A DNA stretch of 64,000 bases from an uncultured virus (IMG/VR IMGVR_UViG_3300028591_000172) (taxonomy: Duplodnaviria; Heunggongvirae; Uroviricota; Caudoviricetes), in the IMG/VR virus record IMGVR_UViG_3300028591_000172; one strand, given 5' to 3'. A program made the position numbers and the translations under genes. Of this stretch, positions 1 through 64,000 are shown piece after piece. Below the pieces are notes generated by a model. The model was not told where the DNA came from, made no database searches, and worked only from the letters and a program-made list of their open reading frames with translations. Positions within the stretch are counted from its first letter, which is position 1; the number at the start of each line of letters is the position of its first letter.

Positions 1-711
1 TCAGAAGTAACCAAAGATTACTATGCTTTATTATGGAAAGAAAAATACGCACTAGATTCAAGTGGAGATTTAATCCAAACTCATCCTGGTATGCGTGTAA
101 AAATGTATTACAAAATGTCTGTTCAATATGATGACAACACATATGGTATGCCATGGTTAAGAGATGAAGGAAAAATATTCGACACTAACTTTATTTTATA
201 CATTAAAGGCAAACCAATTTATTTATATAACAATGTGTTGTTATCACTAGATAAAAATTATTATCTAGATATTAATGATCCAATAGTTTGTAATATTCAC
301 TTCAAAGCAGTTGATTTAAATTACGAATCATTCTTAAAGCTAATTGAAAACTGTATAGTTACTTTCCATAGAAATCAATTCAATAAAATTGATATAGATG
401 TTATTATTAAAAATGAAGGCGGTCATATTTTATTAGACACAGAAAGTAAACGTTACGCAGCCAATGATTTAGGCACTCTATATGTAGGCACTAAATATAA
501 AGCTAATGGACAAAATAAAATCGGCACAACAATTCAAGATAATAAAATGTTTATTACAATAAACAAATTCCCTTGTTTAACTGCTGATACTTCTATTAAA
601 GTAATAACAGATGGTTCATTCACATTAACTGGATTGACATATAGTTACACAACAATAGATTCACCAGATTCAAATCCAAGTGAAATCTATAATAAGATAG
701 TAAGAGGTTAG
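1..711 (+). CDS. 3' part of a probable virion structural protein (5'-truncated)
   Basis: Frame is open from base 1, upstream of the ATG at 91; lies directly before the fibre genes. Confidence 0.55.
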   Translation, partial: SEVTKDYYALLWKEKYALDSSGDLIQTHPGMRVKMYYKMSVQYDDNTYGMPWLRDEGKIFDTNFILYIKGKPIYLYNNVLLSLDKNYYLDINDPIVCNIHFKAVDLNYESFLKLIENCIVTFHRNQFNKIDIDVIIKNEGGHILLDTESKRYAANDLGTLYVGTKYKANGQNKIGTTIQDNKMFITINKFPCLTADTSIKVITDGSFTLTGLTYSYTTIDSPDSNPSEIYNKIVRG

Positions 712-720
712 GAGAAAGTT

Positions 721-3294
721 ATGAACAAATTAAACAAATTAAGACAAGGACAAGAAATTGATTTAACATTCCTTAATCAATTTATTTCCACCGTAAACGA
801 AATCATTGATGAATTTGATTCAATAAAAAAAATCAACGCATCAAACGAACAAACATTAACTTCACTTGAAGAAACTCTTCATGATTTTAACGATAACTAT
901 TTAGAAAAAATAAATGCTGTTCCTAATTTAGTTGAAATACTTTCTCAATATATTGCTCTTTCAAACACTTTCACATTTGAAGATGACAAACTAGTTCAAG
1001 ATTCTCCTTTGCTTAAGCAAAAGAATCTTTCTTTTATTGTCACAGATAATATTGCTCCATATATAGCTGGAACGAAAAATGTTCAAGAAAAAACAATTAT
1101 CTTGGAGCTTAAAAATCAACAAGTTAATTATAGATATGAGCACACAGATATAGATAACGCTGAAGCTTTTGAAGAATTTGACGGAAATTTATATTATGCT
1201 GAAGATGGTTTATATGTTTTAGCAGATGAATTTGTAAGTGGCACAAGCTATTACAAAAAAGTAATTCCAGAATCTCAAGATACACCATTGACTGTTAAAG
1301 CAAACACATTATGGTTCTTCTACAATAGAGAATTTTATAACATGTCAACAGATAGTAACGGTCACACAATCATTCAAACAGTTCCTGTTATTTCTATTGA
1401 AGGCCCATTAGGACATGAAAAATGGGTTATCAACGGTGTAACAACAGAAGTTTACGCAAGAGGCCCACAAGGTGAAAAAGGCGAGACAGGTGCGACAGGT
1501 GCTACAGGTCCTAAAGGCGAAAGAGGATTCACTGGCGTTCAAGGTGCTACTGGTCCTAGAGGTAATCCTGGTAAGACACCAAAGATTTTAATTGCTTCTG
1601 CTGATAGTGATGATGGTGCTATTAATTTTACAGCTAATCAATTTGTTCCTGGCAGAAAATATATCGGATTAAAATTCGTTTATGAAGAAGATGATTCAGA
1701 TGTCATCGCAGCAACAAGATGGAACTGGATTAAAATAAAACAAGAAACATACTATCCACATGTTTCTGGTGACAAGCTTTATTTCTCTACAGAACCACCA
1801 AGTTCAAATGATCCAATTTACTCATCTGGTTATTCTATCAAAGGACCTAAAGGAGATACAGGTGCTACTGGTCCAGCTCCTACAATTAAATTTGTAGATT
1901 CTGAAGATCGAGTTGTAATAACTCCACAAGCAGTATCTGGAGACAATGGACAAATTCAATTGTTTAAATTGACAGACTTCAAAGGTCCTAAAGGTGACGA
2001 TGGAAAATCTGTTCAAATACAAGGAACAGCTGATGATATAGAAGATTTATTAACAAAATCAGCTTCAATTGGGGATGGATATATTGTCACAGAAATAGAA
2101 GAAGATGTTTCTGGATTAGAAGATCATGCTGGTGAACAAGGTGTTTTGTTTATTTACGCAAAAGAAAACAATCAAGGTCGTTGGATTTATGCTGGACAAA
2201 TTAAAGGTCCTAAAGGCGACGATGGTGAAAGAGGCCCGGCTGGAAGTATTGATTTAGTTACAGCAACAGCACATGAAGCATTATCCGTTGGCGTTACATT
2301 AACAGAAAGTGGAACCGCTTCTAATAAGAGTTTTGCTTTCGACTTTGCTATTCCTGCTGGTGCTGAAGGTGCTAGAGGTGCTGGTATTTATAGAGTTAGA
2401 CAAGCAACAAGTGTATTCAACAATCAAGAAATTTCTTCTAGTTATAAAGAAGGCGACATTATATTAACTGATGGCATGGATTTATTACGTGCCACATTAA
2501 ATGACCAAGATAATAAAATTTATTGGAGATCAGCCGGCAATATTAAAGGCGAAGCTGGTAATAAAATATTTATTTACACAGCATCTGAAGCTCCAACAAG
2601 TTATGTCTCTTCACCAAAAGAAGGTGACATAGCAATTTCAAATACATCGTTTGCTTTATATAAATATGTTTCTGGTGCTTGGCAACCATACGGAAGCTTT
2701 AAAGGAACTGCTGCCGGTTTTGGAACGCCAACTGTTACATCAACAAATATAGCTAATGTAGGCACACCAACTGTGACAGTTACAGCATCTGGTGATGATT
2801 CAGCTAAAATATTTAATTTTGACTTTGCCAACCTTAAAGGTGAAACCGGAGCTCAAGGTCCTAAAGGTGACACTGGCTCACAAGGTCCAAAAGGCGACAA
2901 AGGCGACAAAGGTGACAAAGGCGACACTGGAGCTGCTGGACATTATTACTTACACACATTAAATATTACAAATAAATATATTGTTGGAGCCGGTGGTCAA
3001 GGTCCTACATATGCAGAAAACAATTTTGTTTTCTCATTTATAAGCAGTCAATCTGCTAAATATGATGATGCAGGTATTAAACAAAACGCAGCTTATGTTT
3101 TAAAAAGAATTACTAACGCATATAAGACTGATGGTACACCAATAATAATAACGAATATAACTAGTTCAGGAATAACTGCTTTCGAAAAAAATAGCAGCGG
3201 AAATTTAGTTTCTTTAGTAGGAAAATCTACATGGTCAACAGATTATTACGTTACAGGATTGTGGGTTCATTCAGAAACAGTTGAAGAACTATAA
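721..3294 (+). CDS. Collagen-repeat tail fibre-like protein
   Basis: Several Gly-X-Y tracts (GPQGEKGETGATGATGPKGE, GPKGDKGDKGDKGDTG); N-terminal coiled coil; AGGAG RBS. Confidence 0.8.
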   Translation: MNKLNKLRQGQEIDLTFLNQFISTVNEIIDEFDSIKKINASNEQTLTSLEETLHDFNDNYLEKINAVPNLVEILSQYIALSNTFTFEDDKLVQDSPLLKQKNLSFIVTDNIAPYIAGTKNVQEKTIILELKNQQVNYRYEHTDIDNAEAFEEFDGNLYYAEDGLYVLADEFVSGTSYYKKVIPESQDTPLTVKANTLWFFYNREFYNMSTDSNGHTIIQTVPVISIEGPLGHEKWVINGVTTEVYARGPQGEKGETGATGATGPKGERGFTGVQGATGPRGNPGKTPKILIASADSDDGAINFTANQFVPGRKYIGLKFVYEEDDSDVIAATRWNWIKIKQETYYPHVSGDKLYFSTEPPSSNDPIYSSGYSIKGPKGDTGATGPAPTIKFVDSEDRVVITPQAVSGDNGQIQLFKLTDFKGPKGDDGKSVQIQGTADDIEDLLTKSASIGDGYIVTEIEEDVSGLEDHAGEQGVLFIYAKENNQGRWIYAGQIKGPKGDDGERGPAGSIDLVTATAHEALSVGVTLTESGTASNKSFAFDFAIPAGAEGARGAGIYRVRQATSVFNNQEISSSYKEGDIILTDGMDLLRATLNDQDNKIYWRSAGNIKGEAGNKIFIYTASEAPTSYVSSPKEGDIAISNTSFALYKYVSGAWQPYGSFKGTAAGFGTPTVTSTNIANVGTPTVTVTASGDDSAKIFNFDFANLKGETGAQGPKGDTGSQGPKGDKGDKGDKGDTGAAGHYYLHTLNITNKYIVGAGGQGPTYAENNFVFSFISSQSAKYDDAGIKQNAAYVLKRITNAYKTDGTPIIITNITSSGITAFEKNSSGNLVSLVGKSTWSTDYYVTGLWVHSETVEEL

Positions 3295-3306
3295 GGAGGA
3301 ATCATT

Positions 3307-4056
3307 ATGTTAATACTTAAATACGAAAACGAAACGTTATCATTCGTTGAAAACAATATTGATTCATCTGACTCAATCGTTAAATTATTAACTGATGTCG
3401 ATTGTAATATTTTCGGTATCATTACGTTATACAATGGTGCCAAAAGAATATTACAATTCATAAAATCTAATGACCATTATGAATCAAAATTTTCTATCGA
3501 TGAATCAACATTTAATAAATTAGGTAACTCATATATCCATATAGAATTATTCAATGGTGAGTTATCACAAAAATCAAATCAATTAAAGTTATCATTCGAT
3601 CTCGAAAAAATTAAGAATAGATTAGCTGCTCATTTATCTGATGAAGTATATGAACTAACTAAAAAAATTGCTAAGCTTGATGAAAAACTTAGTGCCGCAT
3701 TATCTTCTAGAATTCTAGAAAATATTAGAATAACTAATAAAGAATTAATTCAACCAGGAATGATTCCTGTTGCTATTAATGGAGATAGCTTTGTTGCTAT
3801 GTATCCATTTAACAACCACGTTGTTTCAGTCAATGGGCAGACTGCTGCCGATGGTGCTGTAATAATAGATTCATCTATGATAGAGTATAAAGAGGAAGGC
3901 AGAACTGTTGAACAAACATTCGAAGATCATACCTCTGCCATTACTGCTATTCACAATTTATTAAACGAGGTAATTGCTAATCAAAGACAGATTAGACAAA
4001 AACTTGATGAGTTAGAAATAAGACTAGACTCACATATCAACAATGGAATCGTATAG
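3307..4056 (+). CDS. Hypothetical structural protein with coiled coils
   Basis: 249 aa ORF, AAGGAGG RBS, VVSVNGQT fibre-type motif. Confidence 0.65.
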   Translation: MLILKYENETLSFVENNIDSSDSIVKLLTDVDCNIFGIITLYNGAKRILQFIKSNDHYESKFSIDESTFNKLGNSYIHIELFNGELSQKSNQLKLSFDLEKIKNRLAAHLSDEVYELTKKIAKLDEKLSAALSSRILENIRITNKELIQPGMIPVAINGDSFVAMYPFNNHVVSVNGQTAADGAVIIDSSMIEYKEEGRTVEQTFEDHTSAITAIHNLLNEVIANQRQIRQKLDELEIRLDSHINNGIV

Positions 4057-4068
4057 GAGGAATTCAAT

Positions 4069-4569
4069 ATGGCCAGTGTAGAAGAAATTATCAACTTTAT
4101 ATTCGGTGGACAAGTTGATGCGTCAAAGATAGTTACAATCTTAGTCGGTATCTACGCAGTAGTTAAATCAATTACTGAATGGATTGCTAAGAAAAAACTT
4201 ATCAAAACAGAAACCGGACAAACAAAACTCTTGGAAGAGTTAAAGAAAGAGCGTGAAGAAAATCAAGAACTCAAAAAAGCAATTGGTAAATTTGGTGATA
4301 TTATTATCACATCATATCTTTCAAGCAATACAATTCCTGTTGAAGTTAAACGTAGTATCAGCACGTTCGGTAGCGAACTTAACAAAATTGCTCAAGTTCC
4401 ACTTGCTGATACAACAACAAAACTAATTGATGTCGTTGCTAACATCGCTCCTGATTCTGATATTGTTCAACATAAAGAAGAATTAACAGAAGCAACTCAA
4501 GTCATCGAAGATGTTATCGATGAAGCAAATGATTTAGCTCAAGCAGCAATTGATAAAATTACAGTGTAG
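4069..4569 (+). CDS. Membrane-anchored coiled-coil protein (holin-like possible)
   Basis: One N-terminal hydrophobic helix followed by a coiled coil; AGGAGG RBS. Confidence 0.55.
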   Translation: MASVEEIINFIFGGQVDASKIVTILVGIYAVVKSITEWIAKKKLIKTETGQTKLLEELKKEREENQELKKAIGKFGDIIITSYLSSNTIPVEVKRSISTFGSELNKIAQVPLADTTTKLIDVVANIAPDSDIVQHKEELTEATQVIEDVIDEANDLAQAAIDKITV

Positions 4570-4577
4570 GTATAACA

Positions 4578-5099
4578 ATGTCTGATACAAAAGAAATTAC
4601 ATTAGAGAAAGCTACAACGTTGAGAATGATCGCTCGCGTGGCTTTCTTTTTAATTGCTTTCTTGGCTCCTACATTGATTATTGGAATTAAATTTCATTTG
4701 TTCACAGCCAGTACTGGAACAAAGTGGTCAATATTTGGAATCGCTTTGTTATTAATAGTTGGTTGGAGATTCAAAAAGAAATTGGTCGAATGGATTAATT
4801 CCTGGGAGAATAGCAACATACTTAAACACATACTTATAGGTATTGGTAGAGTATGGCCGTTCTTCTTAGTTGTCTCAATGATAGCTGTCATTCATTGGTC
4901 AGCACAAAAAATAATCGGTGATGCGTTATTCTGTTTAGAATGGACATGCGTATGCGAATTAGTAGCATACTTATTAATATATCCATATGAAATGAAAATG
5001 GATTATCTTGTTAAACGAATGATCCGTAAGAATGAGCGCAAAGAAGATTACAAAGAAGCAGTTAGAGAATTAAAAGAGGAAGAGGCTAACGGAGCATAA
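4578..5099 (+). CDS. Multi-pass membrane protein
   Basis: About 4 hydrophobic segments and a charged C-terminus. Confidence 0.7.
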   Translation: MSDTKEITLEKATTLRMIARVAFFLIAFLAPTLIIGIKFHLFTASTGTKWSIFGIALLLIVGWRFKKKLVEWINSWENSNILKHILIGIGRVWPFFLVVSMIAVIHWSAQKIIGDALFCLEWTCVCELVAYLLIYPYEMKMDYLVKRMIRKNERKEDYKEAVRELKEEEANGA

Positions 5100-6118
5100 T
5101 GGAAAACGAAACAAAAGATAGAGCTATTAAGAAGGGCTTAAAGGTAGCTGAGAAGTTACAATTCATAGCGTTAATCCTATTATCCCTTGTATTAATAACA
5201 GGCGTGGATTTAATTTCTGGTAACATTGGTTGGGAATCAATCAAAGATCCATACTTTTTTATCAGTAATACAATTACTGACATAGCATTACTATTAATTA
5301 CATTTGGCACAGTTTATCTAGTGCTCGATGTATTAAAAGAAAAAGATGCAACATATAAGTCTGCTAAAAAAGATGTTGATGAATTCGCAGTTAGCGGTAA
5401 AAATGTTCCATCAATCTTATCTAAATTCTTAGAGAAGATAAATAGACAAAGAAAGATTAACCAATATGAATACAATATCTTGGTTAAACTTTACAAACTT
5501 GAGAACCAAAAGAAATGGTATGCTTATCTTCCAATCATAGGATGGTTTATTAGAAATCCAAACTATTACACAGAGGAAGAAATGCACATCTGGAACTTCG
5601 GAACTGAAGAAGAAAAAAAGAAATCTAAATATTGCCGCAAGCGTAAGATGTATGAAGAACAACTGGACAAAGATTTAATCGAAAAGATTATCGATGTCAA
5701 GTATGTCAAATACGATAAGATTACATCAAACACATTGCTTAATGATTACTACAGTAAAGGTTCTGATATTCAAGTTAATGATTACATTACTAAAAATGAA
5801 TCTGGACAAATCGCTAGATTCAGAATCCCAACATTATTATTGTCATTCGGATTTACTTTTTTACTAACTAGCTTAGTAATGGATAGTATAAAATTAAACT
5901 GGATGGCATTGATTACAATTTCTGCGAAGTTATTATCTATCGTATGGAATGTTTTCACATCATATAGATATGCAAAGAAACACTTCAAAGGAATTACATT
6001 ACACGATATGTTATTCAGACGCTCAATCATCGTGGAGTATTATAAATGGTTAGTCCAAACAGCTAACGAAAAGCAACCTGAAACACAAGAAACACCTGTT
6101 CTAGTAGAACAACAATAG
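5099..6118 (+). CDS. Membrane protein (2+2 TM segments)
   Basis: Hydrophobic pairs near both ends; TAATG stop/start overlap. Confidence 0.7.
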   Translation: MENETKDRAIKKGLKVAEKLQFIALILLSLVLITGVDLISGNIGWESIKDPYFFISNTITDIALLLITFGTVYLVLDVLKEKDATYKSAKKDVDEFAVSGKNVPSILSKFLEKINRQRKINQYEYNILVKLYKLENQKKWYAYLPIIGWFIRNPNYYTEEEMHIWNFGTEEEKKKSKYCRKRKMYEEQLDKDLIEKIIDVKYVKYDKITSNTLLNDYYSKGSDIQVNDYITKNESGQIARFRIPTLLLSFGFTFLLTSLVMDSIKLNWMALITISAKLLSIVWNVFTSYRYAKKHFKGITLHDMLFRRSIIVEYYKWLVQTANEKQPETQETPVLVEQQ

Positions 6119-6129
6119 GAGGAAACATT

Positions 6130-6765
6130 ATGGATGAAACAAGATTGTTTAATTTATTAGAAAAGAGTTTACACTATACACCAATTGTTTATAAGCAAAC
6201 TCTTTATTCAACAAATCAAGCACAGTTTGACAATAAGTTTGTTTTAGAATTCAAACACACTGATTTGCCTGATGATTCTATTTTGTTCTTTGTTCCTTCT
6301 ATTAGTTCTAACGATAGTGCTGATTGTAAATTAATCGTAAGAATTCCATACGTTGAAGGAACTACTGGTAAATATAAATATTCAGATACTGAATACGATA
6401 TCGTTGTTGAAGAAAACGATTTAACAATGAGAAAAGCAAAGAAAGGTGACTTACTCGCTTTTAGAATGTGTATGTTCAGATTCCAAAAATCTTCAAAGAG
6501 AGCAATTCTTTGTAACTCACCTTTATATGACGATGCTATATTTAACACATTAAAAGTCACAGACTGTCAGTTCATCAATAGACCAACGTTTGTTGATCCA
6601 GGAACAGGAGTCACTTATACATTAGTCACAACAAAAGAATTTAATGAACTAATTGATAGAGTTGAAAAACTCGAAAGCAGAATTATATATGGAACAGAAG
6701 ATGCTGAAGAAGCATTAAAAGATAGACCATCTGGAACTATATATATTAAAGTTGAGGAAGATTAA
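6130..6765 (+). CDS. Hypothetical tail-region protein
   Basis: ORF with AGGAGG RBS; ends in PSGTIYIK-type motif. Confidence 0.65.
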   Translation: MDETRLFNLLEKSLHYTPIVYKQTLYSTNQAQFDNKFVLEFKHTDLPDDSILFFVPSISSNDSADCKLIVRIPYVEGTTGKYKYSDTEYDIVVEENDLTMRKAKKGDLLAFRMCMFRFQKSSKRAILCNSPLYDDAIFNTLKVTDCQFINRPTFVDPGTGVTYTLVTTKEFNELIDRVEKLESRIIYGTEDAEEALKDRPSGTIYIKVEED

Positions 6766-6768
6766 TAT

Positions 6769-7596
6769 ATGATTAAAGGAACAAATGCCGATTGTAAAGT
6801 TTTAAGCATAGATATAAATCAAACAGTTGCTACAGTTAAACTGCTTATTTTTGCTACACAATCGACAGTTCCTGCCAAATCATTTAGAATAGCCTTAAAA
6901 GATTTAGATAACGAAACCATCTATTACGTAGATAACAATACATACTGGATTGACTATATCAACGTATATAATAATGAGACTACAAATATAGATACAAAAA
7001 AATATAAAGAAATTTTATTTAATATCGACATAACAAATCAAAACAATGGTAAATTACAAGGCACAAGGTGGATAAGAAATTGTTACATTATGCTTTTAGA
7101 CCAATCAAAAATAAGTTCTGAACAATTGGCCTGGAGAAGTGAAGACATAAATTTAATATCTGATTCTTTCGTTGTTCCTGAAATTAAAAATTTCGTAGTC
7201 GATACTATGAAAACAAAGGAATTAAAAATTTCTTTTACTCTTAAATATGAATCTGAGAAAGATTTCGATTTAAACAACAAAAACCTAAGCGTTCAAATAA
7301 ATATTAGATCTATATCTTCTGATAAGATAATTGAATCGTTACAGATAGAAAATTATATTGCTAAAGAATATAATTATTTTATCACAAGAGATAGATACGA
7401 TGTCGGATTCCCTGTAGCTGTCCAGCTTTTAATAACAAATAAAATAGGTGAAGTTCTTTTAGAATATAGAAAAGCATATTGTCCTCTAGAAAAATATTCA
7501 AATGCTTTTGTTAAAACAGAAAAAGGTGTTAAAAGAGTTATAGCCTATTATGTTAACTTAGAAGCAGAAGGAGAACATGAAGGAGATTGGTTATGA
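6769..7596 (+). CDS. Hypothetical tail-region protein
   Basis: 275 aa beta-rich ORF in the operon. Confidence 0.65.
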   Translation: MIKGTNADCKVLSIDINQTVATVKLLIFATQSTVPAKSFRIALKDLDNETIYYVDNNTYWIDYINVYNNETTNIDTKKYKEILFNIDITNQNNGKLQGTRWIRNCYIMLLDQSKISSEQLAWRSEDINLISDSFVVPEIKNFVVDTMKTKELKISFTLKYESEKDFDLNNKNLSVQINIRSISSDKIIESLQIENYIAKEYNYFITRDRYDVGFPVAVQLLITNKIGEVLLEYRKAYCPLEKYSNAFVKTEKGVKRVIAYYVNLEAEGEHEGDWL

Positions 7597-8015
7597 ATAT
7601 TATTAAGATAAATTATAATAACGCTGCTATAAAACTCCCTACTAAAGTTTCTCCTACAGCTATTTCATATCACGGAGACGGTGGAATAATTGTCATCAGA
7701 ATAAATGATGGATTAAATTATGAAGGTTTTTATACTGATTATGTATTACACGTTTACGCAAATGAAAAATGGATTGGCGAATTACATAGAGAAAACGCTG
7801 AAATAATTGAAGGAAATGGAATCCATGAAATCGGACTAGAAGATATTGAAATATATTCTATGGAAACATTCCAAATAAAAATAGAAGGATATTACTATAA
7901 TACTGCTAATCAAAGACAAAACGTATCAGTAACATACACAATGCGAAACGCTTATAGGTGTAGTGAATCAACCATAACAAGTGAGTATATAAGATGTAAT
8001 GAAGCAGAAGATTAA
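7593..8015 (+). CDS. Hypothetical protein
   Basis: ATG 7593 after AAGGAG; ATGA overlap with the previous stop. Confidence 0.6.
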   Translation: MNIIKINYNNAAIKLPTKVSPTAISYHGDGGIIVIRINDGLNYEGFYTDYVLHVYANEKWIGELHRENAEIIEGNGIHEIGLEDIEIYSMETFQIKIEGYYYNTANQRQNVSVTYTMRNAYRCSESTITSEYIRCNEAED

Positions 8016-8073
8016 ATGTTGTGCTATGGTTGGCAACAAACTTATAATATAATTATAATAAGGAGACTCGGAT

Positions 8074-8709
8074 ATGTCGGATATAGAAGAACACAATCAA
8101 CATAAAATAGTTCCAACAGCTACGAGAGTTGAATATACTCCGACTCAATGGGTGAATGATGTTACTAAACTGAATGAATCCAATATGAATAATCTAGAGT
8201 CTGGAATAACGTTATCAAATAACTTGTCATTAGAAAACGCATCGTTCCTTGATGAGTTACAAACAGCTATTAACGAAAACACAAGCATATCGTTCAACAG
8301 TTCAACTAATCAATTAACGATAACTATCGGAAGAAAAGCTACAGAACAAAATCCAACACGATACTTTGTTCAAAGAGTAATAACAATAACACCTAATATG
8401 ACTGGCATATATGAAGGTGTCGCTGCTGCTGAAGCTAAACTTCAAGAAAGTAAAGAATATACAGATAACGCAGTAGCTAATGTAATGCGTATAAGTGGAA
8501 ACTTATCGCCAGAAGATTTCCCAGAAAATCCATCAATAGGTGATACTTACAACGATCCAGTATCAGGAAGTAACTTTACATGGAATGGAAATAACTGGGA
8601 CAAATTATCAGAAACAATTGGCACAGGAAGTGGATTATCCAAAAGTGGCAATACAATTAGTTCGCTAACGACAGCGACTGATGTAATCATAAATATCAAA
8701 GACGATTAG
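8074..8709 (+). CDS. Tail fibre-associated protein
   Basis: YTPTQWVND..LNESNMNNLESGI and NPSIGDTY..FTWNGNNWDKL fibre-type motifs. Confidence 0.65.
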   Translation: MSDIEEHNQHKIVPTATRVEYTPTQWVNDVTKLNESNMNNLESGITLSNNLSLENASFLDELQTAINENTSISFNSSTNQLTITIGRKATEQNPTRYFVQRVITITPNMTGIYEGVAAAEAKLQESKEYTDNAVANVMRISGNLSPEDFPENPSIGDTYNDPVSGSNFTWNGNNWDKLSETIGTGSGLSKSGNTISSLTTATDVIINIKDD

Positions 8710-8724
8710 GAAAGGAGAATATTT

Positions 8725-10119
8725 ATGTCACAAAGAACTCTAAAAAAACTTCAATACGATGGTAGTGATGTCGTAGTTGAAGTAGCAAATCGTGATGGCA
8801 ATGGTAATGTGATTACATCTACCTATGCCACAAAAAGCGAAGTAACCACTGGTTTGAGTGGAAAACAGCCAAATCTCACAGCAGGAACAGGCATTGATAT
8901 TACAAACAATGTTATTAGTGTTGTAAAAGCGACTGCCTCAATTTTAGGTGGTATGAAAATTGGCAACGGTTTAGAAGCCTCAGGAACTGATGGAACAGTT
9001 AAATTATCTACCGCTTCTGCTGAACAATTAGGCGGTGTCAAAATTGGTAGCGGCATTTCAATTAACAATGGAGTTATTTCTGTCACTTCACTAACTTGGG
9101 ATAACGTTTCAAGCAAGCCATTTAACACAGTTGACAGTGGTTCTGGAAAACACTTTACAATTACAAGCAATAAATTATATGTAAACACCGATGTTTTCCC
9201 AACAAAAACATTTGTTGGCGACAATTATGTTACTTTAACCGCATACAACACTTTGGTTAATACAACTTTACCAGCAACATATCAAGGAAAAAACAACACC
9301 TTGACATCACTCAGTGGTTTAGCAACAAACAAAACTGGTCTTATCAAATTAACAAATGGGACGGCTAGCATTGACACAAATACATATTTAACATCTCACC
9401 AATCTTTAGCAAATTATTACACAAAATCCGAGATTACAGGTTTGTTTAATGGTGTTAAACAATTCTCTTATGAAGTTGTTTCTTCATTGCCAACAGCAAG
9501 TGCTGATACAATGTATAAAATTTATTTTGTTCCTGCTAGCAATACAGCAACAAACAATGTTAAAAACGAATATATTACAATTCGCAGTGGGTCAGAAGGT
9601 TCATATACATATTCTTGGGAACAAATCGGTTCTACAGTAATGGATTTAAGCAGTTATTTAACAACTTCAACAGGCTTACGAATAGTTGAATACGCACACA
9701 CCGCAAAAATATCTGACGTTGTCAAATATCCTCATATCGCTAAGTTCGCTGGAACAAGTGGCTCACTAATTTATAGATATTATTTGGCTTCTTGTGCTGC
9801 CGCTGATAGTTCTAATTGCGATTTTGAATTCGAACAAATTGGTTTTTGGGGTAGCACTTATGGACACGATAATAACGATGGGGAACAAGACGCAAAAAGA
9901 AGATTTGTTGGTTATGAGGTAGCAAACAGCACATCATTATCCACTATTCTTGGCGACAATAGTTCGTATTTACAAGAATATGCGACGACAGCAGCGGTTG
10001 CGAATACATATCAAACTAAATTAACAAGTTCGAATGCGGGAACTGGCATTTCAATATCAAATCAAGTGATTTCTTGGGATAGCCCTTTCACAGTAACAGA
10101 TGTAACTTTAGATTATTAA
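8725..10119 (+). CDS. Tail fibre / receptor-binding protein
   Basis: Repeated LGGxKIGxG and AGTGIxIxN motifs; Ser/Thr-rich. Confidence 0.75.
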   Translation: MSQRTLKKLQYDGSDVVVEVANRDGNGNVITSTYATKSEVTTGLSGKQPNLTAGTGIDITNNVISVVKATASILGGMKIGNGLEASGTDGTVKLSTASAEQLGGVKIGSGISINNGVISVTSLTWDNVSSKPFNTVDSGSGKHFTITSNKLYVNTDVFPTKTFVGDNYVTLTAYNTLVNTTLPATYQGKNNTLTSLSGLATNKTGLIKLTNGTASIDTNTYLTSHQSLANYYTKSEITGLFNGVKQFSYEVVSSLPTASADTMYKIYFVPASNTATNNVKNEYITIRSGSEGSYTYSWEQIGSTVMDLSSYLTTSTGLRIVEYAHTAKISDVVKYPHIAKFAGTSGSLIYRYYLASCAAADSSNCDFEFEQIGFWGSTYGHDNNDGEQDAKRRFVGYEVANSTSLSTILGDNSSYLQEYATTAAVANTYQTKLTSSNAGTGISISNQVISWDSPFTVTDVTLDY

Positions 10120-10131
10120 GGAGTTTTTACA

Positions 10132-11022
10132 ATGGTGACAACTCTTAAAAAAATAAAATATAACAATAAAGACGTTCAGGTTGAAAGTGCTGTTCGTGAT
10201 GGTAATGGCAACATCATAACCAGCACCTACGTCACCTCCGTTAATAACGTTTCCCCTACAAACGGCAACGTAACTTTAACCATTCCGTCAGCCGTTACAG
10301 AAAGCACAGTCAGCGGCTGGGGTTTCACAAAAAATAGTGGAACCGTTGTCGGAAGCGGTTTAACTGCTAACTATTTCGTTGTAGGCAACGGAACAACAAA
10401 TGTGAAGATTTCTTCATTAAAGCCAACTACCTCTTCAACATCTTGGTCAACAACTTCAGATGTTAATGTGCCAACAATGAAAGCAATTTCTGCTTACGTT
10501 ACAGGATTAGGTTATACAAGTAACACTGGGACAATTACAAAAGTTCAATTAAATGGAGTTGATGTTGCTACTAGTGGAACAGCCAATATTACAGCACTAC
10601 CACTTTCAGGTGGAACAATGACTGGCGATATTAACTGGTCTAGTTCTGCGGCTTGGTTAAAACCTTATTTGCTTGCTTTTAAAAACGCAGACACTTCCTC
10701 TTCACCAACGCACCCTTATACTGGATTTTATCAATGGGGAACTCAGTGGCAAGTAAACGCAAGAGACGTAAATAACAATTGGTCTTATAATTTGCTAACA
10801 ATTGACCTAGAAACAAAGGTTGCTAATTTTGCCGCAAGACCTACAGTTGGCAGTGAAAGTTTAGCATATGCTAGCGATGTTCCTTCTTCAACAAAAGGAA
10901 TTACATATTTAACAACTGCTCCAACGGCAGCAAACACAGACGGTGGTTTAATTATTGTTGTTCTTTCTTCAGAACCAGCAACAAAATATTCAGGATATAT
11001 TTATCTAATCACGGAGGCTTAG
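10132..11022 (+). CDS. Tail fibre protein
   Basis: LPLSGGTMTGDI motif; N-terminus similar to the preceding gene. Confidence 0.75.
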   Translation: MVTTLKKIKYNNKDVQVESAVRDGNGNIITSTYVTSVNNVSPTNGNVTLTIPSAVTESTVSGWGFTKNSGTVVGSGLTANYFVVGNGTTNVKISSLKPTTSSTSWSTTSDVNVPTMKAISAYVTGLGYTSNTGTITKVQLNGVDVATSGTANITALPLSGGTMTGDINWSSSAAWLKPYLLAFKNADTSSSPTHPYTGFYQWGTQWQVNARDVNNNWSYNLLTIDLETKVANFAARPTVGSESLAYASDVPSSTKGITYLTTAPTAANTDGGLIIVVLSSEPATKYSGYIYLITEA

Positions 11023-11023
11023 T

Positions 11024-11632
11024 ATGGGGATTAAAATTGGAAACCTAAATCTAGGCTCCGCTTTTGTTGGTAATAAAGCCATACAAAAGATTTATATTGG
11101 CAATGATTTAAAATGGTCTGCTGAAGAAGATTTATTTGATTTATATTTAAGACACGAATTAGTTTCTGTTTCTGCCAAGCAATTAGGGAATATTACAAAA
11201 ATAGGAAGTGGTGCTTTCTATAATCAAACTACCCTAGTAGAAATTGAAATACCAAATACGGTTGTTTTGATAGACAAACACGCTTTTTATGGTTGTTCTT
11301 CCTTAACTTCGGTTACCATTCCTAATAATGTAACCTCAATTGGTGGCTATGCTTTCTCTAATTGTACATCTTTAATTTCAGTAACAATCCCTGATGGTAT
11401 CACTTCTATTGAAGAAAGTACTTTTGGTTGGTGTTCCTCACTCACATCTGTTGTCATACCCGCTAGTGTCACTTCAATTGGTCAACTTGCTTTTACATAT
11501 TGTACATCTCTCAACTCTATTACTTATAAATCAACAATGAATGACTGGAATAACATAACATTAGGAACTAACTGGCGGAGCAATTCTTCATTAACAACAG
11601 TCATTTGTACGGACGGAACGATTACTTTATAA
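11024..11632 (+). CDS. BspA-type leucine-rich repeat (LRR_5) protein
   Basis: Repeated IPxxVTSIGxxAFxxCxSLxSV units. Confidence 0.9.
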   Translation: MGIKIGNLNLGSAFVGNKAIQKIYIGNDLKWSAEEDLFDLYLRHELVSVSAKQLGNITKIGSGAFYNQTTLVEIEIPNTVVLIDKHAFYGCSSLTSVTIPNNVTSIGGYAFSNCTSLISVTIPDGITSIEESTFGWCSSLTSVVIPASVTSIGQLAFTYCTSLNSITYKSTMNDWNNITLGTNWRSNSSLTTVICTDGTITL

Positions 11633-11642
11633 GAGGTTCTTT

Positions 11643-12467
11643 ATGGCATTAAATCTATTTCAAAAATTAGTTCAAAAAAATCCAATAGACAGCGGGTGTA
11701 TAACATCTGACATTTTATCTTCTTTAGAAGTAATAGGTGACCATTGTTTTTATGTGCTTAGCGACGACTTTTTTCCAATAAAAGTATCTAACGTTGCTTT
11801 CAATAACAATTTAAGGGAATTAAAATACATCTCTGTATCTCCTGAATTCACACAATCAATAGTAATAGGTGAAAACGTTACAAAAATTGCGAATTTTACT
11901 ATGATGTTGTCAGGTTATGTTTCAGGAACAGATTACACCATAACGTTCAATTATTACGCAACGAACGCTGAAGATAATAACGTTGTAGGAGCAATTGCGG
12001 TACCTTGCTTTACAGGACAAAACAAAAGTAATAGCCAACAACAAGTAAATTTAACAGTTAACATAAACATAAAATCAACAGTGAGGACATTGCCAAACAA
12101 TGCGTTTTATTCACTTAACGGAGGCTCTATTTTTGTAACTTCAACGTGTAACATAAATATAGAAGAAGGATTGACAACATTAGGAGACAATGCTTTCCCT
12201 GTCACAGATTTAATTTTCCCTTCAACACTAATTACAATAAAAGGTGCGATAGATAGAGGAAACGTAAGTGGTCACACTTATACATTCAAAACACCTTCAG
12301 GAGTTGCGATGACACTTCCTACGGCTGGAAATGGCTCTGGAATGTTTTATAACAAAACAGCAAAAACAATGACCATTTATACTGATAATGAAACAATAAA
12401 AAATTATAACTGGTCAGCAGACAACGTAACACCAACGTTTTACCACTTAGATGGTACCGCTTGGTAA
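11643..12467 (+). CDS. Degenerate BspA-type LRR protein
   Basis: IGENVTKI, TVRTLPNNAF and EGLTTLGDNAF repeats. Confidence 0.65.
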   Translation: MALNLFQKLVQKNPIDSGCITSDILSSLEVIGDHCFYVLSDDFFPIKVSNVAFNNNLRELKYISVSPEFTQSIVIGENVTKIANFTMMLSGYVSGTDYTITFNYYATNAEDNNVVGAIAVPCFTGQNKSNSQQQVNLTVNINIKSTVRTLPNNAFYSLNGGSIFVTSTCNINIEEGLTTLGDNAFPVTDLIFPSTLITIKGAIDRGNVSGHTYTFKTPSGVAMTLPTAGNGSGMFYNKTAKTMTIYTDNETIKNYNWSADNVTPTFYHLDGTAW

Positions 12468-12477
12468 GGAGAACAAT

Positions 12478-13035
12478 ATGAATATTATTAAAGCAAACGA
12501 AAAAGAACTATACGAAGGTGTTACTCAAGCAATTTTAAGCCAAACAGATTACGCTATGTATTGCGTTTACGACAAACCATATGTAGTAACTGGTTGTGAA
12601 ATACCTCCGAACTACGAATATATAAAAGAACACAACATTGAAGTTCTTGATATTCCTACAATGGGAGGAACAATTGTTGTGGGAGAAGGAGATTTGGGTT
12701 TTGGTCTAACTTCTTCTGACATTAACAAAACTAATGGATTTCTCGAAAAAGCAAAAAACAATTTGCTCGCTTTAATTAAAAAGCACGGGTATGAAGCCAC
12801 AACAGACAACAATGACATATTAATTGACGGCTATAAAGTTGCTTCATATTGTTCAAAAAGATGTGGCAACGTTTATTTTGGAGTATTTCAAGTTTCAATG
12901 AACGTGGACTTAAATCTTATTAACAACATTTCAAATAAAGAGATGGTTAAAGTTCCAAAAAGTTTGTCTTCTTATGGACTTACTAGCCTAGAAATCGAAA
13001 AAGAGGTTGTTTTAAAAACAGCAGCGGAGTTCTAA
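12478..13035 (+). CDS. Lipoate-protein ligase/transferase family (BPL/LplA/LipB) catalytic domain
   Basis: GGTIVVGEGDL and NDILIDGYKVAS match the GGxVxHDxG and NDxxxxGxK motifs; ATG 12478 follows AAGGAG. Confidence 0.7.
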   Translation: MNIIKANEKELYEGVTQAILSQTDYAMYCVYDKPYVVTGCEIPPNYEYIKEHNIEVLDIPTMGGTIVVGEGDLGFGLTSSDINKTNGFLEKAKNNLLALIKKHGYEATTDNNDILIDGYKVASYCSKRCGNVYFGVFQVSMNVDLNLINNISNKEMVKVPKSLSSYGLTSLEIEKEVVLKTAAEF

Positions 13036-13036
13036 T

Positions 13037-14383
13037 ATGAAACTATTTAATTCAAAAGAAGACTCACTATATCTAACTAGAATGCAATGGACAAAAGTGT
13101 TCACTGCTTTTTCTATAATGATCATAGCTCTATACATAGTTGCTATGGTTGCTTCTTTGTTAGGCAGTAAATATTTCATATTGAATTACCAGAATTCACA
13201 AATGGATAGAATCCAAGAGTGGTTAGTTAACTATAATTTATATCCACTCGTTATGGATTTATTTATGACTCTAGAATTTACCATAGTTATTTCATTTGTT
13301 CTTAAAAAGATTCCTAAAATATGGTATGTTCTAGCGTTTTATACAATTCCAATGATTCTTTATTATATAATGCATTTAATCTTTGGAGAATTTCCTGATA
13401 TAATTAGAGCTACATATCCATTTTTATTTTATTTAATAATACCTATTATTCAACAATGTATAGATAATAGAAAAGATGTTTACCGTCCTAAATTTAGTTG
13501 GAAAAAATATGGATTCTGTATAGTTAGACTATTAATCGCTACAGCTATAACTTTTGTTTTACAAATAATGATTTATGTAATTAAAGATGGCACATTCACT
13601 TTAGAAAATAAAGTAATGAATTTATCAGCTCACTTTATTTACACATTAGAATATGACATTGCCCTATCAGTAATACTCTATACGATATTACTTTTATATA
13701 GGGAGAAAGGAGACAGCAAATTATGGGCGACTTCCCAGGATCATGGTGGATCTTCCCAAACATCGACGAAGCAATCGCAGAAATCGTTGCGGAAGAATCT
13801 GACGAAGACACAAAAGCGTAAGATTCGTCTACTCTACTTAAGAGTTTATCTTACACAAATATGTGCGTTCCTTCTTTTGATGGTCTTACCATTCTTGTTA
13901 GGTAAAGTATTAGAATTCCTTGTTATGTATCTAGCATTCGCTATTGCCAGATATTTATTAGGTTTTAAATACTCATTACATTACAAGAAAGAATCAATGT
14001 GCATTACTGTTGGTGTTATTGTCTTCGGTATCTTGTCACTTGCTGTCCCTTTCTTTTACGTCACATTAGTATTAGCTATAACATTAGGCGTATCGTTAGC
14101 AATTTTGTTACATCTATCTTACAAATACAAAGGAATGTTCTTATTTGCTCAGGTAGCAAAGCCGGATAAATTCGCACTTCTTTATACTTTCTTTGATGGT
14201 AACTTAGAATATAGACACGTAAAACAAATGTGTATCTATAAAGGACTTAATCAAGAAGAAACAAAATTGATATGCGAATATACTGAAGGAAATAAAATTT
14301 CTTATATTGCCTGGAAAAATAACTATTCAGTTAGAATGACAATATATAAACTAGATGAAGCAATAGCAAAGCTAACTAAATAG
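13037..14383 (+). CDS. Multi-pass membrane protein with AgrB-like region and C-terminal HTH
   Basis: About 6 N-terminal TM segments; ARYLLGFKYSLHYKKESMC resembles the AgrB R..G.H...C catalytic segment; GLNQEE...GNKISYIA...YSVR resembles a LuxR/sigma4 HTH. Confidence 0.65.
   Translation: MKLFNSKEDSLYLTRMQWTKVFTAFSIMIIALYIVAMVASLLGSKYFILNYQNSQMDRIQEWLVNYNLYPLVMDLFMTLEFTIVISFVLKKIPKIWYVLAFYTIPMILYYIMHLIFGEFPDIIRATYPFLFYLIIPIIQQCIDNRKDVYRPKFSWKKYGFCIVRLLIATAITFVLQIMIYVIKDGTFTLENKVMNLSAHFIYTLEYDIALSVILYTILLLYREKGDSKLWATSQDHGGSSQTSTKQSQKSLRKNLTKTQKRKIRLLYLRVYLTQICAFLLLMVLPFLLGKVLEFLVMYLAFAIARYLLGFKYSLHYKKESMCITVGVIVFGILSLAVPFFYVTLVLAITLGVSLAILLHLSYKYKGMFLFAQVAKPDKFALLYTFFDGNLEYRHVKQMCIYKGLNQEETKLICEYTEGNKISYIAWKNNYSVRMTIYKLDEAIAKLTK
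13723..13821 (+). CDS. Nested 32-aa peptide MGDFPGSWWIFPNIDEAIAEIVAEESDEDTKA (AgrD/AIP-like precursor)
   Basis: Own RBS (AAGGAG 13707-13712), ATG 13723, TAA 13819-13821, in a different frame from the surrounding gene; ATC/TTC/GAC/AAC codons. Confidence 0.65.
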   Translation: MGDFPGSWWIFPNIDEAIAEIVAEESDEDTKA

Positions 14384-14402
14384 CTAAACATTGCACATAT
14401 GC

Positions 14403-14430
14403 AACAGCTCGAAAGAGTTGTTTTTATTTT
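14403..14430 (+). terminator. Intrinsic terminator-like hairpin
   Basis: AACAGCTC-GAAA-GAGTTGTT followed by a T tract. Confidence 0.65.
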
Positions 14431-14488
14431 ATATTGTTCTTAGGACAGCAAGTGACACACCAACACATCACTTAAAGGAGAACATAAT

Positions 14489-14866
14489 ATGCCATACGAT
14501 CAATTCGGAAATTTTAATCCTTATAACTACGGTCAACCTAGGCAACAACAACCACAACAAAATGTTTATGCTTTTGTTAGTGGGCTAGAAGGTGCCAAGC
14601 AATATACAATACCAGCTAATCAATCTATTTTATTAATGGATAACGCGCAACCTGTGTGCTATTTAAAGCAAGCTAATGCGTTAGGCCAAACATCTCTTAA
14701 ATGTTTTAAATTAGTAGAAGTTAGCGAAGATAAACTTGTGACAAATGGCACACAAAATAGTGAAGTAACAATTTCGTTAGACAAAAACGAAGAGTTTGTC
14801 ACACTTAAAAACACAGTAAATAGCTTAATTAAACGCATAGAGAAACTTGAACCTAAAGGAGAGTAA
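14489..14866 (+). CDS. Cassette gene 1, Gln/Asn-rich hypothetical protein
   Basis: AAGGAG RBS; FVSGLEGAKQY..ILLMD motif. Confidence 0.8.
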   Translation: MPYDQFGNFNPYNYGQPRQQQPQQNVYAFVSGLEGAKQYTIPANQSILLMDNAQPVCYLKQANALGQTSLKCFKLVEVSEDKLVTNGTQNSEVTISLDKNEEFVTLKNTVNSLIKRIEKLEPKGE

Positions 14867-14871
14867 TTTAT

Positions 14872-15135
14872 ATGTCAAATCCTTTTAACACGCTTAATCC
14901 AGCCAATCCTTACAACGCTAATAACATGTCTGGATTCCGTAACGCATACCAAATGCTAACTAATTCAATGAATCCAATACAAACATTTATGCAAATGGCA
15001 CAGGGAAACCCTGCCTTACAACCAGCGATTCAAATGTTACAACAAGGCTACAATCCTCAACAAATATTCAACACTATGTGTCAACAACGTGGTATTAACC
15101 CGAATGAATTCTTAAAGAATATCACCGGGAGATAA
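14872..15135 (+). CDS. Cassette gene 2, NPQ/Met-rich small protein
   Basis: NPIQ/NPQQ repeats; MCQQRGIN. Confidence 0.8.
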   Translation: MSNPFNTLNPANPYNANNMSGFRNAYQMLTNSMNPIQTFMQMAQGNPALQPAIQMLQQGYNPQQIFNTMCQQRGINPNEFLKNITGR

Positions 15136-15155
15136 TATAGAAAGGAGAATTACCT

Positions 15156-15710
15156 ATGGAAGGAACAGGAATCGTCCCAACAATGGATATGAACCGTGGT
15201 GGTTACGGCTATGATGGTTTCGGTGCAGGTTCTGGCATTTGGTTATTCGCTATCCTCGCTTTAATGTGGGGTGGCAATGGCTTATTCGGTGGCAATGGCT
15301 TAGGTTATAGACCAGCCACAGCTGAAGATGTCAGTAATGGTTTCAACTTCTCTGAATTACAATCTGAGAACAGAGACATCCTTGCCTCTATCGAAAGAAA
15401 CAAAGCCGATATCGTTAGTGACATCCATGATGTTGCTATGGGTGTTGCTGATACCCGTGCTCATCAACAAGAATGTTGCTGCAATATCTTAAGAGCCATT
15501 GATGCAACTAACTACAACACCACTGCACAAGTTCAAAAAGTCTTAGATGCAATCTCTGCTAACAAGATCGAAGAACTCCAAGGCAAGGTCAATCAACTTG
15601 AATTAGCTCAAGCATTGAACGGCGTTGTCAGATATCCATCTGCATTCTCATACAATGCAGGCCCAAGCCCATTCTGCGCAGGCGGATGTGGCTGTAACGG
15701 AAACATTTAA
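15156..15710 (+). CDS. Cassette gene 3, Gly-rich TM and coiled-coil protein with CCC motif
   Basis: GGYGYDGFG, one TM segment, QQECCC, terminal CAGGCGC. Confidence 0.8.
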   Translation: MEGTGIVPTMDMNRGGYGYDGFGAGSGIWLFAILALMWGGNGLFGGNGLGYRPATAEDVSNGFNFSELQSENRDILASIERNKADIVSDIHDVAMGVADTRAHQQECCCNILRAIDATNYNTTAQVQKVLDAISANKIEELQGKVNQLELAQALNGVVRYPSAFSYNAGPSPFCAGGCGCNGNI

Positions 15711-15836
15711 TAGTCTATTAGACACGACATTTAGTCACCTAGCCCATAAAGCAATGTTTCATTAGACTATTTAGGTGCTTCCTAGATAGTCTTTTATTTA
15801 ATTCGTGAGAAAAAATCTCACAGAAAGGGAATTAAC

Positions 15837-16244
15837 ATGAATAACAGTTTAATTTATTTAACAACTCCATCTACTGCTACAGTTGCGGCTGATGGCGTAT
15901 TACCATTAACTACTATTGTTAGAAGACGCGGTCAATCTGTTCAACAATCTAATGATTCCGTAGTCTTAGGTGCTCCAGGTTATTATCACGTCTCAGTTAA
16001 TGCGACATTCACAGCTCCAGAAGCAGGCGATGTTACATTTGAACTTAGACAAGACAACCTTCCAGTCTCTGGTGGCACAGCATCTACCACAATCACTACA
16101 GCAACAACTGAAGTTAGAAGTCTTTCATTCGAATCTATCATCAGAGTTCCTTGCTGCGGTGCACCAGTCACATTATCAGTAGTTAACACTGGCATTGCAA
16201 TTACCACATCTAATATTTCCTTCGCAGTTGAATACCTCGGATAG
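15837..16244 (+). CDS. Cassette gene 4, BclA-C/C1q-like beta-sandwich protein
   Basis: APGYYHVSVNATF motif; all-beta pattern. Confidence 0.6.
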   Translation: MNNSLIYLTTPSTATVAADGVLPLTTIVRRRGQSVQQSNDSVVLGAPGYYHVSVNATFTAPEAGDVTFELRQDNLPVSGGTASTTITTATTEVRSLSFESIIRVPCCGAPVTLSVVNTGIAITTSNISFAVEYLG

Positions 16245-16255
16245 GAGGAATCAAT

Positions 16256-16693
16256 ATGCATAGAAAAATTTTAGAAGATGCAACGCTAGAACAAACAAAA
16301 GAATTCATTGATCGTTCATTACGCAAAGTTAAATTTGTTGATGAAGAAATGTATGAAGATTTAGAGCACGAACTTTATGTCGACGTCTATGGTTATCACT
16401 TCAATGCCTGGTTACTTAAGTGTGCGTTAGATAAGATGACTAATGAAGATGGCACTAAAGGTGGACACTGGACACTTGAAGAGACCAACTCAGTTGCTAG
16501 ACAACATGGTGTAGAATTTATACACTGCAACGAATACGACTGGAACTACGTCATGAATATGATGTATTCAGACTATTACGGCAGTGTGTCTAACGAAACA
16601 TCCACATACGTTAAGCTTGCTAAGAAATTCTTACAAGACAAAGACGCACCAGAAGGTAAAGCACTTAAGTATTATCTTGCGATGTGTGATTAA
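16256..16693 (+). CDS. Cassette gene 5, helical hypothetical protein
   Basis: HWTLEET..MNMMYSDY..FLQDKDA; AGGAGG RBS. Confidence 0.8.
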   Translation: MHRKILEDATLEQTKEFIDRSLRKVKFVDEEMYEDLEHELYVDVYGYHFNAWLLKCALDKMTNEDGTKGGHWTLEETNSVARQHGVEFIHCNEYDWNYVMNMMYSDYYGSVSNETSTYVKLAKKFLQDKDAPEGKALKYYLAMCD

Positions 16694-16705
16694 TGATGAT
16701 ACAAT
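16677..16705 (+). promoter_or_regulatory. Sigma70-type promoter
   Basis: TTGCGA-17-TACAAT with extended TG. Confidence 0.65.
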
Positions 16706-16711
16706 AAATAA

Positions 16712-16809
16712 TAGCCAACAGGACTGAGGTTGAGAAAGCTAGCTATCGTATCCCGCTGTCTGGTTAGATCGATTAAGACGGGTAAGCCTTGAAAGCTCCG
16801 TCTTTTTTT
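16712..16809 (+). ncRNA. Putative ~100-nt sRNA
   Basis: Between the promoter and terminator AAGACGG...CCGTCTT-T tract; long 5' stem TAGCCA-ACAG/CTGT-TGGTTA; no ORF. Confidence 0.5.
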
Positions 16810-16817
16810 GATATAAT
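16789..16817 (+). promoter_or_regulatory. Sigma70-type promoter inside the terminator
   Basis: TTGAAA-17-TATAAT with extended TG. Confidence 0.75.
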
Positions 16818-16823
16818 AATAAT

Positions 16824-16893
16824 ATAAAAGATGCTTCCCAGCGTCCTTATACCGCACTTTGGTTCTGCCATAACGAATGTGCGGTATTTTTTT
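16824..16893 (+). ncRNA. Putative ~70-nt sRNA
   Basis: Promoter, then ATACCGCAC...GTGCGGTAT hairpin and T tract; no ORF. Confidence 0.5.
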
Positions 16894-16902
16894 ATGAAAT
16901 GT

Positions 16903-16931
16903 TTTACATTATATAATATATTTGTTATAAT
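16903..16931 (+). promoter_or_regulatory. Operon promoter
   Basis: TTTACA-17-TATAAT with extended TG. Confidence 0.75.
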
Positions 16932-16959
16932 ATTTATGAGATAAATAGGAGGAATTGAT

Positions 16960-17112
16960 ATGCCAATAAAAGAGAATCAGTGTTGCTACGCTTGCGAACA
17001 TTGTTTTGTCGCACATGACTACGCATTAACTTGTGAATTAACTCATAAAACTGTTCGTTGGGACGACGGTATGCTTTGTAAAAACTTTAAGGAGGAAAAG
17101 GAAGATGAGTAA
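16960..17112 (+). CDS. 50-aa Cys-rich protein (not in ORF track)
   Basis: AGGAGG RBS; MPIKENQCCYACEHC...C...C. Confidence 0.7.
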   Translation: MPIKENQCCYACEHCFVAHDYALTCELTHKTVRWDDGMLCKNFKEEKEDE

Positions 17113-17491
17113 AGAATTAGAATCATTAAAAGAATTAGGTGATTATCGCATTGATGTTGATAATGCCATAGGCTATTGTATCAAAGATACTTACGAATAT
17201 AGTGTCATTGAAACCGCACTTAAAGATTATGAAGAACTATTTAAAATGTTCCCTTACGAAGAAACTACTGCTAGACAACTACTTATTGTTCTCACTCAAT
17301 TAGGCATTAAAGATAGTGATACGCTATTAAAGAAACTCAAAGCATTAGAGTTTATTAAAGATATATTAGAAATTGAAATGTTTGTCGGTGCAAACAAAAG
17401 AGTTGATTATGTATTGTATTTCAAAAATGGCAAACACGCAGTTAATCTTAATGAAGAAACATACGATTTATTTAAAGAGGTATTGCTATGA
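17105..17491 (+). CDS. Hypothetical protein (paralogue of 18790-19227)
   Basis: Shared ETxLKxYEEL, KLKAL and YDLxKEVLL blocks. Confidence 0.75.
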   Translation: MSKELESLKELGDYRIDVDNAIGYCIKDTYEYSVIETALKDYEELFKMFPYEETTARQLLIVLTQLGIKDSDTLLKKLKALEFIKDILEIEMFVGANKRVDYVLYFKNGKHAVNLNEETYDLFKEVLL

Positions 17492-18063
17492 AAGCGATAA
17501 TGATTAGCGACAAACCTAGATGGTGTGCCTTAATGATGAATGGAATTAAGAAAACCGAAGTTCGTAAAGGCACTGCACTATATAAAGCAACAAAGAAACT
17601 CATTGATGAATATGGTTATGCAGAGTTTTATGTGTATTGTACAAAAGGCAAACAAGGTATTTTCAAAGAAAGACATAATGGTTATACATTGTTAAATCAA
17701 AACAAGTGGATACAAAGTGAAATGAATGGCAAAGTCCTATTCAAGTTCCGTTGCTATAAGGTAGAAGAAATAAAACAACTTATAGGAGTTTTTTGGGTAT
17801 GGGGTGGTCACCCATACTATACAGACAATGTTAGTGAAGAGAACCTTCTTAATCGCTCTTGCCTATCAGCAACAGAATTAGAAAATTACTTAAAAGGGAA
17901 AATTGGTTATGCCATTCACATTAGCGATTTAGAAATCTTTGATAGACCAAAAGAGTTGAGCGAGTTTAGTATCAAAGTGTTTCCACATAGGAAAGACAAT
18001 TTAATGACTAGATACTTAACTCGTGCACCACAATCTTGGTGTTATGTGGAGGTGGAACAATGA
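17488..18063 (+). CDS. ASCH/PUA-like domain protein
   Basis: ISxKPRW...GIKKTEVRK, YVYCT, APQSWCY. Confidence 0.75.
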   Translation: MKAIMISDKPRWCALMMNGIKKTEVRKGTALYKATKKLIDEYGYAEFYVYCTKGKQGIFKERHNGYTLLNQNKWIQSEMNGKVLFKFRCYKVEEIKQLIGVFWVWGGHPYYTDNVSEENLLNRSCLSATELENYLKGKIGYAIHISDLEIFDRPKELSEFSIKVFPHRKDNLMTRYLTRAPQSWCYVEVEQ

Positions 18064-18425
18064 CAAAGTATATTAGAACAAAAACTGAAATAAAAAAAAT
18101 TGAAACCACATTAAACAACAAAGAACTTTTTGATTATCTAGCACAATTTGATAACTACAAAGACGACTTAATCAAAGCTGTTGATACTATTGAAGAAGCG
18201 TTTGATGAGTTTGTTGTAGCTGCACCGTATAGATTTAAGTTTCCTAAAACAGCCAGTGAAGTGAATAGAGATTTCGATGAGATGAAAGATTTCTACACAG
18301 ACAAAGATGACATCATTTATGGTGCTATTTGGACAACTGGAGAACATGGAGAACCAATTCTAAAATCAATAGCAAAGATGAAAGGCATCTTACCTAATGG
18401 TGAGATAGATTGGGAATTGTTATGA
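18060..18425 (+). CDS. Hypothetical protein
   Basis: GGAGG RBS; ATGA overlap. Confidence 0.7.
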   Translation: MTKYIRTKTEIKKIETTLNNKELFDYLAQFDNYKDDLIKAVDTIEEAFDEFVVAAPYRFKFPKTASEVNRDFDEMKDFYTDKDDIIYGAIWTTGEHGEPILKSIAKMKGILPNGEIDWELL

Positions 18426-18793
18426 TGTTACCTAAAAATACAACAAAATCGGCAATTCGCAAAAAAATAAGAATGATAAAATATGGAAATCGTTATAATG
18501 ACACACATTATTATTATTCTTTAACTAATGGTGTTGATTATAGTTTTGAAGAAATGTTAGATAATTTAAAACCATTGGCAACACCATTAAATATTCATGC
18601 TATTGAAAACGAGATTAAATTCATAAAAAGTTTAACAAAAGAGCAAATTGATAAGATAGTTAAAATAGATGAAAGCAAGGTTGATTGTGCTGTTAAAGAC
18701 CCTCGTATTTATTATTTTAAAGATTATTTAGAAAGCAAAATCCTAATTGATAAAATTATATTAGGTAAGAAAGGGGAATTGGAATTGTTATGA
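18422..18793 (+). CDS. Hypothetical protein
   Basis: ATGA-coupled ORF. Confidence 0.65.
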   Translation: MMLPKNTTKSAIRKKIRMIKYGNRYNDTHYYYSLTNGVDYSFEEMLDNLKPLATPLNIHAIENEIKFIKSLTKEQIDKIVKIDESKVDCAVKDPRIYYFKDYLESKILIDKIILGKKGELELL

Positions 18794-19227
18794 ATAAAGA
18801 ATTAACACCATTAGAGGCATGGGAAAGAATTAAGAATACGCCTACATATGATAATGGTTTGGTTAAAGATTTCCATCCAAGTTGTTGTGAAATTATTGAA
18901 ACTACTCTTAAAAATTATGAGGAACTAACAAGCAAACCTGTAATTCTGTATGAAAGATCACATGAAAGATCACAAGTACTTATTGATTACATTTGTAAAA
19001 ATTACAAAGAAGTTAAAATAACTAACCTTGAAGACGAAAATAAACTCAAAGCATTAAATATTATAAAAGATAAAAGAGTTGACGTTGGTTGGTTACTTCA
19101 TTATATCGACCTCAAAAAAGACGATTATACACCATTAAAATGGTATAACGAAAACTTACCACTCATTGACAAAGATAAAGAACTCACTCATGAGGAATAT
19201 GATTTACTTAAAGAGGTGTTGTTATGA
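18790..19227 (+). CDS. Hypothetical protein (paralogue of 17105-17491)
   Basis: Shared sequence blocks. Confidence 0.75.
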   Translation: MNKELTPLEAWERIKNTPTYDNGLVKDFHPSCCEIIETTLKNYEELTSKPVILYERSHERSQVLIDYICKNYKEVKITNLEDENKLKALNIIKDKRVDVGWLLHYIDLKKDDYTPLKWYNENLPLIDKDKELTHEEYDLLKEVLL

Positions 19228-19565
19228 TATTGCTTTTAATTAAAAAATCACAAACAAACTACTCATTACTTTCTCCAGATACTTATGGCATGGAAACTTG
19301 GGGAACGAACTCTCAAGAAACTTTGGAGAAAAAATATAAGCATTGGTATACATCTCTTTGGGTAGGAGGATATCATTCTAGTGATGACTATCTTGAAGAA
19401 CATAAATTAAGTGTAGTTTTAGAAACCACTGATATTAGCGAAATAGTTGTTTATCTTTTTAAACACAAAGCAAAATGTTTAAATGACATTCTTGATAGTT
19501 ATAAAAAAATAGTAGACGATTACATTTCTTTTATGAAATGGATGGTGAAGGAGGAATTAAAATGA
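19224..19565 (+). CDS. Hypothetical protein
   Basis: ATGA-coupled ORF. Confidence 0.65.
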   Translation: MILLLIKKSQTNYSLLSPDTYGMETWGTNSQETLEKKYKHWYTSLWVGGYHSSDDYLEEHKLSVVLETTDISEIVVYLFKHKAKCLNDILDSYKKIVDDYISFMKWMVKEELK

Positions 19566-19915
19566 AAAAAATATTATTAATCTTACCATTCTTGTTATTA
19601 ACTGGATGCGATAACAAAAAATATGACGACAGCTTTGATCATTTTTGTGATTTCTATGATGATTACCACGTTAGTTATTACATTGAAACCACAACTGACA
19701 ATGATGTGCATGAATTAAGATATGTATCAAAAACACTTATGGGTAAATCAACAATTAAAAGAGATGATTGTAATTTTATTTATGCTAAGTTAGATGTAAC
19801 TTATGTATCTAATGGTGAGTTTTATAAATTAAATTGGCTAGTCGAATATAAATATAACGATGATTACTCTTATGAAAACACAACAGACTATTCTGTTACT
19901 TACGGAGCACTATGA
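19562..19915 (+). CDS. Lipoprotein
   Basis: MKKILLILPFLLLTGC signal peptide with lipobox. Confidence 0.8.
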   Translation: MKKILLILPFLLLTGCDNKKYDDSFDHFCDFYDDYHVSYYIETTTDNDVHELRYVSKTLMGKSTIKRDDCNFIYAKLDVTYVSNGEFYKLNWLVEYKYNDDYSYENTTDYSVTYGAL

Positions 19916-20412
19916 GAACATTAGAAGAAATAAAAAATAATAAACAATTTAAAATATTACAAATTAAACAAATTGATGACCAATTAAGAATCGAAGGATA
20001 CTTCTTTGATCCAGTAACAACCAAAAGATGGTTAGTATTCTTTACATCATCTTACGGATGGGAACACGCATCAGTATCACAAACAAACAAAACACCTACA
20101 TGGGATATAATGTGTCGTGTTAAAGACATATTCTGGAGTGGTGATGAATGCTGTGTTGAATACCATCCTAAAGAAGAAGACTATGTAAACATGCACGAGC
20201 ACTGCCTTCATATTTGGAAACCAATAGATGTAGAACTTCCTACTCCGCCATCGATAATGGTTGGTTTCAAAGGAGTTGATTCTCAAACAATGAAAGCGAT
20301 ATCAAATGCATACATTAATTCATTATCAAATGAAGAAAAGTTTGAACTAGCTAAACAAAAAGGAATGCATGTTGGAAACCGTTCAATGAAAAGAAAGACC
20401 GGTATTAAATAA
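19912..20412 (+). CDS. Conserved phage hypothetical protein
   Basis: GWEHASVS..PTWDIMC.VKD.FW...HxHCLHIW motif. Confidence 0.8.
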   Translation: MRTLEEIKNNKQFKILQIKQIDDQLRIEGYFFDPVTTKRWLVFFTSSYGWEHASVSQTNKTPTWDIMCRVKDIFWSGDECCVEYHPKEEDYVNMHEHCLHIWKPIDVELPTPPSIMVGFKGVDSQTMKAISNAYINSLSNEEKFELAKQKGMHVGNRSMKRKTGIK

Positions 20413-20744
20413 TGGCAAAGAATGAAAATGAAAGAATTAAGTTTCTTAAAGAATTAGAACAAGACACTAATGAAATAACTGTCGCTAAAGTTGTTTATAT
20501 ATTTCGCAGCACATTAAGAATCTTAGATAGCAAAACGCAAACGTTCAAGAATGTTAAAAAGAAACTTGGCGAGGACCAATATATCAGAATGATGGATAGT
20601 CTTATTAACTCGTTCTTGTCTACGTTATATATCAACGCAGGCAAAGATAAAGCTGAACAAAAAGCAAGATTTAAAAAAGTTAATAAAATCAATGAAGACT
20701 TAACAGCTTCAATTGTAGAAGAGGAGAAAATATACGATGCCTAG
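20412..20744 (+). CDS. Hypothetical protein
   Basis: Coupled ORF. Confidence 0.65.
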   Translation: MAKNENERIKFLKELEQDTNEITVAKVVYIFRSTLRILDSKTQTFKNVKKKLGEDQYIRMMDSLINSFLSTLYINAGKDKAEQKARFKKVNKINEDLTASIVEEEKIYDA

Positions 20745-21198
20745 CCACTTTGTAAATGAAGACAATAGAAAACATAAATACACAACACGTGCGTGTACAT
20801 ATCGTATTCAACGTATCACTGAGCCAATGGATAAAGCTGATCGTGAATATCGTTCCATCAGAGAGATGTCATTAGACTTACAGATTAGCGATTATGCCAT
20901 CAGACAATTCGTTAAATCTAGAATAGAGTCACAGTACATTCGCTCTAAACAAACTGGTATATTATACTTATTAAAAAGACCTACTAAGGATGTGGCAATC
21001 ACAGCACGCTGTATTGAATATGAGACAGACGCGCCTGATACACAACAATTCACATCCTTATATCAATTAGTAAAGAGATTTAAAGTATCTTATGAAACCG
21101 TTGCTAATATGAGAGTGATGCAGCCAATCGGGACTGAATGTATCAAACCAATTAACGACGAGTTCAAGAGAAAATATCTCTTAACATTCTATAAATAA
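20737..21198 (+). CDS. Putative DNA-binding protein (two HTH/NUMOD1-like units)
   Basis: YRSIREMSLDLQIS and FTSLYQLVKRFKVS. Confidence 0.5.
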   Translation: MPSHFVNEDNRKHKYTTRACTYRIQRITEPMDKADREYRSIREMSLDLQISDYAIRQFVKSRIESQYIRSKQTGILYLLKRPTKDVAITARCIEYETDAPDTQQFTSLYQLVKRFKVSYETVANMRVMQPIGTECIKPINDEFKRKYLLTFYK

Positions 21199-21199
21199 T

Positions 21200-21385
21200 A
21201 TGGAAAAAAATAGTCATATATTAATATTAACCGCATTCAATACAATAGCGTTTATTATAGAAACCATTGGAAGTCATTTATTCCAAGAGGCAAAAGTGTT
21301 TGCTTACTTTACGGTTTTCATAATGTTAGTAGAAGTAGTGTGGCATTTCCACGGGAGGAAATTAAATGGACGGAGAATCAATTAA
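21200..21385 (+). CDS. Small 2-TM membrane protein
   Basis: Two hydrophobic segments. Confidence 0.6.
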   Translation: MEKNSHILILTAFNTIAFIIETIGSHLFQEAKVFAYFTVFIMLVEVVWHFHGRKLNGRRIN

Positions 21386-21602
21386 GTTTCTAGTTGACAA
21401 CATTTCTAAGCTAAGCGAATTAAATACATTAACAAATTTGTTAGCATTTACAGAAGCAGCAATAGCATCCAAAGTTAAAGTTAATGAAACATCTGAACGC
21501 AATATAACGTTAGAAGAGTTCCTAACATTATTAAAAGGATGGTTAGACTTATCAATTGGCGATTTAGAAAGGGAACTAGAAATAAAACATGGCAACAACT
21601 AA
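21366..21602 (+). CDS. Hypothetical protein
   Basis: GGAGG RBS. Confidence 0.65.
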   Translation: MDGESIKFLVDNISKLSELNTLTNLLAFTEAAIASKVKVNETSERNITLEEFLTLLKGWLDLSIGDLERELEIKHGNN

Positions 21603-21711
21603 GTATGTGACTCTTGAAGAGAGCGAAAGAAATTTCAAAATCTGGAAAAATAACTGGATTTTAAATAAGAAATTAAAGCATAAAAGAAAATGGAGGAGAC
21701 GCAATGGCTAA
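21589..21711 (+). CDS. 40-aa basic protein (not in ORF track)
   Basis: MATTKYVTLEESERNFKIWKNNW...RRNG fills the gap between genes. Confidence 0.5.
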   Translation: MATTKYVTLEESERNFKIWKNNWILNKKLKHKRKWRRRNG

Positions 21712-21734
21712 GATAATTAAACAACAAAATAAAT

Positions 21735-23048
21735 ATGTTACGTGATTATCAGCAACGTGCTTACAATTTAATTAGAAATGTTCTACGTACACATAAAGGT
21801 GTATGTGATGTAGAACCTTGCCGTTCTGGAAAATCATATCTGATTAAAGAGATAGTTGAGAAAGCTTGTTTGAAAGGATCTAAAGTTTTAGTCCTAGCAC
21901 ACAGACATCTATTAATTAATCAGCATAAAAAGATTATCCAGAACTGTAGAATCGAGTCAGTCTTCACAGAAGTAAACCACTTAGGTGAACATGGACCAGT
22001 TGATCTAATTATTATTGATGAAGCACACCTATCCGAAGCTGCGTCGTATAAAAAAGTCTGTGAATATTATAACTGTAAAAGAATTTTGTTCACAGCTACA
22101 GCCAAAAGATTAGACAATAAACCACTCACACTATGCGATATTATAATTAATGGTATAAGTGGTGACGAATTAATCGAACTAGGATATGTTTCCCGTTACG
22201 AATTATACGCACCTAAACTTAACATTAATCTTGATAATGTTAGCATGAGTGGCAGTGACTTCAACAACCAAGAGGTCTCAGAAGTTATGCTTGATAAAAA
22301 AATCTATGGCGATATCATTAAATATTATCACGAATTAGCTGACGGAAAACAATCGATCGCATATTGTTGTAACGTTAAACATAGCCAATCAATATGTGAA
22401 CTATTTAATAGCAATGGCATTCCAGCAGTCCACATGGATGCGTCTACTCCAGAAAAACAAAGAGAAGAGATAATGTCAGATTACCAAAACGGTAAATACA
22501 AAATCCTTTGTAACTGTAATTTAGTTAGCGAAGGTATTACTCTTCCCGAATGTGAATGCTGTATGTTATTAAGACCAACTCAATCAGAAACATTATACAT
22601 TCAACAAGCTTGTAGATGTCTGACTCCTGCTCCAGGAAAAGTCGCTATCATTATAGACTTTGTCGGTAACTGTTATGCTCACGGAACTCCTACAGAGAAA
22701 CGTGAATACTCATTAACAGATACAAGAAAGCGTATAAGAAATAGTAGCAGAGAACCAGAAGTCACTGCTCGTGAATGTAAATTCTGCTTCAGAGTTTATA
22801 AAGGGACTGACCGTATCTGTCCATATTGTGGAGAAGATAACGGTAAGACTCACCAAGAAATTGAAGCGGATGAAAAAGCCGAGCTAGAAAGAGTTGAAGC
22901 AATTGAAAAAAAGAAAGCTCGGATGCAGGTTGGAATGTGTAAAGACTACGGAGCACTAGTCCAACTTGCCATCGAACGTGGATATAAGAATCCTAGCTGG
23001 TGGGCTAGGAAAGTCTTAGATTCAAGAAAGAAAAAAAATAATGGTTAA
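21735..23048 (+). CDS. SF2 (DEAH) helicase with C-terminal Zn finger
   Basis: PCRSGKS, DEAH, TAT, SEG, QQACRCL; CxxC..CxxC. Confidence 0.92.
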   Translation: MLRDYQQRAYNLIRNVLRTHKGVCDVEPCRSGKSYLIKEIVEKACLKGSKVLVLAHRHLLINQHKKIIQNCRIESVFTEVNHLGEHGPVDLIIIDEAHLSEAASYKKVCEYYNCKRILFTATAKRLDNKPLTLCDIIINGISGDELIELGYVSRYELYAPKLNINLDNVSMSGSDFNNQEVSEVMLDKKIYGDIIKYYHELADGKQSIAYCCNVKHSQSICELFNSNGIPAVHMDASTPEKQREEIMSDYQNGKYKILCNCNLVSEGITLPECECCMLLRPTQSETLYIQQACRCLTPAPGKVAIIIDFVGNCYAHGTPTEKREYSLTDTRKRIRNSSREPEVTARECKFCFRVYKGTDRICPYCGEDNGKTHQEIEADEKAELERVEAIEKKKARMQVGMCKDYGALVQLAIERGYKNPSWWARKVLDSRKKKNNG

Positions 23049-23379
23049 TTACGAATTAGAACACGACGTCCAGAACAAGATTAGAATCTGGTGTGGTGAA
23101 CATAACTGGCTAGCCTTTCGTGCCAATGTAGGTAGCGGTTACACACCTGATGGAAGACGGTTTACAACAGGACTTCCTGAAGGATTCCCGGACTTAATTG
23201 TTCTAACTAATCACGGCAGAACGATATATGTAGAATGTAAGACTAAGGTAGGACGAGCCCGTGAAGCTCAGAAAAAACTCCATAAAGAAATGAGAGATAG
23301 AGGTCACGTTGTTCTGATACCTAGAAGTCTTGAACAATTTATCGAAGAGATAACATCATACATTAATGAGGAGAATTAA
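23041..23379 (+). CDS. VRR-NUC domain nuclease
   Basis: E..Q, GFPDL, YVECK..G....Q. Confidence 0.9.
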   Translation: MVNYELEHDVQNKIRIWCGEHNWLAFRANVGSGYTPDGRRFTTGLPEGFPDLIVLTNHGRTIYVECKTKVGRAREAQKKLHKEMRDRGHVVLIPRSLEQFIEEITSYINEEN

Positions 23380-23381
23380 CT

Positions 23382-23597
23382 ATGATTAAAGATGAAATCG
23401 TTGAAAAATACGGATCCATCAATAACTTCTTAGCACAAAAAGTTAAAGAGTTTAATGGAGAATTGCCAATTGCTAGAGAGCATATCTATAAATTGATTAA
23501 TCACGAGGTTCCAAATCCTGGAATTAAATCGTTAAATATACTAGCTGACTTAGTTGGCATTCCAAGAGAAAAAGTTTATAAAGAATATTCAGAATAA
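23382..23597 (+). CDS. XRE-type HTH protein
   Basis: IYKLIN..PNPGIKSLNILADLVGI. Confidence 0.7.
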   Translation: MIKDEIVEKYGSINNFLAQKVKEFNGELPIAREHIYKLINHEVPNPGIKSLNILADLVGIPREKVYKEYSE

Positions 23598-23611
23598 AAG
23601 GAGACATTCAT

Positions 23612-24550
23612 ATGTCAAAAGACATTAACAGGTATTCCTATTCCAGGTTAGACTGTTTCAAGACCTGCCCAAGGAAACACCACTACTTATATGTAGAGCA
23701 ACTACCTGAACCTGATAACGAATATACATTAAAAGGTTCGTTGTTCCACAAAGCTGTCGAAACAATCCTTAAAGGCGAGGATGTTGAGCCAGTTTATAAC
23801 GAATGGAAAGACGCTGTGGATACTGGATTGATCCACGCTGAAAGAGATTTGTTAGAATATATAATTAATATGTATTTCTCTTACTACTATAAAAAGTATG
23901 AAGAAGAAAATACAATTGCTGTCGAACAAGACTTTGAAAAACCTTTGGAAAACGATGACTATTTCGTAGGAAAGATTGACCAAATCTATGAACGAAATGA
24001 AATGGTAATCGTTAGAGATTTAAAAACAACTAGCAGTGCGTTGAAATATAACTACGACGTCGTAAAGGACAACATGCAGTTGCTCACATACGTAGAACCT
24101 GCCGAACAACTTCTTGGTAGAAAAGTAGACGCAATCGAAATTGACGAGGTCAGATTAGCTAAGCTTGACACACAGGTGCCACTAATTAAAAACGGCAAAC
24201 CAAGTAAGTCATTAGACACTCTTCAATTAACTACTGCTGAACTATACAGACAAGAACTAGAAGAGCAAAATCTTTTAGAAGATGCGGGATATGCTGCGGT
24301 TTTAGCATTATTAGAACAACGTGGCCATCCATTATTTAACCGTGTATTGGTTCAATTATCAAATAGAAATTTACTAGACAACAACGACGAAGAGATTGCT
24401 GATCTCTATCTTGGTGCTGCCTTAGATATTAAGTATAGAATCAAGGATCCAACTAAATGTTTCTTGTGCCCATTCAGAAATATCTGTGAGCACGATGAGT
24501 ATGGAGCTGGTGACATCCTCAGACAAAAATTAATTCAAAACAACCAGTAA
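23612..24550 (+). CDS. PD-(D/E)XK Cas4/RecB-like exonuclease
   Basis: SYS...CPR, GSLFH, GKIDQ, DLKT, QLLTY, CFLCPF...C. Confidence 0.88.
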   Translation: MSKDINRYSYSRLDCFKTCPRKHHYLYVEQLPEPDNEYTLKGSLFHKAVETILKGEDVEPVYNEWKDAVDTGLIHAERDLLEYIINMYFSYYYKKYEEENTIAVEQDFEKPLENDDYFVGKIDQIYERNEMVIVRDLKTTSSALKYNYDVVKDNMQLLTYVEPAEQLLGRKVDAIEIDEVRLAKLDTQVPLIKNGKPSKSLDTLQLTTAELYRQELEEQNLLEDAGYAAVLALLEQRGHPLFNRVLVQLSNRNLLDNNDEEIADLYLGAALDIKYRIKDPTKCFLCPFRNICEHDEYGAGDILRQKLIQNNQ

Positions 24551-24555
24551 AACTA

Positions 24556-24584
24556 TTGCTTTAATGTAATAAATAAGTTATAAT
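24556..24584 (+). promoter_or_regulatory. Sigma70-type promoter
   Basis: TTGCTT-17-TATAAT, then hairpin GATAGG-GATA-CCTATC before the ssb RBS. Confidence 0.7.
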
Positions 24585-24628
24585 AAATAGTAGATAGGGA
24601 TACCTATCAAGTTACAAGGAGGATTTAT

Positions 24629-25066
24629 ATGAACAATGTAACACTTATTGGAAACCTCTGTAGAGACTTCGAGATGAGACAGACTCAATCAGGGACATCT
24701 ATCGCCTCCAACACAATTGCTGTAAAGCGTGATAGAAAAGAAGCAGATGGAAGCTACGCATCAGATTTCTTCGATGTTTATTGCTTCGGAACACAAGCAG
24801 ACTATGCTATCAAATGGTTAAGAAAAGGTGACAAAGTTTGTATTGCTGGTAGCGTCCACATTCGTGACTTCACAATGAAGAACGGAGCAAAAGGTAGAGC
24901 AGTTGAAGTGTCCGTCACATCAATTGAAAATCTTTCTTACAAAGAAGACGCCAACCAACCAACAGAGCAACCTGCTCAACAAGAACAACCATCATCAGAT
25001 GAACCGCAACCACAAGGTGAAAACTTAAACGATGTAGACTTATCAGATGATGATCTCCCATTCTAG
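24629..25066 (+). CDS. ssb: Single-stranded DNA-binding protein
   Basis: MNNVTLIGNL...; acidic DDLPF tail. Confidence 0.95.
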   Translation: MNNVTLIGNLCRDFEMRQTQSGTSIASNTIAVKRDRKEADGSYASDFFDVYCFGTQADYAIKWLRKGDKVCIAGSVHIRDFTMKNGAKGRAVEVSVTSIENLSYKEDANQPTEQPAQQEQPSSDEPQPQGENLNDVDLSDDDLPF

Positions 25067-25077
25067 AGGTGATTAAT

Positions 25078-25857
25078 ATGTGCGCAACATTAGATAAAGA
25101 TATCAAAGAAATGAATATCTTTGAGAAGCTCAGTGCTATCTCATTAGAAATCACCAACGTTAATAAAAACTTAAGCGTCGGTGTTGGCAGTTCATCATAC
25201 AAAGCTGTCGGTGAAGCTGATGTATTAGCAGCAGTCAAACCAGCAGAAGCTAAATACAGAGTATACTCCTATCCAGTTAGTAGAAAAGTAATTGATACAG
25301 GAGTAATTGAATCAACAAATTACAAAGGCGAAGGAAAAAAGAGCTTGTTCGTTCGTATCGAAATTATCTATAGATTCGTCAACATGGACAAACCAGACGA
25401 ATACATTGACATCGTATCCTATGGTGATGGTGTTGATCCACAAGATAAAACAGTCGGTAAGGCAATGACATACGGTGATAAATACGCATTGCTTAAAGCT
25501 TATAAGATTATCACTGGTGAAGATCCTGACCAAGATGCTAGCGAACCACTAAACACAGCTCCAAGAGGCAGAGGTTCAAATAAACCAACTGCTACAGCAC
25601 CAGCACCTGCTGCTCCTGCTAAAAAGGGAGTGTCTCCTGAATTAGTTAAAGAGTTAGAAACCTTCGGTGTTAAACTTGAAGACATCGCTGCTAAGAAAAA
25701 GATGAGAGTCGAAGACTTAACAGACGACATCGTTAAACCAGGATTAATTATCTTGAGAAAACGTAAAGAAAAAGAAATCCCTCAAGGTGGTAATACTACA
25801 AGCAATGGACCAGAGGGAGCAGTAAACACAAACACAACTCCTGAAGAAACAAAGTAA
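25078..25857 (+). CDS. ERF-family ssDNA annealing protein
   Basis: GDGVDPQDK..GKAMTYGDKYALLKAY.I..GEDPD. Confidence 0.85.
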   Translation: MCATLDKDIKEMNIFEKLSAISLEITNVNKNLSVGVGSSSYKAVGEADVLAAVKPAEAKYRVYSYPVSRKVIDTGVIESTNYKGEGKKSLFVRIEIIYRFVNMDKPDEYIDIVSYGDGVDPQDKTVGKAMTYGDKYALLKAYKIITGEDPDQDASEPLNTAPRGRGSNKPTATAPAPAAPAKKGVSPELVKELETFGVKLEDIAAKKKMRVEDLTDDIVKPGLIILRKRKEKEIPQGGNTTSNGPEGAVNTNTTPEETK

Positions 25858-25868
25858 GGAGTCATTAA

Positions 25869-27812
25869 ATGAAGTTAGCTGAATTCAATAGGATAGTTAA
25901 TCCTAATGATGAAGCTTGCTACATTATAAAAACTTCCACAGATACAATAGATAGAGCCAAGTTCGCAGACATCAAATCTATACTGCGTTCAAGAAATGAT
26001 GTCTCACTTGGTATGTATGTCCCTAAAGGACTAATCGTTATAGAAATGACAGATGAATGCGTTGTTAATGCCATCATTCAACGCAAAGAGCAATTGATGA
26101 TAGTCAAAAAGGGAGACAAGTATTATATTTACGCAATGAGTTCCTTTGATAAAGTGACCATAAATAATATGCTTGCCTGTGGAGTTAATGCGAATACATT
26201 AGTGCACACGAAGAAAGGAACAGAAATCCTTCTTCCATTCCATTCACCAACAAACGTGCTTCCTAAATATAGTGATGTAGAAATTATACACTCTAATGGA
26301 ATAGGACCACTTCCAACCTGGTTGACACCGTTAAGACGAGGATCATCCAGTTCAGAAGACGGATTCCAATTCCCAATTAGAGAAAACGCATCAAGATTAT
26401 TAATGAACCACGTTATCAACATAGCAAGCTTCAATAGGGACCAGCAAGTTGAGCTATTAAAACTCATGAATAAATACTTGGTCGTCCCATCCCTAGATGA
26501 GCAAACAATTACGGGATTATGTGAATCAATTGCCGACACATTCTTATCAGAATTTATGAACAAGAGTGAATTCTTTCACGACAAGTTCGGTGACTATGTC
26601 ATTAAAGCATGTCACGTTAAGAAAGATAAGAAGAGTCACCATCTATACTTCTATGACGATAAAAATAATATCTATACAGATGATCCTAATTTCCTAAGAG
26701 GATACATCACAAAGCTTTGTCCTAGACTGAAGCAGTATCAGAAGGACGAAGCAATTAAATACATCCAAGATTACTTAGAAACAGAAACGGTTGAGTTTAA
26801 TTCTAATCCATTCAACGTTGTATTCAAGAACGGAATCTTACACTTAGACACATTAGAATTCGAGCCGATGTCACCTGACCATTTGGAAACAATTCGTATT
26901 AATGCGAACTATGATCCAAATGCTCATTCAGATACGGCTGATGAATTCTTCCATAATGTCACGTGTGGAGATATAGCAACTCAAACGTTACTCTTCGAGT
27001 CAATTGGCTACGCAATGTTAAAAATCGTAGAACTTGCTAAATCATTTATGTTAACTGGTAGTGGAAGAAATGGTAAATCCACATTCTTCGACCTCATCAC
27101 CGCCATACTTGGAGAAGAAAATTGCACCTCGCTTGCTCCAGAAGACTTAACAAATAACTTCAGAGCGAGCACACTGGTAGGCAAGCTTGCTTCTCTTGCG
27201 GCAGATATCTCAGGTAAACCGTTAACAGAAACTAGCAAGATTAAAAACATTGCTGCTGGCGATAGAATTCAAGTAGAAAGAAAATACTTCGACGCATATG
27301 ATGACCGAGTATTTGCTACATTATTCTTCGCCTGTAACAAATTACCAAAAACACCAGACACATCTGATGGTTTCTACCGTCGTTGGGTTATCATTCCATT
27401 CAATGCAGACCTAACTAAGGTGAAACAAGTTGAAGGTATCATGTTCAAAAAGAAACTCTTAAGTCAAGAGAGCATAGACTATATCGCTTATAAATCAGTC
27501 CATGCCATCTACAGAGTTCTTAATGAAACAATGGAATTCACTCAACCTAGTAGTGTCACAGCTATGCTTAACAATTATAGGATTAATAACTCTTCAGTCT
27601 TATCCTGGTTCAAAGAAGTATTTGTTAACAACAAAACTAATCCAACAGATGAAGAGAGAAGAGAAGGCATTGCCAGGATCCAAAATATGATGTTAGGCCA
27701 AGCGTATACAAACTACACAGAATGGTGTCAAGAAACCAATAAACAAAAATTCTCAAGACCGAGCTTCGAAGAAGAACTTAAGAACTACTTCGGTATCACT
27801 TGGGAGGATTAA
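25869..27812 (+). CDS. Primase-helicase with D5-like SF3 helicase
   Basis: FKNG, GSGRNGKST, FACN.LP...D.SDGFYRR. Confidence 0.9.
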   Translation: MKLAEFNRIVNPNDEACYIIKTSTDTIDRAKFADIKSILRSRNDVSLGMYVPKGLIVIEMTDECVVNAIIQRKEQLMIVKKGDKYYIYAMSSFDKVTINNMLACGVNANTLVHTKKGTEILLPFHSPTNVLPKYSDVEIIHSNGIGPLPTWLTPLRRGSSSSEDGFQFPIRENASRLLMNHVINIASFNRDQQVELLKLMNKYLVVPSLDEQTITGLCESIADTFLSEFMNKSEFFHDKFGDYVIKACHVKKDKKSHHLYFYDDKNNIYTDDPNFLRGYITKLCPRLKQYQKDEAIKYIQDYLETETVEFNSNPFNVVFKNGILHLDTLEFEPMSPDHLETIRINANYDPNAHSDTADEFFHNVTCGDIATQTLLFESIGYAMLKIVELAKSFMLTGSGRNGKSTFFDLITAILGEENCTSLAPEDLTNNFRASTLVGKLASLAADISGKPLTETSKIKNIAAGDRIQVERKYFDAYDDRVFATLFFACNKLPKTPDTSDGFYRRWVIIPFNADLTKVKQVEGIMFKKKLLSQESIDYIAYKSVHAIYRVLNETMEFTQPSSVTAMLNNYRINNSSVLSWFKEVFVNNKTNPTDEERREGIARIQNMMLGQAYTNYTEWCQETNKQKFSRPSFEEELKNYFGITWED

Positions 27813-27888
27813 CAAGGGTGGAACAGGCACATCCACTGATGTATCGTCTGTCATTGATACAGGGCTAGAGCAATCTGGCCCGCAAACT

Positions 27889-28028
27889 GGGCAGGTTCAG
27901 AACGACTACGTATCTAACTTTTCCTCCTTGTTAAAATCCATATTAATAAGGTTTCATATAATTATCCCAATCTGAATAAATTTCCAATAATAAATAGTCT
28001 CTCGGTGCGACTCCGAGACTGCCCACCA
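27889..28028 (+). ncRNA. tRNA/tmRNA-like RNA with a large central insert
   Basis: GGGCAG/CTGCCC acceptor stem, ACCA end, T-arm CTCGG-TGCGACT-CCGAG, GACTA/TAGTC helix. Confidence 0.6.
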
Positions 28029-28042
28029 ACAGGAGGAATAAT

Positions 28043-28402
28043 ATGAAAAAACTAAAAATCATGGAAATAAACGTGCTAGGGACTAAATACAAAATATATG
28101 TATCTACTCCTGACCAAGACGAAAAACTAAAAACATGCGATGGTTACATTATTCCAGAAGCAAAGATGATTATTCTCGATAGAAACAATAAGTCAATACA
28201 TCAAGAACACGTGTTGACTCACGAAATAACACACGCATTCTTATATGAATCTGGACTAGATGTAGAGACATGGGCCAACAACGAAGAGATTGTTGACTGG
28301 ATCGCGCTCCAATTAAATAAAATGTTTAAGACAACTAATGAGTCTTTAAAAAAACTTAAACCTTATTACACTAAACCAAAGGAGGCTGAACAAAATGGTT
28401 GA
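28043..28402 (+). CDS. HExxH metallopeptidase-like protein
   Basis: VLTHEITHAF...EEIVD. Confidence 0.75.
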   Translation: MKKLKIMEINVLGTKYKIYVSTPDQDEKLKTCDGYIIPEAKMIILDRNNKSIHQEHVLTHEITHAFLYESGLDVETWANNEEIVDWIALQLNKMFKTTNESLKKLKPYYTKPKEAEQNG

Positions 28403-28667
28403 ACAAAAACAAAGAAGTTTTCAAATCAGTATTAATGATGTTGATAAACTGTTTGAAGATCTAGCAAAGTATGATATCTTTCCAGAAAATATTGAAGATG
28501 GATTTGAATTCTCAATCCAATACGAAAATTACATCTACAAAATCGAAATTAACGTCATGGAAAAATTCACACCAGATGAAAGAGCGTTCATGATAACTAG
28601 ATATCCAATCATTAAAACATTCGCCGACATCCAAATGAGACTCTTCGGAAAAGTAGAATGGAAATAA
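28395..28667 (+). CDS. Hypothetical protein
   Basis: AAGGAGG RBS. Confidence 0.65.
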   Translation: MVEQKQRSFQISINDVDKLFEDLAKYDIFPENIEDGFEFSIQYENYIYKIEINVMEKFTPDERAFMITRYPIIKTFADIQMRLFGKVEWK

Positions 28668-28670
28668 AAT

Positions 28671-28697
28671 AAAAGACCTGCGATTTGCAGGCTTTTT
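28671..28697. terminator. Bidirectional terminator
   Basis: CCTGC-GATTT-GCAGG flanked by A and T tracts, between convergent genes. Confidence 0.75.
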
Positions 28698-28956
28698 AAT
28701 TGTCTAATTCACCATCATCAATATAGAACGCAAGGTAAGACATCGTATTGATCATTGCTTGGAATGTATAAACTCCAACCTTTCCTTTAATGTGTTTATG
28801 TTTCTCATACCATTCAGGAAAGTTTTTGTTTTTCCTACCAAAATTTAACTGTTCACCTTTATATATGAATACGTTAAACAAGAACGATTTCATTGCTTCT
28901 TCTAATGTCATATCAGTCATCCTCATAATTGTTAATTCCCTCATACTTAAGGACAT
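28696..28956 (-). CDS. Hypothetical protein
   Basis: ORF in a short minus-strand operon; start uncertain. Confidence 0.55.
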   Translation of the reverse strand: MSLSMRELTIMRMTDMTLEEAMKSFLFNVFIYKGEQLNFGRKNKNFPEWYEKHKHIKGKVGVYTFQAMINTMSYLAFYIDDGELDN

Positions 28957-29644
28957 ATGGTAATCCAGTATCTGGATTTATCTCCGTGGAAACAGGTTCA
29001 ATTGCCTGGCCAGTCTCTTCGTTAATAACTTCATGACCGACTGCAGCATTCACCTCTTCAGGAGTAAGTTCGATGATGACAGGTTCTTCTTTTTTAGGAG
29101 ACTCAGCACCACGGACATTAACGTTGTCAACGTGGATGTTAAATCTAACAGCACCAACTGGTTCATCATCTTTCTTCTCTGTTTGCTTAGAATAGAATTC
29201 AGATTTATCAAGAATAATCTTAGCACAGGATGCGGCGAGAGCTTGATCCGATGTATTCGTCATGATGAATTTTAATTTCTCCAACGCCATATCACGGGCA
29301 CTGGAAATTTCAGCAGCGAATTTACGATCCTTAGCAACAGAGAGTTCGTTGATGGTTTCGACGACGTCAGGATTAGACATGATACGATTAGCGACAGCAC
29401 CTGGAGATTTAGTTCCTGGGACAATCGCACGAACAGCTTGTTCACCTGTGTATCCTCCAAAACATACAAGCTCAACGAAGAGTTTCTCTCTATCAGAAAG
29501 CAAATTATATTTTGAAGACTTAAGCTTACCTTGTCTCATCGCCTCCATCAATTCTTCTTTCGTTTGAATGATCATCGGCGTGAACTTTCTAAGTCCTAAC
29601 ATCTTACTGGAATTGACTGTATCTGGTTGGTTTTGGTCCGACAT
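28913..29644 (-). CDS. Terminase small subunit-like protein
   Basis: LSDREKLFVE...QAVRA...ANRIMSNPDV..INEL, a TerS-type HTH; ACAKIILD. Confidence 0.65.
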   Translation of the reverse strand: MSDQNQPDTVNSSKMLGLRKFTPMIIQTKEELMEAMRQGKLKSSKYNLLSDREKLFVELVCFGGYTGEQAVRAIVPGTKSPGAVANRIMSNPDVVETINELSVAKDRKFAAEISSARDMALEKLKFIMTNTSDQALAASCAKIILDKSEFYSKQTEKKDDEPVGAVRFNIHVDNVNVRGAESPKKEEPVIIELTPEEVNAAVGHEVINEETGQAIEPVSTEINPDTGLPYVLKYEGINNYEDD

Positions 29645-30029
29645 CTTTATCTTCTCCTCTCATCGTAATTATATATCCACAGAGCGGGAGTCCCTGAGAC
29701 ATACGCTTCTGGATAAATTTTGTATCAATAGTTAACAGTGAATCAGTATTATATTCCCTGGAAAATTTATTTACTTCATTCAGAAATTTAGTTAACGAAA
29801 CAAAATTTGGAAAGTAATGGATCTCATCTTTGAACACGGCATGTTGGGCTATATATAGCGGGCCATCATACACCTGTTCATAATATAATCCTTCAATGAA
29901 TTGCTTCACTACCTGGACTGGCATCTGATCCAAAATAGTTTCGATTAATTCTATTTGGAACGGAGCATCTCCAATAAACTGTGGAAGGAATTCTTTGAAT
30001 CTTTGTTTGTCTACTTCGACTCTTGACAT
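29604..30029 (-). CDS. Hypothetical protein
   Basis: GAGG RBS; 141 aa. Confidence 0.65.
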   Translation of the reverse strand: MSRVEVDKQRFKEFLPQFIGDAPFQIELIETILDQMPVQVVKQFIEGLYYEQVYDGPLYIAQHAVFKDEIHYFPNFVSLTKFLNEVNKFSREYNTDSLLTIDTKFIQKRMSQGLPLCGYIITMRGEDKDVGPKPTRYSQFQ

Positions 30030-30061
30030 ATTTTACACCTCACCTTCCATTATACATATAA

Positions 30062-30090
30062 TTTACTTGAAATTAAACTCGTGTTATAAT
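30062..30090 (+). promoter_or_regulatory. Sigma70-type promoter
   Basis: TTTACT-17-TATAAT with extended TG, about 10 nt before ATG 30101. Confidence 0.65.
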
Positions 30091-30100
30091 TCAATTGATT

Positions 30101-30298
30101 ATGGGATACCTAGATGATTACGTAAATAATGCTACTAAGATACACATCCGCAAACAATTGAAGTGTATCCCGAAACTTATAGCGTTAATCAGAACAAATA
30201 AATTTGATCCGTCGAATCCAAATCATGTTAAATGGAAGAACGTCGGTTTAAAATACGGTTACATAGATTCAAATATGAACATACTGAAAGGAGAATAG
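30101..30298 (+). CDS. Hypothetical protein
   Basis: Short ORF directly after the promoter, no RBS. Confidence 0.55.
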   Translation: MGYLDDYVNNATKIHIRKQLKCIPKLIALIRTNKFDPSNPNHVKWKNVGLKYGYIDSNMNILKGE

Positions 30299-30299
30299 T

Positions 30300-31022
30300 A
30301 TGCCAAAAGATAAAGAAAAGATTGAAGATGTCCTTGGTGAAGAAGAGCAACCAGGATCTGGTGAAGAGAATCCACTAGAAGCGATGGATGAAATTTCGAA
30401 TGCCACACCAAGTGGTAAGAAAGGTAGTGGATCCAAGGATTTAGATGAAGACGTCGTAACAGAAATGCTTAAGACTGGCGAAAACACAGACGGTATGTTT
30501 ATACCTAAAGGTGATGAGGATCTCGAAGAAGAAGATGAAAGTGCCAAAGTTAAAGTTGGCGACAAGGTAAAACCTTCTGATAAATATAAAGATAAATTTA
30601 AAGATGATATGCTTAAGCATCCAGATGAGTATAAGCTTATGACACCACGTGGAGAAATGACCGTGGCTGAAGCACTCAGGGCTGGATATAATCCGATGAC
30701 AAAAACTTTTGATGAATCAAAAAGTCAAAAAGGAATCAAAGATAAATACATGGCGGGATTAAATGACGCCGATAGAGAAGCGATTGAAGGAATCACGTCT
30801 CCATCCACAGCACAAGTTGCTCCAGCTGATGCTGAAATGTATGGATTACCATCAGGATCTCCATTGATTCGTCAAGAACAACCTGCTCAACCTGCTATGC
30901 CAGCTGGACAGATGCCTGCACAAGGTGGAACTCCTGTTGGTGCGGCAATGCCAGGAGCAGAAGAATCAATGGCACCAGGTGGTTCACCTGATATCGCAGC
31001 GTTATTAGGAGGTGGACAATAA
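30300..31022 (+). CDS. Acidic, Pro/Gln-rich protein (possible scaffold/virion protein)
   Basis: AAGGAG RBS; low-complexity termini. Confidence 0.65.
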   Translation: MPKDKEKIEDVLGEEEQPGSGEENPLEAMDEISNATPSGKKGSGSKDLDEDVVTEMLKTGENTDGMFIPKGDEDLEEEDESAKVKVGDKVKPSDKYKDKFKDDMLKHPDEYKLMTPRGEMTVAEALRAGYNPMTKTFDESKSQKGIKDKYMAGLNDADREAIEGITSPSTAQVAPADAEMYGLPSGSPLIRQEQPAQPAMPAGQMPAQGGTPVGAAMPGAEESMAPGGSPDIAALLGGGQ

Positions 31023-32998
31023 TGGCAGTAGGAAAACAATTTATCTCAACAAATGGAGACGCAACAACTCCAACAAAACCAGGTGGAATTATACATCCTG
31101 AAGTTTTACAACCATCAACAATCGAACCATCAAACGGTGGATCTGGTGGACCTGGTGGAGGTGGAGATGAAGTAATCACTACTCAATCGAATCAACCAGC
31201 ATCATACACTCCTAATCCTGAAGGATATCATAACACAGGCGGTGGTGCTGAAGCTGCCGTAGGAACAGACTATTCCTGGAATAAACAAGGAAGTGAAAAA
31301 GCACAGAGAACATATTCATCTGATGTTTTAACAGCGAATCAGAACTCATTGACAAACCGTCAAACAATTGAGAACAACGCAGTAAACTACCAAGCTCAAG
31401 CAGACATGATGCAGTATCAAAACAATCAGAATGCTGAGAAGGTGGGCTGGACTGGTGGATATGTGTTAGACCAGAACCGTCAGATGGATTACCTTAAAGC
31501 TTCCATCCAAGCACAAATGTATGGAGCAATGGAACTACAAAAGTATGGACACGACTCCGCTCTTGCTGCGGCGAGACTGTCTTACGATCTCAATCAACAA
31601 GAATATGCTCGTCAATATTATCAAGATGCGATTAGTTCAGCTTTAAGTGAAGCACAATTAACTGGCGTATACTTCTCTGCTGAGACTAGGGATATGTTAT
31701 CTCAACGTGCTACCGCACAACAAATCCTTAAAGATCCTCAAGTATCAGACGCGGATAGAGAACGTGCTCAAAAAGTTATTACATCCATCAACGGTTGGTT
31801 CAAAGAAAATAATGTTTCTGAAAGCGGCGTCGAACAATACACTAAGTGGGCCACTGAATCTCAGGAAGCACTTACCTGGGAACAACAACAATTCCAGGAA
31901 TTCGATGCAGCATTAAAAGTCGCACAAACAAACGTTGCTGATAATGTTACAGCACACATCAGATATACATTAGATGAGAATGGTAATCCTAAAATCGAAT
32001 ACACTGGTGGTTACGATGGTGAAGTAAGAACACTTGATATGGATGGCATGTCAGCTGCTGATCTTGTTAGTTACATTAAACAACAATATACTGGTGCTGA
32101 TGGTAAACCAGTAGAAAAAGTTAACACGATGGCCAGAGAACAAGTTCAATCTTACATCAATTACTTATATGAAGATGCTAAGAATAAAGCTTCAACTATC
32201 ACAAAAGATAAAGATGGCAATGAAAAAGTAACCACTAATTTAAATAAAAAAGAATATAAAGAAGCTATCGAAAAGCTTGAAACTTTATTAAATGAAATAA
32301 ACGGTAAACTTGAAGATAACTATAAGTTAACAAATCCTATAAAAGCCACTGACAAACCATTAAGTAATGGTAATGGAGTAACTGATGTTAAAGAAGACTA
32401 TGATTCTATTGGAGAATGGAATCAAGATACAACTATAGTTGTTAATGGAGATAATGGTGAACACGCAATATCTTTAAGCAATTTATCATATCTTGATTGG
32501 AATGATCCAAATGGAAAGCTAAACGAAGAAAATAAAAAACAATATCCAAAAGCTTCGTTAGACATAGGATGGTCAGACTTACCAAGTGATTGGCAAAAAG
32601 TATTTAAGGATCAACTAAAAATAAATGATAGTTCTGGATTCTTAATTGAAACATTACCGATAACAGTAAGCTTCAAAACAGAAACTAATCAAGTAAAAGC
32701 TGTAGTAAATGGCATAGATAAATCAATAACACAAAATGCAGTTCCTGGTACTATCAAAGGATTAGGTGGACAAATCGAAAGTTTCTTAAAAGATTTCTAT
32801 TTGAAAACAACTGGAAAAGAAAGCATAGATCAAGGAACAGCAATGATTGTTGGAAACAATATATTAGTTTGGATGGGCGATAAAGCTAATCCAAAATGGC
32901 AAACGATTGTAACAAACAAAACAAGAGTTAATCCGATTGGAACTGGTCCTGGCAATTATATGACAGACGAATCAATAGCATACTTGCTAAGCTTATAA
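31022..32998 (+). CDS. Gln-rich helical protein (possible ejected virion protein)
   Basis: 658 aa; Gly/Pro N-terminus; AQLTG motif; function inferred only. Confidence 0.55.
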   Translation: MAVGKQFISTNGDATTPTKPGGIIHPEVLQPSTIEPSNGGSGGPGGGGDEVITTQSNQPASYTPNPEGYHNTGGGAEAAVGTDYSWNKQGSEKAQRTYSSDVLTANQNSLTNRQTIENNAVNYQAQADMMQYQNNQNAEKVGWTGGYVLDQNRQMDYLKASIQAQMYGAMELQKYGHDSALAAARLSYDLNQQEYARQYYQDAISSALSEAQLTGVYFSAETRDMLSQRATAQQILKDPQVSDADRERAQKVITSINGWFKENNVSESGVEQYTKWATESQEALTWEQQQFQEFDAALKVAQTNVADNVTAHIRYTLDENGNPKIEYTGGYDGEVRTLDMDGMSAADLVSYIKQQYTGADGKPVEKVNTMAREQVQSYINYLYEDAKNKASTITKDKDGNEKVTTNLNKKEYKEAIEKLETLLNEINGKLEDNYKLTNPIKATDKPLSNGNGVTDVKEDYDSIGEWNQDTTIVVNGDNGEHAISLSNLSYLDWNDPNGKLNEENKKQYPKASLDIGWSDLPSDWQKVFKDQLKINDSSGFLIETLPITVSFKTETNQVKAVVNGIDKSITQNAVPGTIKGLGGQIESFLKDFYLKTTGKESIDQGTAMIVGNNILVWMGDKANPKWQTIVTNKTRVNPIGTGPGNYMTDESIAYLLSL

Positions 32999-33012
32999 TT
33001 AAGTGCTATAAT
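32984..33012 (+). promoter_or_regulatory. Sigma70-type promoter
   Basis: TTGCTA-17-TATAAT with extended TG. Confidence 0.75.
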
Positions 33013-33018
33013 AATTAC

Positions 33019-33073
33019 AGTTTTCAAAGACAGAGAGGCACAGCAGTCAACTACTTGCCTCTTTTCTTTTTTT
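33019..33073 (+). ncRNA. Putative ~55-nt sRNA; hairpin may also terminate the upstream gene
   Basis: AGAGGCA...TGCCTCT plus T tract directly after the promoter. Confidence 0.4.
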
Positions 33074-33096
33074 AATCCTTAATATATAATAACTAT

Positions 33097-33177
33097 GGGC
33101 ATGTCTTTAACTCTATTTAGACATAGATGCCTCCTTTCAAACAGGGTTGCGTGCCGAGTCATCACGTAACCTTTTTT
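33097..33177 (+). ncRNA. Putative ~80-nt sRNA containing an anti-SD sequence
   Basis: TATAAT 33085-33090; GGCAT/ATGCC and ATGTCT/AGACAT stems; CCTCCTTT 33130-33137; terminator GGTTGCGTG/CACGTAACC-T6. Confidence 0.55.
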
Positions 33178-33178
33178 A

Positions 33179-33207
33179 TTTACACTTTTTACACTGTGAT
33201 GTATAAT
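33179..33207 (+). promoter_or_regulatory. Promoter for a probable leaderless mRNA
   Basis: TTTACA-17-TATAAT; ATG at 33214 coincides with the expected +1. Confidence 0.7.
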
Positions 33208-33213
33208 CTTATT

Positions 33214-33666
33214 ATGAACTACAGATACATACTTAAACGTGAAGGCATTACGATGAAAGAGTTCGCAGAGAAACTCCAGGTTTCACGACCAACATTATAT
33301 AAAATGATTGATCGCTATGAATCTGGAACTGGGCTAGGCGAGCCATATCAATCCATCTTTGATGCCTTCTTTTTGAAAGAGAGGAATTCTATGAAAGGAA
33401 ATTATGAGAGTAGAAACGGTAATCTGATTGTTAAGATCCTGGAAAACAGTGCCGTCAACGACAACGGAACCTTCATCAAAGGCTCTGAAACCAGAGGCAA
33501 ACGTGACATCGTCATGGCCCAAGTCCTGGTCGGCGACAGCAATGTTCCAGCAAACGCAATCATCTACTTCGCTTTCTACGCAGGACAACCATTCACCCTA
33601 GAGGGAGAAGAAGTATTCATCGTCAACAAACTTGACATTAAATTTATTAAGAAAGGAGAGAATTAA
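33214..33666 (+). CDS. HTH fused to a GroES-like co-chaperonin
   Basis: ITMKEFAEKLQVSRPTLY HTH, then a Cpn10-like region (NLIVK..MAQVLVG..LEGEEVFIV...DI); lies next to groEL. Confidence 0.7.
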   Translation: MNYRYILKREGITMKEFAEKLQVSRPTLYKMIDRYESGTGLGEPYQSIFDAFFLKERNSMKGNYESRNGNLIVKILENSAVNDNGTFIKGSETRGKRDIVMAQVLVGDSNVPANAIIYFAFYAGQPFTLEGEEVFIVNKLDIKFIKKGEN

Positions 33667-33667
33667 T

Positions 33668-33718
33668 ATGGCATGTAAGAAAAAATCAAAAGGCAAAAAG
33701 CCAGGAAAGAAGTGCTAG
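33668..33718 (+). CDS. 16-aa Lys-rich peptide MACKKKSKGKKPGKKC
   Basis: AAAGGAG RBS; stop 3 nt before the groEL start. Confidence 0.55.
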   Translation: MACKKKSKGKKPGKKC

Positions 33719-33721
33719 TGT

Positions 33722-35245
33722 ATGAAACACGTTGACACAAAAGTAATTAAAGAAACTCTTCAGCTCGCCAGTGATATTGTTACACCTACCATGGGACCTA
33801 AGGGACGCCTGGCCGTCATCTCAGACGAATTCTCTAGACCATACCTTACAGACGATGGAGTTACTGTGGCCAAAGAACTTCTAAACCTGGATGATCCATT
33901 CAAAAAAATGGTAGCGATATCCGCATGCGAAGCTGCCAACAACACAGAGAAATCCGCATTCGACGGAACAACACTCACAGTTCTCTTATTAAATGAATTC
34001 TACAAAGCTGGATTAAAATTAATTGAATCAGGATTACATCCTCAAACAGCAGCGGATAGAATCAAAGAAGAAATTGACATCGCTCTTAAAGAACTGGAGA
34101 AGCAGCGCATCAAGGTGACACCTGAAAATTCAGAGAAGCTCATCCGTGATGTTAGTTATATCACCACTAAGATTCCTGAAATCGGAGAACTTGTCTATCA
34201 AGCTTACACCAAAGCTGGCGATGCGATGAATGTCGTGATCGAACACGATCGTCAAATCCCAACCTCAGTGGTTGAGCACGTCGATGGAATGATAGTTAAC
34301 TCCGGATACTTCTCACCAGAACTAGCAAAGCTAGCAGGTGAAGATGAAATCTGGAAGAGAGATAACGCTAAAGTGTTCCTCCTATCCGAAGGTATCCTTA
34401 CAGTGAATGGACTCAGAGGACTCTTTGGTTCCATCCCTGATAAGAAGACTCCATTAGTATTCGTCTTCGATCGTAACTATAATCCAGAGATGCTCAAGGG
34501 ACTGATTGAAAATTTATCAGCAAATAAGTTTGATTTCATGTTCATGTTCATCAACGACAGTAGACCAGATGAGATCTTCTTAGACATCGCTGCCAAGACT
34601 GGAGGCAAGATTCAATCCGCTACATATAACACCACGGATTATCTCTATGAATATGCGGGAACTGCTGATCATATCGAAATTGAAATCGATAAGTCAACCA
34701 TCATCGCTAATGGAAATCCAGATGAGGTGAAGGCTAGATTAAATTCTTATAAGAAAGAACTTAAGAAGAACGAATTCACAACTGGCTATGTCAGAGCTGA
34801 TGTTCTCAACCGTCGTATGGCCAACCTAGGAGCTGGCGTCACTAAGATTAAGATTGCTGCTCAATCAGTAACTGAATACAGAACCATCCGCTTCAAATTA
34901 GATGACGCAATTGGTGCTGTAAGATGTGCTCTTAAGGATGGCGTACTACTTGGTGGAGGTAAAGCACTTGCTTCTATACAAAGCGGCGTCGCTATTAAGG
35001 ATGCGTTAGTTGCTCCGATTAAAACCATCTTAGCCAATGCTGGATATGAATATAAACCTAATGAAACAACCAGAGCTGGACATGGAATCGATGCTCGCAC
35101 TGGGCTGGATGTAGATTTATATGAATCAGGCATCATAGATAGCTACACATCAATAGAAACAGCAGTAAAGAATGCTGAGTCAATCGCATGTAGCTACCTA
35201 CGAGCTTACATATTAATTAATATGAATGTAAAGGAAGGCAATTAA
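33722..35245 (+). CDS. groEL: GroEL-like chaperonin
   Basis: TMGPKGR, DGVTVAKE, DGTT, DDAIGAVRCA, GGG, GIID. Confidence 0.93.
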   Translation: MKHVDTKVIKETLQLASDIVTPTMGPKGRLAVISDEFSRPYLTDDGVTVAKELLNLDDPFKKMVAISACEAANNTEKSAFDGTTLTVLLLNEFYKAGLKLIESGLHPQTAADRIKEEIDIALKELEKQRIKVTPENSEKLIRDVSYITTKIPEIGELVYQAYTKAGDAMNVVIEHDRQIPTSVVEHVDGMIVNSGYFSPELAKLAGEDEIWKRDNAKVFLLSEGILTVNGLRGLFGSIPDKKTPLVFVFDRNYNPEMLKGLIENLSANKFDFMFMFINDSRPDEIFLDIAAKTGGKIQSATYNTTDYLYEYAGTADHIEIEIDKSTIIANGNPDEVKARLNSYKKELKKNEFTTGYVRADVLNRRMANLGAGVTKIKIAAQSVTEYRTIRFKLDDAIGAVRCALKDGVLLGGGKALASIQSGVAIKDALVAPIKTILANAGYEYKPNETTRAGHGIDARTGLDVDLYESGIIDSYTSIETAVKNAESIACSYLRAYILINMNVKEGN

Positions 35246-35257
35246 GCCTTCTTTTTT
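35234..35257 (+). terminator. Intrinsic terminator between convergent genes
   Basis: GAAGGC-AATTAA-GCCTTC-T6. Confidence 0.75.
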
Positions 35258-37004
35258 ATTTATTAACAGACACCCAATGGAATCCAAGACCAGTTCTATC
35301 AGGTTTATCTATAGCAACAGATATAAGAGAGCCTTTGTTACGGCCTCCTGATATATCTTTAGAAGCAGCGTAGAAAGAATCGTATATCTTTCCAGTCTCA
35401 ACACACATAACTTTCTTCTTAGGATTTGTATTAGATCTAATCTTATTTTTATTTACAAATCTAATAAGAGAGTGGAATGATATGCCAGGAAGTCGATCTA
35501 ATACTTTCTTACCTTCTATAGGATAATACTTCTTAACGATAGCAATACGTTCATCAGTCCATTCTACTTTGTATTGATAGCGAATGCCAAGCTTTGATGC
35601 GCGTTGCATTACAGCACTAGGAGATCTATTACCTAATAACTTAGCAACATATTCAGGTCCACGCTTAGAATAATATTTCTTAATGATCTCATCATCTTCT
35701 TCGGTATACAAACCAAACCAACCATTGGTCAAACCAAGCTTATGAACTTTGGCTCTAACAGAAGAGAAAGAATGATTAGGAAAATTCTTAGCAGCAAATT
35801 CTTTAAAACCAAAACCATGAGGATTCTGATTATAGAATTCAATCAACATATTAACTTCATCAGGAGTGTATTTATTATCAAGAGAATCCTGAATTTCCTG
35901 AAGAACAGCAATGATGTCCTTAGTATAATCTTTAATGATCAATTGCTTAGAAGGAACGATGTTAAGAACACCAACGTTAGCAATAGAATTAGTTTTAATA
36001 CGAATACCATTCTTAGTATTTCTAATTGAATTTTTATTATTAACTAAATCAAAAACAATAGCTGGTTCATTACTATTAGCATCAAGGCATCTACCAAGCT
36101 GTTGATTAAATAAGTTAGGTGATTCAGTACGGCGTAACATAATTAAAGTATTAACGCCTTTAATATGAACACCCTCTGAGATCATATCAACAGAACAGAG
36201 ATAACCGTTTTTGATTCTCTTAAACCAGTTAAAATTTTTTCTATTAATAACATCAGATTGTTTAGAATGGACAAATCTAATTTTAGCATCAGGATATACA
36301 GAATGCATAAAGTCAATCGCATATCTAATATCGTTGATGGTTGATGCGAAGATGATTCCTTTACGATTACCATCTGGCATATTCTTCTTAAGAATTTCCT
36401 GAACGGTAGGCGTCTTGTTAATAGCAAGATTAAGCTTCGCATAAAGACGGCTTTGAATCTTACCACGGATTGTCTTCTTTAATCCATCGCTATTATACAT
36501 AGCACCTACATAAGTAACAGGATTAAGAATTTGTTTTTCTATAGCAGATTCAACAGATTCACCGAAGACGACATTACCGTGGAAGAATTCATCAGCAACA
36601 TCTCGGCCACCGTCAGTATATCTAACAGATGACTCGGTCAAACCAATAACTTTCTTACCAGAATCAATAAGAAACTTAATAGGTTTACCCCAAGTAGGAG
36701 CACCAACATGGTGAACTTCATCGCAAATGATAACATCGTAAAAGGAATAATCTACATCCTTATAAATGTTTGATAACTTTTGATACGTGATAGTATCAAC
36801 ACGTGAACCACATAACTTTTTCCATGAGTTATTAATAGAATTACGTGGTGAAACAACTAAAGCTGAATATTTATGTTGGGCTAGATATTCTAAAGCAACA
36901 TAGGACTTGCCAACTCCTGTGCCCATGATAACACAGGCACAGTTATTAATGGCAAGAACAGAATTTAATTGATTATAAACATCAACATTGTGTTCTAATA
37001 ACAT
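35256..37004 (-). CDS. SF2 helicase with C-terminal Myb-like repeats and NUMOD1-like domain
   Basis: MGTGVGKS, DEVHH, SEG, QQLGR; three [YW]TxEE..I..YY repeats; KKVMCVETGKIY...GFHW. Confidence 0.85.
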   Translation of the reverse strand: MLLEHNVDVYNQLNSVLAINNCACVIMGTGVGKSYVALEYLAQHKYSALVVSPRNSINNSWKKLCGSRVDTITYQKLSNIYKDVDYSFYDVIICDEVHHVGAPTWGKPIKFLIDSGKKVIGLTESSVRYTDGGRDVADEFFHGNVVFGESVESAIEKQILNPVTYVGAMYNSDGLKKTIRGKIQSRLYAKLNLAINKTPTVQEILKKNMPDGNRKGIIFASTINDIRYAIDFMHSVYPDAKIRFVHSKQSDVINRKNFNWFKRIKNGYLCSVDMISEGVHIKGVNTLIMLRRTESPNLFNQQLGRCLDANSNEPAIVFDLVNNKNSIRNTKNGIRIKTNSIANVGVLNIVPSKQLIIKDYTKDIIAVLQEIQDSLDNKYTPDEVNMLIEFYNQNPHGFGFKEFAAKNFPNHSFSSVRAKVHKLGLTNGWFGLYTEEDDEIIKKYYSKRGPEYVAKLLGNRSPSAVMQRASKLGIRYQYKVEWTDERIAIVKKYYPIEGKKVLDRLPGISFHSLIRFVNKNKIRSNTNPKKKVMCVETGKIYDSFYAASKDISGGRNKGSLISVAIDKPDRTGLGFHWVSVNK

Positions 37005-37016
37005 AATCTTTCCTCC

Positions 37017-37598
37017 TTAATAAGCAACATATCTGTGGAAATAAATAGACTTTCCACCTTTAACTTTAATCTCATCATCATCTTTTAAATCAGATATTAA
37101 AGAGATATCTTTTTTATAAGTATCTTTCATATAATTAATGAACTCTGAATCGCTATCAAAATATTCAGAGCCATCGTCATCATCATAAATACAATACTTA
37201 ACGGTGAAGAAATCACCATCAGTATCAGTATTAACATAAATCTCACAGCCAGGTTCTTCAGCACAATACACGCCTTTAAGAGACATATATTGATGAAGCA
37301 TAGCGTTAAAGCCATCAATCATAGGAGACCAACGAGTAGTCATCCAAATGCGGACATACCAATCGTCATCATCTAATTGTTCTGGTTCTTCAATCTGGTC
37401 TAATGAACCACCAACATAAGGAAATACACTATTAAGAACTTCTTCTTTAGTGTATCCATGTTGTAAAAGCAATTCATAAGTCCACCAATTTTGAGTAATA
37501 GCAGATAGGCGTTGTGCTTCAAGACAACGCTTGTAAAAAATATCTAGTTCCTTTTTATTGCCACGAACTACGGCACCAAAATCACACCAATTAGGCAT
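37017..37598 (-). CDS. DUF1281/YubB-like protein
   Basis: MPNWC start; TTRWSP; AEEPG. Confidence 0.65.
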   Translation of the reverse strand: MPNWCDFGAVVRGNKKELDIFYKRCLEAQRLSAITQNWWTYELLLQHGYTKEEVLNSVFPYVGGSLDQIEEPEQLDDDDWYVRIWMTTRWSPMIDGFNAMLHQYMSLKGVYCAEEPGCEIYVNTDTDGDFFTVKYCIYDDDDGSEYFDSDSEFINYMKDTYKKDISLISDLKDDDEIKVKGGKSIYFHRYVAY

Positions 37599-37612
37599 AA
37601 TAAAATCCTCCT

Positions 37613-37885
37613 TTAATAAATGTTATTAAGAATATCATGGTGAGTGATGTCTTTAGCACCAGACTCAACCAAATCTCTAAGAGATTCAACAACTTGAGAT
37701 AAACTAGTAGTTGTATCAACTTTTAAATAAGCAGTAGATGCTAATTCACAAAGCCATTCAAAGTCATCTCTATCTTTTCCGCCAGTGGCCTCAAAGAAAA
37801 AGTCAACTTCATTAGCAATCATAGCATCATAGACAGCGGATTCACCGACTTGTCTAACGGCTTCTAAAGTTTCCTTATAATTCAT
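37613..37885 (-). CDS. Hypothetical protein
   Basis: ORF with RBS in the operon. Confidence 0.65.
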   Translation of the reverse strand: MNYKETLEAVRQVGESAVYDAMIANEVDFFFEATGGKDRDDFEWLCELASTAYLKVDTTTSLSQVVESLRDLVESGAKDITHHDILNNIY

Positions 37886-37886
37886 A

Positions 37887-38240
37887 TTATAATCTCCTCA
37901 TAGAAGAAACGGCTTCATCAGTAAAAATGAATAATGGATAATCGCAGAATCCACTATGACCATAATGGCCAGTGAATGTAGCAATATTATTTTTAGCAAG
38001 CCATTCAGTAATTAACCAAGTAAGATTATTGGTATCGATGAATTGCTTATCAATTTTATTAGCGTAATAATCGGAGTCATCAATGTTAACTGTTAACATT
38101 CCAAAATCTTCTTCATGACCATCATCAAAGACTTCAATCATTAGAACAGCAAAAGAGCCGTTACTGGTATAATTGCATTTACCTAAAATAATATTATGGT
38201 CTTCACCATAAGCACTAAAAACATAAACTTTTTCATTCAT
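37887..38240 (-). CDS. DUF4313-like protein
   Basis: LTVNI..FIDTNN..WL...IA..TG...SGFCDYP. Confidence 0.7.
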   Translation of the reverse strand: MNEKVYVFSAYGEDHNIILGKCNYTSNGSFAVLMIEVFDDGHEEDFGMLTVNIDDSDYYANKIDKQFIDTNNLTWLITEWLAKNNIATFTGHYGHSGFCDYPLFIFTDEAVSSMRRL

Positions 38241-38243
38241 AAT

Positions 38244-38576
38244 TTAATTCTCCTTTATAAATTTAAATTCTTCATAAGAAAAACCATCTCTAATAAGATG
38301 GTGATTAGTAGGACTAGCAATATCTTTTTCAATAAGCCAGTTATGTAGCCAAGGATAATCCTTGTTGTTTATAAAAGCACAGTCCATTCGTCCAGAAGGA
38401 AATGGTATTGTGATGTAACGCAATACTTCTCCAGTAGTGTGTGCCACCATCAATACCATTAACGAATCTTCTATATATCTATAAACAAAACAAACATATC
38501 GCTTGATAGGTTTACAATAATATCTCTCCATATTATTTCCTGTTAGGCGATACATATTTTCTACGAGGTGGATCAC
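38244..38576 (-). CDS. Divergent DUF4313-like paralogue
   Basis: AFINN..WL...IASPT...GFSY; start uncertain. Confidence 0.5.
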   Translation of the reverse strand: MIHLVENMYRLTGNNMERYYCKPIKRYVCFVYRYIEDSLMVLMVAHTTGEVLRYITIPFPSGRMDCAFINNKDYPWLHNWLIEKDIASPTNHHLIRDGFSYEEFKFIKEN

Positions 38577-38961
38577 AAAAACGTTTCACATTTTGAGCCA
38601 CGCTAGTTAGATAACCACTAAGTATCTTATAAATAGGATACCTAGATGGCTTATCAACATAGCCAAGATAAGTAGCAGACTCAACAGAAAGAGTATGTAA
38701 CTTATCTAATTGAACATAACTATCTGCTCGTAAAAAATAATTAGCTGCTTTAGTTAATCTAACACTATGAGAAAGATATTCCTCATTATCTTGTGAAGTA
38801 ATCTTAACACAAGTAATGTTATCATAATCAACAGCAAGGACCATAAAGAGACCACGTTGTAAGTCTCCGTTCTCAAACACCTTAACGCTCCCATTAAGGG
38901 AGACGTAAGGAGCAGAGATAATATCAAAAGGTTTTAAGACTCTATCCATAGGATTATTCAC
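38533..38961 (-). CDS. PemK/MazF-like fold protein
   Basis: FDII.APY...R..MVL....CVKITS...DSYVQLDKLHTL. Confidence 0.6.
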   Translation of the reverse strand: MNNPMDRVLKPFDIISAPYVSLNGSVKVFENGDLQRGLFMVLAVDYDNITCVKITSQDNEEYLSHSVRLTKAANYFLRADSYVQLDKLHTLSVESATYLGYVDKPSRYPIYKILSGYLTSVAQNVKRFCDPPRRKYVSPNRK

Positions 38962-41392
38962 CTCCTTTCTTAAATAAATTACTCACTTTAATAACAGTAG
39001 CGAGTGCCTGTCTAGAAAGCAAAAGCTTACCATTGCTAACAGAGAGGAACATCCTCTTGTTAACATCGGTCTTAGGGAAGAATTCACTAGGTCTAGCACC
39101 ATTAAGCCATGTGACTTTATGATCATCAAGTTTACGCAACAACTTGAGAAGATTTTCAGTATCATTACAATCGAATGATAAAGTTCCTGCTAAGAATGTA
39201 ATGAGAACTTTGTCAAGGTCAACATCAATGTCACCATTGTTATCTGAAGCAAGAGCGGTATTGAAATGTTCAATACATACATCACCAATCATAAATGATG
39301 GATGGAAGTATTCTTTACAGACTTTACATTGCTTCACATAATCAGGAAGTTCCTTAAAGTATTTAATACCAGAAGGCATAAAGACTTTAAATGCTGACTT
39401 GAAGTTGACACATGTTCCATCTTCAGCAGTAACAAAGTCATTGAGTTGTTCGACTTCGGACAAATCAAAAGACTTTGATTCGCCATCAACATTGATGGTT
39501 ACCAAATCACTTGGATGGACTTTCTTACCATTATGAATGATAAGTTCTTTAGAACATTTTGGACAAATGCCACCACGAGATGTGTGTTTACCACAAATAG
39601 GACATGTGCCACGAGTGCTACTAAAGAATGAAGAAGTCCAGCTGGTAGAACCAGCAGGTAAACCTGTATCAAATCTAGGGAATGATACAGCGTAATGAAG
39701 AGTAGGAATATATGATTGACCATCAACAATAGCACTCTTCAAATAACTTAAGGCAAAGATAGGATCATTGAATCTACCAGAAACAGGAGTAGCTTCCTCA
39801 ATAATCTTGTCAAATCCAGCAGACTCAGCAGAAACGAAACGATAACCATCTTTAGAAAAGTATTTAACTTTCCAATCCATTGTCCCATTACTAAAGTTAA
39901 ATGGAGAGAGAACTTCTTGAATAAATTCTCTAATAACTTTAGCTAAAGCAATAGACTCTTGATCTTTTGGATGACCAGGATAGAAATCATTTTGTCTAAT
40001 ACAATCTAGATTATCACCTACCCATAAAAGACATCTCTTCTTTTTAGCCCAAAGATATTGTGGAGTATCAGATAATGGTTCATAAGGAATGTAGGCAATG
40101 AAACCATTACCACACATAAATTGAAAATTACCACGATTATACATACCACTATAATCGCTACCAATACCATATCCATCTGGTAAATCGGTAAAGTTATTAA
40201 TCCAAGATTGACAACTAGACCAATTATAACCAAGAGAACAAGTGATCATATCACATGGATGAAAAGAAATAATAAAGGATTCTCTATTATAAGTTCCTTT
40301 GCAATTCTCTTGAAGTCGTGCGAAGATTTGATCAAGAGTTCCATAGTTGACTAATTCATAACCACCTTCATGACCATTAGGTCTAATCTTGATAGGAAGT
40401 TCTGAATAGAAAACAAAGGACGCTAAAGCGTTACGATAATAATTAAAATCATTATCAACAAGGCTGAATGGATTACCACTAAATCCAACTGTCAAAGCAG
40501 TTAACCAATCATAAAAACTTTTAACAAGTTTATTACAGATTGTTGTTTTGATAGGACCTCTGCCATTAGAGATTTGATTGACACGAATGCTGCTATATAA
40601 ATCAGCAAGGAAGTCATCAAAATGGTTACTAAAATAAACTTCCAAAGTAGTGAAGAATGTAGCATATCTATCACCATCATTTCTTAAAGCACTAACCTTT
40701 TCAAAAATGGAAGATGGAAGTTTATTAAATGAAATGAAAGCATTCTCATCATCAGATAATAATGAGGCAATACCTTTCATACAGAAAGCACCACGACCTC
40801 TTATTGTTTCAGAAGAAATGGAATGCTCGTCAACGAATGTGTTAATACGATTAATAGTATCAATAGAAACATAAGCATCATCATCAGTGAACTGAGTTTC
40901 AGGAGTAATGTCTCTACTTTCTAAAATCAATTCGTCAAAAGCACGAACGAAAATAGAGTAAAGAAGTGCGTGGAAACTACCAAGATATCCATCACTAACA
41001 GCAGTGAAAGGAACAACTTGTGATGGATTATAATTCCAATGGGCCCAACCACTTCTATCAAGATAATTAGGACGTGCTAATAAAGTAAGATAATCTTTCT
41101 TTGCTTCAAGAAGATTAACAGGACGCAACACTTGTTTATCAAAGTGTAAAGATAATGTGCTCCAATCCCATTCAGGTCTGAATGAGAAAGCACGAATAAT
41201 CTTATGATGATGAGACCACCATAAGTCTAAAAACGCATCAATGCCAGCATTAGATAATGTAGCATTAGCGACTTCACGACGACGTGTGAAAACGTCACGG
41301 ATGTTAGCTCTCAAAACGAGCTTCAATAATTGAGGACACTTCTCAGAATCAGTGTCAACTCTTTTGATGTTAATAATTTTAGGTTTTGCCAT
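38954..41392 (-). CDS. Large hypothetical protein with Zn ribbons
   Basis: 812 aa; ISFHPCDMITCS.G.NWSSC; several CxxC pairs. Confidence 0.75.
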   Translation of the reverse strand: MAKPKIINIKRVDTDSEKCPQLLKLVLRANIRDVFTRRREVANATLSNAGIDAFLDLWWSHHHKIIRAFSFRPEWDWSTLSLHFDKQVLRPVNLLEAKKDYLTLLARPNYLDRSGWAHWNYNPSQVVPFTAVSDGYLGSFHALLYSIFVRAFDELILESRDITPETQFTDDDAYVSIDTINRINTFVDEHSISSETIRGRGAFCMKGIASLLSDDENAFISFNKLPSSIFEKVSALRNDGDRYATFFTTLEVYFSNHFDDFLADLYSSIRVNQISNGRGPIKTTICNKLVKSFYDWLTALTVGFSGNPFSLVDNDFNYYRNALASFVFYSELPIKIRPNGHEGGYELVNYGTLDQIFARLQENCKGTYNRESFIISFHPCDMITCSLGYNWSSCQSWINNFTDLPDGYGIGSDYSGMYNRGNFQFMCGNGFIAYIPYEPLSDTPQYLWAKKKRCLLWVGDNLDCIRQNDFYPGHPKDQESIALAKVIREFIQEVLSPFNFSNGTMDWKVKYFSKDGYRFVSAESAGFDKIIEEATPVSGRFNDPIFALSYLKSAIVDGQSYIPTLHYAVSFPRFDTGLPAGSTSWTSSFFSSTRGTCPICGKHTSRGGICPKCSKELIIHNGKKVHPSDLVTINVDGESKSFDLSEVEQLNDFVTAEDGTCVNFKSAFKVFMPSGIKYFKELPDYVKQCKVCKEYFHPSFMIGDVCIEHFNTALASDNNGDIDVDLDKVLITFLAGTLSFDCNDTENLLKLLRKLDDHKVTWLNGARPSEFFPKTDVNKRMFLSVSNGKLLLSRQALATVIKVSNLFKKGGE

Positions 41393-41416
41393 ACAAAAAA
41401 ATCCTCCTATCTAAAA

Positions 41417-42574
41417 TTAAAGTTCTTCATCAATACATTGGTTACAATGTCCACAATAAACATGGTCGTCATCTTCAAAAGGAAGATTTAAACAACCACA
41501 ATAAGGACATTGAATGTATCCTTGATTAAGGAAATCAGGGACACAATCAGGACAAATATAATCGTTGTCAGGATAAACAAGAACCATTGATTCCTTATCA
41601 ACGTGTTCACCACAGAAAAAACAACGATCAATCTTGTCATCAATATAAGGTAAATCTTTTATCAAACTAAGTTGTTCGATAGATTCATCTTTCTTTGAGT
41701 GAAAACGTAATCCAGAATGTTCATAACGATTTAAAGGATTACCATAAAAATATGACGGATATGAACGACGTTCATAAACATATCTTTCTTTAAAGATATC
41801 CGACGACAAGATGTTGTTTAATCTCTTAAGAAGATAATTTACATCTTTTACAGATACATATTCATTAGCACCAGAGTGCTCATGATAGTATCCAGAAGAT
41901 AAATTAACACCAGAGATACCAAAATGTGGCATCAAGACAGAAATATCTGAGCAACTTCCAATAGCGGATTTGAAATCAAAAGCTTCAATCGCTTTAGTCA
42001 ATGACTCGTTAGCATCAGAATAACAAACAACATCTTTGTTACCACGTCTATCGATTTGAATAAACGCATTAACATCAGACAAAAAGTCAGATGGAAAATC
42101 TTTACAGAATTTATGAGAACCAAGACAACCTCGTTCTTCACCCATAAAGAAAAGAACTGATGGACGATGACCAAGTTTAAGCATTTCTAAAATAGCATAA
42201 ACACCACATCTATCATCGCCACCAATTCCTTGTTTACTAGAAATGTAAACATCAATAATCTTTTTCTTACTGTTCAGAACAGTAGAAGGAATATATTTCT
42301 TAACATCTTGATTATAGACTCTGTCCATATGAGCACAAAGACAAACAGGCATATTGCCTTTGGCATAAATATATCCCTCTTTTGGATCCCAGAATGTAAT
42401 AACATCTTCATAACCAAAAGACTTTAGAGCATCAACATTATAATGAAACAATCCTTGTTCAGTAGAACAAAGGAGAGCAATTAATAATGGATTGATGACT
42501 AAAGATTTTGGAACGGAGTCTTTATTATATTTAATAAGAGTTAGAGTTTTATTATTGTTCAACATTGATATCAC
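41417..42574 (-). CDS. M20/M28-type metallopeptidase with C-terminal Zn ribbons
   Basis: AHMD, GGDDRCG, EERG, QIDR, GYYHEH. Confidence 0.85.
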   Translation of the reverse strand: MISMLNNNKTLTLIKYNKDSVPKSLVINPLLIALLCSTEQGLFHYNVDALKSFGYEDVITFWDPKEGYIYAKGNMPVCLCAHMDRVYNQDVKKYIPSTVLNSKKKIIDVYISSKQGIGGDDRCGVYAILEMLKLGHRPSVLFFMGEERGCLGSHKFCKDFPSDFLSDVNAFIQIDRRGNKDVVCYSDANESLTKAIEAFDFKSAIGSCSDISVLMPHFGISGVNLSSGYYHEHSGANEYVSVKDVNYLLKRLNNILSSDIFKERYVYERRSYPSYFYGNPLNRYEHSGLRFHSKKDESIEQLSLIKDLPYIDDKIDRCFFCGEHVDKESMVLVYPDNDYICPDCVPDFLNQGYIQCPYCGCLNLPFEDDDHVYCGHCNQCIDEEL

Positions 42575-43364
42575 CTCCGTTATCTAAATCAATAGCAGTT
42601 GCTTCAACACCATCGAATAAACCTAATTGAACAACAGACTTACGTTTCTCTTCAGTTGAAACAACAACAAAATGAGAAGAAGTAAGAGAGAGTCGTTCTT
42701 CGGGAGTTAAAGATTTAAATAAAGAATTAAACTTGACTGAACTAATAGTCATGCAAATAGGAAGAGTTTCCCATTCATAATTCTTATTAATAATTTCATC
42801 ACGAAGACCTTCTCTTACGAAATCATTCAAAGGTTTCTTAGCGAAACGAATAGCAGGTGTCAAAGAATGATTAACCAATCTAACAATTAACTCATAAAGA
42901 TAATCGTTCTCAGATTTATTTTCACCAGTAGCATCGTTATACTCCTGAACGGTAGCGACACGATACTTAACTTCATAATAAATAAACTCTGAAGATTGAA
43001 CAACCTCAGTTGTTTCAGTAATTTCTTCTTGAGTTTGAGAATCGACAAGAGTATTGACTTGATCAGTAGTAAGTTCAATACAAATCTTATCATCGTCATT
43101 GAAGTTTCTAGATTTAAGAATCTCTTCAAGTCTTTCAATGACTGCTTCAGTTGCTTTGATTTTGTCACCAATAGCATTAGCACCGCAACTATCAAGGAGT
43201 TCTCTTAGCTGAACACCAAGAGTTTCCTTATAGTTACGAAGTTGTGCTGCTGTTACAAACACCTCATCTTCAATAGTGTTTTCATAGTCTTCAGGATCAA
43301 AACCATCGACTACCTTAGACATAGCAGCATCGTCTAAGAGTTTACTAGTAAGTTTTTTAATCAT
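42552..43364 (-). CDS. Hypothetical protein
   Basis: 270 aa; AAGGAG RBS. Confidence 0.7.
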   Translation of the reverse strand: MIKKLTSKLLDDAAMSKVVDGFDPEDYENTIEDEVFVTAAQLRNYKETLGVQLRELLDSCGANAIGDKIKATEAVIERLEEILKSRNFNDDDKICIELTTDQVNTLVDSQTQEEITETTEVVQSSEFIYYEVKYRVATVQEYNDATGENKSENDYLYELIVRLVNHSLTPAIRFAKKPLNDFVREGLRDEIINKNYEWETLPICMTISSVKFNSLFKSLTPEERLSLTSSHFVVVSTEEKRKSVVQLGLFDGVEATAIDLDNGGDINVEQ

Positions 43365-43378
43365 AAAAAATCTCCTTT

Positions 43379-44026
43379 CTAAAATGGTAAGTTATTAAAT
43401 GGAGCGTCATCACAAATGTCAGCGAAACAATCAATGAGATGAGCACCACTTTTAATCAAACGATTATTAAAAGATGGAGCGGTTGACGCAACCATATAAA
43501 CTTCAGCACCTAAATCAAGAGCGTTAGGAACAGTAACTCCAATAAACCAAGAACGAGTGTTCTCTGGATAGATTTTAGTTCCAACAATACTATGACATAA
43601 GCCTGCGGCCAATCCGTATCTATCAACAGAATCGGATTGTTTATTAAACCAAACCCTTAAACCACCACAGATATCTACCTTATTATCAGCAGTGATAAAA
43701 CATAATCTATCTGTTGGTATGTTAAAAGTGTTAGGTCCATGTAAAAAAACAAGATGGTTTTTACCATCATTGTCATCTACATGTTTTAATAAATTAATAT
43801 CACCTTCGTAATAAAGAACGAAAGGTGGCTTGAACTTTTGCTTCAACCTATTAGGATAATCAGCATCTAACATAGTGATATAATTACCATGAAAATTACG
43901 AACATATCTTTCAAGTTCTTCATCATTAGTATGATGCTGTCTAGATTGTAATTCTGAATAAACAGCGTTCCAATCATTATTGTGTTTAAGACACAAACCT
44001 AAAATAACTTGACTTCCAGTTAGCAT
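43379..44026 (-). CDS. Truncated DprA/Smf-like protein
   Basis: ITMLDADYPNRLK....PPFVLYYEGDINLL and NRLIKSGA. Confidence 0.8.
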   Translation of the reverse strand: MLTGSQVILGLCLKHNNDWNAVYSELQSRQHHTNDEELERYVRNFHGNYITMLDADYPNRLKQKFKPPFVLYYEGDINLLKHVDDNDGKNHLVFLHGPNTFNIPTDRLCFITADNKVDICGGLRVWFNKQSDSVDRYGLAAGLCHSIVGTKIYPENTRSWFIGVTVPNALDLGAEVYMVASTAPSFNNRLIKSGAHLIDCFADICDDAPFNNLPF

Positions 44027-44028
44027 AA

Positions 44029-44271
44029 TTATTTACCTCCTTTCCTTTTATATAGAACAACTTGAGGTTCTCTAACACGGATATGAGAATGATGACCTCT
44101 AAGTCCTTTATAATAGAACTCATATCCCCATTGACCTTTGCCTTGATAGATAGCATCAATCAAATAAGCACGGTCAATACCAGCAAAACCGTATACCTTA
44201 CGGAGTAAAGTAACCTTATCTCCGACGGATACTTGTTTGCCATGAACATCTAAAATAATTTCTTTTTTCAT
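44029..44271 (-). CDS. Hypothetical protein
   Basis: ORF in the operon. Confidence 0.65.
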   Translation of the reverse strand: MKKEIILDVHGKQVSVGDKVTLLRKVYGFAGIDRAYLIDAIYQGKGQWGYEFYYKGLRGHHSHIRVREPQVVLYKRKGGK

Positions 44272-44273
44272 AA

Positions 44274-44615
44274 TTATAAATCCCTTTCTCGGAGTCTTTT
44301 AAACTCAGCATAAGCTTCATCACGATAATAATCCTGTAAGAAACGTACAAAATCATAATCATTAAGACAATCATTGAAGAATCCATCATCCCAAAGAGCT
44401 CTTAAAAAATCTTCAATAGCTCCAGCTTCATTAGATGGCAAGTCATAATGAAACGCAGGATGTTCAGTTAAATAATTGAAATAATCATCAAAGATAACTT
44501 CGATAGGATATTCAAATTTAACATCGGTATCTCCATAATCAAGAACAACACCTTCTTCTACGTATTCCCAAGGAACACTAAAAGTATACTCTAATTTGTA
44601 ATCAAACTTTTTCAT
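44274..44615 (-). CDS. Hypothetical acidic protein
   Basis: AAGGAGG RBS. Confidence 0.7.
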   Translation of the reverse strand: MKKFDYKLEYTFSVPWEYVEEGVVLDYGDTDVKFEYPIEVIFDDYFNYLTEHPAFHYDLPSNEAGAIEDFLRALWDDGFFNDCLNDYDFVRFLQDYYRDEAYAEFKRLRERDL

Positions 44616-44639
44616 AGTTAAACCTCCTTCAAAATTATT

Positions 44640-44960
44640 TTACAAATCTATTTGATGCCACGAAGGATCATTACAAAGTTCATCATAATCTCGAACTTCT
44701 GCGTAATATCCTCCAGTGGAATACTTACCAATCTCTGCTAAAATTGCGGGATGAGAATTCATATGAACATTACGAACAAGATAATTTCCACCGCGGAAAG
44801 TAATGATGATGTATTCCTTAGGTTCAACACCACCATCTTTAATAAATGCTTCATATCGAACATCGATAATTTCACCGCAATCATAAGAGATAGCTTTAGA
44901 GATATTAGAAACAAAACGTTTCTTATTTCGCAATGTATTTAATAATAAAATGTCAATCAT
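44640..44960 (-). CDS. Hypothetical protein
   Basis: AAGGAGG RBS; ATGA overlap. Confidence 0.7.
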   Translation of the reverse strand: MIDILLLNTLRNKKRFVSNISKAISYDCGEIIDVRYEAFIKDGGVEPKEYIIITFRGGNYLVRNVHMNSHPAILAEIGKYSTGGYYAEVRDYDELCNDPSWHQIDL

Positions 44961-45211
44961 AAATCGACCTCCTTAAGAACTAAGTCTTGTCTATTTAATG
45001 ATGGATTATTCACATCATAAATAGAGAATGATAGCTCACCATCTTTATGGACAGGAATAAACGCATCGAAATCATAACTATCTGTTTCGATACACAAAAC
45101 CAAATCCATAAATCTATCGTAAGCTAATTCAAAATCAGAAAAGGACACCTCATAGTGTCCAACTTTTCCATCAGCAAATGTCCAATCATGGACAAGCAAA
45201 TACTTTTTCAT
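44957..45211 (-). CDS. Hypothetical protein
   Basis: GGAGGTG RBS before MKKYLL. Confidence 0.65.
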   Translation of the reverse strand: MKKYLLVHDWTFADGKVGHYEVSFSDFELAYDRFMDLVLCIETDSYDFDAFIPVHKDGELSFSIYDVNNPSLNRQDLVLKEVDL

Positions 45212-45212
45212 A

Positions 45213-45935
45213 CTAACTTTCACCTCCTTCCTCTAGTGGATTGTTAAATATGTAAACCTCACGTTCAAACCACTGGATAGTGGAATCACGTTGATTTCTG
45301 TTATTGAAATATCTCATGAGTTGATACTCTGAATCAGCAGGTTTACGTTTAACGACATCCGAAAAAGCTTTAAACTTTTCAGTGTCACCAAAAGAAAGCA
45401 AATCCAGAAGATATTTCTTTTCATCAGCAGACAAAAGAAAAATGAATGATGAACAACAAGTTCTCAAAACAGGTTGTGGACCTGCTCTATCAGGTAACAA
45501 AACTAAATAGTATTTGTTTTTGTTAAAAATCATACGATATTTCAAAACATCATCGTCGGTAAAAACATAATCGAGATAAACATAAGCGATCTCATTCTTA
45601 AAACCATCTCTAGTAACCGAAACATAATTACCAGATTTTGAATAGCGATCAATAATATAATCGCAAAGCTTATTAATAAATTGTTCTTGTGTAAATTTAT
45701 CATGACGTTCGTCATATAATTTCCAATAACCAATCATAAAATTAATAAGTTTCTTTGGATTCTTGGAACCTTTTTTGTCGTTAGCACGAATAATATCAGC
45801 CTTATCAAAAAAGATATTATTCAAAGAATTCCAACAAAGTGGATTAACTTTTCTTTTACGAGCAAGTGAACCAATAGATTCACATAACTTTAGAAAGAAA
45901 TGTTTAATCTCAGCGGTTAATTTAATTTCAGACAT
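45213..45935 (-). CDS. Hypothetical protein
   Basis: Start moved to MSEIK, which follows AAAGGAG. Confidence 0.7.
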   Translation of the reverse strand: MSEIKLTAEIKHFFLKLCESIGSLARKRKVNPLCWNSLNNIFFDKADIIRANDKKGSKNPKKLINFMIGYWKLYDERHDKFTQEQFINKLCDYIIDRYSKSGNYVSVTRDGFKNEIAYVYLDYVFTDDDVLKYRMIFNKNKYYLVLLPDRAGPQPVLRTCCSSFIFLLSADEKKYLLDLLSFGDTEKFKAFSDVVKRKPADSEYQLMRYFNNRNQRDSTIQWFEREVYIFNNPLEEGGES

Positions 45936-45948
45936 ACAAGTCTCCTTT

Positions 45949-46071
45949 CTAATACTTTGAATATTTGTTTGCTTTACGGTCAGCACGAACACGAACGTCG
46001 TTTAATTTACGACGATGTTCATGTGAACCATTGTGCTTACGAGAAGCACGTGGATTTACTTTACGTAACAT
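45949..46071 (-). CDS. 40-aa Arg/Lys-rich peptide (not in ORF track)
   Basis: AAAGGAGG RBS; MLRKVNPRASRKHNGSHEHRRKLNDVRVRADRKANKYSKY. Confidence 0.65.
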   Translation of the reverse strand: MLRKVNPRASRKHNGSHEHRRKLNDVRVRADRKANKYSKY

Positions 46072-46072
46072 C

Positions 46073-46339
46073 TTAATAGTCCTCCTTTCTTAATCTATAT
46101 TCCATACGCTTAACAAAGCGAGAATGACTTGTGATACGACGCATCATTTCTTTGCGGTAATCATTAACAGTCTTTTCACCAGACAAAATCTTTCTAAAAT
46201 AATTACCGCTAACACTAATAACCTCATCATTAAAGATGTTCTGTAAAACATAACTACCATTTGAATGAGAGTTACTATAACGATGGAAGTTTACAACTTT
46301 CCAACGTCCATCAAAAACTTTTCCGATATGTTTATTCAT
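46073..46339 (-). CDS. Hypothetical basic protein
   Basis: ORF in the operon. Confidence 0.6.
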   Translation of the reverse strand: MNKHIGKVFDGRWKVVNFHRYSNSHSNGSYVLQNIFNDEVISVSGNYFRKILSGEKTVNDYRKEMMRRITSHSRFVKRMEYRLRKEDY

Positions 46340-46345
46340 AAAAAG

Positions 46346-46927
46346 TTATTCATCCATTTCAACGACAGTTTCGTTACCTTTTTTATCGTAAATAATAACT
46401 TTATTAATGGTAGTGGAACAAATAATTTCACGCTTGAAAAATTTAAACGACACATAAAGATTTTTATTTAAGAAAGAAATTATTTCACCAATAGAGTGAG
46501 TGATAAAATCCATCTTCTCATCACTCCAATAAAAATCATTAAGATGTGTCTTAAAAAATTTCCAATCCCAAATTTGTAAACATGGAAGAGTAGCATTAAC
46601 TTTACGTTGAAATTCCGCATCGGAAAAAAGTAAATGGAAATCATTCAAATAAAGTTTAGATAAATCTTTTGAACTATCGTAAATATGAATTTCAACCTCA
46701 AGATTGAAATTAGAGTTAACGACATATTCAGAAACATATTCACAAATAGAAATACCTTCTTCTAAAAGAGATAATGTTTCACGAAGACTATTAATATTGA
46801 TTTCAAATTTCCCAGCAAATTCCTCAATAAGATGAGCATCTTTAATTTCGGAACCAAGTTTAATAGCATCGTCATTAGCGGCTTCTAAAAGATCAGCCAT
46901 AGGAAAATTATGTTTAATTTCAGACAT
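46346..46927 (-). CDS. Hypothetical protein
   Basis: Start moved to MSEIK, which follows AAAGGAG. Confidence 0.7.
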   Translation of the reverse strand: MSEIKHNFPMADLLEAANDDAIKLGSEIKDAHLIEEFAGKFEININSLRETLSLLEEGISICEYVSEYVVNSNFNLEVEIHIYDSSKDLSKLYLNDFHLLFSDAEFQRKVNATLPCLQIWDWKFFKTHLNDFYWSDEKMDFITHSIGEIISFLNKNLYVSFKFFKREIICSTTINKVIIYDKKGNETVVEMDE

Positions 46928-47026
46928 AACAATGTCTCCTTTCCACAATCTGTAATAACCATGTATGACACAACGACATAACGCCAAACTTTAGGCAAGT
47001 GTTGTGTCACCATTAGTAAGATTGTA

Positions 47027-47368
47027 TTAACGACTTAAGAAATACTTAACCAAATTATTTCTAACAGTTAACTCAGTTAATGTAACGACATTACCATCGA
47101 CATCAACATCGTAACTGACACTGCCATCAGATTCATCGAATAAAACGATGACAACCTTATGGCCGTGAGAAGTAACGGTAACTTCACCGACTTCTTCATC
47201 GAACGCATCAAATGCGTCTTGTAATGCTGATTCCATAGCATCGAATCTGGAAATAACAGCACGATTATTATTACGTGCTTCTTCTTCTGCCGCAGCTAAA
47301 CGATCTGCGAACAACTTAGCCGCTACGGCAAATTCGTAACGACCACAAACCTTTTCGTTTTTCTTCAT
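47027..47368 (-). CDS. Hypothetical (probably early) protein
   Basis: AAGGAG RBS. Confidence 0.7.
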   Translation of the reverse strand: MKKNEKVCGRYEFAVAAKLFADRLAAAEEEARNNNRAVISRFDAMESALQDAFDAFDEEVGEVTVTSHGHKVVIVLFDESDGSVSYDVDVDGNVVTLTELTVRNNLVKYFLSR

Positions 47369-47466
47369 AAACTTCTCCTTGTGGTTCTACCACATATTAA
47401 AAAGGTGGAATTAAATAAATAACTCCGATAAGGATTCTCATTGAGAACCCAAACCGCAACTATTTA

Positions 47467-47688
47467 TTAAGCCTTAATAAAAGCAACAAGAGTTTTAAGC
47501 ACAACTAAATCATCTAACTTTCTAGATATAGTCATGCTCTCGCTAAAAAATTCTTCATCATTATCTTTACAGGTAACGAAAAATTTCTCAGCAGTCTTAG
47601 TAATTTTAACGATGCCTTCATCATAGCCAGCTTCAAAGCATTCGCCATCTTCAGCGCAGCAGATAAAATTAATTAATAAGTTTTCCAT
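47467..47688 (-). CDS. Hypothetical (probably early) protein
   Basis: AAGGAGG RBS; first gene of the leftward unit. Confidence 0.7.
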   Translation of the reverse strand: MENLLINFICCAEDGECFEAGYDEGIVKITKTAEKFFVTCKDNDEEFFSESMTISRKLDDLVVLKTLVAFIKA

Positions 47689-47765
47689 AATTTCCTCCTT
47701 TAGGTTCTACCTCTTATGTTATGGATATATGTGAACGCAAACCATATGCGTAATCACCAAAATTC

Positions 47766-48109
47766 GAAATGTACTACAAAATACAATACTTACTTATAGA
47801 TACATTATCAGCATTTTTGAAATGTACTACGGATATTCTTATACCCGCGATAAATATATATAAGGAAAATAACATGAAGTGTAAAACATTTCACAAAAAC
47901 GTGTTGACCTAGCAAAAAATAGCCTTCTAGGAATAGCGTTTCACAAAACGTAGTACATTTCATGAAAAAACACATACTTTTGGATGCTTTTTTAGGGAAC
48001 ATTTCACGATTACTATCTTTGGATTTCGGCACACTCACACTCACAAACCACAAAATTACACAAAGTAAAATATCGTAACATATGAGGTAACAAGTATGAA
48101 ATGCACTAC
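47766..48109. repeat. Cluster of GAAATGT(ACTAC) repeats
   Basis: GAAATGTACTAC at 47766 and 47819, inverted at 47950; GAAATGCACTAC at 48098; ACATTTCAC at 47886 and 47999. Confidence 0.75.
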
Positions 48110-48707
48110 ATAAAAGATAGTAAGTGTAATGTAAGAAATAACCTACTGCTGAATGTAAGCAGCAAGTAGTCAATGAGCTCATTGTTATCACGCACGAGTA
48201 TGTATGCGTGTTTTCACGTGCATCTTGACCATCGCTTCACGAGCCAAAGTAACGGCGTCTCGATACGGTTCGGAACAGGCAATGTCACCTGATGTTCAGG
48301 GAAACTATCTTGTCCTACTCTTGCCTCGAGCAAATCATTTTCTTACGCTCATTCACTAGGTCACTCAAACGCCGTGAAGGCTTCTCGGCAGTCTAAAGCG
48401 TCGCGCGTGCGTGATATTGATAGTAGTAATCTCTAAAAGATTACGTTATATATACTGCATGTAGTTATTATGTTATCTATAGTTACTATATAGAATAGTT
48501 CTTATTAATATGTACGATATTATAAGTATAATGTTTGGACAGTGTGGTAATTTTCTACTCTGTCTTATTGATCGAGGGTACACCCCCTAACAACACTTAT
48601 AAATAACATCATACATAATTCCCTTTTGGGTATTTATAACATCATAATATAATTTCGGCATACTCAGCGTAGAATCCAAAAAAATGAAAACGACTTTAAG
48701 GAAATGA

Positions 48708-48736
48708 TTGACAAATGTCTGCGTTAATGACATAAT
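48708..48736 (+). promoter_or_regulatory. Sigma70-type promoter
   Basis: TTGACA-17-CATAAT with extended TG. Confidence 0.75.
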
Positions 48737-48913
48737 GTAATCGTGGATGACAATTCATAGTCCGAGGTGGAAATAGAGCGTCCATACCGCATCGATTAAA
48801 CTGATGTGAAGATCCAGGATTCGCTCATCTGGCGGACACGCAATCGTGCTCTATATTAATGGCGACTAGGCGTAAGTGTTGAAAGAATTAGAGAGTGCGA
48901 GAGGAAAGGATAC

Positions 48914-48990
48914 GGATCATTAGCTCAGCTGGTAGAGCACCTGACTCATAATCAGTAGGTCCACGGTTCGAATCACGTGATGATCCACCA
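48914..48990 (+). tRNA. tRNA with CAT anticodon (Ile2-like or Met)
   Basis: GGATCAT/ATGATCC acceptor stem, TAGCTCAG..GGTAGAGC D-arm, CTCATAA loop, TTCGAAT T-loop, encoded CCA. Confidence 0.9.
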
Positions 48991-49016
48991 AAAAATTTAT
49001 AATAGGAGGAAAAGAC

Positions 49017-49205
49017 ATGGCACGCATTCCAAAAGGATTTATATCTTTAGGAACATCAGAGTCTTGGTTAAATACTGATTTTATTGACCAGGATAAATGT
49101 TATCTCGATAAGCGTATCGGAAAAGTTGCTGTTATTGATGTTTACGGTAGCAGATTTAATGTCGATCCGAAATTGCTCGTCGGTAAGATAAAATGGAGAG
49201 AGTAA
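49017..49205 (+). CDS. Hypothetical protein
   Basis: AGGAGG RBS. Confidence 0.7.
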   Translation: MARIPKGFISLGTSESWLNTDFIDQDKCYLDKRIGKVAVIDVYGSRFNVDPKLLVGKIKWRE

Positions 49206-49874
49206 ATGATTAAAAAGATTATTACAGAAATATCTGAAGAAGATTTCAGAAAATTAAATTTAAGAGTTGGTCGTAACGAGAATGTGAAGATTTCAGAAAA
49301 TATTCCTGGACATCCGTTATATCAGATGGTGATGACTGACGTTTCGTTGAATGATATAATTGATAGACAGATTAAAGCGACTGTTGAATTAGGCACAGCG
49401 GAAGCGTGGAAAGATTTAAATACTCCGTTAACGATCGCGATACACGAACCCGGTGGATATTATTTAGATAAATTTATGAATAGGTTCACGGGTGCACAGA
49501 CATACCAGATTGGCTGGGGGATTCCTCACTTATATTCCAGCCGTGATTATTACGAATGTCGAGACGGTGATTACTGGCGTGTCAGTAAAAAAGAAACGAA
49601 AGTTATTTACCGTATCAGATTAGCTGATCACTGGTTTGATGAATTCGTATTGAAACATCGTGTATTAGAAATTGACTGGCCGTATGATTTCTTACCGGAA
49701 GGTGTTAGTGGTGATTATGTTACTGCTAAGTTATGTTGCCACCAGGACTTACAGGAAAATGGTAAGTGGAAAGAAATTTGTCGCACTGCGAAATTTATTT
49801 ACGGAAGTGTTGTCACGATTATTCCGGTAGATGAATACGGAAAGAAAATCACACTCGATTGTGAGAAAGAATAA
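49206..49874 (+). CDS. Hypothetical protein
   Basis: 222 aa coupled ORF. Confidence 0.7.
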   Translation: MIKKIITEISEEDFRKLNLRVGRNENVKISENIPGHPLYQMVMTDVSLNDIIDRQIKATVELGTAEAWKDLNTPLTIAIHEPGGYYLDKFMNRFTGAQTYQIGWGIPHLYSSRDYYECRDGDYWRVSKKETKVIYRIRLADHWFDEFVLKHRVLEIDWPYDFLPEGVSGDYVTAKLCCHQDLQENGKWKEICRTAKFIYGSVVTIIPVDEYGKKITLDCEKE

Positions 49875-50056
49875 TGAAGAGAAATTTATATATTGCCACG
49901 ATGAGAATATTATTGTTTCTCGGAATATTAATTACTGCACCGTTTTGGTGTTTATTAGGAATATTGTGTTCGATATTCGCGTTAATGGGTTGGTATGATG
50001 ACGTATTTAATCCATATATAGATGATAAAGGAGTTATAGAAAATAAAGATGACTAA
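49874..50056 (+). CDS. Small membrane protein
   Basis: Long hydrophobic segment. Confidence 0.6.
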   Translation: MKRNLYIATMRILLFLGILITAPFWCLLGILCSIFALMGWYDDVFNPYIDDKGVIENKDD

Positions 50057-50342
50057 CGAAGAATTTGAAAAAATATTTAATGAGATGGCGAAAAGTAAAG
50101 CGTCGTTGCCACTCCCACTGTTATTACATATACTCGGTGGAATTGTTAAATCGACTGATGAAAATGATGAAAATTTTAAAAATTTTATTAACGGTTTAGA
50201 AGGAGCACCGGTAAAAGATATTGTGGATAAGACCACAGTTGTTACGTGTAACGCAGTGATTATTAATATCTGGAATAGATTCGGTGAAGAAATTCAGAAG
50301 ATTAATTCTGAAGTCACCGAAGATACCGAACCGAAAGCGTAA
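50049..50342 (+). CDS. Hypothetical protein
   Basis: Overlapping ORF ending just before the terminator. Confidence 0.65.
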   Translation: MTNEEFEKIFNEMAKSKASLPLPLLLHILGGIVKSTDENDENFKNFINGLEGAPVKDIVDKTTVVTCNAVIINIWNRFGEEIQKINSEVTEDTEPKA

Positions 50343-50357
50343 ATAATGTAAATTATT

Positions 50358-50395
50358 AAACGGTTGTTGTCACGCAGCCGTTTTTATTTTATAAT
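50358..50395 (+). promoter_or_regulatory. Terminator hairpin with overlapping sigma70 promoter for the giant gene
   Basis: AAACGGTTG/CAGCCGTTT plus T tract; TTGTCA (50367)-17-TATAAT (50390). Confidence 0.75.
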
Positions 50396-50447
50396 CGTAA
50401 GTGATTGATGTTATCACACGTATAGAAAAATCGGGAGGGACTGATAG

Positions 50448-53400
50448 ATGTATATACCAGACGATGACGTATTAAATGTTTTAAATACGAATACACAGAA
50501 TAATAATTATAATGATGGAAATAGTTCTGATGACGAACTTAAAGTTTTAAATGATAATGCTCAAACTCAGAGTGTAAGTAATAAAAGCGGAAATATTTTT
50601 GGTATCACATTAGATGAAGATGATAATAATGCCAGACAAGCTGGTTATGTTGATAATACCGCTGGAGTTCAACACGTAGATTACGATGATGTAACTTATT
50701 TTGAGAACGAAGAAAATTTAGGTAGCCCTGTTTTAAGTAAGAGAAATAAATTCGGTGGAGTAGCAGATGTTGATGAAGGTGAAGAACCGATTATTTCTGA
50801 TATGAGCGGTGAAGAAATTTCCGCAGACTCACCAGAAAATTTATATAGAGAAATGTTAGGTGTCACACAGTATTCCGATTTAAGAAAAATGTGTGGATTA
50901 AAAGATTCAGAATCGTTTACTGATTATTATAATCGCACTGGATATATTCCTAAGGGATTTGAAACCACCGCTAGATTATTATTAGCAGAAGAAAAAGTTA
51001 AAAAAGTTTACGCCCGTTATAAAGCTGGCGAAATTGGTTATGCTGATTTTTTGTATAAAGCGTATGCGAAAGATATTTTGAAATCACAAGGTATCGATGT
51101 TAGTTCGAAATTATATTGGTATAACAAAGCGAAGAAAGGTGATTTTACTAATCCTCTTGATAGCACTACATATTTAGCAGATATATTAGCGATCGCTGAC
51201 CAGGAGTTTCAGAAAGCGTCGTGGTATGAATCAGCAAGTGTTGATAATATTGCGAAGACTGCGTTAGTATGGGCGTCCGGTGGAGCGGTTACTCCAGAAA
51301 ATATTAAGACATTATTTAAAGACCAGATTGATGTTATTAATAAATATTTCGAATCTGAAGAAGAATTTATTAAGTTATATAAAGCTGGATATATTAATTT
51401 AAATACGTTTAATCCGTTTATAGATATTGATAATGACGGTATTTATGATTACTATTTCGCAGAAGATGGTAAGTTATATGCCGCTGAAGGTAGTTCAGGT
51501 AAAGGTAATAACGTTTGTAAAATTTATTACGAAACAGATAAGAACGGAAATAAAGTTGTCGACCGTGTAACGAGAAAAGGTGTTTTCGGCACAGGCGAAT
51601 TCGGAGATATTATGGATTCGTTCTTAGGTTCGTTTTTCTCTGTGTTCACAGGTTTAGTTGATTTCGGCGGACAGATGGTTGGATTAATCGGACACGCTGC
51701 CGGTAATGATGATTTAATGTTGAACTGGAATGCTATAAGAAATAATAACTTAGCATTCGGTGGATCGAATACGAAAGATTTCCAGGGATTCCAGGCGTCT
51801 GAAGGTGATGACTGGGCACGTGGAGTTAGTAGTGCTGTCGGTACGATTGTCGGTATGATCGCATCGTATTATATTGCTGGTGTTATTAATAAAGCCGCTG
51901 GTGCTGCTGGTAAAGCTGCTTCCGCTGCGAGTAAGACAGCGATTGATACAGTTGGAAGACAAACAGCTAAATCCGTAGCTGCAAACGTAGGAGCGAAAGC
52001 GTTAGAAGGAACTGCTTGGGCTGTTAGAACTTATAACGGTTTAAGAGGTGGTAATATGACCACTGTCGTTCCTAAGTTAGCTGAACATGCTATGGCTAAC
52101 AGAATGGCGACCGCTGCTGCGTTAGCTATTCGTGATGGCGTAAGCACAGCGAATAAATTAATTATTCAAAATAAAATTTTAAAAGAAGAAGATAGATTAT
52201 CCGAAGGTGAAATTGTCGGTAGAACATTATTAAATATCGGTGCGAATACCGTTGTTTCGTTTGCGTTAAGAGCAGTCGGAGATTCCGGCGTTACAGATTT
52301 CTGGAAGAAAGAGGGAACCCACGTTAAGAATATCGCTAACAGAATTGATTTCTTAAATAAAATGGTTCCTGAATCTGTTGTTGATAATCTTGCTACCGCT
52401 GTTGGACAAGAAAAATTATCAGTTATTGGTTCGACATTATTAGGTAAAGGTATTAATACTATCGGTGATATTATCGAAAATATCGTTACACAAACTAATA
52501 CTGCGTTTTTAAGTAATGCTGAAAACGGTGTATTTGATGTTGGTAAATGGTTTGAAACCGCTGGTGGCTTAGTAGCGAATCCATCGTTTATTATTACTAA
52601 CTTATATATTGCTAAACAAGATATGGGATTTAAATTGTTTGGTAGAGATAGTGAAGGTAAACGTGTATTTAAACCTCACACTGAACAGAATTTCGTTAAG
52701 GCAGCGATTGTTGCTGGTGAAGATACAGTTAAAATGTATGATGAAGCAATGAATGAAATTAAAGGTGTATATGCTGACTTAATTAAAAATGGAAATGAAA
52801 AAGCAGCAGATGATTTAATGAGAGGAATTATTGAACCAGCAGAAAGAATATATGTTGGATCACAAGGCGAATCCACAGTTACATGTGCGATGAAAGCCTT
52901 AACATGGTTAATGAACCAAACTGTAGATATTCCTGTTGAATCATTAGTTAAAGATAAAAAGATTTTAGCCAGATTAACTCCAGATGAAAAACAAAACGGA
53001 CCAGTTCGTGCGATTGTTTTAGCTGGAATTAAAGAAGGTGCGGTTAAGAGAATGATCGCTAGAGCCGCATATACAATGGAGTATTATAATAAAGCTTACG
53101 AACAAATTTATAAAACTAGTATTGATACATTCAAAGGTGAGTTCAGTTTAGTCGATGCTTACACTAGAGCTAAAGAAAGATTTGAAGCAGAAGCTGATGA
53201 TGTTTATACAGAAGAAAAAACAGTAATGGATGAAGATGGAATCATGCATCGTGTTACTGGTGAAAAATATATTGTTGACGTTAATAAATTCTCCGATAAC
53301 GAAAGAGTAATGAATGCGTTAGAAAAAGTTGCTAAAGAAAGAGAAGCTAATTTGGTGTTCTTAACTAAGGAACAACGTGACGCTGTCATTAAAGAATTAG

Positions 53401-56400
53401 AAAATAATTTCGGAGCTGAATCAACAAATGACGTCAAACATTTCGAAGATGTTATTAATTTACAAACTGAAAACGTTGCTGGTAAAGGCCCACGTAAGAT
53501 GACATTAAAAGACCAACTTAACTATATGTTAGGTTTAGGTGGACTTAATGCTCGCTTAAGTGATGCAGTTATTAGATCAATGGCTTTCTATAAAGAATCA
53601 AGACAAGAAGATTATGAAAACCTCAGTCCTGATTTTAAAGGTGACTTCGAAAAGGCATTCGATATTGATATTGTTATGAATAATAATCAAGGACAAATGC
53701 CAGAAGAATATGAAAAGTTAGCAGTTAATGAAAGCTTCGTTTCCCGTGTTAGAGAATATGGCTATCCTGATGGTAAATCATTCTTGAACTCAGCTTATAT
53801 ATTAAAAGCTAAAGGTGACATGGTTAATGATATCAGAGCCGGTGGTAAGATGGGCTCGTTATATAATGCCATGGTTGCGTTAGCTAAAGTCGGATTAATC
53901 GCTAAAGTTGATTATAACGATGGCGGAGTTACTAAAACTTTATTTGCTGTTCCTGGTGGAATGGAAAATTTATTTGGCAGTATGAAAACAGCAGATGCTA
54001 TCAGCACAGCATTAAGCAGTGTCTATACATTATGTGTTTCTAACGATGCTAAATCATTTAAGTCTGCTAGTAATTTATTGTTACAAATATTCTTAGAAAG
54101 AAATTTACAATTACCAAACGGCAAGACCGCCAAGTCTTATGTTAAAGATTTCGTGTTTATTAATGATAGAGTTAACGCAGAAGGTGAACACGATCCAGAA
54201 ATTAATAGTAATACTGATTTCTTAAGCCATCCTAAATATAAGGAAGGCTCTGAAAAATTATTATCAACTTTATTAGCGTCATTCGCCGCTACTAATAATG
54301 ATGTAATTAGCAGACCACAATTAATTAGAATTTTTGATTCATTAGGAATCTCATATAATTCAATTGACGCATCAGGAAACGATGCCGGTATTTCATTTGT
54401 TAAGAATTATTTAAATGCTTATGAACAAACTGGTGAAGTTACTGATTTAGCTAGAAAGATAGAGGGAGATCCAGATAGGAGAGTTTCCGAGACTGACCTA
54501 AATAAATTCTCTCAAGCCACAAAGATACTCCTCTCAAATCCTGAAGTTCAAAAAGCGTTAGTTGACGACGGAATAATTAGTAAAGATTTCTTTAAGCATC
54601 TAGAGGACCTGAATTTTTTTACACGAGGTCAGTCCGGAGAAGTAAAGGAAAATTCAAGGTTCGTCTCTTTGGTGGAAGCGGCAAGATTACATCAAGGATT
54701 GGACGACTATTTAGAAAACGACAATGATCTCGTTTATTTCGCCGAGTCATTTATTAAGATGACCGATGATATAAATGGTATAAGTGGAGCTGATGACAAA
54801 CTAATTTCAGACTTACTTAACTATCGTGAATTTGTTAGAGGAACAAATGTTTACGATAAAAAGAACTTAATCATTGTTAATTTATCTAGATTAGAAACTG
54901 CCTCTCTTCATAAATTAATTAGACAATTAGAAGTTGAAACATATAGAAACGCATTAAGAGATGATAGTGCGAAAGTTTTCCGCGCTTTAGAAAAAGAATT
55001 AAGCAAGTCATACAACTTAGAATCATTACAATCGTTATGTAATTTACAATTGAATAATGATTTAGGTGTTTTAACTTTCGACTTAGATGATCCTGATTCA
55101 TATAATGAATTTAAAAATTTAATGATGAGCATAGGATATAAAGAAGTTGTCGTCGATGGAACAATTAGTGCCGGCAGAGCATATAATATTCCTGGCGTCA
55201 GTTTTACTAGTGCTGTTTCAAGAGGATTAACTTTTGATTTGTCATTAGAAAAATATAAAAACTTAATGGCCAACTCAAAGATTACAGCTGGTGAAAACGC
55301 TCTATCATTATCTGATAAAGGCAAAGCACTTGATGTTGCTTTAGCTGTATCTGATAGATATGGTTTATTATTTACTAAAGAAGAAATTGAAAACTTGTCA
55401 CTTGATGACATTGAAAATAGATTAAATATTAAATTTACTAAAGATGGTTTTGAACTTGATGGAATTAAATCCACAATTAAAGCCATACTTAAATTAGGTA
55501 AGTCGGCTTCTAAATTAGATAAATATGTCAATAGAACATATGGAAACTACTATGAGAATGTTTTCAATAATATAGATACCGATGGTAGATTCGGAAATGC
55601 TTTAACTATTTTAAATATAATTAAATCTGCTTTAGCTTTCCAAGCCGATACAGAAGAAGGAACTGCTGAAACAAATTTATATTCAGTTAAATTAAGTCAA
55701 AAAGAATTTGAAAACTTCGAAGCAAATGCTGGTAAGTTATATAAATATGTTGATGAAAAATTAAATAATGGAGTTCATAAAGTAGTCATAGCAGATATCC
55801 AAAAAGAAAACTGGACACTAGACTTCATTGTTAAAAACTTCTGTAAAGATGGAAAGATAGATATGAGAAGTATCTTTGTCTTACCTGCCGGAAGTTATAA
55901 ACCAGAACAATTATCAGAAATCACTTATAATGCTAGAACCATTAAAGTTGATGGGATGAACGCTGGTGGTGTTAACTTCTTAGAATTCATCAGAGAACAA
56001 AACTTTGATAGATTTGATGACCTTGAAGAATTCTATAACTTCATCAATAAATGTGATTTAAATATTGGTGATTATGATTCTGAAGAAAGTATAAGAAACA
56101 ATATGCTTAGTGTCATTAAAGAATACCTCACTAAAGAAACAGAACAAATTTATACATCATTAAAAGAACAAGGCTTAACTGATGAAGATATTAAGATCAT
56201 TTATCTTGATGGTGCCATAAAGAAAATATCTGAAGCTGTTAGAAATAACATGGGAGAATACACTAACTTTGGTGTAGATAGTGACGGTGTTAGCGTTTTA
56301 GAAAAGTTAGATTATTCTAAGATTTCTGAAGAATGTGGATACAGTGCAGTATCACTAAAGAGAATATTATCTCTATTAAAAACTCCAGTATTGTCATCAT

Positions 56401-59400
56401 TCGATGATGCTTTAAATATATTTATTTTACAAACTAACAATCCATTTACCGATGTTGCTTCAATGATTCGTTATGATTCTAGAACTGGTAAAGCGTTTAT
56501 AAGTTTAGATGACATTATGGTTATGACTAAAGAACAATTCAAAGTTCTTGAAGACTTAGGTCTAGTCACAAAGCAATTAAAAGATAAACTAACATTAATT
56601 GGAAAATATGATGAGAAAACCGGATTCATTTATAACGATACTAGAAATGAAGAAGGTGAAGATTTCTCTGCTGTTAGAACTACATATGATATTGGTAAAG
56701 AAACCACACAAATTCAATCAAACGGTTCTGGTTACATTCCAAATGAAAACACAGAAAAGATTGCTGATTATTTATTAACAAGAGCAAAAAGAATTAAGGA
56801 CGAAAGAAATCAAGATACTTTCTTCAAAAAACTTTCAGCAATGAATCCTGCTGATGAATCAGATGCTTGGTTAGCTAAAGCTTTGAATCTATATACAACA
56901 GGAACAGTTGATAATCCAGGTTCAAACTTAGTCGCTAACATGGATAATAGTTTAGCTGTTGGCGAAATGCTCAACAGTATTTCATCATTGTCTTTCGCTT
57001 TACAAGACACAGTTCTTCCTGATGGAACAGAACTAAAGCTAGATAAGAGAGCGGCTACTGAATTAGCCTTAAAGATTTATTTCAATACAACAGGCACAGA
57101 TATGTCTGCTTCATACAACAGATACACAATTGCTTACAAAGACGAAAACGATCAATGGCATATTGAAAGCGTTGGTGAAAATATTAACGGTGCTCGTGAA
57201 GCTGTATCTTTAGGTAGACAATTATTTATCAAAGGTATTCTTGATGGCAAAACAAAATATAAAGAAGCATACTTATTCAATTCATCGAAGAATGTTATGT
57301 CTGCTAATGCCGCATCATTCGGTGAAAATATCAAAGTGATGCAGCTTAATGAAGAAAACTTGTCATCACTTAAAAACCAAATATATGAAAACTGTTTAGC
57401 AGTAGCTTTAGAAAATGGATATTTGAAATTATCTACAGATAGTAAAGATGCTAAAGCAGATGCTATTGCTAAAGTTTTAGGTTCGGCTATTACACGCCCT
57501 GAGATAAGAACGTTCTATTTACAAAACGCTAAAGCAGATATTCTTTCTCAAGCAGACAAACTTTTAAATGGTTTGAATCCAGCTATTAAAGAATCATATA
57601 TCAATGCTATAAATAATCACGTTGATAAATTATTATCCACAACATTAGAAACTGTAGAAAATCTACAGTCATCAGCCGATTGGATGTCTTTGAAAGAACA
57701 AGCGTTAGCTACAATCAATACACAAAAAGGTATTCTTTCTAAAGAACAATTCAGATTATTAGAAGAAAGAACTAATAAGATGATCGCTGATACAATTGAT
57801 GCCTATACATATTTAATAAATCAAGACTCACTTCCAAAAGAAACATTAGGAAAAATAAATGAAATGATTGGCTTATCTAAAGATGAACTTTCCGAAATGT
57901 CTAAAGATGGTTTTGATTTAATTAAAGATGTTGAAGGTTTATATACAGATAATGAAGAATTGTTCGCAAAGAATATAGAACGTTATTTAAACGATATTAC
58001 AGATCCACAAGAAAAAGTTAAAGCTGTTGCCGCAATCTTAAGATATCACGCACTTTCAGGAGAACGTGGAAAGAATTTACAATTCGCTTTGCTTGGCAGT
58101 GATGAATACTTGAGTGGTTTAAGAGATAGTTATTTAAAAGATCCAATCAAACCAGGCCAATTCTCTGTTGATGGAAGACAATATGATGCCATTAAAGAAG
58201 TTGGTAAAGGTAAGAAGATTGTTTCATTAGACTTGGAAAACTTCTACAAAGACGTTAAAGGTGATGAAAAGATTTACGAAATTGGTTTTGCTATGTTCGA
58301 CGGCAATGATGAATTAGATTTCGACGCATCTAAACCAACTCAATATAGAATATTAATTAAGTATGATGATGAAGAATACTTAGAAGACACTATTAAAGGT
58401 TATAGAACATTGGCTTCTGATTCCACAGATTCAAGAAAGAAAGCATCATTTAAAAACTATGTCGACAATACAAATCTTACTAGAGATAGATTAGTAAAGA
58501 ATTCTGATGGACAATACATTTATGTTATTCATATTTCATCAGGAGTGAATGCTAATGAAGTATTTACCAAAGCTATAAACAAAATATTATCAATGGCAGG
58601 AAATGACTATGTTGTATTAGGTCACAATACTAAAGGTCAAGATTCTGACTTTGATAAGATTAGAAATCAATTCGGAGTTGATATGTATAAGTTACTTAAT
58701 GGAAAACTTAACATAGATACTTTAATCGATGTAGCTAAAAACGGTTATGCTACAGATGCTAAGATTAATGAATCATCATTGTCATTAGAAAACTTAGCCA
58801 AACAAATGGGAATCGAATACGACGCACACTCCGCTGTAGATGATGCTATATTCACCTATCAATATTTCTTATGGAAAATGAAAAATCAAATCGATGTTGA
58901 CAAGATGAAGTCAGGATTATATGAAGAATTCGAACACATCTTAGAAAAAATCGGAGCACAAGATATTGACAGAGATCAACTCAATAGAGAACTTTCTAAA
59001 ATCAAAGTTGATGGTCAAGAAGTTTCGTTTGCTGATTTCTGGCAAGGTGATGAATTTAAAGATACATATGAGAAGTATGGAACAAAACTTACTAGTGATA
59101 TAATTCAAAACTTAATTAATTATAGAAACGCTGTATTCAATAGCGATGAAGCTAGTTACATTAGAAAGAGAGCAACAAACGTTGAACATGATTTGATATA
59201 TGAAGCTCAATCTGCACATATAACTTGGTTATCTCACCATGATCAAAATGGTAATAGTAACTTAGATAATTTCAGAGAAAGAATCAGTTTGTTTATTAAA
59301 CCAAACGAAAATGGTCAAGTAACAAGAACTGAATATACTAACGGTATGAAGCTATTAAATTCTGTCTTCTTAGATTACAGAACAAGAAAGATGGATGGAG

Positions 59401-62400
59401 ATAGAAACTTCAGAATAGAAGATTTCTTAAGAATGGACACCGATGAAATAATCGATGCCGCAAGAAACAAACTTCCTGAATTACATATAACAAAAGAAGA
59501 ATTAACAAATTATGTTAACGCTTATACATCTTCTCAAGAATTTGAAGATAGTAAACTAACATCAGAAAAAACATTTGCTTCTAATGCTATATATAACATT
59601 TATGATGAAATAGGAAAAACTATTGGATTAGATGGTTTTGATGACGGAACAAAGATTCTCTTATTTGATATCATGTCTGGTCTTAAGACTGGTAATTTTG
59701 CCGAAGCATTTAGAACTAATGCTAATGGCCAAAAAGAATTCATTGTTAAATATAATGGCCCAGCTTACGAAAAGAGTTATTATGTTAAGTCATTAGAAGA
59801 TGCCATTAATGATTTCGCAGCATCTGTTGATGTCCAAAGAGAATGGACGATGCCTTCAGGTGTAATTCCTGGTCAAACTGTAAAATTAGAAAATGGTGAT
59901 GATTATAGTTTCAAATCTACAGATGTAGGTATGACACGTCAAAAGTTCCAAGAATTATTTGGTGGAGCAACTATTGAAGATTATAGAGAATCATTAGGAC
60001 TATCTGATGGCGATGATTTATTCATACAATTATACAGAGTTCCTGGTGTTGGACAAAACGTTATACATACATACAGAGTAAGGATATTAGATAGCAACAA
60101 ATATGATAATGTTCTTCTTGCTCATGATATATTCGCCGCATACCATAGTGGTGACTTTGATGGTGACAAAGTTATAATTTTAAAACCAACAAAGTATTTA
60201 CAAAAAGTCGGTAATCAATTAATGAATTCAACCGATAAAATATGGGAAGTTTCTGATAAGATAATTTCCAAACTATATAGCGACTCAGCTTATGATTCAG
60301 CAAGAGATGACCAAGTAGTTAATAACTTCGCAGATTACTGTGAACAAGAATTTGGCTTACAAACAACTTTACAAAAAGTTTTCGATTACGCTAGAGATTC
60401 CTCTTCAGTTAATCCAACAGAAAGAGATGCTTATGAAAAAGCTTTAGCATATGCGTTAGATCAAGAGTTAATTAACAAAGTTAACGCCAAAGAATATCCA
60501 ACCTTATCCACAGATGAGACTTCTAAACAACTTTATTATTCTGATTTCCTCACCGATAAGTATTCAGATGAAGTGGTGAGAAGACTTTCATTAGATACAA
60601 AATTCTTAATCGACCAAATTATTTCAGTTAAAGACTCAGCTACAGGTTTCGCATCTAAAAAATACAAACCATTATTAGAAGGTTTTAGAAAAACAGTAGA
60701 AAATGCCGCTGACTTATTTACATATAATCAAGTTGCTTTATCAAAAACAACTAAGTTAAGACTAGCTCAAGCTATAGAAAATGACGCCGATAATGTTTTC
60801 AAATTTATTAAACAATCAATAGGCGAAACATATTCAGCTAAAATCTTTACATCAATAGATGAATATCTTGATGACGTATTTAATGATTCAACATTATCTT
60901 CAAAACAAAAAGCACAAGGAGTTATCAATGCTTTGAAGATGGCTGAATTATTATACAGAGGAACAGATGAATTTAATGACATGTTCAATAAATTAACTGA
61001 TGACATGATTAATAATGCTGATTTATCTGACGAGAGAACTAAAGTTAAAAAGCTTATTGAATACGCTTCATATAACCAAGTTGATACTAATGGTAGAACA
61101 ATCGAAGATGTAGACAGATTGTCATTAAATGATTTAACAAATCTTAAATATAATATAGTTAATAATCTAGATCCAATGATGAGTAGCAGAAGATTCATGG
61201 CCACATCTGGAGATACACATCTATCAAGCAATATAGTAACAAACATCAGGTCACAAATTAGTAAGTTGACTGATGCTTCTAAAATTAAATATATTGACGC
61301 TGACAATTCAACCAACTGGTTTGCTCCAGAAATACTTTTAGCTACAGGAATGGTTAGAAAACTTACTCCTGATACATTTGCCGAAATAAGTGGAAGATTT
61401 ACTTTAGCAAGTTCAAGAACCGTTAATGTTAATATTGGTGATTTATCAGAAGACCAATTACCAAAACTCAGTGCTGCTTTCTCTAAACGTTTACATGGTT
61501 CGATAAAAATCGGAGACCAAGTAATAGTTAGACCAGGAGAAAAAGTTTTATCAGCAGATGATAAATATGGTAATCACTATACAAATATATTCGATGAGGA
61601 CGGTGAACTATTAGTTGACCTTAAAGATATTGTTTCTTTGAACGTACAAAAAGAAATTTCATTGTTTGGTAACAAACTAGGCATCTTAGGTTCAGGCGAC
61701 ATGAAAGGAACACAAGAACTTTCAGTTGCTCATTCAAGAAATAATTATGGTATTGGTTTGGATATAGAATCGTTAAATCAATATAGAGAATTGTTAGGTT
61801 CTTACTATTCAATAATAAATTCATTTATTGAAACAATAGAACAATCAAAAGGTAAAATACCTGGAGAAAAATTGACACAATTAAAAGATTTAAATACAAG
61901 ATTACATCAAGCATCTCAAGAACAAGCACAGCTTACAGCAGATTATAAGAAAGCTAGAGATGAATTTGATGCTGACCAAATTGCTCATGGTGAACCAACA
62001 TGGGACCAATTAGCAGCAATGTTCCGTTCAGCAAGTGAAGAAGAAAGAGATGAAATTAGATTACTACATAAATCCGTAAGTATGTTTTATCAACCAGATA
62101 TACAGAAATCTATTAATTTACAAAACTCAATCCAAGATCAAATAGATAATTTGTTATCTGAATTAGGATTCAAAAATAAAGAAGCGTTATATAAACAATT
62201 AAATGAATCAAAAGAAAAGATTCAAGAATTAAGAAGAGCAATGAGACAACAAATTGGAGAAAGACAAATTGCTCAAAGAGAAAAGAACTTACTTAAAGAT
62301 TCAGTTGATTTAAAAGAACGAACAATGCTTTATGATTTGATATCAGATATCGGAATTGATCCAGCTATGTATGATATAGACAATATGGATATCAAAGATG

Positions 62401-64000
62401 TCAGAAATCTTTATAAAGAATTTAAAAAGATTGACTATGTCGCATCAGAAAATTTACTTTCTTATGCCAAGCAAAGTGCCAATATGCCTGGATACGAAAT
62501 CATTTATCTCGATGAACACATGAATCCTATTGATGATCCAAACAAAGCTGTGTTTACAAAAATTAAATGTAGAATGTTCTGCCCAGAAGCATTTAAGTTC
62601 TGGGATACTAGTGCTGATACATCTAAAATTGACACAATCAGTTATGTCAATGATAGAACAAATCCTGATTCATTAGTTCAATTACATGGCAAATGGTATA
62701 GCAAAGCAAAAGATGGTAACGGTAATTGGGTTTACGTTTATGATTCCACGAAAGAAAATGAAATTAATAACGTAATATCAAAAGCTAATACGCCATGGGC
62801 TAGCTCAACAAATGGAACTAGAGTGTATAGAACATTGTTGGCTAAGGTACTCTATGAAAATTGTTCAGCAGCACAAGCAGAATTAAAGGACATCAATGTT
62901 TTAATGAAACAAATGCTTGATGGTAATTCTACATCAGGTTCTTTAGGTGCCGGCATTATCAATAAAATATTCACAATGATGACTGATGATGAAGTTAGAA
63001 AACTTTATACATCAGATGATCCATATATTAAATTTATTCTAAATAAAATGAGAAGCTTTATGCCTAAGCTTACAGCTACAGACGCTAAAGAATGGGCTGG
63101 CTCACAAAAATTATTATCTAAAAACAAGGCTAAAGAATTAGCTAAAAACAAAACGCTTCTTTACTACTACACAAAAGCTATTGGAAATATTTTAAATGAC
63201 CAGGCTTTCTTAAGTGATCAAGAAGCAATGAAAAACGGATATCCATTATTAGATAACTCTGATACATATTATCCATTAGAAAAATTGATTGCTGAATTAG
63301 CTACAGTATCAGGTGTCAAAGACAGTTATGTGAAATCATTCTCACATAATGTTAATGACTATACTCTTATGGGATTGCTTAACTTCGTCAATGGTAGAAG
63401 TGGCAATCAATCTAACGAATTTAATCCTCAATCAAACTGGGATAGTATTGTTTATCCAAGAAAAGAAGCAGCAATTGCTGGTCCTGCTGGAGGAAAACTT
63501 GGCGATACTGCTGAAGGTCAAAAAGGAATTACTCCAGACCAACAAATCATGTCTCAATATTACGGTGCCAATAGAACTCTTTCTGAATTATTAGGAATGA
63601 ATAAAGGAAATAATATTTCTCAATCAAGGGATAGTTTCTTACACGGTGACTTTGCTACTAGATTCACAGATGAAAATAGATCTAGAGAATTAAGCAAAGA
63701 ATATTATCCACAAAAAATGGGTGATGACCTTGCCGCTTATGCTAGCGATACTCCAAATAGATTAGCAAAAGCAAGAATGTTAACAACCAAAGAAGACAGA
63801 ATGATAGCAGATATTGCTCCTCGTTTCCTTGGTGTTGACAGTAATCTTGGTATTTCATATACATCCAAGCCACAAATGTTTGATGGAACTTATGGAGATT
63901 ATGCTAATGAAGCTACATCAGAAATCTATGGCTGGGCTAGACACGATATGATTCAACCAATAGTAGATAGTATTAAACAATCAATCGGTGACACAGAAAC
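50448..64000 (+). CDS. Giant protein (at least 4517 aa, 3'-truncated): putative virion two-barrel RNA polymerase with DEDDh exonuclease domain
   Basis: GGAGG RBS and ATG 50448; the frame read open wherever translated and the track lists no stop-terminated ORF in it; GDFDGD at 60150-60167; GNK...MKG at 61668-61709; DEDDh motifs at 58218-58860. Confidence 0.85.
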   Translation, partial: MYIPDDDVLNVLNTNTQNNNYNDGNSSDDELKVLNDNAQTQSVSNKSGNIFGITLDEDDNNARQAGYVDNTAGVQHVDYDDVTYFENEENLGSPVLSKRNKFGGVADVDEGEEPIISDMSGEEISADSPENLYREMLGVTQYSDLRKMCGLKDSESFTDYYNRTGYIPKGFETTARLLLAEEKVKKVYARYKAGEIGYADFLYKAYAKDILKSQGIDVSSKLYWYNKAKKGDFTNPLDSTTYLADILAIADQEFQKASWYESASVDNIAKTALVWASGGAVTPENIKTLFKDQIDVINKYFESEEEFIKLYKAGYINLNTFNPFIDIDNDGIYDYYFAEDGKLYAAEGSSGKGNNVCKIYYETDKNGNKVVDRVTRKGVFGTGEFGDIMDSFLGSFFSVFTGLVDFGGQMVGLIGHAAGNDDLMLNWNAIRNNNLAFGGSNTKDFQGFQASEGDDWARGVSSAVGTIVGMIASYYIAGVINKAAGAAGKAASAASKTAIDTVGRQTAKSVAANVGAKALEGTAWAVRTYNGLRGGNMTTVVPKLAEHAMANRMATAAALAIRDGVSTANKLIIQNKILKEEDRLSEGEIVGRTLLNIGANTVVSFALRAVGDSGVTDFWKKEGTHVKNIANRIDFLNKMVPESVVDNLATAVGQEKLSVIGSTLLGKGINTIGDIIENIVTQTNTAFLSNAENGVFDVGKWFETAGGLVANPSFIITNLYIAKQDMGFKLFGRDSEGKRVFKPHTEQNFVKAAIVAGEDTVKMYDEAMNEIKGVYADLIKNGNEKAADDLMRGIIEPAERIYVGSQGESTVTCAMKALTWLMNQTVDIPVESLVKDKKILARLTPDEKQNGPVRAIVLAGIKEGAVKRMIARAAYTMEYYNKAYEQIYKTSIDTFKGEFSLVDAYTRAKERFEAEADDVYTEEKTVMDEDGIMHRVTGEKYIVDVNKFSDNERVMNALEKVAKEREANLVFLTKEQRDAVIKELENNFGAESTNDVKHFEDVINLQTENVAGKGPRKMTLKDQLNYMLGLGGLNARLSDAVIRSMAFYKESRQEDYENLSPDFKGDFEKAFDIDIVMNNNQGQMPEEYEKLAVNESFVSRVREYGYPDGKSFLNSAYILKAKGDMVNDIRAGGKMGSLYNAMVALAKVGLIAKVDYNDGGVTKTLFAVPGGMENLFGSMKTADAISTALSSVYTLCVSNDAKSFKSASNLLLQIFLERNLQLPNGKTAKSYVKDFVFINDRVNAEGEHDPEINSNTDFLSHPKYKEGSEKLLSTLLASFAATNNDVISRPQLIRIFDSLGISYNSIDASGNDAGISFVKNYLNAYEQTGEVTDLARKIEGDPDRRVSETDLNKFSQATKILLSNPEVQKALVDDGIISKDFFKHLEDLNFFTRGQSGEVKENSRFVSLVEAARLHQGLDDYLENDNDLVYFAESFIKMTDDINGISGADDKLISDLLNYREFVRGTNVYDKKNLIIVNLSRLETASLHKLIRQLEVETYRNALRDDSAKVFRALEKELSKSYNLESLQSLCNLQLNNDLGVLTFDLDDPDSYNEFKNLMMSIGYKEVVVDGTISAGRAYNIPGVSFTSAVSRGLTFDLSLEKYKNLMANSKITAGENALSLSDKGKALDVALAVSDRYGLLFTKEEIENLSLDDIENRLNIKFTKDGFELDGIKSTIKAILKLGKSASKLDKYVNRTYGNYYENVFNNIDTDGRFGNALTILNIIKSALAFQADTEEGTAETNLYSVKLSQKEFENFEANAGKLYKYVDEKLNNGVHKVVIADIQKENWTLDFIVKNFCKDGKIDMRSIFVLPAGSYKPEQLSEITYNARTIKVDGMNAGGVNFLEFIREQNFDRFDDLEEFYNFINKCDLNIGDYDSEESIRNNMLSVIKEYLTKETEQIYTSLKEQGLTDEDIKIIYLDGAIKKISEAVRNNMGEYTNFGVDSDGVSVLEKLDYSKISEECGYSAVSLKRILSLLKTPVLSSFDDALNIFILQTNNPFTDVASMIRYDSRTGKAFISLDDIMVMTKEQFKVLEDLGLVTKQLKDKLTLIGKYDEKTGFIYNDTRNEEGEDFSAVRTTYDIGKETTQIQSNGSGYIPNENTEKIADYLLTRAKRIKDERNQDTFFKKLSAMNPADESDAWLAKALNLYTTGTVDNPGSNLVANMDNSLAVGEMLNSISSLSFALQDTVLPDGTELKLDKRAATELALKIYFNTTGTDMSASYNRYTIAYKDENDQWHIESVGENINGAREAVSLGRQLFIKGILDGKTKYKEAYLFNSSKNVMSANAASFGENIKVMQLNEENLSSLKNQIYENCLAVALENGYLKLSTDSKDAKADAIAKVLGSAITRPEIRTFYLQNAKADILSQADKLLNGLNPAIKESYINAINNHVDKLLSTTLETVENLQSSADWMSLKEQALATINTQKGILSKEQFRLLEERTNKMIADTIDAYTYLINQDSLPKETLGKINEMIGLSKDELSEMSKDGFDLIKDVEGLYTDNEELFAKNIERYLNDITDPQEKVKAVAAILRYHALSGERGKNLQFALLGSDEYLSGLRDSYLKDPIKPGQFSVDGRQYDAIKEVGKGKKIVSLDLENFYKDVKGDEKIYEIGFAMFDGNDELDFDASKPTQYRILIKYDDEEYLEDTIKGYRTLASDSTDSRKKASFKNYVDNTNLTRDRLVKNSDGQYIYVIHISSGVNANEVFTKAINKILSMAGNDYVVLGHNTKGQDSDFDKIRNQFGVDMYKLLNGKLNIDTLIDVAKNGYATDAKINESSLSLENLAKQMGIEYDAHSAVDDAIFTYQYFLWKMKNQIDVDKMKSGLYEEFEHILEKIGAQDIDRDQLNRELSKIKVDGQEVSFADFWQGDEFKDTYEKYGTKLTSDIIQNLINYRNAVFNSDEASYIRKRATNVEHDLIYEAQSAHITWLSHHDQNGNSNLDNFRERISLFIKPNENGQVTRTEYTNGMKLLNSVFLDYRTRKMDGDRNFRIEDFLRMDTDEIIDAARNKLPELHITKEELTNYVNAYTSSQEFEDSKLTSEKTFASNAIYNIYDEIGKTIGLDGFDDGTKILLFDIMSGLKTGNFAEAFRTNANGQKEFIVKYNGPAYEKSYYVKSLEDAINDFAASVDVQREWTMPSGVIPGQTVKLENGDDYSFKSTDVGMTRQKFQELFGGATIEDYRESLGLSDGDDLFIQLYRVPGVGQNVIHTYRVRILDSNKYDNVLLAHDIFAAYHSGDFDGDKVIILKPTKYLQKVGNQLMNSTDKIWEVSDKIISKLYSDSAYDSARDDQVVNNFADYCEQEFGLQTTLQKVFDYARDSSSVNPTERDAYEKALAYALDQELINKVNAKEYPTLSTDETSKQLYYSDFLTDKYSDEVVRRLSLDTKFLIDQIISVKDSATGFASKKYKPLLEGFRKTVENAADLFTYNQVALSKTTKLRLAQAIENDADNVFKFIKQSIGETYSAKIFTSIDEYLDDVFNDSTLSSKQKAQGVINALKMAELLYRGTDEFNDMFNKLTDDMINNADLSDERTKVKKLIEYASYNQVDTNGRTIEDVDRLSLNDLTNLKYNIVNNLDPMMSSRRFMATSGDTHLSSNIVTNIRSQISKLTDASKIKYIDADNSTNWFAPEILLATGMVRKLTPDTFAEISGRFTLASSRTVNVNIGDLSEDQLPKLSAAFSKRLHGSIKIGDQVIVRPGEKVLSADDKYGNHYTNIFDEDGELLVDLKDIVSLNVQKEISLFGNKLGILGSGDMKGTQELSVAHSRNNYGIGLDIESLNQYRELLGSYYSIINSFIETIEQSKGKIPGEKLTQLKDLNTRLHQASQEQAQLTADYKKARDEFDADQIAHGEPTWDQLAAMFRSASEEERDEIRLLHKSVSMFYQPDIQKSINLQNSIQDQIDNLLSELGFKNKEALYKQLNESKEKIQELRRAMRQQIGERQIAQREKNLLKDSVDLKERTMLYDLISDIGIDPAMYDIDNMDIKDVRNLYKEFKKIDYVASENLLSYAKQSANMPGYEIIYLDEHMNPIDDPNKAVFTKIKCRMFCPEAFKFWDTSADTSKIDTISYVNDRTNPDSLVQLHGKWYSKAKDGNGNWVYVYDSTKENEINNVISKANTPWASSTNGTRVYRTLLAKVLYENCSAAQAELKDINVLMKQMLDGNSTSGSLGAGIINKIFTMMTDDEVRKLYTSDDPYIKFILNKMRSFMPKLTATDAKEWAGSQKLLSKNKAKELAKNKTLLYYYTKAIGNILNDQAFLSDQEAMKNGYPLLDNSDTYYPLEKLIAELATVSGVKDSYVKSFSHNVNDYTLMGLLNFVNGRSGNQSNEFNPQSNWDSIVYPRKEAAIAGPAGGKLGDTAEGQKGITPDQQIMSQYYGANRTLSELLGMNKGNNISQSRDSFLHGDFATRFTDENRSRELSKEYYPQKMGDDLAAYASDTPNRLAKARMLTTKEDRMIADIAPRFLGVDSNLGISYTSKPQMFDGTYGDYANEATSEIYGWARHDMIQPIVDSIKQSIGDTE

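Follow-up and report, generated by a model that had tools for sequence, protein, structure and literature searches.

The locus described here lies in a window comprising the whole 64,000-nt stretch of viral DNA that was analysed, and consists of a 448-aa main ORF and a short gene nested inside it in another frame; the positions of these genes and their features are collected in Table 1. For the main product, a preliminary description made from the letters alone had given the order TM half, polar linker, second TM region and C-terminal HTH, and the AF2 model of the protein (pLDDT 73) bears this order out: six long helices span residues 15-221, a disordered stretch (223-251) separates them from four more (257-363), and the C-terminal domain (378-447) is helical. 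The main frame is predicted to encode a 10-helix membrane protein with both termini in the cytoplasm: there are 42 K and R residues on the side predicted to be inside but 5 on the other, a positive-inside count by which the linker, the HTH and the His/Cys loop are placed in the cytoplasm. A protein database search returned 152 homologues of the main-ORF protein, mostly of 430-470 aa, and the main frame is open in all 15 homologous DNA sequences (15/15). The carriers of the locus are a family of uncultured gut and rumen phages. Among GenBank phages, neither blastn of 12000-16000 nor tblastn of the 448-aa protein gave a match, PHROGs held no family matching this protein, and the whole-protein profile had 0 matches at E<=10 in the PDB by sequence. 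A phage-host link by binning, available for the carrier L003, was too weak to use.

Table 1. Features of the locus, with positions counted in the window
Feature	Position	Strand	Basis
Main ORF, 448 aa: 6-TM domain, linker, AgrB core and HTH in a single frame	13037..14383	+	ORF list
Six-helix N-terminal membrane domain, residues 1-222, family-specific	13037..13702	+	Helices from AF2 model
Predicted disordered cytoplasmic linker, main-frame residues 223-251	13703..13789	+	pLDDT <50
Shine-Dalgarno site GAAAGGAGA of the nested gene; codes for invariant main-frame (E)KGD	13705..13713	+	15/15 sequences
Nested gene, 32 codons, +2 (= -1) frame relative to the main ORF, MGDFPGSWWIFPNIDEAIAEIVAEESDEDTKA	13723..13821	+	ORF list, homologue conservation
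SWWIF codons, proposed five-residue ring Ser7-Phe11, then Pro12	13741..13755	+	Alignment A3
AgrB core, residues 247-358 = PF04647 positions 5-110 of 185	13775..14110	+	Pfam
Putative catalytic loop, His315 (13979-13981) to Cys322 (14000-14002), predicted cytoplasmic membrane face	13979..14002	+	Conservation
C-terminal HTH, sigma-70 region 4 / LuxR (GerE) type, residues 375-448	14159..14380	+	Domain model
Terminator-like hairpin and T run, just 3' of the gene	14403..14432	+	Single site in 12300-14700

The second membrane region, previously described as AgrB-like, is a genuine AgrB core, with a PF04647 score of 32.5 bits for the 448-aa protein (gathering cut-off 23, E 6.7e-8). The same family was matched by 38/40 homologues at E<=0.01 and by all three members of a divergent subfamily (L015, L016 and L017, at 31.8, 25.7 and 32.6 bits, respectively). 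The full six-helix AgrB body is absent, the match being confined to the first 110 or so profile positions (3-118 in L003), and the post-linker region contributes four helices before the HTH begins. R305, G309, S313, H315 and C322 were present in 40/40 proteins, and H315 and C322 were kept in 14/14 sequences of alignment A6. The motif R..G....H......C proposed earlier stood as regards the His/Cys pair and its canonical x6 spacing, while its exact spacing had to be corrected to R305-x3-G309-x5-H315-x6-C322. H315 and C322 align with the R...H-x6-C of the annotated AgrB of phage phiCDHM1. Essential roles have been reported for R70, G75, H77 and C84 of S. aureus AgrB (PMC10196373). The Arg/Gly spacing here is R-x3-G-x5-H as against R-x4-G-x-H in S. 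aureus, although R305 and G309 are invariant, and hhalign placed a 3-residue insertion between R and H relative to canonical AgrB, in an alignment that is weak against a single canonical AgrB (probability 0.7%, E 0.081). By analogy with characterised AgrB proteins, this core may cleave and cyclise an AgrD-type precursor.

Structure prediction confirmed the fold of the proposed LuxR/sigma4-type C-terminal HTH, the domain being modelled at a pLDDT of 94.7. Foldseek paired this model with RcsB and DosR at probabilities of 0.99-1.00 and rmsd of 0.8-1.4 A across 44-48 residues; over its HTH matches the probabilities were 0.97-1.00, yet the E values were 0.15-1.5. In VIA, the top rows had Z scores of 7.8-6.0, among them 1xsv (Z 7.8), SigR r4 (Z 7.5, rmsd 1.8, 57 residues) and DosR (Z 7.2, rmsd 1.5, 51 residues), and the top 50 rows were mostly sigma r4 or LuxR HTH domains, a Z below 8 being middling. 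By sequence, an HTH Pfam model was matched by only 2/40 members (HTH_36, best E 0.0021), and the C-terminal profile found in the PDB only weak, probably chance matches to archaeal-virus proteins. The model suggests that the tethered HTH may bind DNA.

The N-terminal six-helix domain is peculiar to this family. Its profile, compared with 1.84 billion proteins, gave only 48 matches, every one of which belonged to its own family, and residues 1-222 found no lead in the ESM Atlas (top score 0.80, TM<=0.39). Foldseek and VIA searches with the whole model were uninformative for the six-helix domain and the AgrB core, returning designed helical bundles and transporters at Z<=7.1, and barely tested the parts. 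Two conserved loops of the six-helix domain, at 45-68 and 183-196, are predicted to face outward. Because the domain has no detectable relative outside its own family, a sensor role for it is a guess. Split or standalone forms of the fusion did not emerge from wider searches: shorter relatives were only close-relative fragments at contig ends (21 and 11 proteins), an IMG/VR scan with the AgrB-HTH alignment returned only five already known loci, and among 399 scored genomes in the phylum of genome G001 three matched, namely G001 itself and two weak ones (E 7e-5 and 5e-4). Among 40 relatives of the metagenome-assembled genome of L003, none exceeded the cut-off for the AgrB family except for that genome's phage-type copy.

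Within the linker region, the nested gene had been credited with a ribosome-binding site of its own, and a AAAGGAGA site was indeed found 9 nt upstream of its ATG. The comparison with homologues, which had been suggested as a check, extended this observation: GAAAGGAG[AG] followed by 9 nt and ATG is invariant in 15/15 sequences, main-frame synonymous sites included, and the nested ORF is intact in all of these distinct homologous DNA sequences, three of which have a host protein that is 27-33% identical. In the main frame, K224 and G225 occur in 40/40 proteins. No other stretch of the +2 frame runs as far without a stop in any of the sequences: the nested ORF covers 33 columns, and the runner-up 23. 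The nested feature is far beyond chance, and a real gene in this frame is very probable. The 15 DNA sequences come from more than 150 protein homologues and are phylogenetically related, so p-values given here are not independent-sample probabilities; the counts exclude L006 (same contig as L003) and L007 (nearly identical to L002). A further candidate, L014, was dropped: on this 1.6-kb contig with a coverage of 1.46, a prolyl-tRNA-synthetase-like frame enters the last two thirds of the nested ORF, and the contig is therefore probably chimeric. The window contains 4 copies of the pattern GAAAGGAGR-N8-10-ATG, where 0.09 would be expected. One occurrence of this pattern lies ahead of the start of a 215-aa gene at 44026(-).

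The nested peptides share the pattern M-x4-5-[S/C]-[WFL]-[WF]-[IVF]-F-P-[N/D], followed by an acidic tail. The [C/S]xxxx element anticipated for homologues recurs as [S/C][WFL][WF][IVF]F in 15/15 sequences, from which a five-residue ring would follow; 12 of them have Ser at position 7 and the other 3 (L015-L017) have Cys, with S7, F11 and P12 otherwise invariant in the peptide alignment (A3). The ring variants seen are SWWIF, SWFIF, SWWFF, SFFFF, CWWVF and CLWFF. The Ser/Cys alternation, which was not part of the preliminary description, fits an AgrD-like reading of these sequences well; autoinducing peptides are described in lactone and thiolactone forms, closed on Ser or Cys (PMC3673130). 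The tail comprises 14-21 residues and is strongly acidic, with P-[N/D] first and acidic residues from +3 or +4, and the net charge of the whole nested peptide is -8. The tail is not significantly amphipathic (muH 0.32 versus 0.23 +/- 0.11 in shuffles, 21% of which reach it). Only 5-11 residues precede the Ser/Cys, which agrees with the earlier remark that the usual amphipathic AgrD leader is lacking; that leader is described as N-terminal, amphipathic and about 24-25 aa long (PMC10196373). Pro directly after the proposed ring would make an unusual scissile position. None of 11 nested peptides (0/11) matched Pfam or NCBIfam models at E<=10, such models being weak for peptides this short, and a predicted complex of the whole protein (A1) with the peptide (A3) scored 0.00 in two runs, which counts neither way on binding.

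Whether this conserved reading frame is translated, and from where, was weighed on how the overlap has evolved. The nested ORF could be untranslated, its conservation stemming from a constraint on the main-frame linker or from an RNA element such as an internal Shine-Dalgarno-like pause site, and SD-like sequences within genes can serve as ribosome pause sites. The main-frame linker is fairly conserved, with a mean pairwise amino-acid identity of 0.57 over the whole overlap as compared with 0.52 for the nested frame; 444 changes there are synonymous only in the main frame and 414 only in the nested frame, so that over this full length neither frame is clearly preferred, and the main frame dominates over nested residues 21-32 (ratio of main-synonymous to alt-synonymous changes, 1.98). 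Over the nested core, in contrast, the codon periodicity switches to the nested frame. Across codons 223-251, main-frame position 2, which is nested position 3, is the most variable; the diversity of the three positions is [0.156, 0.396, 0.174] in codons 235-245 versus about [0.3-0.4, 0.1-0.27, 0.5] elsewhere; and codons with greater diversity at position 2 than at position 3 number 15/32 in the overlap versus 51/405 elsewhere (Fisher p = 7.9e-6; the sequences are related). The synonymous-change ratio likewise flips, being 0.59 at nested residues 7-20 and 2.3-6.2 in the rest of the gene. When the main-frame protein was held fixed and synonymous codons were redrawn, the chance that the nested frame stayed open was about 0.09 per sequence (geometric mean) and the [SC]xxxFP motif appeared with a probability of about 0.005 per sequence, whereas both were observed in 15/15. 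The main-frame residue at the nested ATG is W or C in 40/40 proteins, and the ATG is kept even where W becomes C (L017). Since the linker is disordered in the model, a strong constraint at the level of the main protein would be unexpected. Composition points the same way as the earlier claim of codon usage unlike that of the flanking DNA, the GC content being 0.50 in the nested ORF versus 0.30 in the whole gene and the main-frame GC3 being 0.56 within the overlap versus 0.24 elsewhere in the gene. The main-frame linker sequence is, judging from these patterns, largely dictated by the nested gene, and an untranslated ORF is very unlikely. Even less probable is that the peptide is reached by a programmed -1 ribosomal frameshift and forms a C-terminal extension of the six-helix domain, with that domain serving as the leader that anchors it in the membrane. 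Such a reading would account for the missing leader, the nested frame does correspond to the -1 frame, and frameshifting can be stimulated by SD-like sites within genes, but a nested-frame stop lies at most 8 codons before the ATG in 14/15 sequences (none occurs in the stretch read of L012), an extra stop lies 2-4 codons before it in L001, L002/L007, L004 and L011, and a conserved slippery heptamer is not visible in the alignment; the invariance of the ATG and of its 9-nt spacing from the SD site favours initiation. With a conserved alternative-frame ORF, a start signal and apparent purifying selection in the nested frame, the locus bears the marks of an overlapping gene, and comparative evidence indicates that the nested peptide is translated from its own strong SD site and ATG.

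A translated peptide might nevertheless serve otherwise than as an AgrB substrate. It could be a small acidic cytoplasmic partner of the main protein, acting as an anti-HTH or anti-sigma-like inhibitor or as an assembly factor for the membrane protein, while the AgrB core cuts another target, for example its own tether, freeing the HTH as in regulated proteolysis. The absence of an AgrD model match and of a leader, together with the Pro after the proposed ring, would suit such a partner, as would the sigma region 4-like character of the C-terminal domain, since solved matches of that kind are often bound by small anti-sigma partners. Set against this, the sole invariant nucleophile position alternates between Ser and Cys; the hydrophobic run [WFL][WF][IVF]F would be odd in a soluble acidic inhibitor and is typical of AIP rings; and the constant physical linkage of the peptide to an AgrB core with intact His and Cys favours an enzyme-substrate pair. 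We regard the partner role as unlikely, though a good deal less so than either of the two readings in which the ORF has no start of its own or no product.

The reading that we prefer, at a rough probability of 0.6, is that the locus is a compact kinase-free agr-type module in which one mRNA gives two products in two frames. By analogy with agr systems, the nested peptide would be cyclised, secreted and sensed. Cys322 would attack the bond after Phe11 or Pro12, as in the AgrB/AgrD reaction, and the cleavage would free the acidic tail PNIDEAIAEIVAEESDEDTKA (calculated 2258.04 Da). The acyl-enzyme would next be resolved by Ser7 (Cys7 in the divergent subfamily), yielding a lactone or thiolactone that bears a short tail outside the ring, an example product being (M)GDFPG-cyclo(SWWIF) with a predicted [M+H]+ of 1193.54 without Met and 1324.58 with Met. 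The leader might be dispensable if the mRNA is already at the membrane through co-translational insertion of the six-helix domain, and leader-dependent export might be replaced by phage lysis or by the six-helix domain. Our leading guess for the output is that the six-helix domain and the HTH couple peptide binding to phage transcription.

Compared with the staphylococcal and clostridial agr systems, the proposed module has the same kind of membrane Cys/His peptidase core, with H-x6-C, and an Arg at a spacing of its own, predicted at the cytoplasmic face. Its putative precursor is likewise small and encoded together with the enzyme, and has a Ser/Cys nucleophile, four hydrophobic residues and a C-terminal tail that is acidic from +3 or +4. 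It differs from them in that the AgrB profile is represented by just its N-terminal ~110 of 185 positions, joined in one protein to an HTH and a six-helix domain of unrelated origin; in that the precursor, unlike AgrD, has no amphipathic leader, carries Pro right after the proposed ring and matches no AgrD model; and in that the precursor is encoded within the gene of the enzyme, in another frame and ahead of the AgrB core. As for counterparts of AgrC and AgrA, no HATPase, HisKA or LytTR match was found by Pfam in the 66 ORFs of the window that were scanned, a set without the giant ORF 50448-63998, or in 55 neighbour ORFs of 8 related loci. The E. faecalis fsrB/fsrD pair is similar in that the pheromone precursor FsrD, a Ser lactone, is made from its own start inside an ORF first annotated as the processing enzyme. 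One account places fsrD at the 3' end of fsrB in the same frame (PMC7028047), whereas a review has a phrase on fsrD that speaks of 'a different frame' (PMC3673130). At the present locus the precursor is in a different frame and mid-ORF, with the main frame running on through it, and the Enterococcus system has FsrC and FsrA.

Two phage-borne systems offer further comparisons. C. difficile phage phiCDHM1 carries agr3 (agrD, agrB and agrC; HG531805), likewise an agr-type peptide system on a phage, which is thought, according to its description, to be a recent acquisition from the host (Hargreaves 2014). Unlike the locus here, agr3 consists of three ordinary separate genes, whose products are AgrB at full length (197 aa), an AgrD whose leader is hydrophobic and a histidine kinase, with neither an HTH fusion nor overlapping frames. 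Arbitrium (AimP/AimR) and other phage peptide systems resemble it in combining a short phage peptide with a phage HTH protein and no kinase. Arbitrium peptides are linear, Sec-secreted, processed extracellularly and sensed by a cytoplasmic TPR receptor; here, by contrast, the chemistry would by analogy be of the AgrB type and the HTH is predicted to be membrane-tethered.

Taken further, the kinase-free module could constitute a single-gene communication circuit, phage-to-phage or phage-to-host, in which a leaderless ring made late is freed at lysis, the outward six-helix loops of later infections bind the ring and switch the HTH, and transcription is altered without a kinase or response regulator, the ring variants acting as pherotypes that separate lineages. 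We put this forward only as a tentative and rather doubtful extension. If the module is real, no known agr-type system would be as compact: ~1.35 kb would hold the precursor, the maturase and the output domain. The nested gene would then clearly exemplify conserved out-of-frame overlap in which one product is the substrate of the other. It would also mean that AgrB chemistry needs neither the leader of AgrD nor the C-terminal half of AgrB, which bears on the open question of AgrB substrate recognition and export; structural data on AgrB are described as lacking (PMC10196373). Cyclic (thio)lactones would, moreover, be a new chemical class for phage-encoded communication in gut and rumen viromes. 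The evidence suggests a compact phage peptide-signalling unit of a kind so far undescribed, and literature searches found no description of kinase-free agr-type signalling with an out-of-frame nested precursor. With 'AgrB family protein' as the only annotation of the locus, the peptide has been missed entirely by gene callers and protein databases.

The hairpin just downstream of the gene is weak evidence for a terminator, as one was found against 0.9 expected in shuffles, and a promoter scan gave 10 promoter-like sites against 12.9 expected, a number below expectation that lends an internal promoter no support. In RNA runs, where a contig is no proof of transcription and uncovered stretches carry no information, contig pieces covered 12900-13029 and 13654-14048, some of them free of mismatches.

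The large protein is encoded at the end of a tightly packed plus-strand run of tail-fibre-type genes (91-14383), and its ORF starts 1 nt past the point where the preceding gene stops. A preliminary description had reported a second ORF nested out of frame within this gene, with its own ribosome-binding site and a composition unlike that of the flanking DNA, and the coordinates, frame, Shine-Dalgarno (SD) site, GC and GC3 all agree with that account. A AAAGGAGA site ends 9 nt upstream of the nested ATG, GC reaches 0.50 in the nested ORF versus 0.30 in the whole gene, and the overlap has a main-frame GC3 of 0.56 versus 0.24 in the rest. Contigs of three metatranscriptome runs, some of them mismatch-free, cover 12900-13029 and 13654-14048, which is compatible with transcription but no proof of it.

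Coordinates of the two overlapping ORFs and of neighbouring features in the window
Feature	Position	Strand	Remarks
Main ORF	13037-14383	+	448 aa, ORF listing
Nested ORF	13723-13821	+	32 aa, MGDFPGSWWIFPNIDEAIAEIVAEESDEDTKA; +2 (= -1) frame of main ORF
Terminator-like hairpin	14403-14422		downstream of main ORF
Conserved downstream gene block (entry)	15837-16693	+	sizes kept in related loci L001, L002, L009, L010

With a threshold of E ≤ 0.001, a protein search returned 152 related proteins; among the 120 listed, matches other than self were 50-68% identical. DNA was available for 17 related loci, comprising two viral contigs (L001-L002), one locus in a metagenome-assembled genome (L003), metagenomic loci (L004-L014) and viral contigs of a divergent subfamily (L015-L017). 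We left out of the counts L006 (same contig as L003), L007 (near-identical to L002) and L014, which gave 15 distinct sequences, window included. L014 is a low-coverage contig and probably an assembly chimera; its positions 1-1616 hold an Hfq-like frame and a prolyl-tRNA-synthetase-like frame that reads straight on into the final two thirds of the nested ORF, followed by the AgrB-HTH part. All 15 distinct sequences contained the nested ORF, unchanged in frame and location, encoding MGDFPGSWWIFPNIDEAIAEIVAEESDEDTKA in the window and MDDGHGSWFIFPNIEEELAEIFDEDESNEDSKK, MDDLPTSWWIFPNIDDAVAEIEFGEETDEDAKE, MGDVPQSWWIFPNIEEAIADIEFSEESNENTNK, MGDVPSSWWFFPNIEDELADIFGSEEESDKDTKK, MDGYPQSWWFFPNIEDAIAEIVAEESDEDTKE, MDDLPQSWWFFPNVESAIAEIEYEESDENSKE, MDDFPQSWWFFPNIEDSIAAIVAEETNEDTEE, MYEQYRLDPPQSWWIFPDFDEAIAEIESEESVEESED, MGDGSYSWWFFPNIEDELAKVFNEEQPVENTKE and, twice on different DNA, MGDIPFSFFFFPNFEDKLAKIVVEEPIEETEE in related loci. 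The divergent subfamily, whose large proteins are only 27-33% identical to that of the window and whose genes have a GC of 45-52%, encodes MGDAPGCWWVFPDFEEMVAEELADEE, MDLPPCWWVFPDVDEMFAEVLAEEE and MPDNPYCLWFFPDYDELVAEELSNEDEDE. The signal GAAAGGAG[AG] + 9 nt + ATG was invariant in all 15, divergent subfamily included, and because the SD site is encoded there, K224 and G225 of the main frame do not vary despite lying in a disordered linker. The nested ribosome-binding site, ATG and Ser or Cys with an acidic tail, for which the preliminary description had proposed a search among homologues, were conserved in these 15 sequences. GAAAGGAGR followed after 8-10 nt by ATG occurred four times in the window (0.09 expected), and of the three other copies one stands before the start codon of a gene for 215 aa. 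Two strongly basic ORFs also stand behind this motif (33668-33718, +, 16 aa; 46071-45949, -, 40 aa) and may be further unannotated small genes.

Selection on the nested frame was visible in several comparisons, in which the sequences share descent, so that the conservation figures are not independent-sample probabilities. Among 15 aligned genes, the longest +2-frame stretch free of stops in every sequence spanned 33 columns and matched the nested ORF in position (main codons 228-253), ahead of a second stretch of 23; in the +1 frame no such stretch exceeded 16. Across 13 sequences, main-frame position 3 was the most variable nearly everywhere (divergence about 0.5), except at codons 223-251, where position 2, equivalent to nested position 3, varied most; at codons 235-245 the divergences were 0.156, 0.396 and 0.174, a normal coding pattern in the nested frame. 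Divergence at position 2 exceeded that at position 3 in 15/32 codons of the overlap versus 51/405 elsewhere (Fisher p = 7.9e-6). The ratio of pairwise single-site differences synonymous only in the main frame to those synonymous only in the +2 frame was 2.64 in the N-domain, 6.20 in the AgrB core and 2.33 in the HTH, and fell to 1.01 over nested residues 1-6 and 0.59 over residues 7-20 (SWWIFPNIDEAIAE), with 1.98 over residues 21-32. When the main-frame protein of each sequence was held fixed and synonymous codons were redrawn from the usage of the same gene, the geometric-mean probability that no stop interrupted the nested frame was 0.09 per sequence, and the motif [SC]xxxFP arose with a probability of 0.005 (range 0 to 0.07); both were observed in 15/15. 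Against this, the overlap taken as a whole is about equally constrained in both frames, with a mean pairwise identity of 0.52 (nested) versus 0.57 (main) and 444 differences that are silent in the main frame alone versus 414 silent in the nested frame alone. The codons for the last third of the peptide also encode the basic N-terminal segment (KNLTKTQKxKIR) of the AgrB core; constraint on the main frame prevails here, and all that the peptide has to keep is its acidity.

That the nested ORF is untranslated is therefore very improbable, since codon-position divergence, synonymous-change ratios and codon resampling argue strongly against it. Expression of the peptide as part of a -1 frameshift fusion is less probable still, given that the SD-ATG geometry does not vary and that nested-frame stops lie just upstream of the ATG. 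We consider it highly likely that the nested gene is real, and comparison of the related loci shows one mRNA that would yield two products.

The preliminary description had seen an AgrB-like second membrane region in the large protein, and domain searches upheld this. Residues 247-358 matched positions 5-110 of the 185-position Pfam AgrB model (E 6.7e-8) with 32.5 bits against a curated cut-off of 23, and 38/40 aligned homologues matched it at E ≤ 0.01. R305, G309, S313, H315 and C322 were present in 40/40 sequences; activity of S. aureus AgrB requires R70, G75, H77 and C84 (PMC10196373). Aligned by hhalign to the annotated AgrB of the Clostridioides difficile phage phiCDHM1 (HG531805), the family profile scored weakly (probability 0.7%, E 0.081), with R305, H315 and C322 falling on its R...H-x6-C and a 3-residue insertion between R and H. 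Structure-library searches were empty for the AgrB core, which fits the lack of structural data for the AgrB family stated in PMC10196373.

The AlphaFold model of the large protein (mean pLDDT 73.4) placed six long helices within residues 15-221, a disordered segment at 223-251 (pLDDT <50), four helices at 257-363 and a helical domain at 378-447. Loops contained 42 Lys and Arg residues on the predicted cytoplasmic side versus 5 outside, an asymmetry that predicts a cytoplasmic location for the two ends of the protein, the linker, the His/Cys loop and the C-terminal domain. Modelled separately (pLDDT 94.7), the C-terminal domain resembled LuxR/GerE-type DNA-binding domains (RcsB, DosR, VraR, EsrB) and sigma-70 region 4 domains, in line with the HTH proposed earlier. 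Foldseek gave probabilities of 0.97-1.00 and rmsd 0.8-1.4 A over 44-48 residues with E only 0.15-1.5, and VIA-align gave Z values of 7.8 (1xsv), 7.5 (SigR region 4) and 7.2 (DosR), middling at below 8; since the majority of the 50 rows listed by VIA-align share this fold type, the assignment relies on the consistency of the match list, and no single score carries weight. The six-helix domain profile matched 48 of 1.84 billion representative proteins, the complete ones (~400-456 aa) sharing the fused length and the others looking fragmentary; an ESM Atlas search with this domain and fold searches with the whole model gave no lead. Its predicted outer loops 45-68 and 183-196 are conserved and are a candidate binding site in this model.

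The peptide has a single conserved nucleophile position, Ser in 12 and Cys in 3 sequences, and agr systems include both Ser lactone and Cys thiolactone pheromones (PMC3673130). Four hydrophobic residues follow, the last an invariant Phe, and beyond the hydrophobic stretch lies an acidic tail of 14-21 residues. An invariant Pro directly after the Phe would make F|P the scissile bond, or alternatively the ring would have six residues and cleavage would follow the Pro. Only 5-11 residues precede the Ser/Cys, confirming the reported absence of the usual AgrD leader, which is amphipathic and 24-25 residues long (PMC10196373); amphipathicity of the peptide tail was not significant, and none of 11 peptides matched Pfam or NCBIfam models at E ≤ 10. 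By analogy, we would say that the peptide works like an AgrD, and do not class it in the AgrD family. Physically, its gene cannot be separated from that of an intact AgrB core, and we put the probability that the peptide is the substrate of this core at roughly 60%. It is unlikely that the peptide instead remains uncyclised and serves the HTH as an acidic partner while the core acts on a different substrate.

As a substrate, by analogy with AgrB/AgrD, the peptide would form an acyl-enzyme with Cys322, helped by His315, with release of the acidic tail, and Ser7 or Cys7 would close a lactone or thiolactone ring retaining a short exocyclic N-terminus. Tethering of the mRNA at the membrane during insertion of the six-helix domain could allow synthesis there, possibly offsetting the missing leader; release might occur by lysis or via the six-helix domain, and transcriptional output might come directly from the tethered HTH. 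A part for the peptide in signalling and sensing is of low probability. Pfam scans detected no histidine-kinase or LytTR domain in 66 window ORFs other than the giant ORF 50448-63998, nor in 55 ORFs neighbouring the gene in 8 related loci; the source contig, 78,398 nt long, extends ~14 kb beyond the scanned window.

Phage-borne agr genes are already known, phiCDHM1 carrying agrD, agrB and agrC (HG531805); there the genes are separate and AgrD has a leader, whereas here a leaderless peptide is encoded inside the AgrB-like ORF. A pheromone gene within a maturase ORF is likewise known from Enterococcus faecalis, where the preliminary description had placed fsrD in frame within fsrB; the text of PMC7028047 agrees (in frame, 3' end), but the review PMC3673130 gives 'a different frame', so that these open-access papers disagree. 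Full-text searches, judged by listings and abstracts, returned no description of an AgrB-HTH fusion, a leaderless AgrD or an out-of-frame nested agrD. Apart from its own phage-type copy, the metagenome-assembled genome holding L003 showed no canonical AgrB above cut-off, and neither did 40 small-genome (0.7-2.4 Mb) bacterial relatives; if such bacteria, linked to the phage by binning only, are the hosts, the peptide would not mimic a host agr signal. The runs containing the sequence carry labels of gut metagenomes from sheep or goat.

The window is phage DNA (GC 34%) with genes including tail-fibre proteins, helicases, a primase, SSB, an Erf-type annealing protein, an exonuclease and a GroEL-like chaperonin, the last at 33722-35245 (+; phrog_5725, E 3e-71). 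Among related loci the upstream (tail-fibre) genes vary and five downstream genes are constant in size (~125, 87, 184, 135 and 145 aa), two of them also in family (135-aa BclA_C-like, 145-aa DUF7841). The adjoining upstream gene (12451-13035, +, 194 aa) matches a lipoyl-protein-ligase A/B catalytic domain (PF21948, E 2.1e-11), a surprising match where a tail-fibre module ends, and related loci do not keep this gene in the same position. Two neighbouring proteins at 11024-12467 (+) with BspA-type leucine-rich repeats (PF13306, E 9e-37 and 1.5e-5) are probably receptor-binding or tail-tip proteins. The region 50448-63998 (+), which looks gene-poor in the ordinary ORF list, is one ORF of at least 4517 aa continuing past the window end.

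Follow-up and report, generated by a model that had tools for sequence, protein, structure and literature searches.

The 64,000-nt stretch of uncultured virus DNA analyzed in this study (hereafter, the window) contains a real, conserved, and structurally supported element at positions 27889-28028 of its + strand, directly behind the gene of a D5-type primase/helicase. The element joins an acceptor stem and a T arm of the tRNA type to an AU-rich insert that carries CCUCCUU, a copy of the anti-Shine-Dalgarno (anti-SD) sequence of 16S rRNA. It is not a tRNA, a tmRNA, or an attP fragment. Our tentative explanation, in which our confidence stays a little below even and which is drawn from the sequence, is that an RNA stabilized by the tRNA-like minihelix would be excised by RNase P from the transcript of the primase operon and would present the ribosomal anti-SD copy. 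The evidence for this reading, and for the alternatives to it, was collected from the window, from four close relatives, and from more distant relatives of the primase.

Anatomy and conservation of the element

The features of the element and its surroundings are compiled in Table 1. Read directly from the window letters, positions 27889-28028 matched the preliminary description: the 6-bp acceptor stem, the T arm with the loop TGCGACT, the A-CCA end, the AU-rich insert, and CCTCCTT were all present as described, and so were the three hairpins it had placed upstream. The 140-nt RNA folded with a minimum free energy (MFE) of -32.8 kcal/mol (z -4.16), and none of 200 shuffled sequences was as stable. 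The acceptor stem and the T arm were retained in this fold. The preliminary description had furthermore proposed a GACTA/TAGTC helix closing the insert and a free D-like segment. The letters of both strands were found, and an analogous 5-bp helix beside the T arm was visible by eye in three of the five sequences compared (the window; L205, AGUCU/AGACU; L283, UAAGC/GCUUA), but the helix was not formed in the MFE fold, where GUUCAGA paired with UCUGAAU instead and the D-like segment was not left free.

The part of the element that resembles a tRNA consists of the acceptor stem and the T arm, including U54, C56, R57, and A58 of the T-loop and the closing pair G53-C61. The sequence contains no anticodon arm, and no match to the tRNA family RF00005 was obtained for 27700-28150 at E ≤10. 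ARAGORN and Rfam, two of the resources proposed earlier for a check, both left the element uncalled. Specifically, the only tRNA or tmRNA that ARAGORN reported in the window was a tRNA-Met at 48914-48990, and a search with 4,227 Rfam families gave no match at gathering scores, locally (27700-28150) at E ≤10, or over the whole window at E ≤1, apart from one hit at chance level. As a T-loop variant, UGCGACU is common, with at least 120 places in IMG/VR matching GGTGCGACTCC-N10-ACCA.

Table 1. Features of the element and its locus, with the stems and motifs of related loci
Feature	Position	Strand	Remarks
D5-type primase/helicase gene	25869-27812	+	Pfam DUF5906, D5_N, phrog_864; element lies 3' of its stop codon
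P0, 5' strand	27802-27824	+	last primase codons, stop codon, and start of H1; complementary to anti-SD region 27920-27940
Leader hairpin H1, GGUGGA...UCCAC	27817-27837	+	near-identical in window, L203, L205, L283
Leader hairpin H2, UGUAUC...GAUACA	27840-27861	+	sequence conserved, loop included
Leader hairpin H3, 8 bp, GCAA tetraloop	27862-27881	+	ends 7 nt ahead of predicted cleavage site
U(-1) of predicted RNase P site	27888	+	T before GGG in 5/5 sequences
Acceptor stem, 5' strand GGGCAG	27889-27894	+	pairs with CTGCCC 28019-28024; 3/6 pairs compensatory
Linker GUUCAGAAC and GACUA, 5' strand of possible helix beside T arm	27895-27908 (GACTA 27904-27908)	+	uncertain part; MFE favors other pairing
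AU-rich insert	27909-27994	+	length and sequence vary among relatives
Anti-SD motif UUCCUCCUU	27921-27929 (CCTCCTT 27923-27929)	+	CCUCC 4/5, CUCC 5/5
UAGUC, 3' strand of possible helix abutting T arm	27995-27999	+	matches GACTA 27904-27908
T arm, 6-bp stem, loop UGCGACU	28000-28018	+	TCTCGG 28000-28005/CCGAGA 28013-28018, loop 28006-28012; 2/6 pairs compensatory
Acceptor stem, 3' strand CUGCCC, discriminator A, and CCA	28019-28028 (A 28025, CCA 28026-28028)	+	N-C-C kept 5/5
Shine-Dalgarno AGGAGG (28031-28036) and small HExxH peptidase gene (28043-28402)	28031-28402	+	next operon gene; AGGAGG starts 3 nt past CCA
Terminator-like hairpin closing the transcription unit	28677-28691	+	first one after the element
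Stems, window			acceptor GGGCAG/CUGCCC; T stem UCUCGG/CCGAGA
Stems, L203			acceptor GGGCAG/CUGCCC; T stem UCUUGG/CCAAGA
Stems, L205			acceptor GGGCGG/CCGCCC; T stem UCUCGG/CCGAGA
Stems, L283			acceptor GGGCGA/UCGCCC; T stem UCUUGG/CCAAGA
Stems, L204			acceptor GGGUGU/GCACCC; T stem UCUCAG/CUGAGA
Motif UUCCUCCUUG			window and L203
Motif GUCCUCCUUG			L204
Motif CACCUCCAA			L283
Motif AUCUCCUUG			L205; UCUCC instead of CCUCC
Distant motif UCACCUCCUUUCUUA			L130
Distant motif AUACCUCCUUUCUA			L217, L124

Three other readings of parts of the window were tried and rejected. Reassignment of a stop codon as the cause of the ORF-poor part at 50-64 kb was discarded, as one giant open frame is present there under the standard code. 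AAGGAGG on the minus strand is not a plausible Shine-Dalgarno (SD) sequence of a small ORF: no start codon was found at a workable spacing in the window or in L204, and in L203 and L205 an ATG lies merely 0-1 nt past the motif. Similarly, a minus-strand terminator at 28018-28000 was dismissed, since it does not lie at the end of any minus-strand gene and the T-run is missing from the relatives.

Relatives were sought through the primase. A search of metagenomes yielded 253 primase relatives at E ≤0.001, and a profile of 37 primases led to three nearer metagenome relatives, L203, L204, and L205, with primase identities of 74%, 72%, and 69%, respectively. The fourth, L283 (68%), lies on a contig binned in a Bacilli MAG. 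Together with the window, these four form the near clade of five sequences. Blastn against the INPHARED phages gave no close relative, and the best tblastn matches of the primase there were below 32% identity; in IMG/VR, the top primase identity was 46% and no member of the near clade was found. The largest contig bearing the window's own primase measures 78,398 bases, and for many of the relatives in the primase cluster table the largest contig is about 75-79 kb.

The element was found at the same spot in all four close relatives retrieved, behind Erf and primase and ahead of an orthologue of the HExxH peptidase, with a length of 96-140 nt across the near clade. Conservation of the stems and of the anti-SD, on which the preliminary description had staked its reading, was borne out: both stems covaried, and the CUCC/CCUCC core was kept. 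In the alignment, small in sample with its five sequences, all 60 stem cells were paired, changes on both sides affected 5 of the 12 pairs (8 cells), and none of 500 shuffles equalled the covariation score. As a control, the partners were slid by 1-3 columns, which left 33-53% of the cells paired and produced zero compensatory changes. The insert could not be aligned between the relatives.

Covariation also bears on the notion that the element is the core or remnant of an attP site, copied from the 3' terminus of a tRNA or tmRNA gene of the host, its 5' complement having arisen by chance. Many TGCGACT T arms with ACCA and no 5' partner, such as the tmRNA ends CAGCTCCACCA, are indeed present among the IMG/VR matches listed and have the appearance of attP pieces of this kind. 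However, the 5' strand of the element covaries with its 3' strand, a degenerate T-arm/acceptor-end pattern gave no match in the genomes of 185,579 species, no integrase was detected among the 70 window proteins scanned, and the tmRNA of the MAG containing L283 ends differently. The attP reading is thus close to refuted.

Predicted RNA ends and likeness to tRNA and tmRNA

Several features at the ends of the element stayed constant in the near clade. The base preceding G+1 is U in all five sequences, followed by 12 stacked base pairs of acceptor and T stem, in which the closing G-C pair of the T stem is invariant. The T-loop reads U-N-C-R-A-Y-U throughout; it is the canonical UUCGACU in L283 and has G at position 55 in the remaining four. 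The 3' tails are ACCA, ACCU, ACCU, UCCU, and GCCG. Only N-C-C is therefore constant, with the discriminator being A, A, A, U, and G. The CCA end of the preliminary description is encoded in the window, but it is not conserved in the relatives: A76 is absent from the encoded tail in four of the five sequences.

Bacterial RNase P favors U at -1, and R73-C74-C75 of its substrate pairs with the L15 loop, according to the part of PMC4919922 consulted; pre-tmRNA and the C4 antisense RNA of phages P1 and P7 are among the substrates named there. U(-1), G+1, the 12-bp stack, U54/C56/R57/A58 of the T-loop, and N73-C74-C75 were found in 5/5 sequences. Because the conserved features coincide with those needed for recognition by bacterial RNase P, the element is predicted to be processed by this enzyme, and the RNA is probably cut out by the host RNase P at U27888/G27889. 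The earlier suggestion of a tRNA-processed RNA fits these determinants. What was kept constant appears to be the needs of RNase P recognition and not a fixed aminoacylation identity; a conserved identity of this kind is unlikely, as the discriminator varies. The second suggestion made at that time, a decoy for defences that target tRNAs, found no support, the element having no anticodon loop and a variable discriminator.

In its architecture, the element is like the tRNA-like domain of tmRNA. In both, an acceptor stem is stacked on the T arm, the anticodon arm is missing, a single-stranded linker stands in place of the D arm, and there are an insert and an end of the N-CCA type; like pre-tmRNA, the element is presumed to be a substrate of RNase P. 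The element might be a degenerate, tag-less tmRNA-like RNA that mimics this domain and disturbs trans-translation in the host, for example via SmpB. The order of acceptor, single-stranded linker, helix, T arm, and ACCA agrees with such an origin. Furthermore, distant relatives bear separate RNAs of 83-92 nt that consist of the tmRNA domain only, with G3-U70 and ACCA or ACCU tails; these scored 32-42 bits against the Rfam tmRNA family RF00023 (E 2e-9 to 1.5e-13), under its gathering score of 47. The window has no domain-only tmRNA gene, so the element might be its counterpart. Tag-less tmRNA forms are described for jakobid mitochondria, some plastids, and mycobacteriophage DS6A, and the coding-sequence-less tmRNA of DS6A is reported to inhibit the host tmRNA (PMC11915505, in the part consulted).

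Several findings argue against this reading, which we consider improbable. The third acceptor pair is G3-C70 in all five sequences and not G3-U70, the discriminator varies, A76 is mostly not encoded, and position 55 is G in four of five. No Rfam tmRNA match was obtained at E ≤10, and ARAGORN was silent. No tag reading frame was evident, as there was no tmRNA call by ARAGORN and the insert is rich in stops and unalignable; with tag-less forms known, this is not decisive by itself. In addition, tmRNA has no anti-SD motif, and the motif of the element would be left unexplained. The preliminary judgment of a tmRNA-like topology without membership in the tmRNA family was thus apt.

Genomic setting, possible masking helix, and anti-SD motif

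The element is embedded in a replication module that comprises a helicase, a VRR-NUC nuclease, a PD-(D/E)XK exonuclease, SSB, Erf, and the D5-type primase/helicase. No promoter-like site was found on the + strand between the primase gene and the element, and no terminator of its own directly after it, the nearest being the hairpin at 28677-28691. For this reason, the element is probably transcribed inside the primase operon. The SD of the next gene begins 3-5 nt after N-C-C in 4/5 near-clade sequences.

Two metatranscriptome libraries contained small shares of the sampled words (0.15 and 0.06). In the library X1, labelled as sheep gut, contigs were identical to the window over 27950-28100 and 28203-28437. 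A variant contig in the library X2 spans 27918-28027 and differs by two letters and an AAC insertion, all of them within the insert, which leaves the stems unchanged. One contig from the RNA libraries continues beyond the predicted 3' end and into the peptidase gene, which counts against our preferred reading. As these are assembled contigs, they are weak evidence and do not demonstrate transcription; ends, strand, and level are unreadable in them, and uncovered parts carry no meaning.

The leader between the primase stop codon and the element is conserved as well. H1 and H2 are almost invariant in four of the five sequences, including their loops. At the position of H3, the relatives have a strong hairpin of other sequence, with loops of the GNRA type (GCAA, GCAA, GAAA) in three of the four, and the distance from H3 to the predicted cut is 4-7 nt across the near clade. 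Read as the + strand, the stems and H3 contain G-U pairs.

In addition, the last primase codons can pair with the anti-SD region. In the window, this helix (P0) joins 27802-27824 to 27920-27940 with -20.4 kcal/mol (RNAduplex) and includes a perfect 9-nt inverted repeat, 27809-27817/27926-27934. L203, L205, and L283 have a comparable P0 of different sequence that tracks their own last primase codons; L204 has none. The observed P0 energy was reached by 16, 2, 4, 212, and 1 of 300 shuffled anti-SD segments in the five sequences. P0 competes with H1 and, topologically, with the acceptor stem. By MFE, the precursor of L203 adopts P0 and that of the window stays tRNA-like.

All five inserts of the near clade contain CUCC and four contain CCUCC, though the remaining insert is unalignable. 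In the window, with the fold constrained to the two stems, the 5' CCU of the motif was unpaired with a probability of 0.99-1.0, and that of the 3' CCUU was near 0. Constrained folds of the near clade left the 5' part of the motif largely free and predicted its 3' half to be paired in three of the five sequences and the motif to be mostly open in L205 and L283.

Motifs of the same kind were found in distant relatives, defined by a primase identity of 41-48% (27 loci). At the same locus, 23 of the 27 have a TATAAT box no more than 45 nt from the primase stop. It is followed by a 5' hairpin, motifs of the ACCUCCUUUCU type, and a terminator, whose loop contains the motif a second time in some loci (three such loci were read: L215, L216, and L124). 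ACCUCCUUUCU and the motif strings of the distant relatives equal the 3' tail of 16S rRNA. Of 32 non-redundant loci, 19 had CCTCC in the 150 nt that follow the primase stop (4/5 near, 15/27 distant), a count inflated by kinship among the loci; the background in the same loci was 75 of 1,393 windows of 150 nt (5%). The gene that comes next in the distant relatives is convergent, and that strand has no gene downstream, so the motif cannot act there as a cis regulator or leader for such a gene.

When a covariance model of the five near-clade elements was run on 35 sources, only its five training sequences were recovered (next best L002, E 0.19), and no tRNA-like frame was detected in the distant loci. 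This frame is thus specific to the near clade, and because the model is blank in the distant loci, the link between the two types of RNA is one of position and motif. Six contig names of distant relatives were absent from the four supplementary files of PMC10690425 that were consulted for its candidate RNAs.

The same observations can be arranged into an explanation by mRNA punctuation and stability only. RNase P would separate the messages of primase and peptidase, H1-H3 would guard the 3' end of the primase mRNA, the minihelix would guard the downstream 5' end, and CCUCC would be kept just for P0. Within the near clade, P0 pairing could indeed be what keeps the motif, as the complementarity is present in four of five sequences and follows the last primase codons. 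A stable, GNRA-capped H3 shortly ahead of the predicted cut, the close spacing of the next SD behind N-C-C, and the RNA-library contig that spans the 3' end agree with punctuation, and cleavage of mRNA by RNase P has been reported (PMC4919922, in the part consulted). However, this explanation does not account for the free-standing, promoter-driven 16S-tail RNA of the distant relatives, which is found at the same locus without a P0 partner in its transcript, and L204 has no P0 yet retains CCUCCUUG. We regard punctuation as unlikely to be the whole explanation, but as the rival with the most in its favor.

An element of DNA instead of RNA was also considered. Origins of staphylococcal pathogenicity islands (SaPIs) consist of an AT-rich region with inverted repeats bound by the replication protein. 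Analogously, a replication origin whose AT-rich unwinding region lies between protein-bound inverted repeats may be placed beside the primase-helicase gene; changes in both arms would then imitate covariation. The position directly 3' of the D5/DUF5906 gene and the 85-nt AU-rich core flanked by GC-rich inverted repeats would suit an origin. No iterons were found, though, the direct repeats in 27780-28060 amounting to two pairs of chance size. Only a reading of the + strand tolerates G-U pairs; the T-loop consensus is conserved, as are U(-1) and N-C-C; H3 bears GNRA tetraloops; and the locus is framed by a promoter and a terminator in the distant relatives. Altogether, we see only a slim chance that the element is an origin.

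Finally, the excised RNA might be a specific repressor, in cis or in trans, of the HExxH peptidase gene by pairing with its translation start region in the manner of C4. In the window, UUCCUCCU (27921-27928) matches AGGAGGAA (28031-28038), and a second match, 27952-27963 to 28037-28048, spans the start codon; the peptidase gene follows the element in four of the five sequences, and C4 is listed as an RNase P substrate in PMC4919922. On the other hand, the pairing between the insert and its own start region was equalled or beaten by 14, 14, 46, 163, and 157 of 300 shuffled inserts and was no better than that with the start regions of other relatives. L283 has an extra small ORF between the element and the peptidase gene, and the distant relatives have no gene downstream on that strand to be repressed. 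We therefore give this proposal little credence.

Proposed mechanism and related systems

According to our preferred explanation, the element would be a non-coding phage RNA built on a tRNA-like minihelix, in which the acceptor stem is stacked on the T arm. It would be co-transcribed with the primase gene, and the minihelix would serve as a substrate of the host RNase P, with a cut predicted from the sequence determinants at U27888/G27889. The product would be a stable RNA of ~140 nt, shielded by the stem and the N-C-C tail. Its cargo, the AU-rich insert displaying CCUCCUU, would pair with the SD sites of mRNAs and compete there against ribosomes. Before processing, the anti-SD would be masked in P0 by the purine-rich stretch around the primase stop, and cleavage may unmask it. 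An unselective SD blocker would strike the genes of the phage too, because 40 of its 71 gene starts in the window carry a GGAGG-like SD.

A broader version embraces the distant relatives and is possible, although we consider it rather doubtful. Here, a family of uncultured gut phages of ~78 kb would encode RNAs that copy the 16S tail behind the primase gene (a hairpin and ACCUCCUUUCU), and the near clade would have moved this copy into a minihelix excised by RNase P and freed from P0. Once released, the RNA would be a free anti-SD in competition with ribosomes or a decoy for factors that bind the 16S tail.

Among known systems, the C4 antisense RNA (Rfam family RF01695) pairs near ribosome binding sites and has two specific target blocks in its own operon. 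It resembles the element as a phage regulatory RNA that is excised from an operon transcript by RNase P, which is predicted for the element. In contrast to C4, the element has neither an Rfam match nor a sequence relation to it, and its complementarity to the downstream gene is not above that of shuffled sequences. Sequence-wise, the small RNAs of Firmicutes of the RsaE/RoxS type are C-rich, target SD sites, and carry their motif in loops or single strands. The element shares the pyrimidine motif complementary to the SD, and the RNAs of the distant relatives share the layout of promoter, 5' hairpin, single-stranded motif, and terminator. Unlike the RsaE/RoxS-type RNAs, the window RNA has neither its own promoter nor its own terminator, is framed by tRNA-like helices, and carries CCUCCUU of the 16S tail and not a CCCC run.

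In engineered tRNA scaffolds, a foreign RNA replaces the anticodon arm and the tRNA frame provides processing and protection from nucleases. These are man-made and retain the D arm, whereas the element is natural and consists of acceptor and T arms only. RNAC and RNAD of phage T4 have tRNA-like ends. They are small, stable phage RNAs tied to tRNA processing, with a role that is not known (species 1 and 2 RNAs; PMC3014915, in the part consulted). They differ from the element by description, as they sit in a tRNA gene cluster and have no reported anti-SD. The processing of C4 of P1 and P7 by RNase P goes back to Hartmann et al. (1995), as referenced in PMC4919922. In the literature, we found no description of a tRNA-like phage RNA that carries an anti-SD.

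Little is known about the small RNAs of phages, and what tRNA-like ones such as T4 RNAC and RNAD do has been an open question for decades. The anatomy of the element gives predictions that can be tested: a cut by RNase P at one bond, a product of 140 nt, and an anti-SD cargo. The element combines known kinds of RNA, namely tmRNA-like or tRNA-like phage RNAs, phage regulators processed by RNase P, and SD-targeting small RNAs. If our explanation is true, it would be a natural use of the tRNA-scaffold principle, and a phage RNA that imitates the mRNA-docking sequence of the ribosome would offer a handle on how phages bias translation initiation. If, moreover, it acts as a free anti-SD, this would be an undescribed viral way of reprogramming translation initiation. 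As the primase family is abundant in metagenomes, with its 253 relatives, the result would apply widely. Judged from its sequence, the element may interfere with translation start sites.

RNAs downstream of the primase gene in distant relatives

In the distant relatives (primase 41-48% identical), promoter-driven small RNAs were found within the first 150 nt 3' of the primase stop (L123-L130, L206-L221). They open with a 5' hairpin, after which come ACCUCCUUUCU-type strings matching the 3' tail of 16S rRNA, and some carry a second copy of this type in the terminator loop. T-loop-like hairpins with the loops TGCGATT, TGCAATT, and TTTAATT were present in some of them. In two sets of relatives (L127, L129, and L224; L128, L223, L225, and L226) the anti-SD RNA is replaced by another conserved non-coding stretch 3' of the primase stop, which is likewise preceded by a TATAAT box and is located around GGTCTTGT(T)CGTTKGTGWGA...ATCTTCAAMMA.

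Four loci encode RNAs of 83-92 nt, each with a promoter ahead of it (Table). The Rfam tmRNA model matched solely their tRNA-like domain, with 32-42 bits and thus below the gathering threshold of 47, and ARAGORN made no call on these four RNAs. They possess G3-U70 as well as ACCA/ACCU tails and look like tag-less mini-tmRNAs.

Table. Coordinates of RNAs, genes, and a start region complementary to the anti-SD stretch
Feature	Locus and position	Assignment
tmRNA-domain-only RNA	L215 5564-5655	Rfam tmRNA model, tRNA-like domain
tmRNA-domain-only RNA	L217 5548-5630	Rfam tmRNA model, tRNA-like domain
tmRNA-domain-only RNA	L130 5566-5653	Rfam tmRNA model, tRNA-like domain
tmRNA-domain-only RNA	L214 5563-5654	Rfam tmRNA model, tRNA-like domain
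tRNA-like RNA	L001 2925-3025	IMG/VR phage, unrelated
tRNA-like RNA	L002 2938-3025	IMG/VR phage, unrelated
Start region of gene 17105-17491	window 17075-17107	Complementarity to anti-SD stretch
GroEL-type chaperonin gene, phage-encoded	window 33722-35245	Cpn60_TCP1, phrog_5725
Collagen-repeat, BspA-type leucine-rich repeat, AgrB-like domain, and BclA C-terminal domain proteins	window 721-3294, 11024-12467, 13037-14383, 15837-16244	

Shared 3' end, leader hairpins, and complementarity to a gene start

The 3' end GGTGCGACTCC-N4-CTGCCCACCA is common to the window and two unrelated phages, L001 and L002. Both phage RNAs adopt a tRNA-like fold with a long variable arm, and neither was called by ARAGORN. 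The L002 RNA has a Tyr-type anticodon loop (CUGUAAA). Around the L001 RNA lie a strong hairpin and a site resembling a promoter.

Leader hairpins H1 and H2 of the window (27817-27861) are kept in sequence, loops included, far above the adjoining coding DNA; ACAGGC in loop 1 could pair with GUCUGU in loop 2.

Among 71 gene starts, the longest complementarity to the anti-SD stretch of the element was found at the start region of gene 17105-17491 (UUAAGGAGGAAAAGG), with -28.8 kcal/mol compared to a mean of -13.2 (sd 4.9).

Further genes and possible host

A single ORF (standard code) starts at 50448 and is still open at the window end at 64000, after more than 4517 codons. It encodes a giant phage protein, and the apparent scarcity of ORFs in this region arises because this one frame fills it. 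The collagen-repeat, BspA-type, AgrB-like, and BclA C-terminal domain proteins suggest a Firmicutes host.

Follow-up and report, generated by a model that had tools for sequence, protein, structure and literature searches.

Does the giant open reading frame that runs off the 3' end of this viral sequence encode an RNA polymerase (RNAP) that is packed in the virion and delivered to the host? Two-barrel RNAPs packed in virions are known in few phage groups, namely the crAss-like, P23-45-like and jumbo phages, and each was found through little beyond its DxDxD loop. A sequence-only reading of the window, by which we mean the whole 64,000-nucleotide stretch analysed here, had proposed that the frame encodes both catalytic barrels of a multisubunit-type RNAP in a single chain, with the DFDGD barrel ahead of the lysine barrel, and that the protein belongs to the virion of a probable Bacillota phage. 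We conclude that the giant protein is a probable virion-delivered two-barrel RNAP of a new family, which may be among the 23 RNAP families aligned in Supplementary Data 3 of PMC10770324.

The giant gene, its neighbours and its relatives

On the plus strand the frame stays open for 4,517 codons (50448..63998) and extends past the window edge, while the other two plus frames contain 333 and 714 stops over the same interval. Its start is well defined, with an in-frame TAG immediately 5' of the ATG at 50448 (Table 1). The full-length protein is present in the database as P0002, which has 5,771 residues (about 648 kDa), lies on a 78,398-bp contig and is identical to the window translation over residues 1-4517. 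The frame is unbroken, and its extension beyond the window is supplied by P0002; the sequence-only reading had put forward both points as checks. Because residues 1-4517 reach the cut-off of no Pfam family and match none of the PHROG families (0 at E<=0.01), calling the frame unannotated is fair, and more than 80% of the chain shows no recognisable domain.

The source is an uncultured ruminant-gut phage, podophage-like. In three other studies, contigs from goat and bovine gut sequencing runs include fragments with 95-99% similarity; the sole indel listed for them is a net 3 nt, and no RNA run is among the sequencing runs listed with matching fragments. A DNA search of phage records with the window returned no match. 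The sole hints of a Bacillota phage are AgrB, BclA-C and BspA-LRR domains together with a G+C content of 29-40%.

Searches identified eight homologues of the giant protein (P0003, P0004 and L001-L006), all giant phage proteins, with lengths from 2,913 residues in a cut sequence to 5,917. The family thus numbers nine proteins in searches that covered 5.8 billion protein clusters along with collections of contigs. Against 1.84 billion representatives, phmmer with residues 3000-4100 found the self match alone. Shorter homologues were sought with residues 3100-3900 and further ones among genome contigs, and neither search returned any; a search for longer homologues with profile A3 also returned none, which is weak evidence in that it covered proteins of 467-2,000 residues only. 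No match to residues 3001-4000 was obtained by tblastn in 50,697 phage records, and tblastn in phage records likewise found none for the barrel region of L005, the N-terminal module or the C-terminal module.

In all five loci that include the 3' end of the giant gene, the gene for the terminase large subunit follows at a distance of at most 4 nt or overlaps it, and the portal gene comes next. The virion role claimed from the sequence agrees with this conserved order of giant gene, terminase and portal. The 18 ORFs scanned on a relative's contig include those for a portal, a major head protein and tail fibres, and no sheath, tube or tape-measure gene was found among them. A tape-measure identity for the giant protein was considered and rejected because the gene precedes the terminase gene and lies outside the tail block. 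When 14 intergenic gaps were searched for early promoters, the 11-mers common to at least three gaps were only the RBS-like AGGAGGAAAAG and an A/T-rich word.

Table 1. Positions in the window of the giant gene, its upstream signals, and the modules and motifs of its product
Feature	Residues	Position (nt)	Strand	Basis
Terminator-like hairpin		50358-50383	+	Consensus scan only
Promoter-like site TTGTCA-17-TATAAT, overlapping the hairpin, 5' of the giant gene		50367-50395	+	Consensus scan only
RBS GGGAGG (8 nt 5' of ATG) and ATG start at 50448		50433..50450	+	Sequence read
Giant ORF, with ~3.8 kb more past the window	1-4517 of 5,771	50448..64000	+	
N-terminal conserved module, Gly/Ala-rich hydrophobic stretches	~122-742	50811..52673	+	BLAST, hydropathy
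DEDDh (DnaQ-like) 3'-5' exonuclease-type module	~2591-2801	58218..58850	+	Motifs VSLDLENFY; LGHN...DSDFD; HSAVDDA
Conserved core with DFDGD loop, candidate double-psi barrel A	~3124-3271	59817..60260	+	Alignments, profiles
IQLYRVP	3193	60024	+	Motif located in translation
GDFDGDK	3235	60150	+	Motif located in translation
Mostly helical region between candidate barrels		60261..61367	+	AF2 model 1 helices, pLDDT 75-85, ~3430-3510
Beta-rich candidate second catalytic domain (D3718, K3743, K3753)	3641-3770	61368..61757	+	AF2 model 1, anchored alignment
PDTFAEISGRF	3641	61368	+	Motif located in translation
IKIGDQVIVRPGEKVL	3686	61503	+	Motif located in translation
GNKLGILGSGDMKG	3741	61668	+	Motif located in translation
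Coiled-coil-like insertion	~3771-3990	61758..62417	+	Not in L002-L006
Second family-wide conserved block	~3991-4144	62418..62879	+	PEA..FW, ID.IS..NDRTNPDS, NG.R.Y..L

Candidate catalytic barrels and other modules of the giant protein

The five motifs on which the polymerase claim was built are all at the positions given for them, and the E. coli motifs set beside them are as quoted, with VLLNRAP...AAYNADFDGD of rpoC near residue 460, NFEDSILVSER of rpoB at 812 and GDKMAGRHGNKG at 1063. Barrel A is defined by an arginine and a proline (R446 and P448 in Rpb1) that are followed 30-45 residues later by three aspartates (D479/481/483; PMC2919709). In the giant protein, R3197 and P3199 are followed at a spacing of 39 residues by D3236, D3238 and D3240, and the other key residues of the segment are H3207, Y3209, H3233, G3235, F3237, K3241 and P3247. 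Ruprich-Robert and Thuriaux describe eight residues as invariant in all two-barrel RNAPs (PMC2919709); the giant protein has five of these (R, P, D, D, D) at similar spacing and, for the other three, candidates only.

The same segment is the best-conserved block of the family. DFDxD is kept in all nine giant ORFs, and all seven aligned sequences (A3), whose pairwise identity within the block is 20-53%, keep the elements R-x-P, H, Y and H-[SG]-G-D-F-D-x-D-K ... P unchanged; between the two subgroups, a sliding profile scored the segment at 18-62 bits in 4/4. When the A3 profile was compared with PDB sequences, five of the six matches at E<=10 were RNAP largest subunits (E 0.37-1.5, from the ASFV RPB1 homologue at 0.37 to an archaeal A' at 1.5), aligned from R-x-P via DFDGD to P. 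PF00623 (RNA_pol_Rpb1_2) was the top Pfam family, with matches in two of seven members (best E 0.0013, below its 25.3-bit cut-off), and in full-length L005 it was the third of three weak families listed (E 0.014, also below the cut-off). A comparison with E. coli beta' by hhalign aligned beta' residues 447-493 (pairwise E 0.037, probability 1.4%), and a Smith-Waterman alignment of residues 3185-3275 with the whole of E. coli beta' fell on 449-490, on NADFDGD, with a z of 5.9 that none of 500 shuffles equalled. No match came from phmmer with residues 3000-4100 against PDB sequences. All of the matches to RNAP families lie below curated or usual significance thresholds. The parallel drawn between the DFDGD segment and the beta' catalytic barrel is supported by the invariant residues, the RNAP matches and the pairwise score, although the matches are weak; at the level of sequence, the segment weakly matches the beta'/Rpb1 catalytic barrel.

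For barrel B, the corresponding residues are one acidic and two basic ones, which are D837, K979 and K987 in Rpb2 and D709, R738 and K743 in Qde1 (PMC2919709). Their candidate counterparts are D3718, K3743 and K3753. In an alignment anchored on the lysine motif, which was itself picked by eye and post hoc, the two lysines, 10-11 residues apart, are invariant in 7/7 sequences, and D3718 is retained in 6/7. The lysine pair lies 448-551 residues C-terminal to DFDxD in 9/9 proteins, and the pattern K[ILV]x8-9K[GVSLN][TE], which occurs one to three times per protein, is at the expected position in 8/9. Using the sliding profile, we found a conserved block downstream of barrel A in 4/4, right behind the lysines, and no collinear conserved block at -420 to -140 of barrel A, save for one L005 match of 13 bits (-200..-60).

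Comparisons with beta itself gave a different picture from those with beta'. Pairwise alignment of the second region with E. coli beta scored no better than chance (z 0.33, reached by 176 of 500 shuffles), and hhalign returned nothing when E. coli beta was compared with A5 and with A8. RNAP was not among the PDB matches of profiles A2 and A5, profile A10 matched only summed tetratricopeptide-repeat artefacts in the PDB, and Pfam found no beta family in seven members. Across subgroups, the window with the K motif escaped the sliding profile, and no profile or fold result indicated a beta-type barrel. Conservation of PDTFAEISGRF and IKIGDQ... is limited to close relatives. The claim of two catalytic barrels therefore has support in the DFDGD signature and none in the parallels to beta, and the expected conservation of the motifs among homologues is found for DFDxD and the lysine pair but not for the other two. 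The lysine pair is conserved C-terminal to DFDxD, as the proposed order of barrels would have it, whereas the parallels to beta that accompanied the proposal are at chance. Since these lysines are all that is left of the second motif, a reversed order may be right but is not proven. We treat the downstream lysine domain as a candidate barrel B.

Structure prediction, which had been suggested as a check, was run on residues 3100-3800 (model 1, from a 3-sequence alignment) and on the compact second domain of L003 (model 2, seven sequences), and the mean pLDDT values of 55.5 and 35.9, respectively, are too poor to decide the matter, with model 2 unusable. Model 1 shows strands around the DFDGD loop (3191-3197, 3206-3214, 3221-3226 and 3242-3245; pLDDT there 35-66) and at 3652-3738 in the lysine domain (pLDDT 74-83, about 25 at the K loop). 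In Foldseek searches of PDB, VIA wide and BFVD, model 1 gave helical or unrelated matches and no RNAP. The model begins at residue 3100 and its first 39 residues (3100-3138) have a pLDDT below 50, so that it bears little on the region upstream of barrel A. In the ESM Atlas, the named cluster nearest to the core was RdRP PF05183 at 0.85, a lead only (<0.9).

Between the candidate barrels, the family-wide invariants are D3396 and G3400 within a K-D-S-x-T-G motif, and R3504 (A7 columns). The window protein shares the coiled-coil-like insertion with its closest relatives only, and L002-L006 lack it. The second conserved block beyond it holds the invariants E4047, N4122 and L4130, and no PDB or Pfam relatives of it were found.

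Upstream, the exonuclease-type module has D, N, D, H and D invariant in a 7-sequence alignment, in the order of the motifs Exo I (D-x-E), Exo II (N-x(n)-D) and Exo III (H-x4-D). It matches Pfam RNase_T at E 0.007 (17.3 bits, with the cut-off at 24), and its weak PDB profile matches include the exonuclease domain of PolC (E 0.04) and further 3'-5' exonucleases, mixed with unrelated matches of equal rank. The module lies about 450 residues upstream of barrel A in most members and is absent in P0004. The N-terminal module is matched by BLAST in L002 (E 7e-101) and L004 (E 6e-47), and Pfam, PHROG and phage tblastn searches with it gave no match; the ESM Atlas gave weak leads to the polyvalent-protein domains LPD22 (0.87) and LPD14 (0.85). 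Hydropathy places a TM-like segment at 462-481 in this module, and the conserved N- and C-terminal modules have one hydrophobic segment each.

A proposed ejected polymerase and the alternatives

The reading that we lean towards is a 648-kDa ejected protein with a two-barrel RNAP centre (residues ~3120-4145) that serves early phage transcription. The giant protein would be synthesised late, alongside the packaging and head proteins, would be loaded into the capsid and would enter the host by ejection together with the DNA. Residues ~3120-4145 would form the active centre of an RNAP of the two-barrel (cell-type) kind, in which the DFDGD loop on a beta'-like barrel would bind the catalytic Mg2+ and D3718, K3743 and K3753 would come from the downstream beta-rich domain, with a role as in the beta/Rpb2 barrel. 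The first phage genes would be transcribed by the giant enzyme, and host RNAP would not be needed. The N- and C-terminal modules may function in packaging, ejection or membrane passage, and the DEDDh exonuclease module may act on nucleic acid ends on entry. The ORF, its family, the invariant residues of barrel A and the synteny with terminase and portal are established by the data, whereas the existence and place of barrel B, packaging in the virion, synthesis of RNA and the functions proposed for the exonuclease and the terminal modules are inferred. The fuller proposal of a new virion RNAP family, with fused beta'-like and then beta-like barrels coupled to a DnaQ-type exonuclease in the 648-kDa ejected protein, is one that we advance only tentatively.

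Three other readings have to be weighed. The giant protein could be an internal-core, ejection or polyvalent virion protein without polymerase activity, in which DFDGD is exapted, an inactive remnant or some other metal-binding element. The sub-threshold RNAP matches, the Foldseek searches of model 1 that did not confirm the fold, the more than 80% of the chain without a recognisable domain and the weak LPD22 and LPD14 leads all fit such a protein, and capsid-packed phage polyvalent proteins are a described class (PMC5512222). Yet a remnant would not hold R, P, H, D, D and D invariant at 20-53% identity, DFDGD is the best-conserved block in the whole protein of 5,000-6,000 residues, and the best independent matches are RNAP largest subunits, exactly at the catalytic loop. 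We regard this reading as fairly unlikely. Another possibility, which we judge unlikely, accepts the DFDGD barrel as real and places its partner elsewhere, or regards the partner as too diverged, so that the lysine pair would be a coincidence in a lysine-rich protein and the layout would be B-then-A as usual, or another. It would accord with the known single-chain forms treated in PMC10770324 and PMC2919709, which are all B-then-A, and with the downstream domain, which lacks a profile or fold match and whose motif was selected post hoc in a window that the sliding profile misses across subgroups. Its difficulty is that the collinear conserved block is downstream in 4/4, with the 13-bit L005 match as the only upstream candidate, and that the K-K pattern is rare and occupies the same relative site in 8/9.

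The remaining reading is a two-barrel polymerase for DNA synthesis or priming, PolD-like, with the DEDDh exonuclease for proofreading and no role in transcription. PolD provides the precedent for a two-barrel DNA polymerase (PMC7281927, PMC4996933), and the exonuclease lies ~450 residues upstream in most members; moreover, Pfam and PHROGs recognised no DNA polymerase among 62 window ORFs, which do include helicases, a primase, SSB, Erf and nucleases. Against this, the gene sits within the packaging/head operon and outside the replication block, P0004 is without the exonuclease, the DFDGD form of the loop is that of RNA polymerases, and the missing polymerase could be encoded by one of two unannotated ORFs (812 and 658 aa) in the replication region. 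We consider this reading improbable.

If the preferred reading of an ejected two-barrel RNAP is true, the family would represent one more lineage, and a very rare one, in animal-gut phages other than the crAss-like ones, and would point to a repeated origin of giant ejected proteins into which a cell-type polymerase core is fused. It would also offer a compact, host-independent transcription enzyme for study. The reversed order and the fused exonuclease, if true, would bear on the relationship between single-chain and multi-subunit polymerases. Should the DFDGD block be inactive, the family would still be a class of 0.6-MDa virion proteins awaiting characterisation.

Comparison with known systems

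The virion RNAP of coliphage N4 has a T7-like catalytic domain and is not a two-barrel enzyme. T7-type polymerase families of Pfam gave no match at E<=1 in residues 1-4517 and none at E<=0.05 in nine pieces of the homologues, and the window protein has no sequence similarity to the N4 enzyme by Pfam or PHROG. A likeness would lie in size and delivery, as the N4 protein is an ejected virion RNAP of ~3,500 aa with ejection-domain flanks, from a podophage of ~70 kb (PMC13434306). Polyvalent proteins are also very large and multi-domain, occur in phages with terminase and portal genes, and are thought to be capsid-packed and injected (Iyer et al. 2017; PMC5512222); of the domains named in that paper, none was found in the giant protein by Pfam thresholds.

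Among cellular enzymes, the likeness is to beta'/Rpb1, in which R-x-P ... NADFDGD ... P-x4-Q ... LM.ST is collinear with R3197-x-P ... HSGDFDGD ... P3247 ... Q3252 ... LMNST, and PF00623 is the sole repeated Pfam match in the giant proteins. In contrast to multisubunit RNAPs, the window protein is one chain, the other Rpb1/Rpb2 domains are undetected and the similarity to beta is not significant.

The window protein is 2.6 times longer than the 2,180-aa gp66 of Cellulophaga phage phi14:2, which is crAss-like. It has no detectable similarity to gp66 in sequence or by PHROG (0 PHROGs at E<=0.01; tblastn in 50,697 phage records), contains an exonuclease module of the DEDDh type, directly precedes the terminase gene and has its candidate lysine domain after the DFDGD barrel, whereas that of gp66 comes before. 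The host of the window phage, judged from gene content only, is probably not a member of the Bacteroidota. Nevertheless, gp66 (PDB 6VR4) is a single-chain two-barrel enzyme that is virion-packed and conducts early transcription, and the two share very large size for a phage protein, a DFDxD loop and extreme divergence from cellular RNAPs (PMC7886860).

The Thermus phage P23-45 gp96 is a virion protein of 5,002 aa that combines a DFDGD two-barrel RNAP with membrane-active and other modules, and its RNAP was recognised, by the account in PMC10770324, through the DxDxD motif only. Comparison of A3 with gp96 residues 327-1124 by hhalign gave no meaningful match, and phmmer gave a weak alignment at the motif only. 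The two proteins differ in architecture, as gp96 is a tape measure encoded in the tail module, with an N-terminal RNAP, DFDGD at 779-783 and the order B-then-A (PMC10770324), whereas the window gene precedes the terminase gene (5/5 loci) and its RNAP core is mid-chain, with DFDGD at 3236-3240.

With QDE-1 and the YonO-like enzymes, homology would be confined to the small bipartite active site and its eight invariant residues (PMC2919709), and Pfam RdRP has no match in the giant protein. In QDE-1, D709/R738/K743 precede R962/P964/D1007-1011, which is B-then-A (PMC2919709), whereas the window protein would be A-then-B. Because barrel B precedes barrel A in the known single-chain two-barrel enzymes covered by PMC10770324 and PMC2919709, the proposed order would be without precedent in that literature. 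A beta'-like barrel followed by a beta-like one would reverse the layout of QDE-1, YonO-like enzymes, crAss gp66, P23-45 gp96/gp64 and the beta-beta' fusions named in the reports cited here, and, if true, would mean that ancestors of beta' and beta were fused independently or that a single-chain enzyme was circularly permuted.

The giant gene and its family

The giant ORF starts at an ATG at 50448, which is preceded immediately by an in-frame TAG and, at a distance of 8 nt, by a GGGAGG ribosome-binding site, and it runs for 4,517 codons on the + strand without a stop, as far as the window's final base. The other two forward frames of the same stretch contain 333 and 714 stops. The complete protein, P0002 (5,771 aa; 647.6 kDa), is encoded on a 78,398-bp contig and is identical to the window translation over residues 1-4,517. 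The five motifs quoted in the sequence-only reading lie at the positions it had assigned to them, and the E. coli motifs used for comparison were correctly quoted. The ORF matched no Pfam family at its cut-off and no PHROG. Upstream, at 50358-50395, a terminator-like hairpin overlaps a sigma-70-like promoter match (11/12), both being consensus matches only.

Among 5.8 billion clusters, the sole other matching proteins were P0003 (5,917 aa; 43% identity) and P0004 (5,525 aa; 33% identity). Pattern scans added L001, a viral contig whose ORF has 5,870 aa, and five contigs from metagenomes (L002-L006), with ORFs of 2,913 to 5,443 codons, three of them truncated by contig ends; scans of 185,579 species genomes gave no member of the family. 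Contigs resembling portions of the giant ORF at 95-99% were present in metagenome runs from goat and bovine guts in three other studies, and the indels listed for them amount to a net 3 nt only. These short contigs (runs X2-X5) indicate that close variants circulate in ruminant guts. In the X5 contig, 50627 is joined directly to 55373, which omits 4,745 bases; just 20 letters stand on the shorter side, and this junction is probably not meaningful. The entire stretch also occurs in a sheep-gut run, possibly the one from which this DNA derives.

Parts of the protein common to distant members were mapped by BLAST and a sliding profile (see table; residue numbers are those of P0002). Each terminal module contains one hydrophobic TM-like segment (462-481 and 5322-5346), the position of which is kept in homologues. 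The exonuclease-type module, which precedes the DFDGD barrel by approximately 450 residues, retains D, N, D, H and D in DEDDh order in seven aligned sequences, with weak profile matches (RNase_T, E 0.007; PolC exonuclease, E 0.04 amid unrelated matches), and is absent from P0004.

Features of the window and modules of the giant protein
Feature	Window position (nt)	Residues of P0002	Region or basis
Collagen-like tail fibre	721-3291		Pfam and PHROGs
Two BspA-type LRR proteins	within 11024-16244		tail-side region; Pfam and PHROGs
LplA/B-like lipoate-ligase domain	12451-13035		tail-side region
448-aa protein with AgrB domain	13037-14383		tail-side region
BclA C-terminal-domain protein	15837-16244		tail-side region
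Phage-encoded GroEL-type chaperonin	33722-35245		
M28 peptidase with ClpX-type zinc finger	41417-42574		
Two SNF2/ResIII helicases			window; Pfam and PHROGs
VRR-NUC nuclease; PD-(D/E)XK exonuclease			window; Pfam and PHROGs
SSB; Erf; D5-type primase			window; Pfam and PHROGs
N-terminal module		122-742	shared with distant members
Exonuclease-type module	58218-58850	~2591-2801	shared with distant members
DFDGD core		~3046-3306	18-62 bits in 4/4, by far strongest
Downstream block		~3990-4200	7.6-22.7 bits in 4/4
C-terminal module		4731-5735	shared with distant members

Genomic setting

The window is phage DNA, and the giant gene is its final gene, downstream of a change of coding strand near 48.2-49.2 kb. 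In all five loci that include the 3' end of the giant gene, the terminase large subunit gene begins within 4 nt of that end or overlaps it, and a portal gene follows the terminase. On the 77-kb contig of a relative, the giant gene precedes terminase and portal, after which come a 210-aa ORF, the major head protein and then tail fibres; the 18 ORFs scanned there gave no match to sheath, tube or tape-measure proteins, and the terminase shares <30% identity with that of any isolated phage. From this gene order, the lack of those matches and the divergence of the terminase, we infer a podophage-like virus whose lineage has no cultured members. Two adjoining radical-SAM-domain genes lie beside the relative's tail genes (locus L011, 17199-19132; G001 contig, 57196-59132).

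Within the window, the LRR, lipoate-ligase, AgrB and BclA genes of the tail-side region represent cargo unusual for a phage. No DNA polymerase was recognised among the 62 window ORFs by Pfam or PHROGs, despite the helicases, D5 primase, SSB, Erf and nucleases. In the region 17105-48191, an 812-aa ORF (38954-41392, minus strand) and a 658-aa ORF (31022-32998) showed no family or PDB sequence match.

Candidate catalytic barrels

In a seven-sequence alignment of the DFDGD core, or candidate barrel A (20-53% identity to the window protein), R3197, P3199, H3207, Y3209, H3233, G3235, D3236, F3237, D3238, D3240, K3241 and P3247 are invariant; in four members, serine replaces the glycine of DFDGD. The family profile retrieved six PDB sequences at E<=10, five of them largest subunits of RNAPs (including the ASFV RPB1 homologue and archaeal A') aligned from R-x-P through the proline past the triad (E 0.37-1.5). 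PF00623 was the sole Pfam family matching more than one member (2/7; best E 0.0013, with E 0.014 for full-length L005, all below cut-off). With E. coli beta', hhalign of the family aligned beta' 447-493, and Smith-Waterman comparison of residues 3185-3275 with the entire subunit scored best at 449-490 (z 5.9), which 0/500 shuffles equalled. These four independent comparisons, each scoring below usual significance, converge on one place in RNAP largest subunits. According to Ruprich-Robert and Thuriaux (PMC2919709), eight residues are invariant across all two-barrel RNAPs, and the five described there for barrel A are all found in the window protein at comparable spacing. Many RNAP families show no significant similarity outside the DxDxD region, as stated by Chaban et al. 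(PMC10770324).

The proposal that the ORF carries both catalytic barrels is supported only in part: the DFDGD core aligns, below usual significance, with RNAP largest subunits. The parallels drawn between the second region and beta were statistically unsupported (residues 3630-3770; z 0.33). PDTFAEISGRF and IKIGDQ... are conserved only among close relatives. Counterparts of GNK...KG, found by eye, occur in every member as a lysine, a hydrophobic residue and a second lysine 10-11 residues later, located 448-551 residues downstream of DFDxD. In an alignment anchored on this motif, both lysines (K3743 and K3753 of candidate barrel B) are invariant in 7/7 sequences, and D3718, an aspartate ~25 residues upstream, is kept in 6/7. 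The pattern, which was picked post hoc, is a rare one, with 1-3 matches in each protein, and in 8/9 a match lies at this place; the sliding profile did not detect the lysine-motif window across subgroups. Directly downstream of the motif is a second family-wide conserved block. The window protein and the relatives closest to it have a ~220-residue coiled-coil-like insertion (window 61758-62417) between the two, found in no other member; L002-L006 have a compact form there. Judged from sequence, this insertion would split the candidate second catalytic domain of the window protein.

Known single-chain enzymes place barrel B 420-140 residues upstream of barrel A, where we found no collinear conserved block save a 13-bit match in L005. 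Profile, Pfam and hhalign comparisons gave no link between the downstream blocks and beta/Rpb2. Given a two-barrel RNAP, the chances that barrel A precedes barrel B appear evenly balanced.

A predicted structure of residues 3100-3800 (three-sequence alignment; mean pLDDT 55.5) contained strands flanking the DFDGD loop as expected for half a barrel (local pLDDT 35-66), linker helices (75-85) and a beta-rich domain at 3652-3738 (74-83, with ~25 for the K loop). This model matched no RNAP by Foldseek against PDB and BFVD or by VIA against 48,161 chains. Because the insertion would split the candidate second domain of the window protein, the compact L003 version was also folded, from seven sequences, which resulted in a mean pLDDT of 35.9, too low for use.

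Readings of the giant protein

The location of the gene in a packaging and head operon, together with two published precedents for such fusions (the virion RNAP gp66 of crAss-like phi14:2 and gp96 of Thermus phage P23-45), makes a giant protein that is delivered with the virion and contains a two-barrel RNAP core the best explanation, one we favour by a modest degree. That the product is instead a virion protein without enzymatic function, its motif having been exapted, is doubtful, and it seems unlikely that the polymerase barrel is real with its partner barrel elsewhere in the chain. A two-barrel enzyme that makes DNA and carries a proofreading exonuclease, a reading suggested by the lack of a recognised DNA polymerase in the window, is distinctly improbable.

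The literature consulted describes neither this giant-protein family nor a single-chain enzyme with barrel A before barrel B. As a virion-delivered two-barrel RNAP, the protein would be of an already known kind, which here appears to be embedded in a giant protein of an undescribed family.
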